Assembly: GCA_004431415.1 (NCBI GenBank)
Contig: QPMI01000121.1
Span: 62,001-126,000 of the forward strand
DNA: 64,000 nucleotides
Reading direction: 5' to 3'
Source of the DNA: Cyanophora paradoxa CCMP329
Taxonomy: Eukaryota; Plantae; Glaucophyta
Shown here: one piece after another, positions 1 through 64,000 of the stretch
How positions within the stretch are numbered: the stretch's first letter is position 1
How the letters are laid out: each line of letters opens with the position of its first letter
Made by a program: the position numbers and the translations under genes
The notes under the pieces: generated by a model
Databases searched by the model: none
What the model saw: the letters and a program-made list of their open reading frames with translations, nothing else
What the model was told of the DNA's origin: nothing

Positions 1-18
1 TCGCAGATCGGAGGCCAG

Positions 19-910
19 ATCGCAGTCGCGGCTCTCACGGCACGGTACTTCATGAAGGTATCGAGCAGCCGCTTTGTCTGGAGGAGGCCTAGGCCGACGC
101 TGGGGGGCTCTGACCCCGCGCCTCCCGCAGGGGCGGCGCGGCCGGCCGACTGAAGACGCACGCGGAGAGCTCGCCGATCGCGACAGTTCGTCGACTGCCG
201 GCTCGAGCGTGGCCGCAGATTCAAAGCTGCAGCTCCGGAATCCTGCCGTGGGCAAACAGCACGCAGCCTCTGCCAGCGACCTGAAGCCGGATGTGCCGAG
301 ATCCTCAACACCCTCGGGTTCCGTGCGCGCGCCCGCACGAATGACTCGGAGGCGGAGCAACAGCTTCGGCGACATCGAGGGGCTCGGGGCTGTCCATATC
401 TACGAGATCGACGACGACCCAGCGGAACGTGCATCAAGGGCCGCCCACGGGCAGCGCTCCAAGTCTCCTGCAGCTGGTCTGCCCCCGCGGCCGACGGCGA
501 CGGCGGGCGGCCACGGCCAGGCCTCCCGATCCGCGGGCCCTTCGTCCTCGTCGGTCCAGCCCCTCATCCCTGGCCCCAGCAGCCGCTACGCTTACAGCGT
601 CGCGAGCGCTACCGCCACGCTGCCCATCCCGAACCTCCCCGCAAGCGCAGTGCGGGTCATCAGCCTCTCGGGATCGAGCGCGGCGGGCAGTTCGAACTCG
701 AGCGCGGGTGCGAGCAGTATGGAAGCGCAGCGGAGGGCCGCGGCCGCGGGCAGCGTCGGGGCGGCCTCCGCCCCTTTTGAGCTCGTGGGGCCTTCTCTCG
801 ATTCCTCTAAGTCACCTTCGTCCTCGACCGCCGGCCCCAGCTCCGACAACGGCAGCCTAGGCCTGCGCGTGGAGCAACCGGCCGCGGGAACGCCCCTTGG
901 CCAGGCCTAG
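19..910 (+). CDS. Last two exons of an upstream paralog of the giant membrane-protein gene (Ser/Ala/Pro-rich C-terminal tail)
   Basis: Exon IAVAALTARYFMK, then a GT..AG intron, then the final exon 131-910. It is closely similar to, but diverged from, 29243-30141 (same RRSNSFGDIEGLGAVHIYEIDDDPA block). Confidence 0.8.
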
Positions 911-1155
911 GACGATGCTGTCCATGGGACAGCAGGCGCCGCCATCGACCGCGCTCGCTTCCAGATTTAGGAGAAGCATCTCGCTTACCTTGTAGCTTGC
1001 TTCACGTTGACTAGTAATCGCGGATATCGATGTATTGCAGCGATTTATGATGATCGTCACAAGAGTTTCGTAGAATGCAGCTCAGATTGATCCGGCTTTT
1101 TATGTAGCTAGAGTAAATATGTGGACTGTATCTATCCTATCAACGAATGCCATGG

Positions 1156-1985
1156 TCATGGGCCGAGCCTGCCGCCGAGGCCGCCGAGCGGGTCGGAGGC
1201 TTGAGCTCGGAGCAGCCGCCTGAGCCGCGCTGCGGCGAATCGCCGAGTCGCCGGCGATCGCGAGTTCGCTTCAACTTCGGGCACCCCCGAGGGCCCAGGG
1301 GCCCCGTCCTTGGAGGCGGCTGTACATGTCACCTGCCGCGCCGCGGCGACCAGCGCGACCTTGTCGCCCAACCTCGCCGCCAGCCTTGCGGCCCTCTCCT
1401 CCTCCTCCTCCTTTGCAAGCTCCTCAGCTGCGGGCTCCGGGAGGCCCGGGATCAGCTGCGAGAGACGTTCGAATTCGAATTGGGGCGGACCGGCGAGCTC
1501 GAGCTCCTCGGACGCGAGTGCGCTCCGCTCTTCGAACTGGTCCTCGTCGATTGGCCATGGCTCATTGAGGGCGCGCAGGTTCCAGTAGCAGATCTAGATG
1601 CAAATCTAAGCGCACGATCTTCATGACCTGTGCAAATCTAAGCACAGCAACACAAGTTTAGTTCGAAATTCAGGGCCCTCACCCGCGGCCGCTCGTTCGT
1701 GAGGCGATTCCGAAGCTTGCTGTGGATGTAGGCACGTAGACCAGTTGCGCTCGCAGAGAGAACAAGACATCGGAATCTGAGATCGAGAGGGTTTAGAGAC
1801 GAAATGGACAGGCCGAGAGTTATATATATTGAGGCAAACCGATGTGATGATCTTCATCGCCAGATCTAGATCACAGAGGGCCCCCACATGCAGGTTGTTG
1901 AGTGCGGGTTTCCGAAGTCCACTTCGTGCCCGGGGGCAGCAAGTTCGCGTGCGCCTTAATCATGAGCTGCTTCTTCTTCGAATTC
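1156..1985 (-). pseudogene. Degenerate hAT-family transposase, C-terminal dimerisation region
   Basis: The minus strand reads DLAMKIITS / IPMSCSLCERNWST, then after a frameshift AYIHSKLRNRLTNER. This matches the hAT motif LAxxxL..p.SS..CERxWS...IH.K.RNRL. An acidic tail exon follows (about 1156-1586). Confidence 0.75.
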
Positions 1986-2198
1986 CTGAAATTTAAAGCC
2001 CCAGCACTTGGCGGGGCCCACAGGGCCACAGCCTGGGCCCATTCGTCAGACCCTCACTTTGACGAATATTTGATAGTCTTGATCATGAACGGAAATTTTG
2101 TATCGAGAGGGGTACTAACGGCTAGCTGTGAGGACCCCTTTTTTTCGCGAGCTGTGGGCCTGTGGGCAGGCTAGCGCTGTGGCCCAGGAGTCCAGGAC

Positions 2199-2737
2199 TA
2201 GGGCTGGGCCGGTGGCGGCCGGTGGCAGTGGCAACCTCCCACCGACCGACCGGGTGGAAAATCTGGCCCACCGCCATACAACGCCCGGTACCATACAAAT
2301 TAAAATTCTAGGGGGGTAGGCTCGCAAAAATGTCATATTCTCGCGCACGAAAGTTTCATATTCCGTACTCACCCAGCAAAGTGCTGCTTAGTTCATCTTC
2401 CTCCGCTCCTGCCTTGCAATCGTGAATGACGTCGGAGCCCAAGGAAGCTGACGTCGACGCCATCGATATCGATATCCCGTACCCCGCCTGAGCACCAACC
2501 ACCCCGGCCTCCCCCACAAGTAAGGGCCACAACTGGCTTGAACCCGCCCCAAAGCACTCGCTTTATAATAATTTAGATAGTAGGCGCGTAGCGCCTTGAA
2601 GCTGTGCAGAATTTAGCGTATTTCCTGTCAATTTTCACGCACTGTAGCACGTACCCCCACCACGACCGCCACCGGTGGGTAACAGTCAGCGGGCCCACCG
2701 ACCCGGTGGGGGAAAACTCGGACTGTGCCCAGCCCTA
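2199..2737. mobile_element. Non-autonomous hAT element (MITE), 539 bp
   Basis: 11-bp TIR TAGGGCTGGGC / GCCCAGCCCTA. Perfect 8-bp TSD TCCAGGAC at 2191-2198 and 2738-2745. Subterminal CCACCG/CGGTGG repeats. Confidence 0.9.
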
Positions 2738-2779
2738 TCCAGGACCAAGGCGCCGGCTCGTGCCAGCCTCGTGGATATC

Positions 2780-4200
2780 ATGATTCATGTCATGATCATC
2801 AGTGATTGACAACTGACTCATTGCTGGGTCACTACTGTCGATTCACTGTCGATTCACTTACTCATAATTATAAGTTGTCATAAGTGATCATGATTCATAA
2901 CTCATAACTAGTGGCAGTCTAGTGCTGAGTCATCAGCCTGTATCAATCATTGATAAGATAGACGAATTTTGATTGGGCCGACTATATATGGTACTTGCAG
3001 ACTACTACTAGCCTACTAGTAAGTTAGTAGTAGAAACTTCAACTAACTCGTCGGCAAGTTGTCGCCGGCCGCCGCCGCGCCCGCCGGCCGGCGCCGGCCG
3101 CGGCCGGGCCCGGCGGGCCGGCGGCGGGCCGGCGGCCCCGGCCGCGGCCCGGCCCCGAATCCGGCCCCCGATCGCGATTCGCGATCGCGACTCGCGAGTC
3201 GCAGCTCAGTCGCTAGTCTCGCGAGTCGCGAGATTAATTACCCGATTCTCGCGAGTCTGAGTCGCAGTTCAGTAGCCGATTCATTACCCTAAATTAAAAC
3301 ACTTGAGTAATTAATGCGCGCACTTAATTAAGTTTTATAATGCGCCCCCTAAATTGGGCCCTAATTATGCGTTTTCCGCATGCACGTATATAAAACGCAT
3401 TAATTCGGGGGGCGCATTATTAATTTATAATCAGCCATATACTAGCTAGGGGTACCGGGCCTCCCGGCCCGACTCCCGGGTGTCGACGTCGCCGCGAGTC
3501 GGCGGCGACGTACTCGGCGCCGAGTCGCCGGCGAGTCGCCGAGTCGGCGGCGACTCCGCCGGCGAGTCGCCGGCGACTCGGCGCCGACTCGGCGACTCGT
3601 CGGGTGACGTCGACCGGGTCCGGCCGGCCGCGGGTCCAAAAACTCATTAATTTAATATCGGGCGCATTAATTGAGTGTTTTACGGTAAATATTGAGCGCG
3701 CGCGCGCCGCCGCCGGCGCCGCAGCGGGTTCGAAAACTTCGAATTGGAATTCGGGCCTATACTTCCGAAAAACAGTTTGGGGTACACACTGTACGTGCCA
3801 CGGTGCTCCGAGCCTCCTGCGCATGCAGGCAGCAGGCTGCAGCCTGCAGCCTGCAGGCTGCTGCATCATCAGCCTAGCGCGCTCTAGCTGCATAATCAGC
3901 CTGCATGCACTGCGGCACTGCGGCAGCTCCCGATCCTAAGATTCCTAACTTGATTCCTAAGCGGCCCGGGCCGCCCGGCGGCAGGTTCAAGTTAGGATCG
4001 GGTCACTGCGGCAGCTCCCGATCCTAACTTAGTAAGTGGCACTGTGCCGGCGCCTATAACTTAGTAACTAAGTTGCAATTGCCTAGTAGCAGTCCGAACG
4101 AAAGCTCGAGCTCGATCGAAATTCGGAGTTCGTAACGCGGGCGGACGCGGCCTGTAGACGTATATATATATATATATATACGTAGCACGGTAGCTACCAG
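2780..4200. repeat. Palindrome-rich low-complexity mosaic (GACTCGGCG, TCGCGA, CTGCAG and ATCCTAA motifs)
   Basis: Dense short inverted and direct repeats, e.g. CACTGCGGCAGCTCCCGATCCTAA twice and ATAATGCGCCCCC/GGGGGCGCATTAT. (TA)n run near 4161-4180. Confidence 0.6.
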
Positions 4201-4250
4201 CCTACCAGCCGTGGATTGTCAGAAAGCTTCGCCCATCGTACAGCGTACAC

Positions 4251-4773
4251 CAGTGATGAGTCTCTAATTTATAATACAAAATAATACTCATTTATATAAT
4301 TATTATAATAAACATTACTGTAATAGTCCCAGGGCGGCAGTTATCGATAACAATAAAATAACCGGGGGGGATACAGGCTGCAAACACTCTAAACGCTGCG
4401 TAATTCATGCTTAGCAACGCCTACGTCAAAAAGAAACGATGCGCAGCAAGCTATAAGAGTCGTACAGCATCTTTGGCGTTCCGGCAGGTCGCCCGCCCGC
4501 CCGTCCAGCCACGGGGGTACAGTGGGTACGGCGCCTCCCTCTGGTGAAACCACGGGAATTTAGATGTCTGCATTCTGAAATCCACAGTATAATAGCTTAG
4601 GCGATGTTCTTATCCCTTTTCTAACGTTTTCGAGCTGTTCTGTGAGGTGCAGGGGTGCCCTCTCTATGGAGCGTTATTTATAATACGCTAATCGTTATAA
4701 TAATATTATATAACGTTAGTGTAATATTATAATAAAAGAGCGGATTTTGGTCTAATCTGTAATCCCATCACTG
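4251..4773. mobile_element. Non-autonomous hAT-like element (MITE), 523 bp
   Basis: TIR CAGTGATGAG / CCCATCACTG (9/10 match). 8-bp flanks GCGTACAC (4243-4250) and TCGTACAC (4774-4781) match 7/8. AT-rich subterminal ATAAT repeats. Confidence 0.75.
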
Positions 4774-5519
4774 TCGTACACACGTTGCGTATGTACACAC
4801 GGTACGCAAGAGTCGTGAGTGCCTAGACGCGTTGCATGGCCATTGCCATGGCCAGCTTGCAGCGCCGCTGAGCTAACTCGCAGCTGGCATGCGCAGCAAC
4901 GAGGGGGGCGCACAAACTAGCTCTACATATGTACATGTGCGGGCCAGCCTGCTGAAGTATCAGGGCTGAGGCGCGGTCGGCAGCATCGTGCGCGAGTTGC
5001 AGTACTTCGACATCGACGGCGCGCGCGTACGCGTGCGCGGTCCGGTCGACAGCTGCAGCCTGGCCATGGCCTGGATGCTCGCGCTTTTCTGTACCGGCTA
5101 AACCGCTCAGATGCAGCGCGCAAGCATCCGCACGTGTGTATGAGCTGCAGCTGCAGCGGGCGCCGGCGCCGCGGCGCGGCTGGGCGGTCGCGGGTTCATC
5201 GGGCTCGACATATGCATGTGCCTCGGCGATAGACGATGACCGTGCACATGCATATGGGTCCGAGCCCCGGAGGCGGCGCGAGAGGAGGCCCAAGCGATCG
5301 CGAGGGCCTAGAAGATAGGACCGCCGGCCGCGGACAGATCATGCGGGCGGACTCGCCTGGCGTCGCCTCGCGTGCACGTGCGCGGCGCGCAAGCTCGAGC
5401 GCGCACGGATCTGCGTGCCGGAGACCGTTCACGTGCGTGCCCCGCCCGGAGCTGTTCGCTGCGCGACGCTGCGCGCATTTCGCTGATCGTGCCCCGCCAG
5501 CGCCTTGAGCTTTCGACCG

Positions 5520-8500
5520 ATGCGCCCCGCGGCCGCTGCCTTCCTCCTCGTCTTCCTGGGCATCTTGTGCGGCACTTCCGGCGCGGGACCCCGCTCGCAG
5601 GGTGCGCTGCTGGCTCTGGCAAAGCGCCGATCTAGGCCTGTGGCTCGATCTCCCCCCCCCCTCTCCCCCCCTCTCCCACCCTACCCCAATCCCCTCGCCT
5701 CCTTCGCCTCGTTTGCTGAGCTAGACTTGTGGTCCCTCTCCTACCTACCCTACCCCCTCCCTCCCCTCCCCCCCACCCCCCCCCCCACCCTCCCTTCACT
5801 CTTCCTCCTCTTCGGCCCGCCACCATCCACGGCCAGAGCCATCGCCGTCCCTCCATACCGCCCGTGCCCGCCCACCACGACTCCCCGCCGTCTGGAACTT
5901 CTTATCTCCCCCCCTCCCCTCCCCAGTCCCTCGCCTCCCCCCGCCCCCAGCCCTCCCCAAACCGACCCTGCCCGAAACCGACCCTACCCCGCCATCGGCG
6001 CCCCCGACCCGCGGCCGCCCCCCCCCCCCCCCCCCCCCTCTCCCCCAATTTCTCCCTCGCCTCCCTTCTCGGCCCCGCCTCCCTCGCAGTGCCTCCCACT
6101 GCTCGTCGCTCGCGCCCTCTACTGTCGCTCCGCCTACCCCCTGCTCTTCCCCCCTCCCCCTGCTCTTCCCCCCTCCCCCTGCTCTTCCCCCCTCCCCCCA
6201 CGCGCTGCCCTCTGCCCCCCCCCCCCCCCCCCCCCCTGACTCCCCTGCCCTGTCACCCGAGCTCCGATGCCGTCACGAGTTCCTCCGTCTTCCGCCCCGC
6301 CTCCCGCCACCCTTCCCTGGCCGTAGACCATGGCCAGAGTCATCGGCGTCTTTTCGGACTCTTCGGACTCTCTCTATCGATATCGCACAGCAGCTCTGCC
6401 CTATCGGACCTCCGGTTTTTAGTTTTCCGACGTAACAGATGCGCGCAGGCGCTGTCTTCGGGGCTATCGGCGGCGAAGCCCCGTCCGCCCTGCGCTATGC
6501 GGAGGTGCCGCCCTTCCCCCTCGGTGGTCCCATGGTGCGCCGCGCCGCGCCGCCCGCTGCGGTGAACCGGCCAAGCCGGCTGAGCTGTTCCCCGCAGACC
6601 TTCGAGTTCTGGATCCGAGTTCCGGTTGCCGTCGCGATGTATTCGAGGTACACACAGTCTTGCTTGTAGCCGGTCGTTCTACCCCAATCTCGCTGACGTT
6701 CCACCGCGATCGTTATTCACGATTGCCAGGGTGTTCGACTTCGGGAACGGCCAAGCCGCAGACAACATTCTCCTTCACTTCTGCCCGAACTGCAACGTGC
6801 GATCACGCAAATCGCAATTGGGCCACGAGCGCACGGTCGAGTCTCCCACTTTGAACGCGCTTCGCCCGGTTGTGCAGGTACCGAGCGGAAAGATAAACCT
6901 GGTCCTACAGCTCCGAATCTCCAACGATATCGTGGCCGAGGCACAGTTGTTCGGGGGCTCCAACGGCATTCCGGTCAGTGCCATTCGAAGCCAGCAGGCT
7001 GTCGGCGCCACTCGACTGACAGAATGAACTCATCCGTCCTCGTGCACAGATCGACAACAATTTTCATCACGTCATCATCGCGGTTTCGACTTCGGCAACC
7101 GCCTCGTACCGTGCGTGCTGTGGCACTGCTGCCTTGCGCTGCGGAGAGTTCGTTTGTGCGTTCGAGCTCCGCGATCCTGCAGTGAACGGGACCGCACGTG
7201 TGCCTGTGGGGCTCCCGACCGGCGCCGACCTTCCACGCATTACTCGCTCAAAGATGTATATCGGAAAAAGCAATTGGGCTGATCCAAACCCTGTTTCTGT
7301 GCGACTTGCGGGTGCGCTCATTAAACTACCCCTGTGCTTTCAAAAGTCTATTAGACCTCTTGGAACGCATCGGCAGCCTGAGGCCCTGCGCAGATTTCCG
7401 CATCTACTCCCGTGCCCTGTCTGCGGCGGAGGCAGCCGCGGCGTACATGGGATTTGTCCCCGCTGCCCCGATCGAGCTCTCCTACTCGATGAAGGGATGC
7501 AGAGGCCAGGTGCGCACGTGCAAGCGGTTGCGCCCTTAGAGCTTCCCTCCCTCATCGAGAGCGCCCGGGGACAGATCGTCGACGAGTCGCTCTACAAACG
7601 ACACGGGACGGTGTTCGGAGACCTGTACCCCCTGCAAGAGTGCCCGGGATCCAAGCAGGGCGCGCCCCTTCGTTTCCTCTTCCAGAGCGGGCGCTGGTGA
7701 GATCGGCATGCGCAGGCCTTTATTTCGGGACATCCACGGCGGGCGGCAACGTCGTACGGACTGACCGTTACGTCCTGGCGCCTACCTTCACGCTGGGCGC
7801 TCCCATGGTCCGCCTTCATAGATGCAACTCTTCATTCAAACACCTCGTGGTCCTTATTATATATATAATTATATACAATTATGCGCGCGTGCAGACGTTT
7901 TCGTTCTGGATATCGCTTCGGCAGCAAACGTATCAGTTATGGACCCGGTACGATACCATGACAATATTCGCGTAATTGTCAATTTTAATGTTGCTTTCGC
8001 GTACTTGCCCACCGTACAGCGTTATGGACTTCGGATTGAGCTCTAGCAATGGCTTTGTTGTGAACCTCTGTGATGTCGATCCCACTAACCAGGGGCAGTG
8101 CTACGTACGCACGGCTTCGATCGTCCGGATCAGAGCAGAGCCGGTGTTCGTTTCTGACAGTCTCCGTCGGCGCAGGCCGGTGCCGGGCGGGTCAACGTTA
8201 GATTGTACGCATATGCGCCCAATTTAAATTTGTGGCCCGCCGTCAACGTCTTTCCGAACGATGGCGGTATCCCGGTTCGTTTGCCGTAGGCCTCCTAATC
8301 TTTTTGCCGAAATACCGAGTCCGAATGCATCGCTCGCAATTGCAGGTCAACGACGGGAACTACCACCACTGCGCGGTGACATCGGGTGTCTGAATGAGAG
8401 CGCGTCCGCATCTCATATGAGAGTGCAGGTTGTCGTCACTACGTCGTCCACTTCGTTCTTCTTCAATGGGACCTTGATCAAAACGACGACGGCGTTCCCC

Positions 8501-11500
8501 GCGAGCGTTATTTCAAGCCTCGCTGGCTCGTTTTTGATAGGGGATTCCAACCTGGGCACCCTCGCGAGCCCAGACCCCCACCCTACCAACGCGCACTTGG
8601 CCGGTCGGCACCCTTGGCTGGGGCGTCGACGGGCCATGCCACTACTAAATCGCACACAGACTTTCGCGTCTTTTCGAAGGCGCTGACACCGGAAGAGGTT
8701 CTCGATGATTATCGCGGCGCCTCACCTGCGGGAGCGCTCGAGCTGCACTACGCTTTCAGAGGATGCCGCGGCCAGGTGCGCGCGCGCCCCTTAAAAGCTT
8801 GCCAGGCGCGGGCTCGCGCTCTGTGCACCTTAGCGCCGTGGCAGGTGCTTGACGAGTCCGGGCGCGGCCGCCACGGCAACGCCGTTGGCGATCTCGTCAT
8901 CCCAGAAGCGTGCGACAGCCCTCGCACCGGTCTGTCGCGTTCCTCGGTTCACACCGTTTCTCGCGAAATTGAGCGCGCGCGGACGCGCTCAGGCGCCTTC
9001 TTTGGGGTCTCTCGGGACCTCCGTCGCCGCGTGGATGTTCCGTCCTTTGCGCTCGGCACTCCGTTCACACTGTCGGCGTGGTGCGCGCGCGCCCTTCGGT
9101 TGTTTGCACAATTGAATTTGGGAATCGTTTTGCCAACGCGCTGCGCTGCAGGATCCGGTTGATGCAAGCGCCGACGGTATTCGAACGCCTAGTCGAATTC
9201 CACGGCACAGATCCAGCGACCGGGAATTTCTTCTTCAACAACCTTCAGTGGTATTTCAAATCTCTAGACTGGTCTATATTGACCGGGGAACATCTCGGAG
9301 TGGTTGATACCGAGTGCAGGTACTTCTGCCCTCAGGGCGGCTTGGATTACGACGAAACACAGAACCAATTCACCATCCCGTGCAATGTGCGTCCTTGCGT
9401 TTGCGAGCGACATCCATGTCATTAAATTGGCGGCAGGCCCCGTTGGAATGACCGCCATGGGCCTGGGTCTTGCGGTGGACACGACGTGGGTCGTGCGGTT
9501 GCAGATGTTTACGGGAGCGAACGCGCTTCCCGTCGACGGGTCGTGGCACCTCGTCACTGTAGTCGTGACCGATTCCCTCGTCACAACGTACCTGGACGGG
9601 CAGCCGATGCCGCATTCGAAGACGGGAACGAGCCTCTCCAACCGTGCCGCGCCCATACCGACAGTGACGCGGCCGTTCCACCGACTCGGATCCGCCTGGG
9701 ACACCCGCGACACGCGAGTTATGTTCGTGTCCGGTCAGTGCTTCGGCTTGCCTGCAAGATTTCCACTTCGACGTCGACTGTGTGTTGATGAAAATCATGA
9801 TCATGCAGACTTCGGCGTTTGGAGCGAGGCTCTGACTGCAGTGCAAGTCCAGCTTCTGTACCGAGACGACCCACAGCCAAGAGCTCTTTCGTCCCTCGAA
9901 CTGCTTCTGCCTTTCGCGGGCTGCGGAACGACGGTAAGTGGTTCAGCTCTGCGTGCAGATTCGATTAGAAATAGGATGCTAAATCCAGCAAACAGGCAAC
10001 GGATACTAGCGGCCGGGAAAGGCACGCAAGCCTCGTGGGAGACGTCGTCATTCTGACGGATTGTGTCCCACCCGCTGGCAACGCAAGTGCGTACTCTTGG
10101 GTTCCTCATTCAACCGCTCCTTCTTTTCTTGAATTATGCTTTTTGCGTCCAGGTCGAACGCGAATCGAGACCGGCAGGACTGCTACTGGCGTCTACTTCG
10201 GAATGGCAGGAACAACCAATGACTACCTGCAGTCAGCAGCATTCGAGCTCGGCACGCCATTCACGTTCAGCTTTTGGTGATTCCGCCTTATTGCAAGTGC
10301 CTTGATCTTGATCCGCATCACAAGTAACCTAATGGGGCGGCGACACAGGATCCTGCTGCAAAAGTCGCAAAATATGTGGGCGCGGATCGCAGACTTCGGC
10401 TCGGGAGCTCCTTTAGGTGAAGCGTCTTTATGATCATGTCGTATTCTGAGTCTGATCATTGCCCGTGAACCAATTATCGCGGTTAATTCGTAGACAATTT
10501 CGTTCTGGCCTTTTGCCCCAACGGCTTCGGATACGACGATGTGGCGATAGGAGCATCGCCAACGTGTTCGGTGATTTCTGGAGCTCTTCTTATGCTCTGG
10601 CGCATGCGCCCTGCTTTCGTTTAGCGCTCATCTAACTCGTTTTCTTGCGGACCTTTCTCTAGGTGGACGCGGGCAAGGTCGGCCTCGTGCTGGTCCTGTA
10701 CACCGGGGCTGGATCGCCGACGGCGATGATTCGACTGTTTCAGGGTGCGCCCATGCTTTTCAGTCGCGTTCACTGGCGTTGCGTTGATGCTTCTCAAGGC
10801 TCCGATGGCATCCCCGTCGACGGGCGCTGGCACCACGTCGCGATCACTTTGGCGGACGATGCCATTCTTACGTACCTGAACGGAACGCTGCGGCCCCACT
10901 CCAAAACGGGCACGAATCTTGCCGCTGCGGCCGCCCCGTGGCCCAAAAAGCAGCGTGCAAAGCACTGGATCGCGCGCGGGATGTGGGGCGACACAGGCGC
11001 TGTCGCCGCGGCGCTCTATGGTTCGCTGCGTGTTGGTTGCGGAATCCGAGAGCGTCCCTCTGGCCATGGGTGTCTTACGCCCTCGCAGACTGGAGGATAT
11101 ACTCCGCGGTCCTGACACAGGCCGAAGTGCTGGATGTCCTCGCTGGCAACGTATCTGTCGCCGCGCCGCTGGAGCAGCGGCTGGCTTTCGATGGCTGCGG
11201 CCCGGTGGTGCGTGGTTTCGCTTTCGAAAGAATGAAATCAAATCTATTCGCTTTTATTATTCACCGACTGCATGCAGGCATTGGACTCGAGTGGCTTCAG
11301 ACGTCACGCCACGTTGTACGGCGACACCTCTTTGCCGGTCGGCTGTCCCCCAGCGGTCCCGGGTGCTCATGATCATACCCTTCATCGATGCTAGCGCTTG
11401 CTTTGAGTGGCCTAAGCCTGTCGACAGATTCACCGGTCTTCTTTTGGGGGAATGGATGGAACGACTACGTCGCGTCTGCGCCGTTTGCATTCGGCGGCGA

Positions 11501-14500
11501 GGTCACGGTCTCGTTCTGGATCAATGCCCGCAAGGCGCAGGCTACCTGGGCGTACGTGTTCCCATTCCATGCCACTGAAGCTTGGGTTGGATAATTCAAA
11601 ATTGCTGCGCATGCAGGCGTATCTTCGACTTCGGGGGCGCTTCTGTCCAGAACAGCATTGCAGTCGGATTCCTTCCCAAGGGAGCCGTCATGACCGACCT
11701 TTCCATTGCAAACGCTCAGATCACGGGCTCGGTGGGCCCGTCGCGTGCGCTTGCGGTCGACTGCAATCGTTTCTGAAAATGGCTCCGATCGCGACAGGCG
11801 AACGACGGCACTTTGGGCCTCGTCGTGCTGGCATACAGCGGCAACACTGCCGTCGTCCATCTCGAGGCTTTTGGGGGAGTGCACGGTATTCCGGTAGCAA
11901 CTTTTGAGTCCACTTCCCGGCACGGCTGCAAAATTCTGAGGTTTCAACTCTCTTTTGCAGATTGGGGTGCTTTCTCATGTGACTCTGGTCTTCACCGGAG
12001 TGGAGACGTTCACTTACTTGTAATCGAATCCAGAGACCCGACCTATGTATGCCGCTGTGTTTTGATCCGCCCACCCCAGGAACGGCTCGCGGCGGCCGCA
12101 TTCGAAGACGGCCGCGGGTCTCGGCGGCGCCGGTGGAATGCTTCCACGAGTTGTGCGGGACGCGCACTACATCGCGAGGGGCCGGCAGGGCGAACCAGGC
12201 CTTGCAGACGGATACCTTGCAGGTTCTTCCTCTAGATCTTTGGCCGCATTTGGGCCGCTGCCCCGCCCTGCGTCATGCCGTGTTCCCGCAGAGTTTCGGG
12301 TGTACTCCGGCGCGCTGTCCATGGAGGAGGTGCTTGAAGAGTTCCAGAGAGGCAAGGCCAGCGCCAGCGCGACGCTCGAACTCCGCTACGTCTTCGACGG
12401 CTGCGATCGAAACGTGTGCCGTCGACTTCGCTAGCGTGCCCGCGCCCCTGGGAGTTCTTGTCGTGCTGACGGGGAGCTTGCAATTGTGGCTAGGTTACAG
12501 ATCGGTCAGGGAACGGGCGAAACGGAACTATAGTGGGCGACGCATCTCAAATCGGCGGGCAGTGCCCGTTGAAGCTCCCTTCAACATGTGCATTTTCGAG
12601 CTCTCTCCGCCTGCTTGTGTGCGGTGCCGACGCGTAGCGCAGCACTGGTCTTCGGCACCAAGGTCCTGCCAGGCCGCACAGTCGACCAGACCGAGCGGTT
12701 CCTATTTGCGCCTGCGTTTGAGCTGGGCACTCCGATGACTTTCGCATTCTGGTACAGTCTTGTCTTCATGTGCCTTTAACTCGAATGTCTAATGGATTGC
12801 GAGCTGAATGAACTCCTGTGAACTCAGGTTGCGCATCAATATGAGCCAAACCAACCCGAGCGCTCTCTCGCGCGTCTTTGATTTCGGCAACGGAGCTGGA
12901 TCGGAAAATATCGTACGTAACTATGTCAATTGAAACTTTTTATGGCCGAACCTCGTTTGCTCGACGAAAGATTCTGGGTTTCTGCGGCCCCCCTGGTACA
13001 ACCCCTTCCGATTCAGACTGCCAGGTGCAATCGATCTTCGAGTCTGTGCACGGCGAGACTTGCCAATCTGATTCTCCGCGCAGCCGTACAGGAAAGCAGG
13101 CTACGAGACGCTGCTGCTCGTTGTCTATGACGGGACCCAGCTGAAGCAGCGCGTGCCCCTCTTCCTCGCGAACGACAGCATCCCGTCCGACAACTCCTGG
13201 CACCACGTCGCGCTGGTGCTCACGCCCGATGCGTACTACGCGTACCTCGACGGCGTCCTCCGGCCCAACGCGAGAGCGTCGGGCCTCGCGCCCGGGTCGG
13301 GCACCGTCCCCAAGCGGACGCGGACCAGGCACTACGTCGGCGCCGGCTGGTGGGCCGGGCCCTTCGCGTATGGCGTCGAGCTTGCGGACTTCCGCGTGTA
13401 CTCCGCGGCGCTCTCGGCTGCCCAGGTCGCCGACGTGGCGCAAGGCATCGTGCCACGGGACATGCCGTCCCTCGAGCTGCACTACAAGTTCGACACCTGC
13501 GGCGGCTCGGTGCGCAGAAGCGACAGTGGCGCCGTCCGCACTCACTTGAGCGCTTCAGGCGGTGGACTACTCGGGCAAGGGGCGTCCGGGAACGATGTAC
13601 GGCGACCTCGCCCTGTCGCTGAAGTGCACCGTGCCCTCCGCCGGTGCTCATCTTTTTGCATTTGTCCGCGCTCTTCCCAGTTCTCCCAGCCCATGACTTC
13701 CGCTTAGGAGCCTACTTTGGGACAAGGCACGGGCCTCCGATTTGCTAACCGCCCGCTGTCGCGCCGCTGATACTGTTTCGCGCAGCGACATTGGGAGCAG
13801 CCCCGCTTTAAAGCACAGATACATCGAGGCCCCACAGTTCGCGATCTTTTCGCCAGTCACCATCGACCTCTGGTGTGATTTCGAACACAACCATTTTCCC
13901 CGGAACGGCCCCTTTTTTATTACTTAGCGGGAATGGCCGGCAGGATCAAATTCCCACCGCAGGCCCCTGTGGTGATGTGGAGGCGCATCATAGGTGCCTC
14001 TTGATCTGCAAATACAATACCGCAATTTCCTTGCGAGTTCTCATTTCGGGATTTTCACCAGATTTCGGCTGTAATAGAGATTGCAACAATCTTGTTCGTC
14101 GAAATTCTGCCTTTTCATCCGTGTACATGTTCATATCTCTCATGCACTTGCAGATCGTCGGCTTTTGTCCTCCCGGAGGATCTAGCGCCGCATCCGGACC
14201 CACGAACAAGTGCAACGTGAGTCGCGTTCGAGTTCTGCGACTATGATTTCGAGATTGAGGGGTCCTGCGCTCAGGATAAGGCGAGCACAACAGGACTGGC
14301 GTTATTTATACACATCGTTACCAATTCGATTCAATACGAAACAATCGCTTTTAAGGACGATAACTCAATTCCCCGCGACGGTCGCTTCCACCACATCGCT
14401 TTCGTCTTCACGGGCACGGAACTGCGCACGTACCGTAACGGATCCTTCGTGCCGCACTTGAAAACCGGCCAGGGTGGGGTCTCTGTGGCCAACCTCAACA

Positions 14501-17500
14501 GGCCCAATATGTACATAGCACGCAGTCACTGGGGCCCCGAATCGCCCACCGACGTCTACTTCTCCGGCAAGCTCTGCTTGGATTGCATATCGCACATAGA
14601 ATGACTTGGCGCCAGGATTCCGTATCCACTCCGCGGCGCTGACGGATGGGCAAGTCATGGAAGCATATCTGGGCTTGCAGCCCGCCGCGCCCGTCGCGTT
14701 GCACTACAAACTAGACAGCTGTGGGAGCACGGTGAGCCTGCGTGCGGGCCGCTGGAAGCATTTCAAGTCGTCGGCTTAGTTCCCTGCGCAGCTCGAAGGC
14801 GCCTTTTCCGGCTTGGACGTGCCCGACTCGAGCGGCTGGGGCCGCTCCGGGAGATTCTTCGGCGACATTGCTATGGCCTGCCCCCCTCCGGCCACAGGTC
14901 TTCTTTAATTTGGATATCGTGCGCGCCTGTCTTGCTTCTCTCACTCCGATCTGCTGCCAGGGGTGTATTTCGGAAACTCTGGAGGGGCTGATGCCGTGCG
15001 TTTCGTCGATATGAGCGACTTTTTCGCCAGCAGAACTCTGGTGTATCCGCTCACTGTTGAAGTGAGCCATTGAAATGGATTCGCTGACATTGCTATCAGT
15101 TCTCTGACGCTTTGCAGTCTTGGATCTATCCGCACTCCATGCCGAAATATGCGGCTCGTTGGTTTGATATCACACAGCCTACTCCCATGAATGGAATAGA
15201 TCCGCACGATTCACTGGTAAGCTGGCTTCTCTACTGATCCAAGGCCTCTTTGCACTCGTGCTAAATGTGGTGTTGCGGCAGTACTGGTATAAATGCCCGT
15301 GCGACAATGCAAACTGCGGGTGTCTGGGCGGACAGGGCGGATATGCGCTGCTCCAGAACACCTTGAAAGGCGGAACGGGTCGCGAGGGTCTCCGTGCCGC
15401 TTCGGGGACGTCGTTTGTGCCGGTCAGAACGCCCTGCACTCATGATCGCGCTTGCGAAGCCTGAAGCCAGTTCTCGGGCAGCTCCAGCGCTGGACGCATC
15501 TCGCATTCACATTTGGCGCCCCTGACGGCTCAGGGCAGTCAATTGCGCGGGCGTACAAGAACGGTTTGCTTATAAAAGAAGGATCCGTCGTCAGCCTGTC
15601 GTCGATTCCGCGATCCTTGGCGTTTCTTGGGCGGTCTTTCTATTCGGTGAGGCCATCTGTATCCGGCATTATATATATTAATCTGATTGCAATGATTGCA
15701 ATGAATGAACATGCCTTGAATTCGCGCAGATCGACCCTTACCTTACGGATACTACCGTTGGTGGTAAATTGTGCGGCTGCGGCGCGCCATCGTGCTCGTC
15801 ATTCATGCCTTGGCGCAGCTTTCCGCGTGTACGGATCACAGCTCTCCGCGAGCCAAGTCAGGCTGGCCTACGCTAGCGCGAGCGCCCCGCTATCGGGGCC
15901 CGCGCCTCTTATCGCGGAATACTTGTTCTCGGATTGCGCGGTGCGCGACCTATCATAAATCGGACACTTATTGTTGCGGCGCAAAGGCTCACCGCGCTAC
16001 AGGCGAACCGAATGGTGCTCACCAGCTCTGGCGAGGGTCCAGCGGCAAAGATCGTCGGAGACGATGTCAGCATCCCCTGTCCAATATTGAAGTCGGACAG
16101 CCCTCCAGCTCCGCTCGTCCTATCGGCGATTTCCACGGGCCCGACGACGGTGATCATCACGGCGAATTTTACGGCTGGCGTAGGGATTACAACCCTCGAC
16201 GCGGCTTGTGACGCGCCGGGCGCTTTGACGGGGGCGTACGTGGGGTCCGCCTCTGTTTCCGACGCCGACGCGGCCGGCGCCGCCGTGTCTGTAACGGTGG
16301 AGCTCGCGTACGGCGGGTCGTACGTCGTTTCCTGCTCCGTGAAAGCACAGAGCAAAGCTGGCGGGGAGTCCCTGCCGTCCGCCGCCGTGAATGTCACCGT
16401 GCCTCCGGTGCTCTTCGATATTGAAGCTGTGGAGCTGCATCTTTATTACGTCTCGCTGACTGCACGCAGGGGAATTCGATTGCAGCGCAAAACGCGCTCA
16501 TGCCTTCGGGGAACACGGGCGCAAGCAACGCCTTCTCTCGCGTCGGTGCGCGAAAGATGAAAGCGTCGAGCCCAAATGCCGCTCGCGATCGGGTTTTGCA
16601 GGGAACGCTGTCGACTCGGAGGAGAGCGTCCAGATCGTGTTCGCCACGCAACTCGCGAACTACCTCGTCGGGCAGAGGCCCGCGTCTCACCGCCTCGGGT
16701 TCATCACGCGGACCGCGGAGGAGTTCACGTACTGCGACTTCGATCTCGACAGCAATCGCTGCTCCTTCGTTCAAAAACTTGCGAATGTGCGCCCGCGAGA
16801 TTGCTTTGTTTGTGAGCTCAAGGTCATTTCCTAATGCTTTCGCCTCAGCTGCTCGGTGACGCAGAGCCAACCGATTTTGCGTATTCTTCCATGACTCCGG
16901 TAATATTGCTTGCAATTCCAATATTAATTACAGTCGTGTTCAGCGATCTGTTGAATGACACGAGAACATCTGCGGCAGTGGCCGGCCAAGGACTGCGACG
17001 CTCGGTTTGTCCCCAGCAACTTGACAGCGTTTCAGGTGAGCTGCGTATTCTGGAGGACCGGATGTGAAGTCGCTCATCCGGCAGCAGAGCAACTGGCCGT
17101 GGACGTCCCAAGCCTACCTGAACGCTAGCGACCTCGTCGGCTCGACTGTCGCGGCCGTCCTGCGCCCTCCCTCCGACTGCGCTGGCTTCGGCTGCTATTC
17201 GTATGCCGCGCAGCGCTGGGCGTCCTACGCGTTCGGCGGGTGTGCGCCTGCGCCGTACGGATTCATTCGAAGCTGGCCCGCGGGCCTCTGCACGGGCGCC
17301 GGACCCTACGACTTCATGAGAGCCGCCGCCGCATGGACCCACGACTTCCGCCATTTCTACGCTGCCTACGAGCGGACTTTCTATGAAGCTGTCTCCGGCC
17401 TCTCTTCTGCGAGCCCCACTGAAGAGTGCGCTTTGGTTTTACAATAATCTCACTTTTTATTTTAATTATTAATTTGTTGTACCCTGACTCGGTGCAGGTA

Positions 17501-20500
17501 CAACTGGGCCGGAATGCTCGGGAATCTTGACCTTTTCTCGATCTCGGTGAGATATGCATATGCACAGCAGGCTGGCTTTTAACTTCTCAATTGAAGTTAC
17601 TCTTATCGTTTTAATACGCAGCCCACGGGAAGCAACGCGAACATTACGGAGCACCGCTCCCGCCATTTCCGCCTGCAACCCGAGCTCTTTGGCTTTGCGT
17701 GGGCCACGCCGGGCGCCGAAACTTCAACGAACGTAGCGTTTGGCAGCCACTTCTTCTACGGCTCGTTCCTTGCTCGCTTTCCCTGTCTTGTGAAAGCTAA
17801 CAAGAGCTGCAGGCGCCACAAACTGTCTCGACTTTTACGACGCTGAACCATCCAGCCGTACTTTCGAGGGCAACGAGACAGCGAGCGATGTCAGGCGGGC
17901 GTATCCCGACTTGGCATCGTTCGACGCGCTCCTCTTGCAAGAGCTTCGGGTGATTACAAAGCCGCCTTCCAATTATTTTGTGGTAGGTTTCTCACTCACA
18001 CCGGTTTCTCAGTATTTCCAGTTCTGGCAGCGCGGGGTAGCTTTCTTTTCCTCGTTCGCCGTGCTTCGGAACAGTGGCGGGCCCTCTGTTGTACCGCTGC
18101 TCAAAGTCTGCTCGCTTCCTCTGGGCGTCGCTCTGCTCAAGTTCGAGCTGGCTTCGATCGCTCCCGCCGGCTTCACCGCCTCCGCCGAGGTTGTGTACAA
18201 GAGCGTCCCGTGCGTAGCCCATTTTCGGTCGAGTCGATCATGATTCGGCCCGTCGGATGCCCATGACCTGCCTTGTCTTGCCAGGTGGCCGCAGGAGAAC
18301 GGCGCCTTCTTTGCCGACTCGTTCCCAGTGGGCGCCTCCGTGCAGGCCATGCACACCGACGGACGCGTCGCCGATGGCGGCCCGATCCTGTACCACGCCA
18401 TCGTTCGGTGGGCATACATGCAAGATTTCTCATGCGTCTCGCCTCTCATCGGAATTCATCTGCTCGCAGGATTCCGTTCTTCCCGAACGCATCAGTTGCT
18501 GGCGCCTGCCCCGTTCCGCTCGTGTCGAGCATCTGCGGAACGCGCACAGTGGCGCATGTGATTGCCATGTTTACATGGCAAGTTGACCCTTCGCGCTTTG
18601 TCAATTCACCTGTCGGCGTGCGGAGCTTCGACCCATACTTCCCGGCCCCGTCCACGTACCGCACGGCCGTCTTCACGCACACTGCACCGCGGGTCCTGCG
18701 CTCCGAGCAGCTCGCGCTCGCAGACCACTGGATTGTGCGCTTGCTTTTCCATTTTTCATCGATTAAGCGCACACACGTGTGGGTCGGTGACTCGACAAGC
18801 AGGTCCAGAACGAACGGCCGCTCCACGCCGGATACGGCCACGGGTACCTCGAAGGCCGCTGGGTCGACCCGCCCAACTCGAAGTACAGCTTCTGGGTCAC
18901 CGGCGACCGTGTCACTCGCGTCCGCAAGGCGAACGCTTTCCAAAGTGGGATGGCCGGCTCGGCGGCGGACATCGATGGCAGCGTTCAGATTTACAAGACA
19001 ACGGACTGGCGCGGCACAAGGCGGGAGTGGACCTCGGTAAATGCGTCGATCGCGATCGGGCTTGTTTGGAACTCAATTCTTAACGCTGATTTACGGCATT
19101 ACACGTCTCAGGTGGCGGCCGCCGTCTATAAAGATGGCAACCTATAGTGCGTGCACATATTTCGCTGGGCATCTGTTGCGAAGCTCTAGATCCAACATCC
19201 TCTTGCCGCAGCGTGGTACAAGAGGTTCACACGCAGGCGAACACGCGTGTCTTCACGCTCGCTTCGGACGGCGAGACGCGCCCGCGATACGTGCACAGCC
19301 GCCGAATGAAGCGGGCCGCCGAGCGAGCCCCCGGCTCGCGGCTCATCCGCCTTGAGAATGTGGACGCCAGTGCTCCGTTCACTTCCGCTACCGTTACAGT
19401 GACCGTGATCGTGCCGAACTTCCCGGTTTGCTGTGTTTAATTTTGTCTTCTGTGGGGCAACATTTCAGTGGCACTTCTCACTCTCGGCTGACGTGAACGG
19501 CAGGCGAACATCCTGTACGCAACAGCTATTGACGACTACTCAAGCGGGCGAATGTTTGAGACCGACCCGGGCATCCCATTCGCCGAACTTCCTTGGGTAA
19601 GATTGCACGCAAGATAGGAAGTTCGTGATTGATTGAAAAATTGATGGCCGATGGGAACTTTGCAGGTTGTCTTCGTAGTGTCCGATCCGGCGTACGTGAT
19701 CAAACTACACTCGCGCTGCCCTCCTGGGCAACGGTGGAATTGGGAGGTAAGGGGGGCAGAGCCGGCGGCCTGGATCGCACCCATTGTATCTAAGAGCCCG
19801 TTTCTCCGCCAGGCCGCTGTCTTCAACCGCTCTGTCGCGATTAATGATCTCTGCGTCGATTTGCCTGCTGGTACCTTGCCCTGAGACGCTTGCGTGCATT
19901 TGAATACGCCCTGCGCAACTCACGGTCTGTCTTCGTAAGGACGTTACTCGTCGCGTGAAGGACTCATGCTCGACGATGACGCCCAGCTGTGCGCTCCTTG
20001 TTTCGCGATTCTCATTTCAGACAAGCGAGCTCACTAGGAGTTTCTTTGTCCAGCTGCCCGAACGGGACGTACAGTGCAGCGGGCGCAACGACGTGCACGA
20101 TGTGCGATGCCGGAACGTATGCAGACACGGGCGCTTTGGCTTGCTACGGTGCACTTCTGAGCCTTGGAGCTCGCAGTCAGTCAAGTTGGTGGCGCTAACT
20201 AGAATCCGCGCTCGGCAGACTGCCCGCAGCACACGTACTCCATGAAAGCCGGCGATCCGTGCACCCCATGCGCTGAGAACCTCTTTACCCCTTCGGTGCG
20301 TTGGCGCTTCATCTCGAACCGTTCTAATTCGCTTCATATATGCTAACCCGCCAGCAGGCCAAATGGACGTTCCAGTGTGTGCCTTGGTTCGTTTTTTATT
20401 TACCTGGACGTACGTGCGCCAGTCTGCTGCTGATTGCCCGCGGTTGTTCAGCTTCCCCGGGACATACCTTCAGAGGGTGCCTCTCGCGTGTGTTTCATGT

Positions 20501-23500
20501 CCGTTAAACAAGTACAGCATGGGCGGCTCGCTTGATGAATGCTCGAGCTGTGCGTCTCGTCTGTAATGCCTGCACTTCGAATTCGCACGCGCGTCTTAGC
20601 CCGTCGCAGGTCCGAATGGATGGTACCCCACGCTCGATCTCACCAATTGTGCACCTTGGTAAGCCGTCGCGCGACGAGCCATTGCGGCCTCCCAGTCCTC
20701 CAACAATCCTGCAGCGTGGCTGGAACGCATCAGCCCGAGGAGCTTCGGCCATGCGAGGCGTGTCCCCCGGGGACTTGGGCGGGGCCACAACACTTCGGCC
20801 CCTGCATCACATGCCCCCCGGTAGCTGCTGATGGCTCGCTCGCGGAATTCAACCCGGCTCACTGGTTGGCAGGGGCAAGTCACGACGGACAAGCAGGACG
20901 GGTGCACGTGGTGCAGGCCCGGATTCGGGGTCCCGCCGAACGAGACCGTCTGTCTCTCTTGCGATGAAGGTGACGATAAGCGCCGCCCAAAGCGTTGCAG
21001 GCGAGGGAAGGCTCCGTTCGCGACGTCGCTTTCCGGCAGATTACGCGTCCCCCGACGGGAGGGGCTGCGAGAAGTGCCGCCCCGGCTACGTCTCGCTATC
21101 GGATAGGAAGGTGCTTGATTTCTATTTATATCGCTCTTGTTTTATCTTTTCAACATTTACGCAGGCCTGCTTGCCGTGTCGGGGTGGTACGGCAGAGCAC
21201 GGGCGCTCCGGAGAGTGTCTTCCATGCGCTCAGAACGAGGTCGCCCCTTTCGAAGGATCCACGAACTGCACGGCCTGCCCGGACGGCAAGTACGCTTCGG
21301 CAGACCAGCGGTTGTGCTTCGACTGCCCAGCTGGTTCGCTCCATTATTTTCAAGAACTCACGTTTAGATTGAAAAATCCGCTATGCAGCCTGACCGGTTG
21401 CGTCAGGTACATATCGACACGGAACGATGGCGAAGTGCGAGGCGGTGCCTGGCCAGGCTGTCGCGCTCGTCGGCTCGTCCAACTTTACAAAATGCCAAGC
21501 CGGTTTTGTGCCCGACGGCACCAAAGCAACGTGCATGCCATGCCGAGGCGGTGAGCGGGCTCGAGCACCTGGACCTAGCTATGGCTAACGCCGCACAGGC
21601 TCCTACCAAAGCGGCGAAGACTGCGTCCCGTGCCCGCTGAATACGATCGCTTCATCGCCTGGGACGGTCAATTGCACGCCCTGCGCGCCCGGCTACGTTG
21701 CTGCGGCCGACCAGCAGTCCTGCGAGCCTTGCCCGGTGGGGACGTGGCGGGACGAAAGCATGACGGCATGCGCCCCTGTCCCGAAGCGCGCGGCTGCCGT
21801 GCAAGGGTCACCAGCGTACATCGAATGCCCAGACGGGCACGTCCCGGACGGGACCAAGGCGACTTGCGTCCCGTGCCCTGCAGGCAAGCGAATGCTGGTC
21901 TTCTTCGCTCTCTTTCATATACAAGCGCGCTCATGCGCTCTGTAGGCCTGTACCAACTCGGGGACAGCTGCCTCCAGTGTCCGCTGAACTCCATCGTGAG
22001 CAGCTCGGGCGCAGCGGAATGCACGCTATGCGCACCGGGCTACGCGGCCTCGGCCGACCAGCAGTCCTGCGAGCCGTGCCCATTCGGCACCTACCGCTCT
22101 GCAAACCTCTCGCAGTGCACCCCCGTTCCGGCTCGCGCCGCCGCCAAGCAAGGCTCCGCTGTCTACGAGATGTGCGGCAACGGAACAGTTCCGTCAGCGA
22201 TCCGGTCGGACTGTGTGGAATGCCGCGCGGGGAGCTACCAGCTGGAGGACCAGTGCCTGCCCTGCCCGCCGAACACGATCACGTCCGACCCCGGCAAGGA
22301 CCAGTGCGAGACGTGCCCCGAGGGCTACGAGGCCGCGGCGGACAGACAGACCTGCACACGTGCGCTGCGTCCGCCTGTGCAAGCGATGGTGGCTGGCTGA
22401 CGAGACGCGTGCGCAGCGTGCTTGGCGGGCACCTACAGGCACGCCCCGCTGGTGTCGTGCCAGCGCGTGCCTGTTGGGGCGGCGGCTGTAGCCGCGTCCA
22501 GGAACTACACCGTCTGTGCGAGAGGCGCGGTCCCCAGCGACGATCTAGCGACATGTCTTCCATGTCCGCGGGGCACGTACGAGAAGGACTGGCGGTGTCG
22601 CGACTGCGTTGGCGCGTGGTTTCGGCTTTCTAGCTGATTCCGGTCTTCGCTGACACTCCTTATACGAATTTAGGCAATTCGATTGCACCCAATATGACGA
22701 TGACAAGCTGCATCGACTGGTTTGCATGCTTGTTCGGTTTGCGTACTGATTCTCACGCACTAAACGTACGCAGCGACCCGGGGATGATTGCTGATGAGAC
22801 GCGCCAACATTGTAGAGCATGGTACGGTCTCCTTTGTTTATACTGGTTTTGCACTCATGCACTGTTTGACCGCAGCGAGCCGGGCTTCTTCCAGCCCGAC
22901 CGCACTAGCGGATGCGAGCGCTGCCCTGCAGCGTTGTTTTCTCAAAGCATGCAATTCGGACAATGTAAAGAATGCCCAGCGGTGCGCAGACGCACCGAAA
23001 AGCGCTGTCTCTCCGCCGTGGCTGACCATCAATGCAGGGCCAAGTTCCGAACGAGAAGCAAGACGGGTGCATGTGGTGCAGGTAAATACTCGGAGTCTCT
23101 TACAAAGCCTTACGCCAATTTACTGAGCCGCTTTTGCTCTCAGGCCTGGTTATGGCAAGCCGGCCAACGCAAGCATTTGTCTCATTTGCGAGAACGGTTT
23201 GTTGTGCTTTGCCCGTCGATTTCGGTATCTTTTCTCTGATGCGCCGCATATTGTTATTTGAATAATCTTAGACCATGCGTCGCCTGACGGCACTGGCTGC
23301 AAAAAGTGCGAGTTGGGCTTCGTGTCGCAACCGGATAGGCTGGTGCGAGCCCTTCGAACCTCTCGAATTTTCGCTGACACCACGTTCGGCTGACATCCGA
23401 GCAGGCGTGTCTTCCATGCCGAGCTGGAACAGCGGAGTCGAGCAGGTCGGGCGAGTGTGTCCCGTGCGGGCAAAACGAAATCGCTGCATTCGAGGGTTCT

Positions 23501-26500
23501 TCCACTTGCACGGCTTGCGCGGACGGCGAATACGCGTCTGCAGATCAGCGTCTGTGCTTCAAATGCCCGGCAGGTGTGAATGTTGCACCCAGCTTTGGAT
23601 TTCGTTAGCCTCATCCTTCTTTCCACCAACGGTGCATGCCCTTCGAGACAGGCACTTATCGCCACGGCTCGATGCCCCTCTGCCTTCCCGTTCCTGCTCG
23701 GGCAGTGGCTCTTCTGGGCTCTTCAAACTACACACTATGTGAACCCGGATTCGTTCCAGACGGCACAAAAGCCTCCTGCCTTGCTTGCCCTGCTGGTGCG
23801 CTTGTCGAGTCGTTGTCGCATGATCGTGAAAATCGATCCAGAAGAATCGAGATTTCCAGACCTTAACATTTCTTTCGCACAGGAATGCGGCAGATTGGCG
23901 ATGGTTGCTTCCTGTGCCCGCTGAATACGGTCGCTTCATCGCCTGGGACGGTCGATTGCACGCCCTGCGCTCCCGGCTACATTGCCGCGGCCGACCAGCA
24001 GTCCTGCGAGCCGTGCTTGGTGGGGACGTGGCGGAACGCAAGCATGACCGTCTGCATTCCCGTCCCAAAGCGCGCCGCTGCCGTGCAAGGGTCACCAGCG
24101 TACATCGAATGCCCACACGGGCACGTCCCTGACGGGACCAAGGCGACTTGTGTCCCGTGCCCTGCAGGCAAGCAAATGCTGGTCTTCTTCGCTCTCTTTC
24201 ATATACAAGCGTGCTCATGCGTTCTGCAGGCCTGTACCAACTCGGGGACAGCTGCCTCCAGTGCCCGCTGAACTCCATCGTGAGCAGCTCGGGCGCAGCG
24301 GAATGCACGCTATGCGCACCGGGCTACGCGGCCTCGGCCGACCAGCAGTCCTGCGAGCCGTGCCCATTCGGCACCTACCGCTCGGCAAACCTCTCGCAGT
24401 GCACCCCCGTTCCGGCTCGCGCCGCCGCCAAGCAAGGCTCCGCTGTCTACGAGATGTGCGGCAACGGAACAGTTCCGTCAGCGATCCGGTCGGACTGTGT
24501 GGAATGCCGCGCGGGGAGCTACCAGCTGGAGGACCAGTGCCTGCCCTGCCCGCCGAACACGATCACGTCCGACCCCGGCAAGGACCAGTGCGAGACGTGC
24601 CCCGAGGGCTACGAGGCCGCGGCGGACAGACAGACCTGCACACGTGCGCTGCGTCTGCCTGTGCGAGCGATGGTGGCTGGCTGACGAGATGCGTGCGCAG
24701 CGTGCTTGGCGGGCACCTACAGGCACGCCCCGCTGGTGTCGTGCCAGCGCGTGCCTGTGGGGGCGGCGGCTGTAGCCGCGTCCAGGAACTACACCGTCTG
24801 CGCGAGAGGCACGGTCCCGAGTGATGACCTTGCGACATGCCTCCCGTGCCCGCGGGGCACGTACGAGAGGGACTGGCGGTGCCGCGACTGCGTTGGAAAG
24901 ACATACGCCCCTCTTATCGGAATGACCGCGTGCCAAGATTGGTATGCTGGGCTTCTGTTCGCTTCCGTTTGCAATGCTGAATGCATGCACACAGCGAGCC
25001 TGGTTTTGTTGCGGACGAAACGCGCGAAGTTTGCTCGCCGTGTCCGAGTGGTTCTGCAAGGCCTGCGAGCGCCAGCTCCTGCCACGTGTGCCCCGCCGCG
25101 TATTTCGCCAACGCACCCGGCCGCGCCCAATGCGATTTTTGGTCCGCGCCCACGATCCGTTGTCGCGGCGCCCGCCTTTTGCGCCTGAGCCCGTCTTGCA
25201 GCCCCCCAGGGACCGAGTCTGCCGACAATCGCGTGGCCTGCACGCCGTGTCCCTTGGGTTATGCGGAGGTGAACGGCACGCGGACGTGCCGGTTCTGCGA
25301 CGAGGGAACAGTCGCAGAGGACCAGGGCGCGGTCGAGTGCAGATCTTGTGCCCCTGGTGAAATCTCCAACGGCGATCGGTGCGCCAAAATCGATGAAGTG
25401 TCGAACTAAGTCTCTGCGTGAAGTCGACGTGCTCGCTCGCAGCACGCGCTGCACTCCCTGCCAAGCGGGGACGTTCAAGCCTCGGAACATGAACGTCTGT
25501 CTGCCGTGCCGGATCGGGACCTGGGCGCCAGCAGGCTCACAGGCGTGCCGTCCGTGCGAGCCTGGATCGTACGCATCCGAAGACTCCAGCGAGTGCATCG
25601 CGTGCACTCCAGGCACGTTCATGCCGGAGGGCTCCCAGGCCTGCCTCAGGGTGCGCGCTCGTTCGTATCAGTCTCTCGCCTTTTCGAACAGCGAACCTTT
25701 CGCGGTCCAGTGTCCCGAGAACTTCATCGCGCCTGATCCTGGGACGGCCTTCGCGTGCACCCCTTGCGATGCCGGGTACACAGCGTCAGCCAACCGCCGC
25801 GTTTGCGAGCCCTGCGCTCTGGTGCTTATCCTCTTTGTTTATTCTGGATGCAATTTCCCTCGAGCTCTGTGGATTGATTTTCCGCCACCTTTTGCAGGGC
25901 TTCTACAGGCCTCTGGACAGCAACAGCACGGGGTGCATTCCATGTGGGCCGGGAACTGTCTCGCGGTCCGCAGGCACCGGCGAGTGTGAGCAGTGGTGCG
26001 TCTTTGTGTAATTGTAATGCAGCCCATGCGCAGTCTACGCCCTGTACACTATGTACCCCTGCTGACGCTGGGAGACAGTCCGCCAGGAAAGGTGCCGCGT
26101 GAAGACCGCGCAGACTGCAGGGGTACGGAACCTTGGCTCGCGCCAGCAGCCTCATCATCGCGTCACGCGCTTATTGCAATAAATGTCTTTTCTGCTGCAG
26201 ACTGCGCCGCTGGAACGTACCCCAGCGGCGGCATCTGCCTGCCGTGTCCGCCTCTAACTACCTCACGTTCCGGGGGTTCGCGGCCCCCTCAGGCATTCAA
26301 TCAATTTTTGATCGACCACGCAGACCCGACTTGCACCCGCTGCCCTGCTGGATCGATCTCCGACGATGCCCGCAAAGCGTGCATACCGTGCCCGTCGTCG
26401 ATGTACCTGCCGCCGAGCAGCGAAGTCTGCCTTCCGTGCCCCATGAATTCGATTTCGCAAGCCGGGTCCACGGGCTGCACTTGGTGGTACGTTGCATACT

Positions 26501-29500
26501 TGCTGTGTCACAGTGTTTCTCTCCGTTCGGGACTCGCTAACGAGCCGCCGCGTCAATTTGTTGCAGCTTGGAAGGCTATGTGGTGGGTTGCTTGCCATCG
26601 GGTTTTGCTTGCCTGATATCAATAACGAGCGCCTCGAATCTCGCAGTCTGACGAGTCCCAAACGTTCTGCGAGGTAAGCTGTTGCTGGCCTGATTCCGAG
26701 AGGGGACGCAATGGCGACCGCCGGGGCGCAGGTCTGTTCGAAGGGCACCTTCAGAAATGCGACGATGTCCTACTGCGAGCCTTGGTCCGTCCGAGCATGC
26801 CCGGCCCTTTGTTTCATTGCGACGTGCAAGTTTTCGCGTTGATTGTGCGTGTTTCTCGCGCAGCCCGTCCGGCACCTTCGCGGCGGCCGCAGGATCCGCG
26901 GCCTGCACGCTGTGCTCGTCGACGCAGCTGTGCCCGATCGCGACCTCGGAGCCGATCGACATATCCGACTTCAAGAAACTCATATCGGAGACCATTTCCG
27001 AGGCCCTCGCCGCCGCGAAGGAGGGGCTGCAGCCCGCTACAGGCAGAGTGCGGCGCGGCCTGTTACTCGCTCGGAGGCTGCTGGGCGCCGGGGATTTCCT
27101 CAAGCGTATCTCGAGCGACGAGACTGCGATGTCCTTTGTCAGCGAGAACGTGACGTGCGCGTGCATTGTTCTGAGCGGGTCCGACTGCTGCCGACCCCCT
27201 CTCGTGTCTGCTTCGCAGGTACGATACGAACACTGCAACGATCGTCCGGCCTGTGCGTGGAGTATTGTAATCTTCACTTCCGAAAAACCCTGAGCTCGAG
27301 CGTTCGTTTCTCCAGGAAATCCGCACGGAAGAGGTCGCAAAGCAGCGCCTCTACCTGGTACGAAGTTGAACTAGCTAGATAGATAGCGCGGATATTCCGC
27401 TCTGGATCTCAATCGGAGCGACCGACCGCGCGCCCCGCGCAGGTCTTCGCGCTGCTGGTCTCGTGCGTCGGGGTCCTCCTGCTCCTCGCCGGCGTCTGCC
27501 TCTACTCCTACCTAAAGGTACGCTCTGTTATGTTATGTTATGGTATGTTATGCTATGTTTCGATCGGTACTCGTTTACGGATAGGTTCCGCTGGCTTCGC
27601 CGTCGGAGCGCAAGCTGGAGCGCGCAGAGCACAGGCAGCGGCGAGCCGAGCGTGTAAGCCGAGCCAGTCGTTTAGTATTTCCTCTGTTACAAACTCGACA
27701 ATTCATGGCGCGGCCGCGATTCGTCAGATCATGAAGCTCGACCGGCTTTACACAAACCTCATCGCCACAAAGCGCCAGGAGGTCAAAGGCGATGCGAAGA
27801 ACGAGACGGCGAAGACGCAACAGGAGGAGGCGGCGGAGGACGAAGAGGAGAACCAGAAGACTCTCTACGGCGTCATCTTCACGATGATCGGCATCGGTCT
27901 CGCCGCCATCGCAGCCGGCTACGTGCTGCTGCAATTCGTGCGCCCAGCACTGCGCCGCGCGCATTCCGTACCGCCGCGCGGCGCCTTAGCCTTTGCCGCC
28001 TTGCGCGCAGTCCATCGCGAACTTCAGCATCATCCAGACGCTCCAGCCGGGGGCCTCGCCATCCGCCGCAGACATCGCCGGCGCGCTCAACGTCACCGCC
28101 TCCTTCGCCGGCTTTGCTGGTGCCCTCGTTCCTCGAACGTCGGTCTTGGTCTCGGTGTTCACGAATGCTTACGAACGCGCAGGCCCATGCCAGATCGTGC
28201 AGCGAGCCGGAGAAAGCGCTCTGAACGTGTCGCGTTTCGACGGGCGCGCGGGTGTCGACGTGTTCGTCTCGGGGATCGGGCCCGTCGACGGCTGGCCCGC
28301 GCCGGTCGCCGAAACGAGCTTCAGCGCCGGTCGCCGCACATGCTTGTCCGTTTGAATTCTCGATTTCGACCTACATTTACATTGTTCGACCAATCGGCTC
28401 CCCTGTGCACGCAGAGTCAGCTGGCGGTGTGCGAAATGCCGTCTCCTGGCCGCCAGCAACGTCACTGTCGACTTCCGCCTCGTCTCGCGCCTCGCTCTTG
28501 CGGTCGCCGTCAACTACGCCATACAGGTCCGCCGCTCTCAGAAGCAGATCTTTTCTCGTGTGGGTTCTCTGAAGCGGGATGCAGGTCCCGTCCAACCTGT
28601 CCATCGAGGGGGTCATCGTGCCCTCCTCGCAAGCCGAGTTCTCCGTCTTCCGCGGCACAGTCCCGGTCACCGTCCCCGTGTCTCTGTTTCCGCTGCACTT
28701 TGAGGTCTGGTGGACCGCCCTTGAGCGCTCCCGTGAACGTGCGCTTGGCGTTGATCTGCTCGCAGGACGAGCGCGACGGCACGCCGCGGTACGACGCGGC
28801 CCTGCGCCCTGCCGACAATCGGGCGACCGAGAAGGGCGAGGGATCTTTCGTGTGTTCAGATCTGTGTCGGATCCTGACCGCTCGGATCACTGCCGCGTGT
28901 GCTTACGCCCCATCCCGCGCTCTCCAGGGCCTCTGCTCGTTCACGAAACCGCTCTCCGATCCGGAGTGTGCCGGAGAATCCGTTACCTTCCGCGTCCTCT
29001 TCAACATCGACAACATCTACGTCCGAGTGCGCCTTGCCGGCCGTCGACCCGCGGCGCTGCTTTTCCGCCTGTGCGTCGCGATCGTGACCGCCGCACCCTG
29101 CCGCAGGTGTACCGCAAGGTGAAGGCCTCCATCGCCGACATGCTCGCGGACCTGTCGTCCCTCACGCAGACCGCCATCGCCGTGCGCCAGACGCCGCCTC
29201 GTTGTCCAGTGTCCGAGAGACGGCTCGCAGATCGGAGGCCAGATCGCAGTCACGGCTCTCACCGCGCGCTACTTCATGAAGGTAGCGAGCAGCCGCTTGT
29301 CTGGAGGACGCCGACGCTGAGGGGCTCTGACCCGCGCCTCCTGCAGGGACGGCGCGGCCAGCCGACGGAAGACGCACGGGGAGAGCTCGCCGATCGCGAC
29401 AGTTCGTCGACTGCCGGCTCGAGCGTGGCGGCAGATCCAAAGCTGCAGCTCCGGAATCCTGCCGTGGGCAAACAGCACGCAGCCTCTGCCAGCGACCTGA

Positions 29501-30141
29501 AGCCGGATGTGCCGAGATCCTCAACACCCTCGGGTTCCGTGCGCGCGCCCGCGCGAATGACTCGGAGGCGGAGCAACAGCTTCGGCGACATCGAGGGGCT
29601 CGGGGCTGTCCACATCTACGAGATCGACGACGACCCAGCGGACCGTGCATCAAGGGCGGCCCACGGGCCGCGCTCCAAGTCTCCCGGTCTGCCCCCGCGG
29701 CCGACGGCGACGGCGGGCAGCCACGGCCACACCTCCCGATCCACGGGCCCTTCGTCCTCGTCGGCCCAGCCCCTCATCCCCGGCCCCAGCAGCCGCTACG
29801 CTTACAGCGTCGCGAGCGCTACCGCCACGCTGCCCATCCCGAACCTCCCCGCAAGCGCAGTGCGGGTCATCAGCCTCTTGGGATCGAGCGCGAGCGCGGC
29901 GGGCAGCTCGAACTCGAGCGTCGCGGGCAGCTCGGAAGCGAAGCGGCCGGCCGCGCCCGCGGGCAGCGTCGGGGCGGCCTCCCTACCCCTCGCCGGGCCT
30001 TCTCCCGACTCGTCTACTTCCAGAGCCATCTCGGCCTCGGCCGCGGGCCCCAGCTCCGATGTCGGCAGTCTTGGCCCGCGCGTGGAGCAGCCGGCTGTCG
30101 AGAGCACCGGCCGGGATGATGCTGTCCCTTCCCCCCCGTAA
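5520..30141 (+). CDS. Giant multi-exon cell-surface/membrane protein: signal peptide, LamG/ConA-like repeats, Cys-rich GCC2/GCC3 (ephrin-receptor-like) repeats, TM helices, Ser/Pro-rich tail
   Basis: ATG at 5520 gives MRPAAAAFLLVFLGILCGTSGA. Exons are separated by short GT..CAG introns. Repeated WHHVA..L....YLDG and DFRVYSxALS motifs, then CxxCPxGxY repeats. Hydrophobic segments at about 27444-27517 and 27865-27937. Stop TAA at 30141. A single-gene model is inferred; not every junction was verified. Confidence 0.7.
5650..6240. repeat. C-rich low-complexity tract in the first intron (G-rich on the minus strand)
   Basis: Long poly-C runs and CCCCT repeats. The Pro-rich ORFs here are compositional artefacts. 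Confidence 0.8.
6450..15950 (+). other. About 8 tandem LamG/concanavalin-A-like domain repeats (about 1.2 kb genomic period)
   Basis: Each unit shows F.LG.P.TFSFW, RxFDFG, (W)HHVA...YxNG, DFRxYSxAL and LELxY.F.GC, with introns at recurring positions. Confidence 0.75.
19900..26950 (+). other. Cys-rich GCC2/GCC3 (ephrin-receptor-like) repeat array
   Basis: Dozens of CxxCPxGTY...CxxC units, e.g. CLQCPLNSIVSSSGAAECTLCAPGY. Confidence 0.8.
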
Positions 30142-30976
30142 GATTCAAACAAGCATCTCACTTTACCTTGTAGCTTGCTTCTCCTTATCCTGTAATCGCG
30201 AATGCATTGCAGCGGTTTATACGAATATCATTGAAACAATAGTATACGTATGCAGCTTTTTTGGTAAATTACCGGCCACAGCCTCCAGTGTCTCACAGCC
30301 TCTTTGCCCCTTGTCCCACAGCCTCTTTGCCCCCACTGGGCTACGATCTCGCGGTCTCCCAGACCCCGGGAGTCTAGATCTCCTGCCCCTTCGCGTTTTT
30401 TGCAGCGGCGCCGGCCCCTGTCCCGAGCTCGAGTACTAGCCCCGCACCGTACCGCGCCCGAAGCTGAGCCGCCTCCGCCCTGGCCACGTGCATTCCCCCT
30501 TCCTTCTTGCTTCCGTATATGCTGGCTACTGGGATATTAGCTATAGGTTGGAGGGTAAATCAGGGGAGAGGATAGGCAGGGGCGGAGGGAGGAAGCGAGG
30601 CGGGCATTATATATGGTATGGCGAAAAAGGCGGCTGCTGGGTGCAATTCCGAAAGTTCATGATCAACCCGCGGCCGGGGACGGGCACATGCAGCCTAGTA
30701 CCGCTCTCCGGCCCCGGGCCGAGGCTACCGTGTTACACAATATTGGTGCGCACGATATATAAGAGCGTTTATAGATAGACCCGGCCTCCGACCATAGTAA
30801 TGAGTGCGGTTTCAAATCACTGAGTCAGTGCGTTTTCATTCATATGCATGGCAAAAAACGCACTAATTTGGTACCGCGCTAATATTATGCGTGCACTATA
30901 ATTGTGTTACACGGTAGCGCTCTGAAGGCTGGACTCGGGAGTCGGGACTCGAGGGCCCGGCCCGGCGGGCCCGGCC
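21572..30976 (+). repeat. Copy A of a 9.4-kb tandem segmental duplication
   Basis: Near-identical to the sequence starting at 30996 (offset 9424). It ends at CCCGGCGGGCCCGGCC, which recurs at 53812-53827. Confidence 0.95.
30728..30914. mobile_element. Tc1/mariner-type MITE, 187 bp
   Basis: Imperfect TIR CCGTGTTACACAAT / ATTGTGTTACACGG flanked by TA on both sides. Confidence 0.65.
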
Positions 30977-33900
30977 TAACCTATGCTAGGACCTAGACCT
31001 AGCTATGGCTAACGCCGCACAGGCTCCTACCAAAGCGGCGAAGACTGCGTCCCGCGCCCGCTGAATACGATCGCTTCATCGCCTGGGACGGTCAATTGCA
31101 CGCCCTGCGCGCCCGGCTACGTTGCTGCGGCCGACCAGCAGTCCTGCGAGCCTTGCCCGGTGGGGACGTGGCGGGACGAAAGCATGACGGCATGCGCCCC
31201 TGTCCCGAAGCGCGCGGCTGCCGTGCAAGGGTCACCAGCGTACATCGAATGCCCAGACGGGCACGTCCCGGACGGGACCAAGGCGACTTGCGTCCCGTGC
31301 CCTGCAGGCAAGCGAATGCTGGTCTTCTTCGCTCTCTTTCATATACAAGCGCGCTCATGCGCTCTGTAGGCCTGTACCAACTCGGGGACAGCTGCCTCCA
31401 GTGTCCGCTGAACTCCATCGTGAGCAGCTCGGGCGCAGCGGAATGCACGCTATGCGCACCGGGCTACGCGGCCTCGGCCGACCAGCAGTCCTGCGAGCCG
31501 TGCCCATTCGGCACCTACCGCTCTGCAAACCTCTCGCAGTGCACCCCCGTTCCGGCTCGCGCCGCCGCCAAGCAAGGCTCCGCTGTCTACGAGATGTGCG
31601 GCAACGGAACAGTTCCGTCAGCGATCCGGTCGGACTGTGTGGAATGCCGCGCGGGGAGCTACCAGCTGGAGGACCAGTGCCTGCCCTGCCCGCCGAACAC
31701 GATCACGTCCGACCCCGGCAAGGACCAGTGCGAGACGTGCCCCGAGGGCTACGAGGCCGCGGCGGACAGACAGACCTGCACACGTGCGCTGCGTCCGCCT
31801 GTGCAAGCGATGGTGGCTGGCTGACGAGACGCGTGCGCAGCGTGCTTGGCGGGCACCTACAGGCACGCCCCGCTGGTGTCGTGCCAGCGCGTGCCTGTTG
31901 GGGCGGCGGCTGTAGCCGCGTCCAGGAACTACACCGTCTGTGCGAGAGGCGCGGTCCCCAGCGACGATCTAGCGACATGTCTTCCATGTCCGCGGGGCAC
32001 GTACGAGAAGGACTGGCGGTGTCGCGACTGCGTTGGCGCGTGGTTTCGGCTTTCTAGCTGATTCCGGTCTTCGCTGACACTCCTTATACGAATTTAGGCA
32101 ATTCGATTGCACCCAATATGACGATGACAAGCTGCATCGACTGGTTTGCATGCTTGTTCGGTTTGCGTACTGATTCTCACGCACTAAACGTACGCAGCGA
32201 CCCGGGGATGATTGCTGATGAGACGCGCCAACATTGTAGAGCATGGTACGGTCTCCTTTGTTTATACTGGTTTTGCACTCATGCACTGTTTGACCGCAGC
32301 GAGCCGGGCTTCTTCCAGCCCGACCGCACTAGCGGATGCGAGCGCTGCCCTGCAGCGTTGTTTTCTCAAAGCATGCAATTCGGACAATGTAAAGAATGCC
32401 CAGCGGTGCGCAGACGCACCGAAAAGCGCTGTCTCTCCGCCGTGGCTGACCATCAATGCAGGGCCAAGTTCCGAACGAGAAGCAAGACGGGTGCATGTGG
32501 TGCAGGTAAATACTCGGAGTCTCTTACAAAGCCTTACGCCAATTTACTGAGCCGCTTTTGCTCTCAGGCCTGGTTATGGCAAGCCGGCCAACGCAAGCAT
32601 TTGTCTCATTTGCGAGAACGGTTTGTTGTGCTTTGCCCGTCGATTTCGGTATCTTTTCTCTGATGCGCCGCATATTGTTATTTGAATAATCTTAGACCAT
32701 GCGTCGCCTGACGGCACTGGCTGCAAAAAGTGCGAGTTGGGCTTCGTGTCGCAACCGGATAGGCTGGTGCGAGCCCTTCGAACCTCTCGAATTTTCGCTG
32801 ACACCACGTTCGGCTGACATCCGAGCAGGCGTGTCTTCCATGCCGAGCTGGAACAGCGGAGTCGAGCAGGTCGGGCGAGTGTGTCCCGTGCGGGCAAAAC
32901 GAAATCGCTGCATTCGAGGGTTCTTCCACTTGCACGGCTTGCGCGGACGGCGAATACGCGTCTGCAGATCAGCGTCTGTGCTTCAAATGCCCGGCAGGTG
33001 TGAATGTTGCACCCAGCTTTGGATTTCGTTAGCCTCATCCTTCTTTCCACCAACGGTGCATGCCCTTCGAGACAGGCACTTATCGCCACGGCTCGATGCC
33101 CCTCTGCCTTCCCGTTCCTGCTCGGGCAGTGGCTCTTCTGGGCTCTTCAAACTACACACTATGTGAACCCGGATTCGTTCCAGACGGCACAAAAGCCTCC
33201 TGCCTTGCTTGCCCTGCTGGTGCGCTTGTCGAGTCGTTGTCGCATGATCGTGAAAATCGATCCAGAAGAATCGAGATTTCCAGACCTTAACATTTCTTTC
33301 GCACAGGAATGCGGCAGATTGGCGATGGTTGCTTCCTGTGCCCGCTGAATACGGTCGCTTCATCGCCTGGGACGGTCGATTGCACGCCCTGCGCTCCCGG
33401 CTACATTGCCGCGGCCGACCAGCAGTCCTGCGAGCCGTGCTTGGTGGGGACGTGGCGGAACGCAAGCATGACCGTCTGCATTCCCGTCCCAAAGCGCGCC
33501 GCTGCCGTGCAAGGGTCACCAGCGTACATCGAATGCCCACACGGGCACGTCCCTGACGGGACCAAGGCGACTTGTGTCCCGTGCCCTGCAGGCAAGCAAA
33601 TGCTGGTCTTCTTCGCTCTCTTTCATATACAAGCGTGCTCATGCGTTCTGCAGGCCTGTACCAACTCGGGACAGCTGCCTCCAGTGCCCGCTGAACTCCA
33701 TCGTGAGCAGCTCGGGCGCAGCGGAATGCACGCTATGCGCACCGGGCTACGCGGCCTCGGCCGACCAGCAGTCCTGCGAGCCGTGCCCATTCGGCACCTA
33801 CCGCTCGGCAAACCTCTCGCAGTGCACCCCCGTTCCGGCTCGCGCCGCCGCCAAGCAAGGCTCCGCTGTCTACGAGATGTGCGGCAACGGAACAGTTCCG

Positions 33901-35462
33901 TCAGCGATCCGGTCGGACTGTGTGGAATGCCGCGCGGGGAGCTACCAGCTGGAGGACCAGTGCCTGCCCTGCCCGCCGAACACGATCACGTCCGACCCCG
34001 GCAAGGACCAGTGCGAGACGTGCCCCGAGGGCTACGAGGCCGCGGCGGACAGACAGACCTGCACACGTGCGCTGCGTCTGCCTGTGCGAGCGATGGTGGC
34101 TGGCTGACGAGATGCGTGCGCAGCGTGCTTGGCGGGCACCTACAGGCACGCCCCGCTGGTGTCGTGCCAGCGCGTGCCTGTGGGGGCGGCGGCTGTAGCC
34201 GCGTCCAGGAACTACACCGTCTGCGCGAGAGGCACGGTCCCGAGTGATGACCTTGCGACATGCCTCCCGTGCCCGCGGGGCACGTACGAGAGGGACTGGC
34301 GGTGCCGCGACTGCGTTGGAAAGACATACGCCCCTCTTATCGGAATGACCGCGTGCCAAGATTGGTATGCTGGGCTTCTGTTCGCTTCCGTTTGCAATGC
34401 TGAATGCATGCACACAGCGAGCCTGGTTTTGTTGCGGACGAAACGCGCGAAGTTTGCTCGCCGTGTCCGAGTGGTTCTGCAAGGCCTGCGAGCGCCAGCT
34501 CCTGCCACGTGTGCCCCGCCGCGTATTTCGCCAACGCACCCGGCCGCGCCCAATGCGATTTTTGGTCCGCGCCCACGATCCGTTGTCGCGGCGCCCGCCT
34601 TTTGCGCCTGAGCCCGTCTTGCAGCCCCCAGGGACCGAGTCTGCCGACAATCGCGTGGCCTGCACGCCGTGTCCCTTGGGTTATGCGGAGGTGAACGGCA
34701 CGCGGACGTGCCGGTTCTGCGACGAGGGAACAGTCGCAGAGGACCAGGGCGCGGTCGAGTGCAGATCTTGTGCCCCTGGTGAAATCTCCAACGGCGATCG
34801 GTGCGCCAAAATCGATGAAGTGTCGAACTAAGTCTCTGCGTGAAGTCGACGTGCTCGCTCGCAGCACGCGCTGCACTCCCTGCCAAGCGGGGACGTTCAA
34901 GCCTCGGAACATGAACGTCTGTCTGCCGTGCCGGATCGGGACCTGGGCGCCAGCAGGCTCACAGGCGTGCCGTCCGTGCGAGCCTGGATCGTACGCATCC
35001 GAAGACTCCAGCGAGTGCATCGCGTGCACTCCAGGCACGTTCATGCCGGAGGGCTCCCAGGCCTGCCTCAGGGTGCGCGCTCGTTCGTATCAGTCTCTCG
35101 CCTTTTCGAACAGCGAACCTTTCGCGGTCCAGTGTCCCGAGAACTTCATCGCGCCTGATCCTGGGACGGCCTTCGCGTGCACCCCTTGCGATGCCGGGTA
35201 CACAGCGTCAGCCAACCGCCGCGTTTGCGAGCCCTGCGCTCTGGTGCTTATCCTCTTTGTTTATTCTGGATGCAATTTCCCTCGAGCTCTGTGGATTGAT
35301 TTTCCGCCACCTTTTGCAGGGCTTCTACAGGCCTCTGGACAGCAACAGCACGGGGTGCATTCCATGTGGGCCGGGAACTGTCTCGCGGTCCGCAGGCACC
35401 GGCGAGTGTGAGCAGTGGTGCGTCTTTGTGTAATTGTAATGCAGCCCATGCGCAGTCTACGC

Positions 35463-35736
35463 ACTTGACTTGTGTGCATTACACCCAAATTTTAGCGCAT
35501 TTTATTTACGACATTCAGTAACAACTTTACGATTCCCGATAACACAATATATTCACGATAAAACAATCGATGAAATACCCATTTAATCGAGAGATTCCCG
35601 ATGATACAACCAATATACATATAAAACAATCGATGAAATACCCATTTAATCGATTGAATCCATAAAAAACAACAAACCATAACTACACATAAACCATTCA
35701 CAGTTACACCCGTTACACCCATTTCACATTACACCC
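35463..35736 (+). repeat. Left terminal inverted repeat (274 bp)
   Basis: Begins ACTTGACTTGTGTGCATTACACCC and is the reverse complement of 47147-47420. Contains a 33-bp direct repeat (35558-35590, 35621-35653) and four TTACACCC copies. Confidence 0.95.
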
Positions 35737-36157
35737 ATGAGTTGTAAATTTTCATTTCACGAAAAAGATTAAGGCGCTGTTGACATACATAATATCTTCC
35801 TTTCTCTTTTGTGTAATTCATCAAATCTTTCCACGGGTTTCTCGACATCATAAATTTCTCTTTCCATGTTAAACACTTTCTCGGAACCAGAGTAACAGTT
35901 AAACCACTCGAACGATTTTTAAATTCCTCTTCTATCTTCTTTTGTTTTTGTTTGAATTCCTCGAATCGTTTTTCGTGGTCTATGTATTCTATGTATTCCC
36001 CCTCATCGTCTTCTGTGTCTCTCTCTACTTTTTGTTTCTCCTTATGTTTCTCACAATAGACAGTGTAGCTTTCCGATTCATAACTGAAAAAGTCATGAGA
36101 TCTACGAACATAGCAACATCCGCAATCCCGATATGTTTCGGTTGTTTCCCACCCCAT
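35729..36157 (-). CDS. Viral hypothetical protein (142 aa, Cys cluster plus charged region)
   Basis: ATG-initiated intact ORF, preceded by CAAAATTTGAC. The stop codon lies inside the TIR. Confidence 0.7.
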   Translation of the reverse strand: MGWETTETYRDCGCCYVRRSHDFFSYESESYTVYCEKHKEKQKVERDTEDDEGEYIEYIDHEKRFEEFKQKQKKIEEEFKNRSSGLTVTLVPRKCLTWKEKFMMSRNPWKDLMNYTKEKGRYYVCQQRLNLFREMKIYNSWV

Positions 36158-36192
36158 CGTTATTACAACTTCTCGGATTCCTTTTAAACTCT

Positions 36193-36224
36193 GTCAAATT
36201 TTGCCCCCGATGCGAAAAATGACG
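36193..36224. promoter_or_regulatory. Back-to-back putative early-promoter motifs
   Basis: GGCAAAATTTGAC on the minus strand (36193-36205) and GCGAAAAATGACG on the plus strand (36212-36224), between divergent ORFs. Confidence 0.6.
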
Positions 36225-36251
36225 ATTTCTTAAAATAACCATTGCAACAAA

Positions 36252-36644
36252 ATGGAAGCGGATAAGTGCAGATACTGTGGTATAACGTATTCTCGCCTAA
36301 AACATTGGAGACTCAGAAGTATATGTAGCGATTGCCTTAAAAGAGATGATATAGACTTACCTTTTACTGTAAAACGACGCTGTAAGATATGTAACTTTGC
36401 AATACTTGGGAATTGTGAATGTAACATACTTAATGGCGTCCTAATCTGTGGAAAATGCAATAAAAATATTGAATTCTTAGAACTCCTAACACCGTATGAT
36501 TTCTATAATTACTCACTCGAAGTGGAAGAGTATAAAAAGTATATTCCGTGGATTCCACAAAATGCAACTTTGCAAGAATATATTAAGTCTATCGATGTCG
36601 GGACAAAAAATGACGCGCCACCACAACAAAACCACAACCTGTAA
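36252..36644 (+). CDS. Viral Cys-rich putative zinc-binding protein (130 aa)
   Basis: CRYC, CSDC, CKIC, CEC and CGKC motifs. Confidence 0.7.
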   Translation: MEADKCRYCGITYSRLKHWRLRSICSDCLKRDDIDLPFTVKRRCKICNFAILGNCECNILNGVLICGKCNKNIEFLELLTPYDFYNYSLEVEEYKKYIPWIPQNATLQEYIKSIDVGTKNDAPPQQNHNL

Positions 36645-36646
36645 CC

Positions 36647-36934
36647 ATGGCGATTACAAAAGAGTATTTCGCGAATCATTTGGGATTTTACGTTAATCCT
36701 GATTTATCGGAAGAAGAGCGCATAAAAGCAATAACCGATAAGGTGTTTACCGATACAACCGGGTGTAATCTTTCGAAGGTTTCAAGTTCAGCAAGAAAAG
36801 CAATTAGAAAAGCAAACGAAACCTACATACAACCATCGTATAATGAAACTATCAATTTAGCGGAAGCCCGACATGATCGGAATTTAATCAAATTGAAATT
36901 AAAAAAGAAACTCGAAGCTCGAAAGAACCAATAA
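36647..36934 (+). CDS. Viral hypothetical protein (95 aa, basic C-terminus)
   Basis: Intact ORF with CAAAAAATGACG about 35 nt upstream. Ends KLKKKLEARKNQ. Confidence 0.7.
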   Translation: MAITKEYFANHLGFYVNPDLSEEERIKAITDKVFTDTTGCNLSKVSSSARKAIRKANETYIQPSYNETINLAEARHDRNLIKLKLKKKLEARKNQ

Positions 36935-36996
36935 ACGTAACATTAAGCACAGGCAAAAAATGATGTCCTTTTTAGAAGTTTTTGTAACCTTACAAG

Positions 36997-37302
36997 ATGA
37001 ATGGGAAATATACCAAAGGTATTGGCTGTGGTGTTGCGAAATCGCATAAGTTTATGGAAACTTTCCTATGTAATGAGGAAAATAGAAAATTGGAGAAATT
37101 CGATGAATTCTTTACGGGATATATTCAGCATATCGGAGGAACTAACGGTAAGAAGTTAAACCCTTCTGTTAAAGAACACATGCGCGGTGAATTTATTCAG
37201 ATCATCACATGTTGGGAAGATGGACAATATGGATATACGGAACCTGTCCGTGGTAGATTGCAAAAGAAATTAGCAGAGCGCAAAAAGAAACTTACACTGT
37301 AA
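36997..37302 (+). CDS. Viral hypothetical protein (101 aa, basic C-terminus)
   Basis: Intact ORF with CAAAAAATGATG about 35 nt upstream. Ends RLQKKLAERKKKLTL. Confidence 0.7.
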   Translation: MNGKYTKGIGCGVAKSHKFMETFLCNEENRKLEKFDEFFTGYIQHIGGTNGKKLNPSVKEHMRGEFIQIITCWEDGQYGYTEPVRGRLQKKLAERKKKLTL

Positions 37303-38044
37303 TCGTCGTGGGTTCATTACTAATTCTTATCGATTCTCTCTTTTTTATCGCTCGTTTCTTAACAAACTTGCGAAACGCTTTCATGTCATCATCTGTTATT
37401 ATTGCACGGTCTGTGTATACTTTGATATCATAACCTTGTAACCCAGTTATTACGGTCTGATAATTGTAACCCCAAAGTCTATGTAGTTCTTTATAAGTCT
37501 TCTTGTCCAATCCACCGTTATATTCATCGAATGCGCAGTTAAACTCTTTCTCATTTCCGAGGATGTTAAAGAATACCACGAATTCCACGTTACGACGAAT
37601 AGTAGTAGAAATAGAGCATATACGTTGGACATTGAAAATAACAGTTATACCATAATGTCTTCCGCTCGTTACCAGTTTAGATAACACAGCCGAATTATGC
37701 ATATCCAAATTAGAACCTATCATATCGTCTAAGATAATAACCAAACTATTACGCTTTTCATTGTTTTCGATTCGTTTCTTTTGCATACTAATTAGTTTTA
37801 TCACCACATTATCATCCCATTCCTCATAGATATTATCAGGATGCGTTATATCTCTGAATTGACCCGTAAACGCAGTGGAACTAAACACTACGATTTGATC
37901 AATCTTATCACGCAGTTCATAAAGTAGATATTTACAATATGTTGTCTTACCAGAATTGGAGCGCCCAGCTAAGAGAAAACGCGAGCTTAATTTTACAGTT
38001 TTTGCCGGCTCAAATTCGGGAATATCATTTAAATCTATATCCAT
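37292..38044 (-). CDS. A32-like (FtsK/HerA superfamily) genome-packaging ATPase
   Basis: Walker A GRSNSGKT, Walker B LVIILDD, GRHYGIT arginine motif, downstream Q...IRRN. Confidence 0.92.
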   Translation of the reverse strand: MDIDLNDIPEFEPAKTVKLSSRFLLAGRSNSGKTTYCKYLLYELRDKIDQIVVFSSTAFTGQFRDITHPDNIYEEWDDNVVIKLISMQKKRIENNEKRNSLVIILDDMIGSNLDMHNSAVLSKLVTSGRHYGITVIFNVQRICSISTTIRRNVEFVVFFNILGNEKEFNCAFDEYNGGLDKKTYKELHRLWGYNYQTVITGLQGYDIKVYTDRAIITDDDMKAFRKFVKKRAIKKRESIRISNEPTTITV

Positions 38045-38141
38045 TACTGTGTGTCCGTTACAGTAATAAGATAAAAAACAAAATAACGCGCTAACCTATA
38101 CGCAACTCGCAGGATTCCTACTTTAAAGAAAGAAAAGAACT

Positions 38142-39368
38142 TTAAAAGTTGGAAACTTTCAGTGTCGAAATGTTATAGCCATTGAGAACCATGACATTAT
38201 GACGGAGCGCGTAAATGTCTACTTGGACAGGCGCAGCATCAGTGCAACCGGAAACAGTGAGATCCATGTAAGAACTCGAACTATTAAAGAAATCCTGATA
38301 ACCCATGACTGAATTATGGAGCGAATCCTTACCAGATTTTGAAAGAACCACACCATAGATACATGCGTTTTCAAAACCAAACACAGTATTACCGACGGTC
38401 GCGCCTTTGTAATGCGATGGGATATGGTTAGCAGCAGAAAGGAAACCAGAAATGGGTTTATTAGAGATTTCAAGCGATCGGTTATTGTGGAAAATTTGGA
38501 ACTCATCGATTTTAACAGCAGATCCCACACCGTAGAAATCAGAGTGAGTGTGTTTATCCAGTTTGTTAACATCCCGAACAGTCATTAGGATAGAATGCAC
38601 CAGACCGGAAACGTTAGCAAGTGTAACCTCTACCGCCTCACCAGAATCGGCAGTTTTCAGTGATCGCGTCTTTTTATGAATGACTTCCGTAATCGGGATA
38701 CGAATGCCTCCCTGTTCATTCGCCATTTTAAGAAGACTTTCAGCCTCCGCAGATGCAATGTTAACGAATTGACAGATTAGCCCGCAATCACTCACGGTAA
38801 CAGTTCCACCAGCAGGAACGTTAACTACCGCAGCCTCGCGAAAATCGACCTCGATGGTGGGCATATCCGCAAGAACGCAAAGTGGGAAATACGCATCATC
38901 CCAGAAAGCCGCCGGAATCTTAATTACGTATTCAATCGACTTGTTGGTAATTTCACGGGTGGTTTCCTCACCTACACCCAGTGACATAAACATAGTGCTT
39001 AGCGTCGCATTATCATTATCAATCAGAGTGTTTACAGTGATCCAATCACCAGGGATGATATACTTAAACCCACCATGGACAAAGCGAACTTCTTTAATGT
39101 AAGAAGGGCCACCATTGGGAAGATCACAAGCAACACCACCACCAGTAGTAACCTTAAAGTAAAGCGAAACGCCACTTAGTAGTTGCTTGCGTGGTAGATC
39201 AAAATAAGCGGTTGTTTTGAAACCGAAAGTGTTACCACGTGGGCGAACCTGTTCAAGGAACGGCTTATATTTGGGGTTGGTTCCGATTTGGAGACCGGGT
39301 GATAGATAAATTTGATCCGATCCGGGAGTAACGAGGAGTTCTTTAAGGGTCGTTCCAGTAAGCGCCAT
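38142..39368 (-). CDS. Double jelly-roll major capsid protein (408 aa)
   Basis: FG...YFDLPRKQLLSGVSL, IKEVRFVHGG, IP..FW...FPL, IYGVVLS...GYQDF and C-terminal VDIYALRHNVMVLNG. Sits between the ATPase and the penton. Confidence 0.85.
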   Translation of the reverse strand: MALTGTTLKELLVTPGSDQIYLSPGLQIGTNPKYKPFLEQVRPRGNTFGFKTTAYFDLPRKQLLSGVSLYFKVTTGGGVACDLPNGGPSYIKEVRFVHGGFKYIIPGDWITVNTLIDNDNATLSTMFMSLGVGEETTREITNKSIEYVIKIPAAFWDDAYFPLCVLADMPTIEVDFREAAVVNVPAGGTVTVSDCGLICQFVNIASAEAESLLKMANEQGGIRIPITEVIHKKTRSLKTADSGEAVEVTLANVSGLVHSILMTVRDVNKLDKHTHSDFYGVGSAVKIDEFQIFHNNRSLEISNKPISGFLSAANHIPSHYKGATVGNTVFGFENACIYGVVLSKSGKDSLHNSVMGYQDFFNSSSSYMDLTVSGCTDAAPVQVDIYALRHNVMVLNGYNISTLKVSNF

Positions 39369-39420
39369 GTCTTATGTTTAAAATACGAAAAGAAATTTTT
39401 AAATTACATTATTAAACAGA

Positions 39421-40353
39421 ATGATGAGGTCTCCGACCGACATTAGCGGACGCTCGCGTTACTATCTAAATATTGATTCCCGGGATCGGGATGATGGAAC
39501 CCCCACAAACTATTCTTATAAACTTCCCCATGCAATCCAAAATGTTAAAGCGTGTCGTGTTACCAATTTCGAAATGTTCAATAACATTTACAATCTCAGC
39601 GAAAATGGAGCGCTCGTAACCTCTACACTCGATGGACAAGGGGCAACCAAAACTAAAACGAATTCAATTTCGAAAGGGACTTACACACCGGATAGTTTGG
39701 TGAATTATCTAAATGCTATTTTGCTGTCACAAGTCTACGGCGCATCCGGGACTACTTACACCCGTCATTTCAGTGTGTCTTATGATCCTATTACGATGAA
39801 ACTTAGGATACTCGGCGAAGTTGAATTTACTATACGATTTGGTAACATGATTTTAGCCAATTTCTTAGGTTTCCCGGAACCTTCCATAAGTGGTTCAGGT
39901 TTAGGTTATCCATCTACCGCTCTCGATTCACCACAGCAAGTAGGTGCTTATACTTATAATCATTACCTCGATAGTGTTAATCCACTCGACCTTCTGTTTA
40001 ATTCTTACATCCTTCTACATGTTGATCCACTCAAAGGCAATTATGTAAGCAAGAATACCAGCGACGATAAAGCGCTTGCTAAAATTGAGATTGACCAGAC
40101 GGTAGGTAGTCTTCTAAAATACGATTCTACAAATAACTCTATGATCATCCATGAGCAAAACGGATTAGTGGAAGTTGAGACGCTAAAAGTGCGTTTGACG
40201 TATTGGAATGGTAACGAAACGGACATTACCACGGATTGGTCGATGACCTTAGAACTGATCACCGAAGATGAAAAGGATCTTACAAAAGCAGCATTGAAAA
40301 ACGTTATAAGAGATTTGGAAAATGTCTATTTACCATTCGGTCGTAATATGTAA
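39421..40353 (+). CDS. Minor capsid (penton, single jelly-roll) protein
   Basis: N-terminal LNIDSRDR...PTNYSYKLP..IQNV...N.IYN and C-terminal LKVRLTYWNG...DWSMTLEL. Confidence 0.8.
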   Translation: MMRSPTDISGRSRYYLNIDSRDRDDGTPTNYSYKLPHAIQNVKACRVTNFEMFNNIYNLSENGALVTSTLDGQGATKTKTNSISKGTYTPDSLVNYLNAILLSQVYGASGTTYTRHFSVSYDPITMKLRILGEVEFTIRFGNMILANFLGFPEPSISGSGLGYPSTALDSPQQVGAYTYNHYLDSVNPLDLLFNSYILLHVDPLKGNYVSKNTSDDKALAKIEIDQTVGSLLKYDSTNNSMIIHEQNGLVEVETLKVRLTYWNGNETDITTDWSMTLELITEDEKDLTKAALKNVIRDLENVYLPFGRNM

Positions 40354-40385
40354 TTTTGCATTATATTTTTGTCTTGTTATTTCAA

Positions 40386-41150
40386 ATGGCTCGCAAGACA
40401 CAACCAAAGAACTACTTAGCCAAACCAGCGGCAATAGCTGATGTTGGAGATGGTGATATGAAAGGGAGGAATTGGTATAAGAAATCAAAGGGTGTCGGGG
40501 CGCTCGGTAATGGTGATATTGAGCGTGATGTTCACAAAGATAGGAACCAGTTTACGACAGCATCCACAAATGATATTAACGATGGTAACGCCCTCATTGA
40601 GCAAGTGCCGCTAAACCGTATGCCCGGTGCTAAACGTGGGATTAAGAAAGGACAGTTTAAGAGTTCCACCGTTGATGCGGTTAACAAAAAGTCGACTCTT
40701 CTTAAACTTCTCGATGGCGGCGAGCGTCTATATTCCACCTTTTCGGAAAAAGACCACCGTAACCGTTACTTTATCAGAGCAGCCACCGGTGGACTAAAAA
40801 CGATTACTTATAAACACGCTAAAAGTCTCGTTGAGGGAATCGCCGATGAGACGCAGAAAGAAAAGAAGATAACGGAGCAACCGATAACCAAAGAGAAGGT
40901 AGACAAGAAACCAGATGTTACGTTTGATGTCCTTCCCGATCCAATCAAAGAGGAGAAACACACACCGACGGAATTGATCGCTAAAACGATCGAGTATCAA
41001 GAATCCAATAAAACAGATTTACCGGTGTTAAATAAGTCTATCTTACGGGTTGCTACATCGCAATCTGACCCGCTTAACTCGATTCCCAAAGCGGCGGCGA
41101 TGATTTCCGGATTTGCTAAATTGGGTCTCCGTCCAGGATACAAACGTTAA
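40386..41150 (+). CDS. Viral basic hypothetical protein (possible core/virion protein)
   Basis: Lys-rich ORF directly after the penton. ATG 40386 is preferred over the TTG start given in the track. Confidence 0.65.
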   Translation: MARKTQPKNYLAKPAAIADVGDGDMKGRNWYKKSKGVGALGNGDIERDVHKDRNQFTTASTNDINDGNALIEQVPLNRMPGAKRGIKKGQFKSSTVDAVNKKSTLLKLLDGGERLYSTFSEKDHRNRYFIRAATGGLKTITYKHAKSLVEGIADETQKEKKITEQPITKEKVDKKPDVTFDVLPDPIKEEKHTPTELIAKTIEYQESNKTDLPVLNKSILRVATSQSDPLNSIPKAAAMISGFAKLGLRPGYKR

Positions 41151-41511
41151 GCGACGGCAACGCAAGCGTGTGCCTTTTGCTCACGCATCATTCTCACGTT
41201 AAAATTTTCTTTTCAAAGAATAGCGTTAAACATCCATCTCCGAATTTTAACGCTCACGTTTACTTATTTTTATAAGTGGCGTTGTAGAGAAGTTGTGAAA
41301 ATCCATGATTTTTAAACTTTTTAATCACCTGTTCTACGGGGTTCATTCGTAGAATCGAGGAAGCGAAGACTTTCGGCTTATTTTTCCGGCATCTTCTTTA
41401 TAACGGTGCGCAAAAAATGACGGCGTTTTTAAAAACTGATCGACGTGTTATATACACGATAAGAAAAGGACTTAAAGATTTCTTGCTATATATCAGAAGA
41501 GGAACAAGAGA

Positions 41512-41766
41512 ATGCCGCTAAGCGAATCTCAGAAACGCGCGATTTATCGCTACCGCAGCACAGAAAAGGGTATGTTAGCGCTTGCGCGATTCAATGAAAA
41601 ACGCAATGTAAAATGGAGTGAGTTGTATAATAACGATGACGCATTTAGACAGAAACACATAGCGACCTCGTGTAAGGCACAGTATGTAAATAACACGATT
41701 CTATATATTAAATATCTCTTTGACGTCCCGCGAACGAATCGTGGGCGTCCATCAATTCACTGTTAA
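41512..41766 (+). CDS. Small basic putative DNA-binding protein (84 aa)
   Basis: Starts MPLSESQKRAIYRYR and has a C-terminal RGRP (AT-hook-like). Upstream CAAAAAATGACG and ACTTAAAGA motifs. Confidence 0.65.
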   Translation: MPLSESQKRAIYRYRSTEKGMLALARFNEKRNVKWSELYNNDDAFRQKHIATSCKAQYVNNTILYIKYLFDVPRTNRGRPSIHC

Positions 41767-42000
41767 TTCTTTTTCCTTGGCGCGATCGCTGAGGAAGACA
41801 AGGCGCAACCGCGCTTAAACATTGTTAAAGTGTTTGAGTTATTTTTAAGACCATCAAATGGTGGTCGACCCTTTTGTTATTTTTATTAAACCCTCAAAAG
41901 CGGATTTTGTGGATTTTGCGGTGGCGCCAAAAAATGACGCAATGTATAAAAAGCACTTAAAGAAATAAAATATAGTGTATATAATAAGAACGCCTATAAG

Positions 42001-45000
42001 ATGTTTTCATTTGCAACAGTGAAGAATATCATCGGATCTGTGGTAGAGTCCGTTAGCAATCTACCCGGTATTCGCAGCATCCCGTTTATCGGTAATGCAA
42101 TTAAGCGAATCGCTAATGACCGTTTCGAAAGAGTCGTAAAGGAACTCGAAGCAAGGAAGAGTGAGAAGAAGGAGAAGACTAAGGAGGAAATCCGCGCAGA
42201 GCGGAAGAAGCGCAAGCAGGAGAAGAAGGAGAAGCGCGCACTGAGAACGATTAAGAACATTCAGAAGCAAGAAGGGAAGAAGTTCAAGGGAAAGGTAAGG
42301 CGTCTCATTCGTCGTATTGAAGCAGAAAATGGCGAAACTGTTTCGGTTCACGTAAGGTTCTATGCACTTCCCGATGATATCGATAATCTACCCCAAAACC
42401 GCGATGTAGTCTTACACAAAGACACGCCTTATGTTGAGACACAGAAGAGCGGAAAAAGGGCGTTAATTATGACTTGCCCGAAAGACGTATTAATTGCAAG
42501 ACTCGCCGAAGTGGAAGACGAATTTAATAACTTCCTTGCCGTTTGGGAAATCGATAATATCGCCACTTTCCTACTAAACATCGCGGATCGTAACGCAAAT
42601 AACAGGGATTACAATTATGTGAAAATTTTCGCTAACCCACAAGTGAATGGCTCCGATATTCCGTATCCCGATGTTATGTCTATCGAAGAAATCGTAGTAA
42701 GTGACAATACCACGGTATACCCTCTGAATGAAAGAGCGCTTAGAGACGGAGAGGCGCCTAAGATCGTTTCGCGTTTCATCAAATATACCCTTAATGGTGG
42801 CGCAAAATCTGTATTGGATCAGATTAAACCCGATGAGTCGCTTATCATCAAGGATTGCTTAATAGAGGCGTTACATCAGGTCATCGTGAAATCTTTCGAA
42901 TATGCCCACAGTATCAGCAAATACAAGAAGGTCAATTATTCGAAGGAATGGCTTTATGAGCAGATCAAAGGACACGCGCCTAATGAAACATCCGATTGGG
43001 GGACGTCCTTTAACGAAATACTACCATTCTTGCAAAAGTGGCGCATCCGCTTTATCGCAATCGGAAAAGACGATAAGGTTATCCATTCTCTGTGCTACAA
43101 ACCTACCCGGACAAATTCACATCTTGTCCCAGCAAGCGTTTACGTTCAGATCTCTAACGATCACGTGTATGTGTTGAATAAAGACCTTAGTAAACTCGTG
43201 CGATCTTTCAATGGAACAGCGGCGCGTGAAACCAAAGCGGTGGGTTCATCCTCGCTAAAATACAAGATCAAAACACAGTTTAACGATATCAGCCATCCAG
43301 CATACTCTGAGGAAGAAATAGTGGAGATTGTTAAACGCGAGAAGGAGAACAACGCCACAAAAGTTACGATCACTTACAGTAAGCCGTTATTCGAATTGTT
43401 GGGAAGTTTCAGAAAAGCGAACCACGAAGTTAACGCGACTATTTCCGATGAAGGTATAGTTAGCTACATCCATTACAAGATCGAAGACATCGATGTATGT
43501 ATATTACCACCCGGCAACATGGTAAATATGGATGATGTTGACGTTAACCTTAGGGATGAAGAACACCGGAAACTCTTTAACGAAATGTCGCAGATGATGA
43601 ATCGCGCGCTCATTAACAGGAATGTTAAGAGCAAATACAACCCTGAGACATTCACGGCATTCACGAAAGGACAACAGAGCGCATTAAATGGGTTTTTCGC
43701 GACTTCTACCGCTGAATTGCAGCAATTATTCGAAGGTGTTATGTATGGCGCATTCGATACGCATAAATTGGATATCTCCAAAGCATACACACATATCGTA
43801 TCGAAACTCATTAAAAACTTCCCGGTGTTTAGTTCATTCGATCGATTCGAAAAGGTCGTGGTAACATGTAGCGATGATATCGAAGTGGACGCCTTCTATT
43901 CGGTGAAAGTAAGAGCAAAACACTTTACGGTAAATCGCAAAGACCAATTAATTAACAACATGTCGCAATACAAACGTATCCTTGTAGACTCAAAATTTAA
44001 CCTTCTGTATGGTGCAGTGTTAAAAGAGTTCTACGATGACATCCGCGACGATGTGATTATCGAAGCAGTGGTAAGACCATACCGGGTTGTTAAAAACGTC
44101 ACGTTGCAGGCTTTCAAGCAGTTGTTTGCGTCTAATCTTTCGATCAAGGAAAAGAAGGATATCAGTAATCATACTATCGGGAAGTTTGGTAAGAAATCCC
44201 AGCGAAAAATCCAAACGACGATATTCTTTAACAAGAACGACGCGCTTAACTTTGTTCAAGAGAACGGCGGTAAATTGAGATCGCTTAATTTCGATTCAAA
44301 GAAGCCAAAGCGGACGACTGTAAGGAATGAGGCAAAGACAGAGACACCGATGTTATGGTATGTAAACCAGGAAGGAGAAGAGAAGATGCTTATAGATGGT
44401 TTCCTACCTATCCAGTGTCAGATTTACAGTATCATGCGTGGGATCATGTATAAACTTGCTAAGGATCTAAGAGCTGATGGTGTCGGAGTTCTACGCATCA
44501 GAACCGATGAGTTTCTTATAGACAAGCCATACCCATTTGAGCCGTTTGACCGTGACCTTTTCGAGAACACCGGAAAGTATGACGTGAAACCGTTTAATCT
44601 TGCTCCGATCGCGTCACAGCAGTCAAAGAAGAAGAAGCGGAATAATGCTAATGGGTGGATCACATTCGACAGACTGAAACAGCGTGACGAGAGGTTTATT
44701 ACGGTCGAGAAGGTAAACCATAAGGTGTTCAAGTTCAAGGATGAATACAACGTGGAAGCCATTGTGAATGCTATGGAAGGAAAGGGTAACGTGATTATTC
44801 GAGGTGTTAAGCCCGGAACAGGTAAGACCACATTAGCGAAGGCGATGACACGGAAGTATGGTAAAAACTGTCTTTTCATTGCGCCTACTAACATTCGATG
44901 CAAGCAACTACGCATGGAATTGAAAAAGGAGTGGTGCGAAGTTGATATGGTCGATGTAAAGACCATCTACAAGTCATTACATCTGAATATCGACCCCGAG

Positions 45001-46101
45001 AAGATGAATGACAACGTAGGAAAACAGGTTACCGATTTATCCCGGTATCAGTGCTTTGTTATCGATGAGGTTTACCAGTTCCCCATTCGCGAATTGGAGG
45101 CGCTGAGAGACATTATGACTATCCATTTTCCGGATAAGTTGTATATCGTTACAGGTGATCCATTCCAGATCCCACCGATTCAATTTATCGACATTGACCA
45201 TCGCGACTACTACAATAAGATCTTTGACCGGTTGTTTAAGAATGAGGTTTATTTACAAGTCGGAAAGCGACACAAAGACCCCGAAGATCAGGTTAAAATA
45301 GATCAATTAAAACATGATCTATTCGTGGCTAAAATGCGTGTTCCGGAGGCAGCGGCGCGGTTAGGTCTTGCATTTGTGAATGAAATGGAAAAAGGCGACA
45401 TTTCCATAGTTCAATCTAACCGCAAGTCCGCGGAAGTGAATAATGCGATGCATAGGATGCTTTACGGTGTTGACATGGTTTATGAGGAAGGCGTGCATTT
45501 GATTGCAAAGTATCAAATCACAACAAATGAGGGTATCATTTATCGCGGATTTGAATATGAAGTAATCAAATACGAAGCTGAAAAAGTCCTTACGCTAAAA
45601 GACGTTGACACCGAAGAAATCTATAATGCGAAGCCCGAAGACATCAAATATTTCGCATTATCGCATGGTTTCACTTGTTACAGCATTCAAGGCGACACTA
45701 TCAGAGATAAACGGGTGGTTGTGTATCAGACTACCTCGCCATACATGACCGCTGAGAGTTTCTATGTTGCAGTTACGCGAACCGAAAGACTTTCTGACAC
45801 TGTGATTTTCGTAGATGAGGACGAAAGACGGAGAGTTGGTATGGAGAAGGTTGAGTTTGCCGTTAAAATCAGATCACACAAGGCGGAAGACAAGAAGTGT
45901 AACCGCGAGTTTGACGTGGCGGATTACATCGATTGGGAATGGAAGGGTTACCGCTTTGGTAAGCAGCATGGACGCTGTGGAAGGTGTGGCGATATTATGG
46001 ATTCGGAAGATGCGACAGTAGACCGTTATAACAACGCAATCGCCCACATTAAGCCGAACTGTTTCTTGTCTCATAATAGGTGTAATTGCGCAGCGCAGTA
46101 A
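42001..46101 (+). CDS. Replication polyprotein: divergent family-B polymerase fused to an SF1 (RecD/Pif1-like) helicase and a C-terminal HNH-like domain (1366 aa)
   Basis: PolB-like motifs LDISKAY, KKDISNHTIGKFG and RIRTDEF. Helicase motifs GVKPGTGKT, VIDEVYQ, GDPFQIPPI, TCYSIQGDT and YVAVTR. C-terminal CGRC..TVDRYNNAIAHIKPNC..SHNRCN. Confidence 0.85.
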   Translation: MFSFATVKNIIGSVVESVSNLPGIRSIPFIGNAIKRIANDRFERVVKELEARKSEKKEKTKEEIRAERKKRKQEKKEKRALRTIKNIQKQEGKKFKGKVRRLIRRIEAENGETVSVHVRFYALPDDIDNLPQNRDVVLHKDTPYVETQKSGKRALIMTCPKDVLIARLAEVEDEFNNFLAVWEIDNIATFLLNIADRNANNRDYNYVKIFANPQVNGSDIPYPDVMSIEEIVVSDNTTVYPLNERALRDGEAPKIVSRFIKYTLNGGAKSVLDQIKPDESLIIKDCLIEALHQVIVKSFEYAHSISKYKKVNYSKEWLYEQIKGHAPNETSDWGTSFNEILPFLQKWRIRFIAIGKDDKVIHSLCYKPTRTNSHLVPASVYVQISNDHVYVLNKDLSKLVRSFNGTAARETKAVGSSSLKYKIKTQFNDISHPAYSEEEIVEIVKREKENNATKVTITYSKPLFELLGSFRKANHEVNATISDEGIVSYIHYKIEDIDVCILPPGNMVNMDDVDVNLRDEEHRKLFNEMSQMMNRALINRNVKSKYNPETFTAFTKGQQSALNGFFATSTAELQQLFEGVMYGAFDTHKLDISKAYTHIVSKLIKNFPVFSSFDRFEKVVVTCSDDIEVDAFYSVKVRAKHFTVNRKDQLINNMSQYKRILVDSKFNLLYGAVLKEFYDDIRDDVIIEAVVRPYRVVKNVTLQAFKQLFASNLSIKEKKDISNHTIGKFGKKSQRKIQTTIFFNKNDALNFVQENGGKLRSLNFDSKKPKRTTVRNEAKTETPMLWYVNQEGEEKMLIDGFLPIQCQIYSIMRGIMYKLAKDLRADGVGVLRIRTDEFLIDKPYPFEPFDRDLFENTGKYDVKPFNLAPIASQQSKKKKRNNANGWITFDRLKQRDERFITVEKVNHKVFKFKDEYNVEAIVNAMEGKGNVIIRGVKPGTGKTTLAKAMTRKYGKNCLFIAPTNIRCKQLRMELKKEWCEVDMVDVKTIYKSLHLNIDPEKMNDNVGKQVTDLSRYQCFVIDEVYQFPIRELEALRDIMTIHFPDKLYIVTGDPFQIPPIQFIDIDHRDYYNKIFDRLFKNEVYLQVGKRHKDPEDQVKIDQLKHDLFVAKMRVPEAAARLGLAFVNEMEKGDISIVQSNRKSAEVNNAMHRMLYGVDMVYEEGVHLIAKYQITTNEGIIYRGFEYEVIKYEAEKVLTLKDVDTEEIYNAKPEDIKYFALSHGFTCYSIQGDTIRDKRVVVYQTTSPYMTAESFYVAVTRTERLSDTVIFVDEDERRRVGMEKVEFAVKIRSHKAEDKKCNREFDVADYIDWEWKGYRFGKQHGRCGRCGDIMDSEDATVDRYNNAIAHIKPNCFLSHNRCNCAAQ

Positions 46102-47159
46102 TGGATAACGTGTTATCTTACAAGAAATACCGGCAGAAGTTGATAAACGATAAAGTGACATTTGATGAAGCAGAATTAAAGAAACGTTTTATAAATTCGG
46201 AAGTGCATCAGATATTTAAGAAACCAAAGAAACCGAAGACATTTCTAAGAGTTGTTGCTATGCCTTATTCGTTTCAGGTGGACATAATGAATTTTAAAGG
46301 ATATCAAACCGCGAATAATGGGATTTACAAGATGATAAGTTTTATTGATATATTAAGTCGGAAGGCTTTCGTGTATCCGTTTAAGAAAAATGAAGAAATC
46401 CGCGAAATTTTGAATAAGTTTAAGGTTGAGGCAGGTAAGGTTAATGGATTGGCGGGGGATCATGAATTTAGCAGCGCAATTTATAAAGATTGGTGTGATG
46501 CTAACGGCGTAAGATTATACACAGATGTTGCGAAAGATGACCATGTAACAGTTGGTAATAAGTTGGGAATTATTGACAGATTCACACGGACTTTTAAGCA
46601 ATATTTGAGGAAGGCGATGACGGCAAAGGGAACCACGAAGTGGATAGATTTAATAGATGAAGTTCTTTCGATTTACAATAGTTCACCTCATAGTTCCTTA
46701 AAAGACGATTCACCCAATGCGGTATTTGCAAGTGATCAGAAACAGCTTTTTATACATCTACGTGATATTGTGCATAATAAGCATATTCAAGAGAAGGAAA
46801 AGAGGGATACAGTAAAACCGGGCGATACTGTGCGAGTGTTAGAAGGTAAAAAAAGTGCATTTGAAAAGGAAGGCGCGCGATTCAGTCAGAAGGTTTATAA
46901 AGTCGGAAGATCTGACGGGAATAGGTTTAAGATGTTGGAGGACATGGACGGAGACGAGAAGGAAGTAAAGAGACGCTTTAAGAAGCAAGAGTTACAGAAG
47001 GTGAATGTGAAAGACGTAATTAAGATACCGTCGCAAAAACGAATAGAACGAGTAAAAAAGGTAAATGCTGTGAATCAGAAGATGAAGAAGGAAGGAATTA
47101 AACCGAATCGAAAAGTAACCGTGAGGAAGAAGTATAATTTAAGGAAGGGTGTAATGTGA
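46101..47159 (+). CDS. Retroviral-type (rve) integrase, Polinton-like
   Basis: FQVDIM, FIDILSRKAF, AGDHEF, IIDRFTRTFK, YNSSPHSSL...P and KPGDTVRV. The ATG overlaps the upstream stop (TAATG). Confidence 0.9.
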   Translation: MDNVLSYKKYRQKLINDKVTFDEAELKKRFINSEVHQIFKKPKKPKTFLRVVAMPYSFQVDIMNFKGYQTANNGIYKMISFIDILSRKAFVYPFKKNEEIREILNKFKVEAGKVNGLAGDHEFSSAIYKDWCDANGVRLYTDVAKDDHVTVGNKLGIIDRFTRTFKQYLRKAMTAKGTTKWIDLIDEVLSIYNSSPHSSLKDDSPNAVFASDQKQLFIHLRDIVHNKHIQEKEKRDTVKPGDTVRVLEGKKSAFEKEGARFSQKVYKVGRSDGNRFKMLEDMDGDEKEVKRRFKKQELQKVNVKDVIKIPSQKRIERVKKVNAVNQKMKKEGIKPNRKVTVRKKYNLRKGVM

Positions 47160-47420
47160 AATGGGTGTAACGGGTGTAACTGTGAATGGTTTATGTGTAG
47201 TTATGGTTTGTTGTTTTTTATGGATTCAATCGATTAAATGGGTATTTCATCGATTGTTTTATATGTATATTGGTTGTATCATCGGGAATCTCTCGATTAA
47301 ATGGGTATTTCATCGATTGTTTTATCGTGAATATATTGTGTTATCGGGAATCGTAAAGTTGTTACTGAATGTCGTAAATAAAATGCGCTAAAATTTGGGT
47401 GTAATGCACACAAGTCAAGT
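47147..47420 (-). repeat. Right terminal inverted repeat (274 bp)
   Basis: Ends GTAATGCACACAAGTCAAGT and is the reverse complement of 35463-35736. Confidence 0.95.
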
Positions 47421-50400
47421 CACGCCCTGTACACTATGTACCCCTGCTGACGCTGGGAGACAGTCCGCCAGGAAAGGTGCCGCGTGAAGACCGCGCAGAC
47501 TGCAGGGGTACGGAACCTTGGCTCGCGCCAGCAGCCTCATCATCGCGTCACGCGCTTATTGCAATAAATGTCTTTTCTGCTGCAGACTGCGCCGCTGGAA
47601 CGTACCCCAGCGGCGGCATCTGCCTGCCGTGTCCGCCTCTAACTACCTCACGTTCCGGGGGTTCGCGGCCCCCTCAGGCATTCAATCAATTTTTGATCGA
47701 CCACGCAGACCCGACTTGCACCCGCTGCCCTGCTGGTGCCGCGACTGCGTTGGAAAGACATACGCCCCTCTTATCGGAATGACCGCGTGCCAAGATTGGT
47801 ATGCTGGGCTTCTGTTCGCTTCCGTTTGCAATGCTGAATGCATGCACACAGCGAGCCTGGTTTTGTTGCGGACGAAACGCGCGAAGTTTGCTCGCCGTGT
47901 CCGAGTGGTTCTGCAAGGCCTGCGAGCGCCAGCTCCTGCCACGTGTGCCCCGCCGCGTATTTCGCCAACGCACCCGGCCGCGCCCAATGCGATTTTTGGT
48001 CCGCGCCCACGATCCGTTGTCGCGGCGCCCGCCTTTTGCGCCTGAGCCCGTCTTGCAGCCCCCAGGGACCGAGTCTGCCGACAATCGCGTGGCCTGCACG
48101 CCGTGTCCCTTGGGTTATGCGGAGGTGAACGGCACGCGGACGTGCCGGTTCTGCGACGAGGGAACAGTCGCAGAGGACCAGGGCGCGGTCGAGTGCAGAT
48201 CTTGTGCCCCTGGTGAAATCTCCAACGGCGATCGGTGCGCCAAAATCGATGAAGTGTCGAACTAAGTCTCTGCGTGAAGTCGACGTGCTCGCTCGCAGCA
48301 CGCGCTGCACTCCCTGCCAAGCGGGACGTTCAAGCCTCGGAACATGAACGTCTGTCTGCCGTGCCGGATCGGGACCTGGGCGCCAGCAGGCTCACAGGCG
48401 TGCCGTCCGTGCGAGCCTGGATCGTACGCATCCGAAGACTCCAGCGAGTGCATCGCGTGCACTCCAGGCACGTTCATGCCGGAGGGCTCCCAGGCCTGCC
48501 TCAGGGTGCGCGCTCGTTCGTATCAGTCTCTCGCCTTTTCGAACAGCGAACCTTTCGCGGTCCAGTGTCCCGAGAACTTCATCGCGCCTGATCCTGGGAC
48601 GGCCTTCGCGTGCACCCCTTGCGATGCCGGGTACACAGCGTCAGCCAACCGCCGCGTTTGCGAGCCCTGCGCTCTGGTGCTTATCCTCTTTGTTTATTCT
48701 GGATGCAATTTCCCTCGAGCTCTGTGGATTGATTTTCCGCCACCTTTTGCAGGGCTTCTACAGGCCTCTGGACAGCAACAGCACGGGGTGCATTCCATGT
48801 GGGCCGGGAACTGTCTCGCGGTCCGCAGGCACCGGCGAGTGTGAGCAGTGGTGCGTCTTTGTGTAATTGTAATGCAGCCCATGCGCAGTCTACGCCCTGT
48901 ACACTATGTACCCCTGCTGACGCTGGGAGACAGTCCGCCAGGAAAGGTGCCGCGTGAAGACCGCGCAGACTGCAGGGGTACGGAACCTTGGCTCGCGCCA
49001 GCAGCCTCATCATCGCGTCACGCGCTTATTGCAATAAATGTCTTTTCTGCTGCAGACTGCGCCGCTGGAACGTACCCCAGCGGCGGCATCTGCCTGCCGT
49101 GTCCGCCTCTAACTACCTCACGTTCCGGGGTTCGCGGCCCCCTCAGGCATTCAATCAATTTTTGATCGACCACGCAGACCCGACTTGCACCCGCTGCCCT
49201 GCTGGATCGATCTCCGACGATGCCCGCAAAGCGTGCATACCGTGCCCGTCGTCGATGTACCTGCCGCCGAGCAGCGAAGTCTGCCTTCCGTGCCCCATGA
49301 ATTCGATTTCGCAAGCCGGGTCCACGGGCTGCACTTGGTGGTACGTTGCATACTTGCTGTGTCACAGTGTTTCTCTCCGTTCGGGACTCGCTAACGAGCC
49401 GCCGCGTCAATTTGTTGCAGCTTGGAAGGCTATGTGGTGGGTTGCTTGCCATCGGGTTTTGCTTGCCTGATATCAATAACGAGCGCCTCGAATCTCGCAG
49501 TCTGACGAGTCCCAAACGTTCTGCGAGGTAAGCTGTTGCTGGCCTGATTCCGAGAGGGGACGCAATGGCGACCGCCGGGCGCAGGTCTGTTCGAAGGGCA
49601 CCTTCAGAAATGCGACGATGTCCTACTGCGAGCCTTGGTCCGTCCGAGCATGCCCGGCCCTTTGTTTCATTGCGACGTGCAAGTTTTCGCGTTGATTGTG
49701 CGTGTTTCTCGCGCAGCCCGTCCGGCACCTTCGCGGCGGCCGCAGGATCCGCGGCCTGCACGCTGTGCTCGTCGACGCAGCTGTGCCCGATCGCGACCTC
49801 GGAGCCGATCGACATATCCGACTTCAAGAAACTCATATCGGAGACCATTTCCGAGGCCCTCGCCGCCGCGAAGGAGGGGCTGCAGCCCGCTACAGGCAGA
49901 GTGCGGCGCGGCCTGTTACTCGCTCGGAGGCTGCTGGGCGCCGGGGATTTCCTCAAGCGTATCTCGAGCGACGAGACTGCGATGTCCTTTGTCAGCGAGA
50001 ACGTGACGTGCGCGTGCATTGTTCTGAGCGGGTCCGACTGCTGCCGACCCCCTCTCGTGTCTGCTTCGCAGGTACGATACGAACACTGCAACGATCGTCC
50101 GGCCTGTGCGTGGAGTATTGTAATCTTCACTTCCGAAAAACCCTGAGCTCGAGCGTTCGTTTCTCCAGGAAATCCGCACGGAAGAGGTCGCAAAGCAGCG
50201 CCTCTACCTGGTACGAAGTTGAACTAGCTAGATAGATAGCGCGGATATTCCGCTCTGGATCTCAATCGGAGCGACCGACCGCGCGCCCCGCGCAGGTCTT
50301 CGCGCTGCTGGTCTCGTGCGTCGGGGTCCTCCTGCTCCTCGCCGGCGTCTGCCTCTACTCCTACCTAAAGGTACGCTCTGTTATGTTATGTTATGGTATG

Positions 50401-53400
50401 TTATGCTATGTTTCGATCGGTACTCGTTTACGGATAGGTTCCGCTGGCTTCGCCGTCGGAGCGCAAGCTGGAGCGCGCAGAGCACAGGCAGCGGCGAGCC
50501 GAGCGTGTAAGCCGAGCCAGTCGTTTAGTATTTCCTCTGTTACAAACTCGACAATTCATGGCGCGGCCGCGATTCGTCAGATCATGAAGCTCGACCGGCT
50601 TTACACAAACCTCATCGCCACAAAGCGCCAGGAGGTCAAAGGCGATGCGAAGAACGAGACGGCGAAGACGCAACAGGAGGAGGCGGCGGAGGACGAAGAG
50701 GAGAACCAGAAGACTCTCTACGGCGTCATCTTCACGATGATCGGCATCGGTCTCGCCGCCATCGCAGCCGGCTACGTGCTGCTGCAATTCGTGCGCCCAG
50801 CACTGCGCCGCGCGCATTCCGTACCGCCGCGCGGCGCCTTAGCCTTTGCCGCCTTGCGCGCAGTCCATCGCGAACTTCAGCATCATCCAGACGCTCCAGC
50901 CGGGGGCCTCGCCATCCGCCGCAGACATCGCCGGCGCGCTCAACGTCACCGCCTCCTTCGCCGGCTTTGCTGGTGCCCTCGTTCCTCGAACGTCGGTCTT
51001 GGTCTCGGTGTTCACGAATGCTTACGAACGCGCAGGCCCATGCCAGATCGTGCAGCGAGCCGGAGAAAGCGCTCTGAACGTGTCGCGTTTCGACGGGCGC
51101 GCGGGTGTCGACGTGTTCGTCTCGGGGATCGGGCCCGTCGACGGCTGGCCCGCGCCGGTCGCCGAAACGAGCTTCAGCGCCGGTCGCCGCACATGCTTGT
51201 CCGTTTGAATTCTCGATTTCGACCTACATTTACATTGTTCGACCAATCGGCTCCCCTGTGCACGCAGAGTCAGCTGGCGGTGTGCGAAATGCCGTCTCCT
51301 GGCCGCCAGCAACGTCACTGTCGACTTCCGCCTCGTCTCGCGCCTCGCTCTTGCGGTCGCCGTCAACTACGCCATACAGGTCCGCCGCTCTCAGAAGCAG
51401 ATCTTTTCTCGTGTGGGTTCTCTGAAGCGGGATGCAGGTCCCGTCCAACCTGTCCATCGAGGGGTCATCGTGCCCTCCTCGCAAGCCGAGTTCTCCGTCT
51501 TCCGCGGCACAGTCCCGGTCACCGTCCCCGTGTCTCTGTTTCCGCTGCACTTTGAGGTCTGGTGGACCGCCCTTGAGCGCTCCCGTGAACGTGCGCTTGG
51601 CGTTGATCTGCTCGCAGGACGAGCGCGACGGCACGCCGCGGTACGACGCGGCCCTGCGCCCTGCCGACAATCGGGCGACCGAGAAGGGCGAGGGATCTTT
51701 CGTGTGTTCAGATCTGTGTCGGATCCTGACCGCTCGGATCACTGCCGCGTGTGCTTACGCCCCATCCCGCGCTCTCCAGGGCCTCTGCTCGTTCACGAAA
51801 CCGCTCTCCGATCCGGAGTGTGCCGGAGAATCCGTTACCTTCCGCGTCCTCTTCAACATCGACAACATCTACGTCCGAGTGCGCCTTGCCGGCCGTCGAC
51901 CCGCGGCGCTGCTTTTCCGCCTGTGCGTCGCGATCGTGACCGCCGCACCCTGCCGCAGGTGTACCGCAAGGTGAAGGCCTCCATCGCCGACATGCTCGCG
52001 GACCTGTCGTCCCTCACGCAGACCGCCATCGCCGTGCGCCAGACGCCGCCTCGTTGTCCAGTGTCCGAGAGACGGCTCGCAGATCGGAGGCCAGATCGCA
52101 GTCACGGCTCTCACCGCGCGCTACTTCATGAAGGTAGCGAGCAGCCGCTTGTCTGGAGGACGCCGACGCTGAGGGGCTCTGACCCGCGCCTCCTGCAGGG
52201 ACGGCGCGGCCAGCCGACGGAAGACGCACGGGGAGAGCTCGCCGATCGCGACAGTTCGTCGACTGCCGGCTCGAGCGTGGCGGCAGATCCAAAGCTGCAG
52301 CTCCGGAATCCTGCCGTGGGCAAACAGCACGCAGCCTCTGCCAGCGACCTGAAGCCGGATGTGCCGAGATCCTCAACACCCTCGGGTTCCGTGCGCGCGC
52401 CCGCGCGAATGACTCGGAGGCGGAGCAACAGCTTCGGCGACATCGAGGGGCTCGGGGCTGTCCACATCTACGAGATCGACGACGACCCAGCGGACCGTGC
52501 ATCAAGGGCGGCCCACGGGCCGCGCTCCAAGTCTCCCGGTCTGCCCCCGCGGCGACGGCGACGGCGGGCAGCCACGGCCACACCTCCCGATCCACGGGCC
52601 CTTCGTCCTCGTCGGCCCAGCCCCTCATCCCCGGCCCCAGCAGCCGCTACGCTTACAGCGTCGCGAGCGCTACCGCCACGCTGCCCATCCCGAACCTCCC
52701 CGCAAGCGCAGTGCGGGTCATCAGCCTCTTGGGATCGAGCGCGAGCGCGGCGGGCAGCTCGAACTCGAGCGTCGCGGGCAGCTCGGAAGCGAAGCGGCCG
52801 GCCGCGCCCGCGGGCAGCGTCGGGGCGGCCTCCCTACCCCTCGCCGGGCCTTCTCCCGACTCGTCTACTTCCAGAGCCATCTCGGCCTCGGCCGCGGGCC
52901 CCAGCTCCGATGTCGGCAGTCTTGGCCCGCGCGTGGAGCAGCCGGCTGTCGAGAGCACCGGCCGGGATGATGCTGTCCCTTCCCCCCCGTAAGATTCAAA
53001 CAAGCATCTCACTTTACCTTGTAGCTTGCTTCTCCTTATCCTGTAATCGCGAATGCATTGCAGCGGTTTATACGAATATCATTGAAACAATAGTATACGT
53101 ATGCAGCTTTTTTGGTAAATTACCGGCCACAGCCTCCAGTGTCTCACAGCCTCTTTGCCCCTTGTCCCACAGCCTCTTTGCCCCCACTGGGCTACGATCT
53201 CGCGGTCTCCCAGACCCCGGGAGTCTAGATCTCCTGCCCCTTCGCGTTTTTTGCAGCGGCGCCGGCCCCTGTCCCGAGCTCGAGTACTAGCCCCGCACCG
53301 TACCGCGCCCGAAGCTGAGCCGCCTCCGCCCTGGCCACGTGCATTCCCCCTTCCTTCTTGCTTCCGTATATGCTGGCTACTGGGATATTAGCTATAGGTT

Positions 53401-53578
53401 GGAGGGTAAATCAGGGGAGAGGATAGGCAGGGGCGGAGGGAGGAAGCGAGGCGGGCATTATATATGGTATGGCGAAAAAGGCGGCTGCTGGGTGCAATTC
53501 CGAAAGTTCATGATCAACCCGCGGCCGGGGACGGGCACATGCAGCCTAGTACCGCTCTCCGGCCCCGGGCCGAGGCTA

Positions 53579-53765
53579 CCGTGTTACACAATATTGGTGC
53601 GCACGATATATAAGAGCGTTTATAGATAGACCCGGCCTCCGACCATAGTAATGAGTGCGGTTTCAAATCACTGAGTCAGTGCGTTTTCATTCATATGCAT
53701 GGCAAAAAACGCACTAATTTGGTACCGCGCTAATATTATGCGTGCACTATAATTGTGTTACACGG
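53579..53765. mobile_element. Duplicate copy of the Tc1/mariner-type MITE
   Basis: Same sequence as 30728-30914, carried by the segmental duplication. Confidence 0.65.
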
Positions 53766-55131
53766 TAGCGCTCTGAAGGCTGGACTCGGGAGTCGGGACT
53801 CGAGGGCCCGGCCCGGCGGGCCCGGCCGCGCCGGGCCGCGGGGCCCCGGCAGCCGGCGGCAGATCCGCCGAGTCCGCGGCCGGCCGCTGCATATAGCCAG
53901 CCCCCGCCGCGCGATCGGCGGTGATTTGGGCCATCATTTGGCACGTCGACGTACGACTGGTACTTATACGTATCATAGGCATACAGCTCCATGGACCATG
54001 TTCATGTTGTCAGGATGTTGATCATGAGCCGCAACTTGAGCGAGTTCGTTCAACTTCGTGCGTTTAAAACAGATGGTTTCACATGCGACAAGGTATGGGG
54101 CATGCAATGCCATGCATATGCACTTGAGCTGCGTGACTCAACAACAACAGCAACAGCGATGGAACCGGGCAACAACAGCGATGAGCTGCACTTCCAAGGC
54201 AACAACAGCGATGGAACCGGGAAAGATTTAATTTGGGATATCGATAGACTAGGAATTCGAAGTTGAACTAGTACTAAGTTCAACTGTTCAAGGCTCAAGC
54301 ATCGCTTGCTGCGTGCGCATCGATGGGGCGGCATTGGGGCCATCGGCTCATTGGGCTGTCACTCAGTGACTGTAAATATTAAATCGCGATCGCCTGTAGC
54401 CTGTAGGTTCGATCGAAAAATTAAAAGCTTTGTAGCGAAAGCTTTCGAATTCAAGTGGTCCGATCAACGACTCCGATGATTCCGAACGTCGAACTTACAG
54501 AAGTATCCTTACTTACCTACTCGATCTTGGTAAGTTAGCCAATGATAGGTTGGTAAGTTAGTCAGCAACCGTCGATCGGTCGACAGCGACGGTCACTCGA
54601 GCTCGCGAGTCGCGAATCGCGATCGCGCGCCGGCGGGGCGCCCCGGCCGCGCCCGGCGGGCGCCGGCGCCGGCGCCGCGCCGCGCGCGCGCGCGACGCCG
54701 CCGACGTCGACGCGATCATATGCATCGCCGATGACCGTCGGACGCCGAGTCGGGCTGACTCGGGCATGGCACAGTGGCCGTGTCAGTGCGTGGGGCACTA
54801 TTTTAGCTATGGGGACACATAAATACCGCGTCCACTTAATTACCGCGGTACCAAATATTAATTACGGCGCCAAGAGTTTAATTGTTAAAACGCAGTAAAT
54901 TGCGCCGGTAATTTGGTACCGGCACCGGCCGCACCGCGGTAATTCTCTCCGCAGAAGTTGCCCCATACAGTACCCCCCAGATTACTGCCTCAGACAAACC
55001 TCAAACTTTTAAAACGCGGTAATATGGTACCGCGGTATTTTGTTCTGTGGCGGCACTGCCGCTGCAGCTGGCGGGCTGGCGGGCCGGGTATACGACGAAC
55101 TACTACTGTATACGTACGGTAGCTTATATAA

Positions 55132-55539
55132 TAGAGCTTCGGCTCGAGCCGAGCCGGCTCGAGCGAGCCCGGCTCGAGCCGACCTTTTTCCGGCTCGAGC
55201 CGGCTCGTGGCGAGGGGCGGCTCGCTCGAGCCGGCGGCTCGAGCCGGGGGAGGGGGGCTGGCTCGAGCCAGGGGGTGCGAGCTAGGTCGAGCCGGCCAGC
55301 CGGGGCTCGAGCCGGGGGGGGGAGAGGTGGCCTATGACGGAAACAGCTCATTTCTAGTGCGTGTCGCGGGCCTGAGTCATCAAATACAGGCTAGCCTGCC
55401 TCTATTCTGTAACATTATATGCATTCTGCATGTATCTCCCCCGTAGGCTGGCTCGAGCCGGCTCGAGCTGGCTCGAGGCTGGAGCGGGCTGGCTCGAGCT
55501 GGCTCGAGCCAGGGGTTTCTAGCTCGAGCCGAAGCTCTA
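55132..55539. mobile_element. hAT-like MITE with GGCTCGAGCC subterminal palindromes, 408 bp
   Basis: Perfect 18-bp TIR TAGAGCTTCGGCTCGAGC / GCTCGAGCCGAAGCTCTA. CGGTAGCT occurs at 55540-55547 and at 55117-55124, where the left copy is offset by 7 nt (TATATAA). Confidence 0.8.
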
Positions 55540-56340
55540 CGGTAGCTATAGCCGCGCGGGGCGCCGGCCGCGGCGCCGCGCGCGCGCGCGCGCGCACTGC
55601 GGGCCAGTCTGCGGCACTGCGGGCCAGTACTAGTCTGCGACTCTGCGGCAGACGCCGGCAGTCCGACGCGAGTCACGCGACGGTACCGGTCTGCCAGGCT
55701 GCGCAATGCGCATGCGTGGCTCTGCGCGCGCGCGAGACGTACGTCGAGTCGTCGTCGACTGCGCGCGGCTGCTCAGCGCCGAGTCAGCGGCTACATGTAC
55801 AGGCCCGCAGTGCTGCGCATGCGCATGCCGGCGCAGACTCCGCAGTGCGCGCGCGCAGCGGGGCTTAAGCTTAAGCGCACGCGCGCGCGCACATGCCATG
55901 ATGCATATGTACAGCGCCGCACACACATACGTATATATACACTATAAACTATAGCCTATACTATGATAGCTAGAACTGCAGTTTCAGAGTCTAGACTCTG
56001 AGAATCTAGATCGATCTGCACTGTGCACTGCAGCAGGCTGCCAGCAGCTGTATGCAGTCTGCGCGCAGCAGCCTCGGCAGAGGCTACTAGACTAGTAGTA
56101 CTAGTACAAGCCCTGCCAAGCTAATTCTAGCTGAAGGTTAGTTCGCCGTCGATCGCGACTACCGTAGAACCGGTTCAACCGGTATCTGCCATCTGGCGCA
56201 AAGACTGGCATCAATCGAACTTGGACCTTGAAATGGCATCAGGGGCCTGCGCGCGGCATCCCGCCGCCGACGCCATGGCCAGGCGGCCGCGGCCTGCGCG
56301 TGCAGCTGCAGCTGGCCAGCCGCCTCGGCAGGGCCTGGAC

Positions 56341-59300
56341 ATGTGGAAATCGAAGCTTGCGGCGGTCGTTCTCGTTCTCGCCGTCGCGCAGCAGGCGTTC
56401 GCGCACGCCGGCCATGGAATCGCCGCCGAAGTCCACGGCGGCCGCGCTCCCAACGTCCGCGGCCATGCGCGCCCCGCGGCCGATCGCGAGCCGGCGGCGC
56501 CGCGCGTCGACGTCGACCGCGCCGGCCCGCGGCCAGCTGCGGCCAGTGGCCGTGTTCTCCACGCCTCGGAATCGACATCGCCCTCGGTCGCGCCCCCGGA
56601 GACGTTGACTGTCCGTGCGTGTTGCATAACTTCCTGTACTTGCACATGCATATATATGTGGCCCGTTGGCCTGCGGCTGGCCGTGATTTCGCGCGCGATC
56701 GCGAGAAAATCCCCCGCGCGCGCGTTTTTTGCTCATCGTGGCATGATCGTGATCCCCGCAGAGCCGGCCTCACGCTGCACGCTCAAGTCGCTGTCTCTGA
56801 AGCGCGAGGTCCTGGGCAACAGCACCGCGAAGCCCTTCAATCTCAACACGCCTCTGGTGCGCATGCATATGCATAAAACATGCGATAAGCAGAGCTGCAG
56901 TTTCATCCAGCAGGCCAACCTTCAGCTGCATGCAATATTAATGTAATAATCAATCAATGTCGGCCCCGGCCCGGCCCAGGCTTGCGCAGCAGCTGCATGC
57001 GCACGGCCGGGCGCCATTACTACTTACGAATTCAAATGCGTATATGTATGTATATATACGTATACATAATCTTGATGCATGTACATGTGCTGTACGCGCA
57101 TGCACAGGTTGAGCAGCTGATTATGGAGGGCCACCCAGTTTTCAAGGACGTCCGCTTCAGCTCGCACTACTGCATCGACGGTACTTCAAATTTGAACAAG
57201 AAAATATGCAAGTGACCGCCTGCAGCTGGGTGGACGCTCACGCCCGCCGGCCGGCGCCGCGCTTTGCGATCGCAGGTCGGCACTTGAAGAACAGCGTGCA
57301 CACGCCCGGCGGCGACATCTCGGAGTTCCTGCTGGCCCTCAACTCGTACCAGCGAGTCGTGCTGCAGGGCGCGGCCCTCACCGACGACCAGGTCTACGGG
57401 GCCCTGCTGGCCTTCGTCGACCTGTACGCCATCCCCCACGAGCGGCCCTTCTACATGCACTCCGACGAGCACAGGTCGGGATCCTGCTTCATTAACATTT
57501 AAATGCAGTACTAGTGCATAACATGACCGAATGAAATGAAACGCGCGTGCAGCGACCACTACTTCAAGGAGCTGCTGGCGCACAACACGAGCATCGGCGA
57601 TCGGGCCCTGGACCACGCGTACACGATCGAGGGCGCCCCCGCGGCGGACCGCGAGGCGATCCTCTCCATGGCCCTCGTCCCCGACACCCTCGGTCCGGCG
57701 TCTATTAACAGATAAAAAGCCTTCGATCCGATTTCAATATATACCCATGGCCATCAAGCTCGTCACAAGTATCGCGAATGAACTCTTAATCTAACCCATC
57801 AGAAGCCCTTATTCTTAATGCCCATCAAGCTTAAGCTTTCAATGAGATGCTGACGCTGTACCGCGCAGGGTGCGGGCACCTGAAGCGCACGCTCAAGAAC
57901 CCGGGCACGTACATGACCTCGGAGGCGCTGACGAAGAGCGTGATCAAGGCCTACTACCGCGCCCTCTGGCGCGACAGGGACAACGTCAACGGCACCGGTG
58001 ATTATTCGTGCTCGAACTCTATAGAGTTCGTCTCCTGAATGCAAGTTGCGCGCCGCGCACTGGCAGGGGCCGTCGAGTACCAGATTCTTCCCGGCGACCA
58101 CGTCGAGGGGTGCGCACCGCCCGCGCGCGCCTTGTTTGTTCCGACTCGTATAATTATCGCTGGTTCCACCACGTCGACCGTGAGCCAGCTTATGATGGTT
58201 GTTCTTCGCAGCTCCGTGGCGATCGTCAACTCGGGGAGCACATGCGGCGACTCGGTCCTGTCGTTCAAGCCCAACGCCACTTTCGGACAGGTGCGCGACT
58301 CGGCGAAAATGCGCAAACTAGATCAACTGCGGCCTTGGCGAAAATACGCAAACTAGGTCAACTGCGGAAGAAGAGTCTGCTGCGCCTACATTTGAAATCT
58401 AAGCGCCTGCCAGGTCTTCATTTACCACGGCGACGCGCTCGGCCACATCCGCCAGACGCTCACGCGCTTCCTCTGCGACCGCAAGGCCTCCCTCGGCGCC
58501 GCCTCGGCCGAGTGCAAGTGCGCTGCAGTTTCTTGCTGAATCGCAACGTCTTGTCCTTCTTCGTCCCGCTCCCTTGACGCTCTTGCGCGCGCTTCGCTTT
58601 TCGATGCAGGCCCAGCGCTCTTCGCGCCGACATGGAAGTCGTGTTCGATGCGGGGTTCAAGAGCACCGCCGGCGCCCTGGCCGCGGTCCGGAAATGTTTC
58701 GAATTCTACAGATGATCCCTTCATAGAAACTGATGCGCCTTCAATGCACATGTACGTATACAGGACCGCCCGGTCGACACAGTCTCTTTCACCGCCGATG
58801 GCTTCTCCGGCGCGAAGACGGCGGCGCTCACTCCCGACGACGACCCGTCCGCCGCTGCCGCTGCAGCCGTCGCCCACAAGCAGACCGAGGCCAGCGGCTG
58901 CCCCATCCTCGACGTCACGGCCTCGGTCGCCGCGGTGCGCTCCTCTTCCCCCAAACGTGTTCGACCAACATCGCCTCACAACGAGTAAACGTCGATATCG
59001 CGCAGGCATCGAAGGAGAGCGACCCCGCGAAGCTGTGGAAGATCCTTTCGGTGGAGCACGCCAAGGCCTTCCTCGGCGAAGCGCACATCGTGAACGTCGT
59101 CAACCACACCTGGTCCTGCATCGGTATCTGAAGGCTCTGTTTGCCGATACTCTGTTCTTCTTTGACCGTGATGATGATGATTCCGATGCAGACGGCCGCT
59201 CGCACAAGGCCATCCTCGGCACGCCCGGCGGCACCATCTCCGAGTTCCTGCTCGCCCTTGCCGCATTCATCAAGAAGGGGGTACGTGGCGCAGAGCCCGC

Positions 59301-62300
59301 TCGCGGCCGCATGCGCCAGGCCTGCTGCAGAGCGACGCCTGCTGACGCGCACGCGCACGCAGTTCACCGTCCCGAACGAGGACACGGTGCAGGCGCTCGT
59401 CGACCTGTACACTGAGCGGTACACCATCCCCTGGGTCCGGCAGTTCTACATGGTCCGTCCGCGTCCCAGGCCCTCTGTTTTCATCACCTGCATCTGCTTG
59501 CTAATAAGCTGTTTCCGGCGGGCAGCACACGGACGACCACTCTGTGGAGGCAATGGCGCACGAGCTCCACGTCGACTTCGCCACTCTGAAGGCCAACCTG
59601 CACAACCCGCCCGGCTATCTCCGGCCTGCCCTCGTCGCCATGTCCGCCACGCCCGCCTTCATGGGCTGCGGCCACGTCAAGAACACAATCAACGTGCGCG
59701 GCCGCAAATATGATGTGATGTACCTTTGTCCGGATATGTAACCGCACGGTTCCGGCTCTGCAGAACCCCCACACGTACGGGATCGACGCCAACGTGACGA
59801 CCTGGGCCGTCCGCTCCTTCACCCGCGCGCTCTGGGCCGACGCCTCCCGCGGCGCCGGCCGCTTCGTCCTCGAGGTGCGATAGCCCATTAGCGAAATCGA
59901 TCTTCTTGGCCGAACCGCGAGCCTTCCGTTATAATTAGGTGCTGGACGGGGACCACAACGAGGGCGCGGTCATCCTCGTCAAGTCGGCCGGCTGCAAGGG
60001 CTCCTCCGCGGAGGTCGCCCCGCACCAGGGCGCCCTCGCCCCCGGCTCCAAGCCCGCCATCGGCGACGGCGAGGTCCGCCTCGTTCGATTTACTTAATCA
60101 GCGGAGGGAATTTTATTTCCTCGATCTGGCGTTTATTCTGCAATCGATATCGTGCAGGCCTTCATCTTCCACTACGCGGACGTGCCCACCCTCCGCGAGT
60201 TTAACGCGAAGGTTTGACTTGTGCATTGGCATAAGCGGTTATCGTCCATGCATTTTGACGCCCGTGGATGTGCAGTTCTTCGCGAACGACGTCCGCCCCT
60301 TGACCGCGCTCTCCGCCGTCGCCTACGCGGACGTGGTGGCCGACATCAACGGCATCTTCGCCCCGGGGGTGTGCTCTGACGGCTTAATCATATAAGCTGA
60401 TCATGAAGACATTGCTTGAGCTCGGTTTCGAATGTATTTAAGCTGATCATGAAGACATTGCTTGAGCTCAGTTTCGAATGTATATGAGCTGAACTGATCA
60501 TGAAATCGCGACGCCTCTCGCAGCTCAACTACACAGTCCAGAAGCTCGCGTCGACGCTCCCAATGTAGTGCGCTTTCTCCTCTAATTCTCAAAGTTTCAC
60601 TGTCTAGAGTTGTAATGGCTGCCTTGCCGCAACAGTAACGACGACGTGTCGGGCACAAAGGACGCTGAAATCGCCTCGAAGACCAAGACCGACGCCGAGG
60701 CTGCCAAGGGCAAGCTGCAGGCGTCCAAGGAGATCTTTACCTTCTCCATGGACCTGCCCGGCCGCGGGCTGCCCTGCGCCGTCCTCGACGGCCACAAGCT
60801 CGACGAAATCAAGCGCAACCTGGCAGGGTTCGCATTTTGCCCTCGGTGCTTTCATATGGCCCAGGCGCGCGCTGAGCTCGTCGCTTCGCCAGGCAGCTGG
60901 CCATCCCCGCGGGCCGCGTGCTCATCCCCGGCGTCCGTTGCGGCCTCGAGGAGCGGAAGGGCGGGAGCCACCGGACGCTCTTCCAGACGTCGCGCCGCGC
61001 CCGCCGCGGCCTGCGCGCCACTTCGGTCGTCACCGACGGCACCTGGACCATCTTCACCGTCAGCCTCCTTCCTCCCGCGAGTGCGTCCTTGCCCTCGCAT
61101 AGTTCTGGTTGAAATAAAATATTAAATGAAATGCGGTCTGTTAGACGCGGACGACAAGGTCTCCCTGGACTCCCTCGCGCGCCGCGTCGCCAACACCGGG
61201 AAGTTCACGACCCTGACCCTCCTCGGCTTCGGCGCCGCCGCCGTCCATCCCGTCGTCGGCCTCGACGCGTACCCCGAGAACGCGACGGCGCTGCCGTACG
61301 GCACCGTGTCGCCGCCGTCGCGCCTGGCGCTGGCGAGCGACGCCGACGTGAAGAGTTTCCTCGCCACTGTCTCCGCCGCTGCCGGCCCGCACCCCGCCGC
61401 CCTCGACCACGCCAAGGTCCGCGCCGGCCGCCGCGCTCTCTTTCTTTGAATTCCGCCGTCGTTTAGAGCCGAGCCCCCCACAGATCGCGAAGCTCGTCGC
61501 CGCCGGCAAGCCGCACTTCCGCGACGTCCGCTTCGCCCCGCACTACTGCATTGACGGCGCGCCGAGGCCGCCTGTCCTCTGCTTTTCTCCTCTCTCCCAG
61601 TGCTTAAACAGCGGCGCGCGCATGCGCAGGCCGGCACGTGCGCGGCTCGGTGCACACGCCCGGAGGCGACATCTCCGAGTTCCTGCTCGCCCTCTCCGCC
61701 TACCAGCGGACGGTCCTCAGCGGGGCGGCCCTCTCCGACGCCCAGGTCTACGACGCGATGACCGCCTGGATCGACGCCTTCGCCATCCCGTACGAGGTGC
61801 CCCGCGCCCGCCATTTTAAGTATTGCGCTTAGCGAAGTCAAACATTATTGTAAATGAAATTGCGTTGGGCGCAGCGGCCCTTAAGCTTCTACATGCACAC
61901 GGACGAGCACGCGGAGGAGTACCTCGTCCACAAGCTCGGCAAGGACGCGGCGTTCGACGCCGGCGCCCCGCCGGCCTCGGAGGCGGACGAGAAGGCGCTC
62001 CTCGAGGCGCTGCTCGACCCCGAGACCCAGGGCTGCGGCCACCTCAAGGTTCGCTTGCTCTAAGGCTTCATTTATCCGGCGGCCTCGAGCGTACATTTAA
62101 TTTGCTCACTCCTGCCCGCAGCTCACGCTCACTGAGTCAAGAACCCCGACGTCTACGGCACATCGGCGGACCTCACGAAGAGCGTGATCAAGGCCTTCTA
62201 CCGCGCCCTGTGGCGCGACCGCCGCGCCGGCCTCGGCGCCGTCGACCGCCAGGTCCTCCCCGGCGACCACGCCGAGGGGTGAGCGCTCTCGCCTTCGTCT

Positions 62301-64000
62301 TGGATCCGCGCACCGACGCGTCCGCTGAGCGTTTGCGTGTCGCGCGTGCGCAGCTCCGTGCTCGTCGTGCCGCAGACGAAGGAGATGGGCGACTCGGTGC
62401 TGACATTCGCGCCCAACGTGCCGTCCGTCGGCCAGGTCTTCCTCTTCCACGCCGACGCCCTCGACTTCATCCGCCAGTCCTTCGTCCGCTTCATCTGCGA
62501 CCGCAAGACGAGCCTCGGCGCCAACGCCAGCGCCGAGTGCGCCTCGTCCAAGATCCGGGCCGAGATGGCGACCATCTTCAACGCCGGCCTCGCCAACACT
62601 GCCGGCCGCCTCGCCGCGAACCGTTCCACGGACTCGCTCACCGTCGCGCCGGCCGGCCTCGTCGGCCTGCAGCTGCCGGGCTCCAAGACCGTGTCGCTCG
62701 AGCTGCCCGACGACAAATCCGCGGTCGCCAAGCCCGAGAACGGGACGAAGTGCGGCGCGACGGACGTGACCGCCAAGCTCGTCGCCGCCTCGAAGGAGGA
62801 CGACCCGGCGAAGCTCTGGAAGATCCTCACGAGCACCGGCCAAGTCGAGGCGCACATCGGCATGCCGGCCATCGTCGACGTCGCGCGCCACACCTGGTCC
62901 TGCATCGGTGCGACTGGCCTCACACTTTTTCGCTCCTGCTTCTCGTTTGGCGGTGCACGTGGGAGCTTAATATAATTCCGCAGACGGCCGCTCGCACAAG
63001 GCGATCCTCGGCACGCCCGGCGGCACCATCTCCGAATTCTTGCTTGGTGTCGCCTCCTTCATGAACAAGGGGGTCCGTTCGCGCGCCTCTGCGAGGCTCG
63101 GGATCCTGCTTTATTCCCGAAACTGACGCACACCGCTCTTCGCGATCGCAGCTCGCCGTCCCGAACGAGGACACGATGCAGGCGCTCGTCGACCTGTACA
63201 CCTCGTACTACACCATCCCCTGGACGCGCCAGTTCTACATGGTCCGCACGTCCCCCGCTAGTTCTTGAGTCTGATTATTAGTATTTACTGTCTTCTGCCT
63301 TCCTCCGCGTGCGCGGCGCAGCACACGGACGAGCACGCGGTTGAGGCCATCGCGCACTCGCTGCACGTCGACCACGGGGAAGTGAAGCCGTACAACCCGC
63401 TCGGGAAGCACCGGCCGGCCGTGCTCGCCTACTCGGCCAACCCCAAGTACATCGGCTGCGGCCACGTCAAGTACACGATCCAGAACCCCGCCGTCTACGG
63501 CGTCCCCGCAAACATCGTGCGCGATAAATATGATTGCCGTTGCAGCTCGCGATCGCATCGGAGACGCTTTGATTTTGTGCACAATATTAATGTTTGTGAC
63601 GACGTCGCGCAGACGACCTGGGCGGTCCGCTCCTTCATGCGCGCCCTCTGGGCCGACTACCAGCGCGGCGCCGGCCGCTTCGTCCTCGAGGCACGTTGCT
63701 CGAGCCTGTTTGTGATTGCGCTCTGGTAACCCTTTAGCTTGACGGTCTGCGTCGCGTTTATTAGGTTCTTGAAGGCGACCACCACGAGGGGGCGGTCATC
63801 CTCGTCAAGCCCGCGGGCTGCTCCGGCAAGACCGCCGAGGTCGCCCCGCACGTCGGCGAGCTCACGCCCGGCAAGAACGTGTCCAACGGCAACACCGAGG
63901 CCTTCGTCTTCCACGCCGCCGACGTCCCCGCGCTCCGCAGCCAGAACGCCAAGGTCGGAAACTCCTTTGTTTGTTAAAACTTCGAGGTGCCCGTCACACT
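56341..64000 (+). CDS. Secreted multi-exon protein with four zeta-class (CDCA-like) carbonic anhydrase repeats; runs off the window end
   Basis: Signal peptide MWKSKLAAVVLVLAVAQQAFA. Four spliced units, each with CIDGR, TPGG, FYMH(S/T)D, GCGH and GDHxEG. Frame continuity was checked across the 60522-60637 junctions. Confidence 0.72.
60393..60503. repeat. Intronic 46-bp tandem repeat (about 2.3 copies)
   Basis: TAAGCTGATCATGAAGACATTGCTTGAGCTC starts at both 60393 and 60439. Confidence 0.85.

Follow-up and report, generated by a model that had tools for sequence, protein, structure and literature searches.

Fusions of a pPolB with an SF1 helicase (pPolB-S1H) are known from Polinton-like viruses, Tlr1 and transpovirons, where the domains follow the order vOTU, palm, S1H, HNH; the vOTU Cys/His and polymerase motifs A and B are kept, the first Asp of motif C is replaced, and there are neither exonuclease motifs nor a KxY (PMC5499653, PMC11161782). 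Since the first Asp of the motif C DTD is lost, the polymerase was called 'inactivated', and the KxY (motif 4) and exonuclease motifs were reported to be absent (Krupovic et al., 2016; PMC5499653). This claim has been withdrawn, and the whole family is now predicted to be active (Krupovic et al., 2024; PMC11161782). In the text of both papers the exonuclease domain of pPolB-S1H is absent, a remnant being described only for mavirus, and the 2024 proposal has the polymerase trimmed twice, in the mavirus-type and in the helicase-fused enzymes (PMC11161782). Many members carry an HNH or a GIY-YIG domain at their C-terminus. The endogenous Polinton-like virus OmPLV of Oxyrrhis marina also fuses an SF1 helicase with a pPolB, but there the helicase comes first, the exonuclease is full and the fusion is considered independent (PMC12721341).

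The gene described here shares the domain order and the residue pattern of the known pPolB-S1H, with an HNH-like domain at its end, and is of the same kind as the proteins of pMVRE groups 2-3 (Wei et al., 2026; PMC13215967). We found no difference in kind from the known family as described in print. A fusion of the OmPLV type was ruled out by the opposite domain order. Its architecture has been published before, as has the predicted activity (PMC11161782), and this copy is an ordinary member of the family.

An endogenous Polinton-like virus carries the fusion gene

The gene lies within an integrated element in the window, the 64-kb stretch of DNA analysed here. Its features are:

35458..35462, + strand: left target-site duplication TACGC, 5 bp, imperfect, from empty-site comparison
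35463..47420, no strand: complete endogenous Polinton-like virus, 11,958 bp
35463..35736, + strand: left terminal inverted repeat, 274 nt, opening with ACTTG twice (5-nt direct repeat)
37292..38044, - strand: A32-like packaging ATPase, 250 aa (Pfam Pox_A32, E 1.2e-14)
38142..39368, - strand: capsid-like protein, putative MCP (ESM Atlas top matches 0.98)
39421..40353, + strand: possible minor capsid (penton) protein, 310 aa
42001..46101, + strand: pPolB-S1H fusion gene ('Tlr1-like helicase'), 1366 aa, ORF open
46101..47159, + strand: rve-type integrase, 352 aa (Pfam rve_3 E 0.0096 and rve E 0.17, both below cut-off)
47147..47420, - strand: right terminal inverted repeat, fully complementary (100%) to its left counterpart
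47421..47425: right target-site duplication CACGC, matching the left copy at 4/5 bases

The element has a GC content of 40% against 61% in its flanks, and the window contains two copies of the empty host site, at 26011 and at 48866. Its assignment to the Polinton-like viruses draws on the 274-nt inverted repeats, the 5-bp target-site duplication with one mismatch and an integrase whose rve matches lie below cut-off; of the pair of double jelly-roll MCP and packaging ATPase, the ATPase is firm and the MCP comes from language-model features only. Capsid_N or Capsid_NCLDV annotations occur in 12-83% of the members of the Atlas clusters matched by the capsid-like protein, at a recognition of 1832, below the 2300 mark of the tool, and this protein had no match in Pfam, in PDB or in the homologue search (0 among 4787 candidates, word-indexed). 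The possible penton identity of the 39421..40353 product comes solely from what we take to be an N-terminal penton-like motif; Pfam and PHROG gave no match. The integrase ATG and the fusion-gene stop codon overlap as TAATG.

At 12 kb the element is shorter than the 14-40 kb cited for Polinton-like viruses (PMC12220804). A Polinton (Maverick) in the strict sense was ruled out, there being no full pPolB with exonuclease motifs and DTD. A gene set of the same kind is described for Tlr1 of Tetrahymena thermophila, comprising MCP, mCP, packaging ATPase, rve integrase and pPolB-S1H, with no maturation protease recognised (PMC5499653), but the C-terminal nuclease here is HNH-like and not GIY-YIG. In our element no Ulp1-like maturation protease was recognised among the ORFs by Pfam or PHROGs, several small ORFs being without family assignment. 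No second polymerase gene is recognisable within the element either, in agreement with what had been stated from the sequence alone. An assembly artefact was ruled out, as 59-65% of the words of the element occur in 20 runs from 18 studies; contigs from four runs span all 30 bins of the fusion gene.

Protease, helicase and nuclease domains of the fusion protein

An AlphaFold model of the fusion protein (pLDDT 80.8, pTM 0.83) was used for the structural comparisons, a fold from the single sequence being unusable (pLDDT 31.9). The order is N-terminal domains, vOTU, exonuclease-like remnant, palm/fingers, SF1 helicase and His-Me finger:

42337..42750, + strand: alpha/beta domain, aa about 113-250, poorly conserved, with a Lys/Glu-rich stretch before it
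42757..43188, + strand: vOTU cysteine protease domain, aa 253-396, with C286 (42856) and H388 (43162)
43282..43611, + strand: predicted remnant of a shrunken exonuclease fold, aa about 428-537, conserved catalytic acids lacking
43630..44598, + strand: pPolB polymerisation domain, aa about 544-866, with D591, Y596, K719, N723, G727, R834-T835-D836 and G858
44743..45786, + strand: SF1 helicase, aa about 915-1262 (Pfam AAA_19, E 3.9e-6)
45865..46098, + strand: His-Me finger (HNH-like) Zn module, CxxC...DR...H...N...HxxCN

Conservation was counted in 125 aligned homologues of at least 1000 aa that are 23-32% identical in the matched stretch, and since they were picked by similarity to the fusion protein, shared motifs are favoured in these counts. 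The family is large, with 729 clusters at 50% identity (E at most 0.001). A word-indexed search found no homologue of residues 480-900 among 3480 candidates and two matches to residues 560-1366 among 7997. No relative was confirmed in viral contigs scanned with the element proteins or the family alignment, and tblastn against phages gave no match. The best viral fold match was H6WBE3 (999 aa, E 2.5e-17), presumably a transpoviron protein.

The blocks of the alpha/beta domain have a model pLDDT of 44-81 and gave no fold match among the matches listed; from its position we infer a putative terminal-protein (priming) domain. The vOTU protease, which is absent from the sequence-only reading, has its catalytic C286 in 124/125 and H388 in 125/125 homologues, and many OTU structures match model residues 149-292 (Z 5.2-6.9).

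The SF1 helicase motifs and the HNH-like Zn module reported in that reading are both confirmed. The helicase is closest to Pif1/Dda/RecD (family profile against PDB structures, E 5e-20 to 1e-12) and contains Walker A GTGKT at 44815, DEVYQ at 45064, GDPFQ at 45154, then SIQGDT and YVAVTR; K942, E1023, Q1056, R1090 and R1260 are each present in all 125 homologues. The Zn module reads CGRC...HNRCNC at 45976-46089, with Arg in the usual position of the catalytic His. Its residues are found in 105-117 of the 125 homologues (C1326 115, C1329 112, R1342 114, H1349 111, N1353 117, C1361 114, N1362 105). At the His-Me finger the family profile matches PacI weakly (E 0.11), and 84% of the members of an ESM Atlas neighbour cluster carry PF01844 HNH; the fusion protein had no direct match to an HNH Pfam domain, and the finger alone as query found no nuclease in PDB.

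The polymerase domain maps onto phi29 DNA polymerase

The positions given earlier for motifs A, B and C hold within the open reading frame: motif A, LDISKAY, begins at 43768 (D591: 43771), motif B, K718...G730, at 44152 and motif C, IRTDEF, at 44497 (RTD: 44500-44508; D836: 44506). The motifs are no chance matches: D591, K719, G727 and D836 are each found in 125/125 homologues, Y596 in 123, N723 in 116 and T835 in 115. Among the other 31 Asp of residues 400-899, D614 (121/125) is the only one to exceed 38/125. Ten key protease, polymerase and helicase residues occur all together in 124/125.

Phi29 polymerase is the best PDB fold match of the model (Foldseek E 3e-7; VIA Z 14.9, rmsd 4.2, 354 aligned); phi29 structures reach Z 14.6-14.9, and the next families, including RNA-primed PolBs, Z at most 8. 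In the model, D591 ends a strand that precedes the helix of motif A, and D836 sits in the turn of a beta-hairpin. A co-linear profile alignment pairs D591-D249, Y596-Y254, K719-K383, N723-N387, G727-G391, R834-D456 and D836-D458, though with weak scores (local E 0.009, global E 6e-5, probability no higher than 37%); an earlier profile of the family alignment against the phi29 sequence alone was insignificant and wrongly aligned (probability 0.3%). Asp249 and Asp458 are named as the phi29 catalytic carboxylates in PMC4974454. Superposition on phi29 and conservation of the two Asp among homologues had been proposed as checks, and the outcome of both agrees with the reading. PDB sequence and profile searches found the helicase only, never a polymerase, and no Pfam PolB domain was found in the fusion protein or in 30 homologues. 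Homologues, fold match and profile alignment together support the assignment to pPolB fused to SF1 helicase.

The statement that both catalytic aspartates are kept is right for the motif A Asp and the second Asp of motif C, and not for the first Asp of DTD, which is Arg834 here and Asp in 0/125 homologues. Other phi29 features are not kept either. The equivalent of Y390, the motif B Tyr, is Ile (Tyr in 1/125), E486 and the catalytic exonuclease acids are missing, and KxY has no conserved column, K-x-Y occurring anywhere in the stretch in 23 of 126 rows. A median of 92 aa between D836 and the Walker A Lys leaves little thumb space, and the thumb is probably missing. Compared with phi29, protease, helicase and nuclease domains are fused here and the exonuclease appears shrunken; mavirus has a separate SF3 helicase instead of the fused SF1 helicase and His-Me finger.

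Is the polymerase active?

The probable reading is that this gene supplies an integrated Polinton-like virus with its pPolB-S1H replication protein, whose trimmed family B polymerase is active, as predicted family-wide. The suggestion that the enzyme may be active holds as a prediction from the invariant Asp, the phi29 fold match, the profile mapping and the variant pattern given below, and piPolB is an active enzyme that lacks both the first motif C Asp and KxY (PMC5695915). What does not hold is the implied active exception in an inactivated family: the premise was the 2016 view, reversed since (PMC11161782), and all 125 homologues keep the same Asp pattern, so that this copy is ordinary. 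Our literature search found no published biochemical assay of a pPolB-S1H protein. The present gene, which is intact and naturally variable among many isolates, belongs to hundreds of candidates suited to such an assay; activity would mean that a family B polymerase can replicate a genome although it lacks the first Asp of motif C, the Tyr of motif B, KxY and proofreading, and probably the thumb as well.

A possible course of replication can be drawn from phi29, adenovirus and PMC11161782. Once the element has left the chromosome, synthesis at both of its ends would be primed by the N-terminal domain; a jump-back start would fit the ACTTG-ACTTG repeat found there. The vOTU would sever the priming domain from the rest of the protein. 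Elongation by the palm would rely on two metals bound to D591 and D836 and lack proofreading, while the fused helicase would unwind ahead and may stand in for the missing thumb as a DNA grip. The nuclease-like tail might, as a guess, nick or resolve the ends.

The palm might instead serve initiation only, adding the first nucleotide(s) to the terminal-protein domain, with a host or giant-virus polymerase elongating behind the fused helicase. Primer grip, translocation and fidelity are the tasks of what has been lost here, namely the room for a thumb, KxY, the counterpart of Y390 and the proofreading acids, whereas the metal- and dNTP-binding residues are invariant, and giant viruses co-occur with elements of this group (PMC13215967). 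We nevertheless regard this as unlikely: the model aligns with phi29 continuously over chain range 5-497 (an output that gives the range without residue pairs), unbroken through the region in which phi29 has TPR1, fingers and TPR2, the last being the processivity element (PMC11161782), and piPolB is described in PMC5695915 as elongating without a canonical KxY.

Impairment of the present lineage in an otherwise active family is highly improbable. It could be suspected from 34 positions at which a residue shared by 70% or more of the homologues is replaced, including 475, 477, 619 and 863, the last being Lys here and Glu in 88/125 homologues, in the column aligned to phi29 E486. Yet 27/125 homologues likewise have neither Glu nor Asp at 863, the inverted repeats are identical, and the frame is intact, with one 3-nt indel and no frameshift among the variants listed for 41900-46200 in four same-species runs. 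In these runs, 44140-44640 has 28 variant sites, none at the 15 family-conserved positions or at 863, and variation is skewed to synonymous (11 synonymous and 12 non-synonymous variant codons against about 101 and 394 sites). Just as improbable is a dead polymerase domain that acts as a scaffold through which the helicase binds DNA. This view of 2016 was founded on the absent KxY and exonuclease motifs (PMC5499653), and a first motif C Asp missing in 125/125 speaks for it too; yet two metal-binding Asp and the dNTP-binding Lys invariant in 125 distant homologues are hard to explain without catalysis, and its own authors dropped it in 2024 (PMC11161782).

A predicted remnant of the exonuclease fold

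It had been noted that no proofreading motif is apparent. This is correct for the catalytic residues, but the model retains an exonuclease-like fold of about 110 residues without catalytic acids. VIA-align paired model residue 324 (aa 428) with phi29 residue 5, and at least 52 of 352 pairs fall within phi29 5-189. Columns 395-590 contain no single invariant acid, only 439 (D 47 and E 49 of 125) and 520 (67/125) reaching half. Against the phi29 exonuclease profile, residues 425-545 scored 17.2, above 60/60 block-shuffled controls (maximum 16.0), yet residues 280-399 of the OTU region reached 20.8; the profile test is therefore equivocal and the case for the remnant is a structural one.

The remnant bears on whether the polymerases of mavirus and Polinton-like viruses were trimmed once or twice. 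We tentatively propose, at somewhat less than even chances, that the pPolB-S1H exonuclease was not deleted but shrank to a conserved spacer, as in mavirus, and that trimming took place once, in a common ancestor of the mavirus-type and helicase-fused enzymes. Such a replicase would have neither thumb nor proofreading and would be held by its own helicase, and the basic first residue of motif C would make the primer contact that is lost with the KxY lysine. In RB69 polymerase the KxY Lys presumably forms a pair with the first Asp of motif C; position 834 is basic (Lys, Arg or His) in 97/125 homologues.

Conserved residues of the fusion protein

The reading frame of the pPolB-S1H fusion (a protein-primed family B polymerase joined to an SF1 helicase) is uninterrupted over 1366 codons (42001-46101). 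The sequence-only reading had proposed that its polymerase keeps both catalytic aspartates, and we recovered the motifs where they had been placed: D591 lies at 43771, motif B starts at 44152 and RTD occupies 44500-44508. The SF1 helicase motifs (44815 onwards) and the Cys/His module (45976-46089) were likewise recovered; the protease had been overlooked. An exhaustive phmmer search with residues 251-1366 gave 729 clusters at E <=0.001. The 150 of these that were listed, plus two from another search, formed a pool of 152 homologues, of which 125 of at least 1000 aa were aligned and 27 shorter ones excluded; selected by similarity to the fusion protein, the set represents its subfamily, not every pPolB-S1H.

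D591, K719, G727 and D836 are each invariant (125/125), and Y596 (123/125), N723 (116/125) and T835 (115/125) nearly so. Only D591, D836 and D614 (121/125), out of 33 Asp in residues 400-899, are kept in more than 38 of the 125. At position 834, where a canonical DTD has its first Asp, no homologue carries Asp; the residue is Lys in 74, Asn in 24, Arg in 13, His in 10 and another in 4. The residues of the vOTU cysteine protease are retained as well (C286 124/125, H388 125/125).

Structural mapping onto phi29 polymerase

Residues 105-920 were folded from alignment A3 (58 homologues picked by hand out of 127 to limit the size of the alignment), giving a predicted model with pLDDT 80.8 and pTM 0.83. 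All nine Foldseek matches in the PDB at E <0.001 were phi29 polymerase, with which VIA-align paired 354 residues (Z 14.9, rmsd 4.2). In an unbiased search of 48,161 chains phi29 was the sole match at Z >=8 (14.6), followed by other PolBs and by OTU proteases over residues 253-396; the best matches among viral models were a protein of 999 aa, a pPolB catalogued under the name of a densovirus, and the mavirus pPolB.

Residues were mapped by aligning the family profile with one of 54 phi29-like and tectivirus polymerases (phi29 numbers are record numbering plus 3). Scores were weak (local E 0.009; global E 6e-5 over 560-900), but the residues pair co-linearly: D591-D249, Y596-Y254, K719-K383, N723-N387, I726-Y390, G727-G391, R834-D456, D836-D458 and K863-E486. 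Since D249 and D458 are the catalytic carboxylates of phi29 (PMC4974454, in part), the two aspartates singled out from the sequence are the right ones.

The structural alignment begins at residue 428, against phi29 residue 5. Because its 352 pairs span phi29 5-489 and the phi29 polymerisation domain starts at residue 190, at least 52 pairs lie inside the exonuclease domain. For KOD/Tgo, E. coli Pol II and Pol alpha, too, the aligned stretch opens close to residues 425-438, paired with chain positions 134, 145 and 541; these we take to be the starts of their exonuclease domains. No conserved catalytic acids were found in this region of the homologue alignment. The earlier statement that no proofreading motif is apparent thus holds for the catalytic acids, but the model would contain an exonuclease-fold remnant, a lead only, since the profile test is equivocal and the region was modelled within residues 105-920. 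Krupovic et al. (2024; PMC11161782, in part) describe the fusions as without exonuclease domain, note a remnant for mavirus only and propose independent losses; the words "exonuclease" and "remnant" are absent from the supplement text, and the figures may show a remnant.

Relation to the known family

In 2016 these domains were described as inactivated, given the substitutions in motif 3 (C) together with a lost motif 4 and a lost exonuclease (PMC5499653, in part). According to Krupovic et al. (2024), the altered residue is the first Asp of motif C, missing also in mavirus, pipolin and other polymerases; activity is now predicted for the whole pPolB-S1H family, with domain order TP-vOTU-palm-S1H and HNH or GIY-YIG last. 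A piPolB with the second Asp only was shown to be active (PMC5695915, in part), and many such fusions occur in eukaryotic genomes (Wei et al., 2026; PMC13215967, in part). The OmPLV fusion has the opposite domain order (PMC12721341, in part). In our literature searches we found no biochemical test of a pPolB-S1H. With the first motif C Asp lost in all 125 aligned homologues and activity predicted in print, the Cyanophora protein represents the normal state of its family, an ordinary member and no exception. The observation of the sequence-only reading is confirmed; its suggestion that the polymerase may be active is supported, but not new.

The element and its genomic setting

Features of the endogenous Polinton-like virus (PLV)

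35463-47420, island of 11,958 bp, 40% GC (flanks 61%)
35463-35736 and 47147-47420, perfect terminal inverted repeats, 274 nt each
42001-46101, plus strand, pPolB-S1H fusion
46101-47159, rve-like integrase, Pfam match below cut-off
Within the island, A32-like packaging ATPase (E 1e-14)
35729-37302, 40386-41150 and 41512-41766, six small ORFs, among them:
35729-36157, minus strand, acidic protein of 142 aa bearing a CxC...C cluster
36252-36644, Cys-rich 130-aa protein
Position within these ranges, basic 254-aa protein

Language-model features point to a probable major capsid protein gene. A possible penton gene, which we assign from a penton-like motif, is without any Pfam or PHROG match; the six small ORFs gave no convincing one, and neither a protease gene nor a second polymerase gene was recognised in the island with these databases. 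The gene set equals that described for Tlr1-type Polinton-like viruses (PMC5499653, in part). PLVs are quoted at 14-40 kb (PMC12220804); the element falls below this, yet capsid, ATPase, replicase and integrase genes seem retained.

The surrounding host sequence is duplicated within the window: 21564-35460 and 47421-52843 hold near-identical segments, spaced about 2.3, 9.4 and 22.9 kb, which encode Cys-rich TNFR/ephrin-receptor-like/NCD3G repeats. The element occupies one copy, and comparison with the two empty ones (sites at 26011, 48866) reveals a target-site duplication of 5 bp in which one base is mismatched. Each inverted repeat carries two ~56-nt units 63 nt apart (35558-35676, 47207-47325), possibly binding sites for replicase or integrase. 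Between 59 and 65% of the element's words are present in 20 runs from 18 studies under a single species label, and the best run could itself be the origin of the window.

The integrase ATG overlaps the stop codon of the fusion gene. The first two acids of the integrase are D61 (QVDIM) and D120 (AGDHEF); the third position is Asp (IIDRFTRT), where rve integrases usually have Glu. Higher depth and loose contig ends at the gene start (46060-46200) suggest that related integrase genes adjoin other upstream sequences in the same species.

Proposed function and alternatives

The fusion protein is quite likely the replicase of the element. It would be primed by protein at the inverted repeats, cleave itself through its vOTU domain, synthesise DNA by a two-metal mechanism via D591/D836 while the fused Pif1/RecD-like helicase unwinds, and do so without proofreading. 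All these steps we infer; residues, folds and gene context are what was observed. At its ends the element opens with a direct repeat of 5 nt, and this would be compatible with a jump-back start as described for adenovirus.

Counting against an active replicase, the phi29 Y390 equivalent is Tyr in 1/125 homologues, the KxY column is absent from their alignment, Lys863 stands where 88/125 have Glu (phi29 E486, presumably part of the LExE motif), and D836 lies a median of 92 residues from Walker A, leaving little thumb space. These losses give some weight to a palm limited to initiation, which we consider unlikely, and slight weight to a dead scaffold, which is highly improbable. Natural variants, skewed to synonymous and sparing conserved positions, argue against decay of the lineage. 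In four runs, 44140-44640 has 28 variant sites in 23 codons (11 synonymous, 12 non-synonymous, against about 101 and 394 sites; rough ratio about 0.3), none at the 15 conserved positions. Over the whole gene, a single 3-nt indel occurs among the 40 variant sites listed of 273.

Contigs of all four runs hold a second, strongly diverged version of 42622-42714 (about 20 differences/90 nt), in the domain at the terminal-protein position, which may reflect either several kinds of copy within each isolate or recombination.

The C-terminal His-Me finger has Arg at the usual catalytic His position and a conserved His in a loop, resembling the PacI group, in which a Tyr of the loop takes over this role (PMC5714182, in part); the profile match to PacI has E 0.11. 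Its retention in about 90% of homologues, a count biased by a query that included the domain, points more to a permanent component of the protein than to a transient intein.
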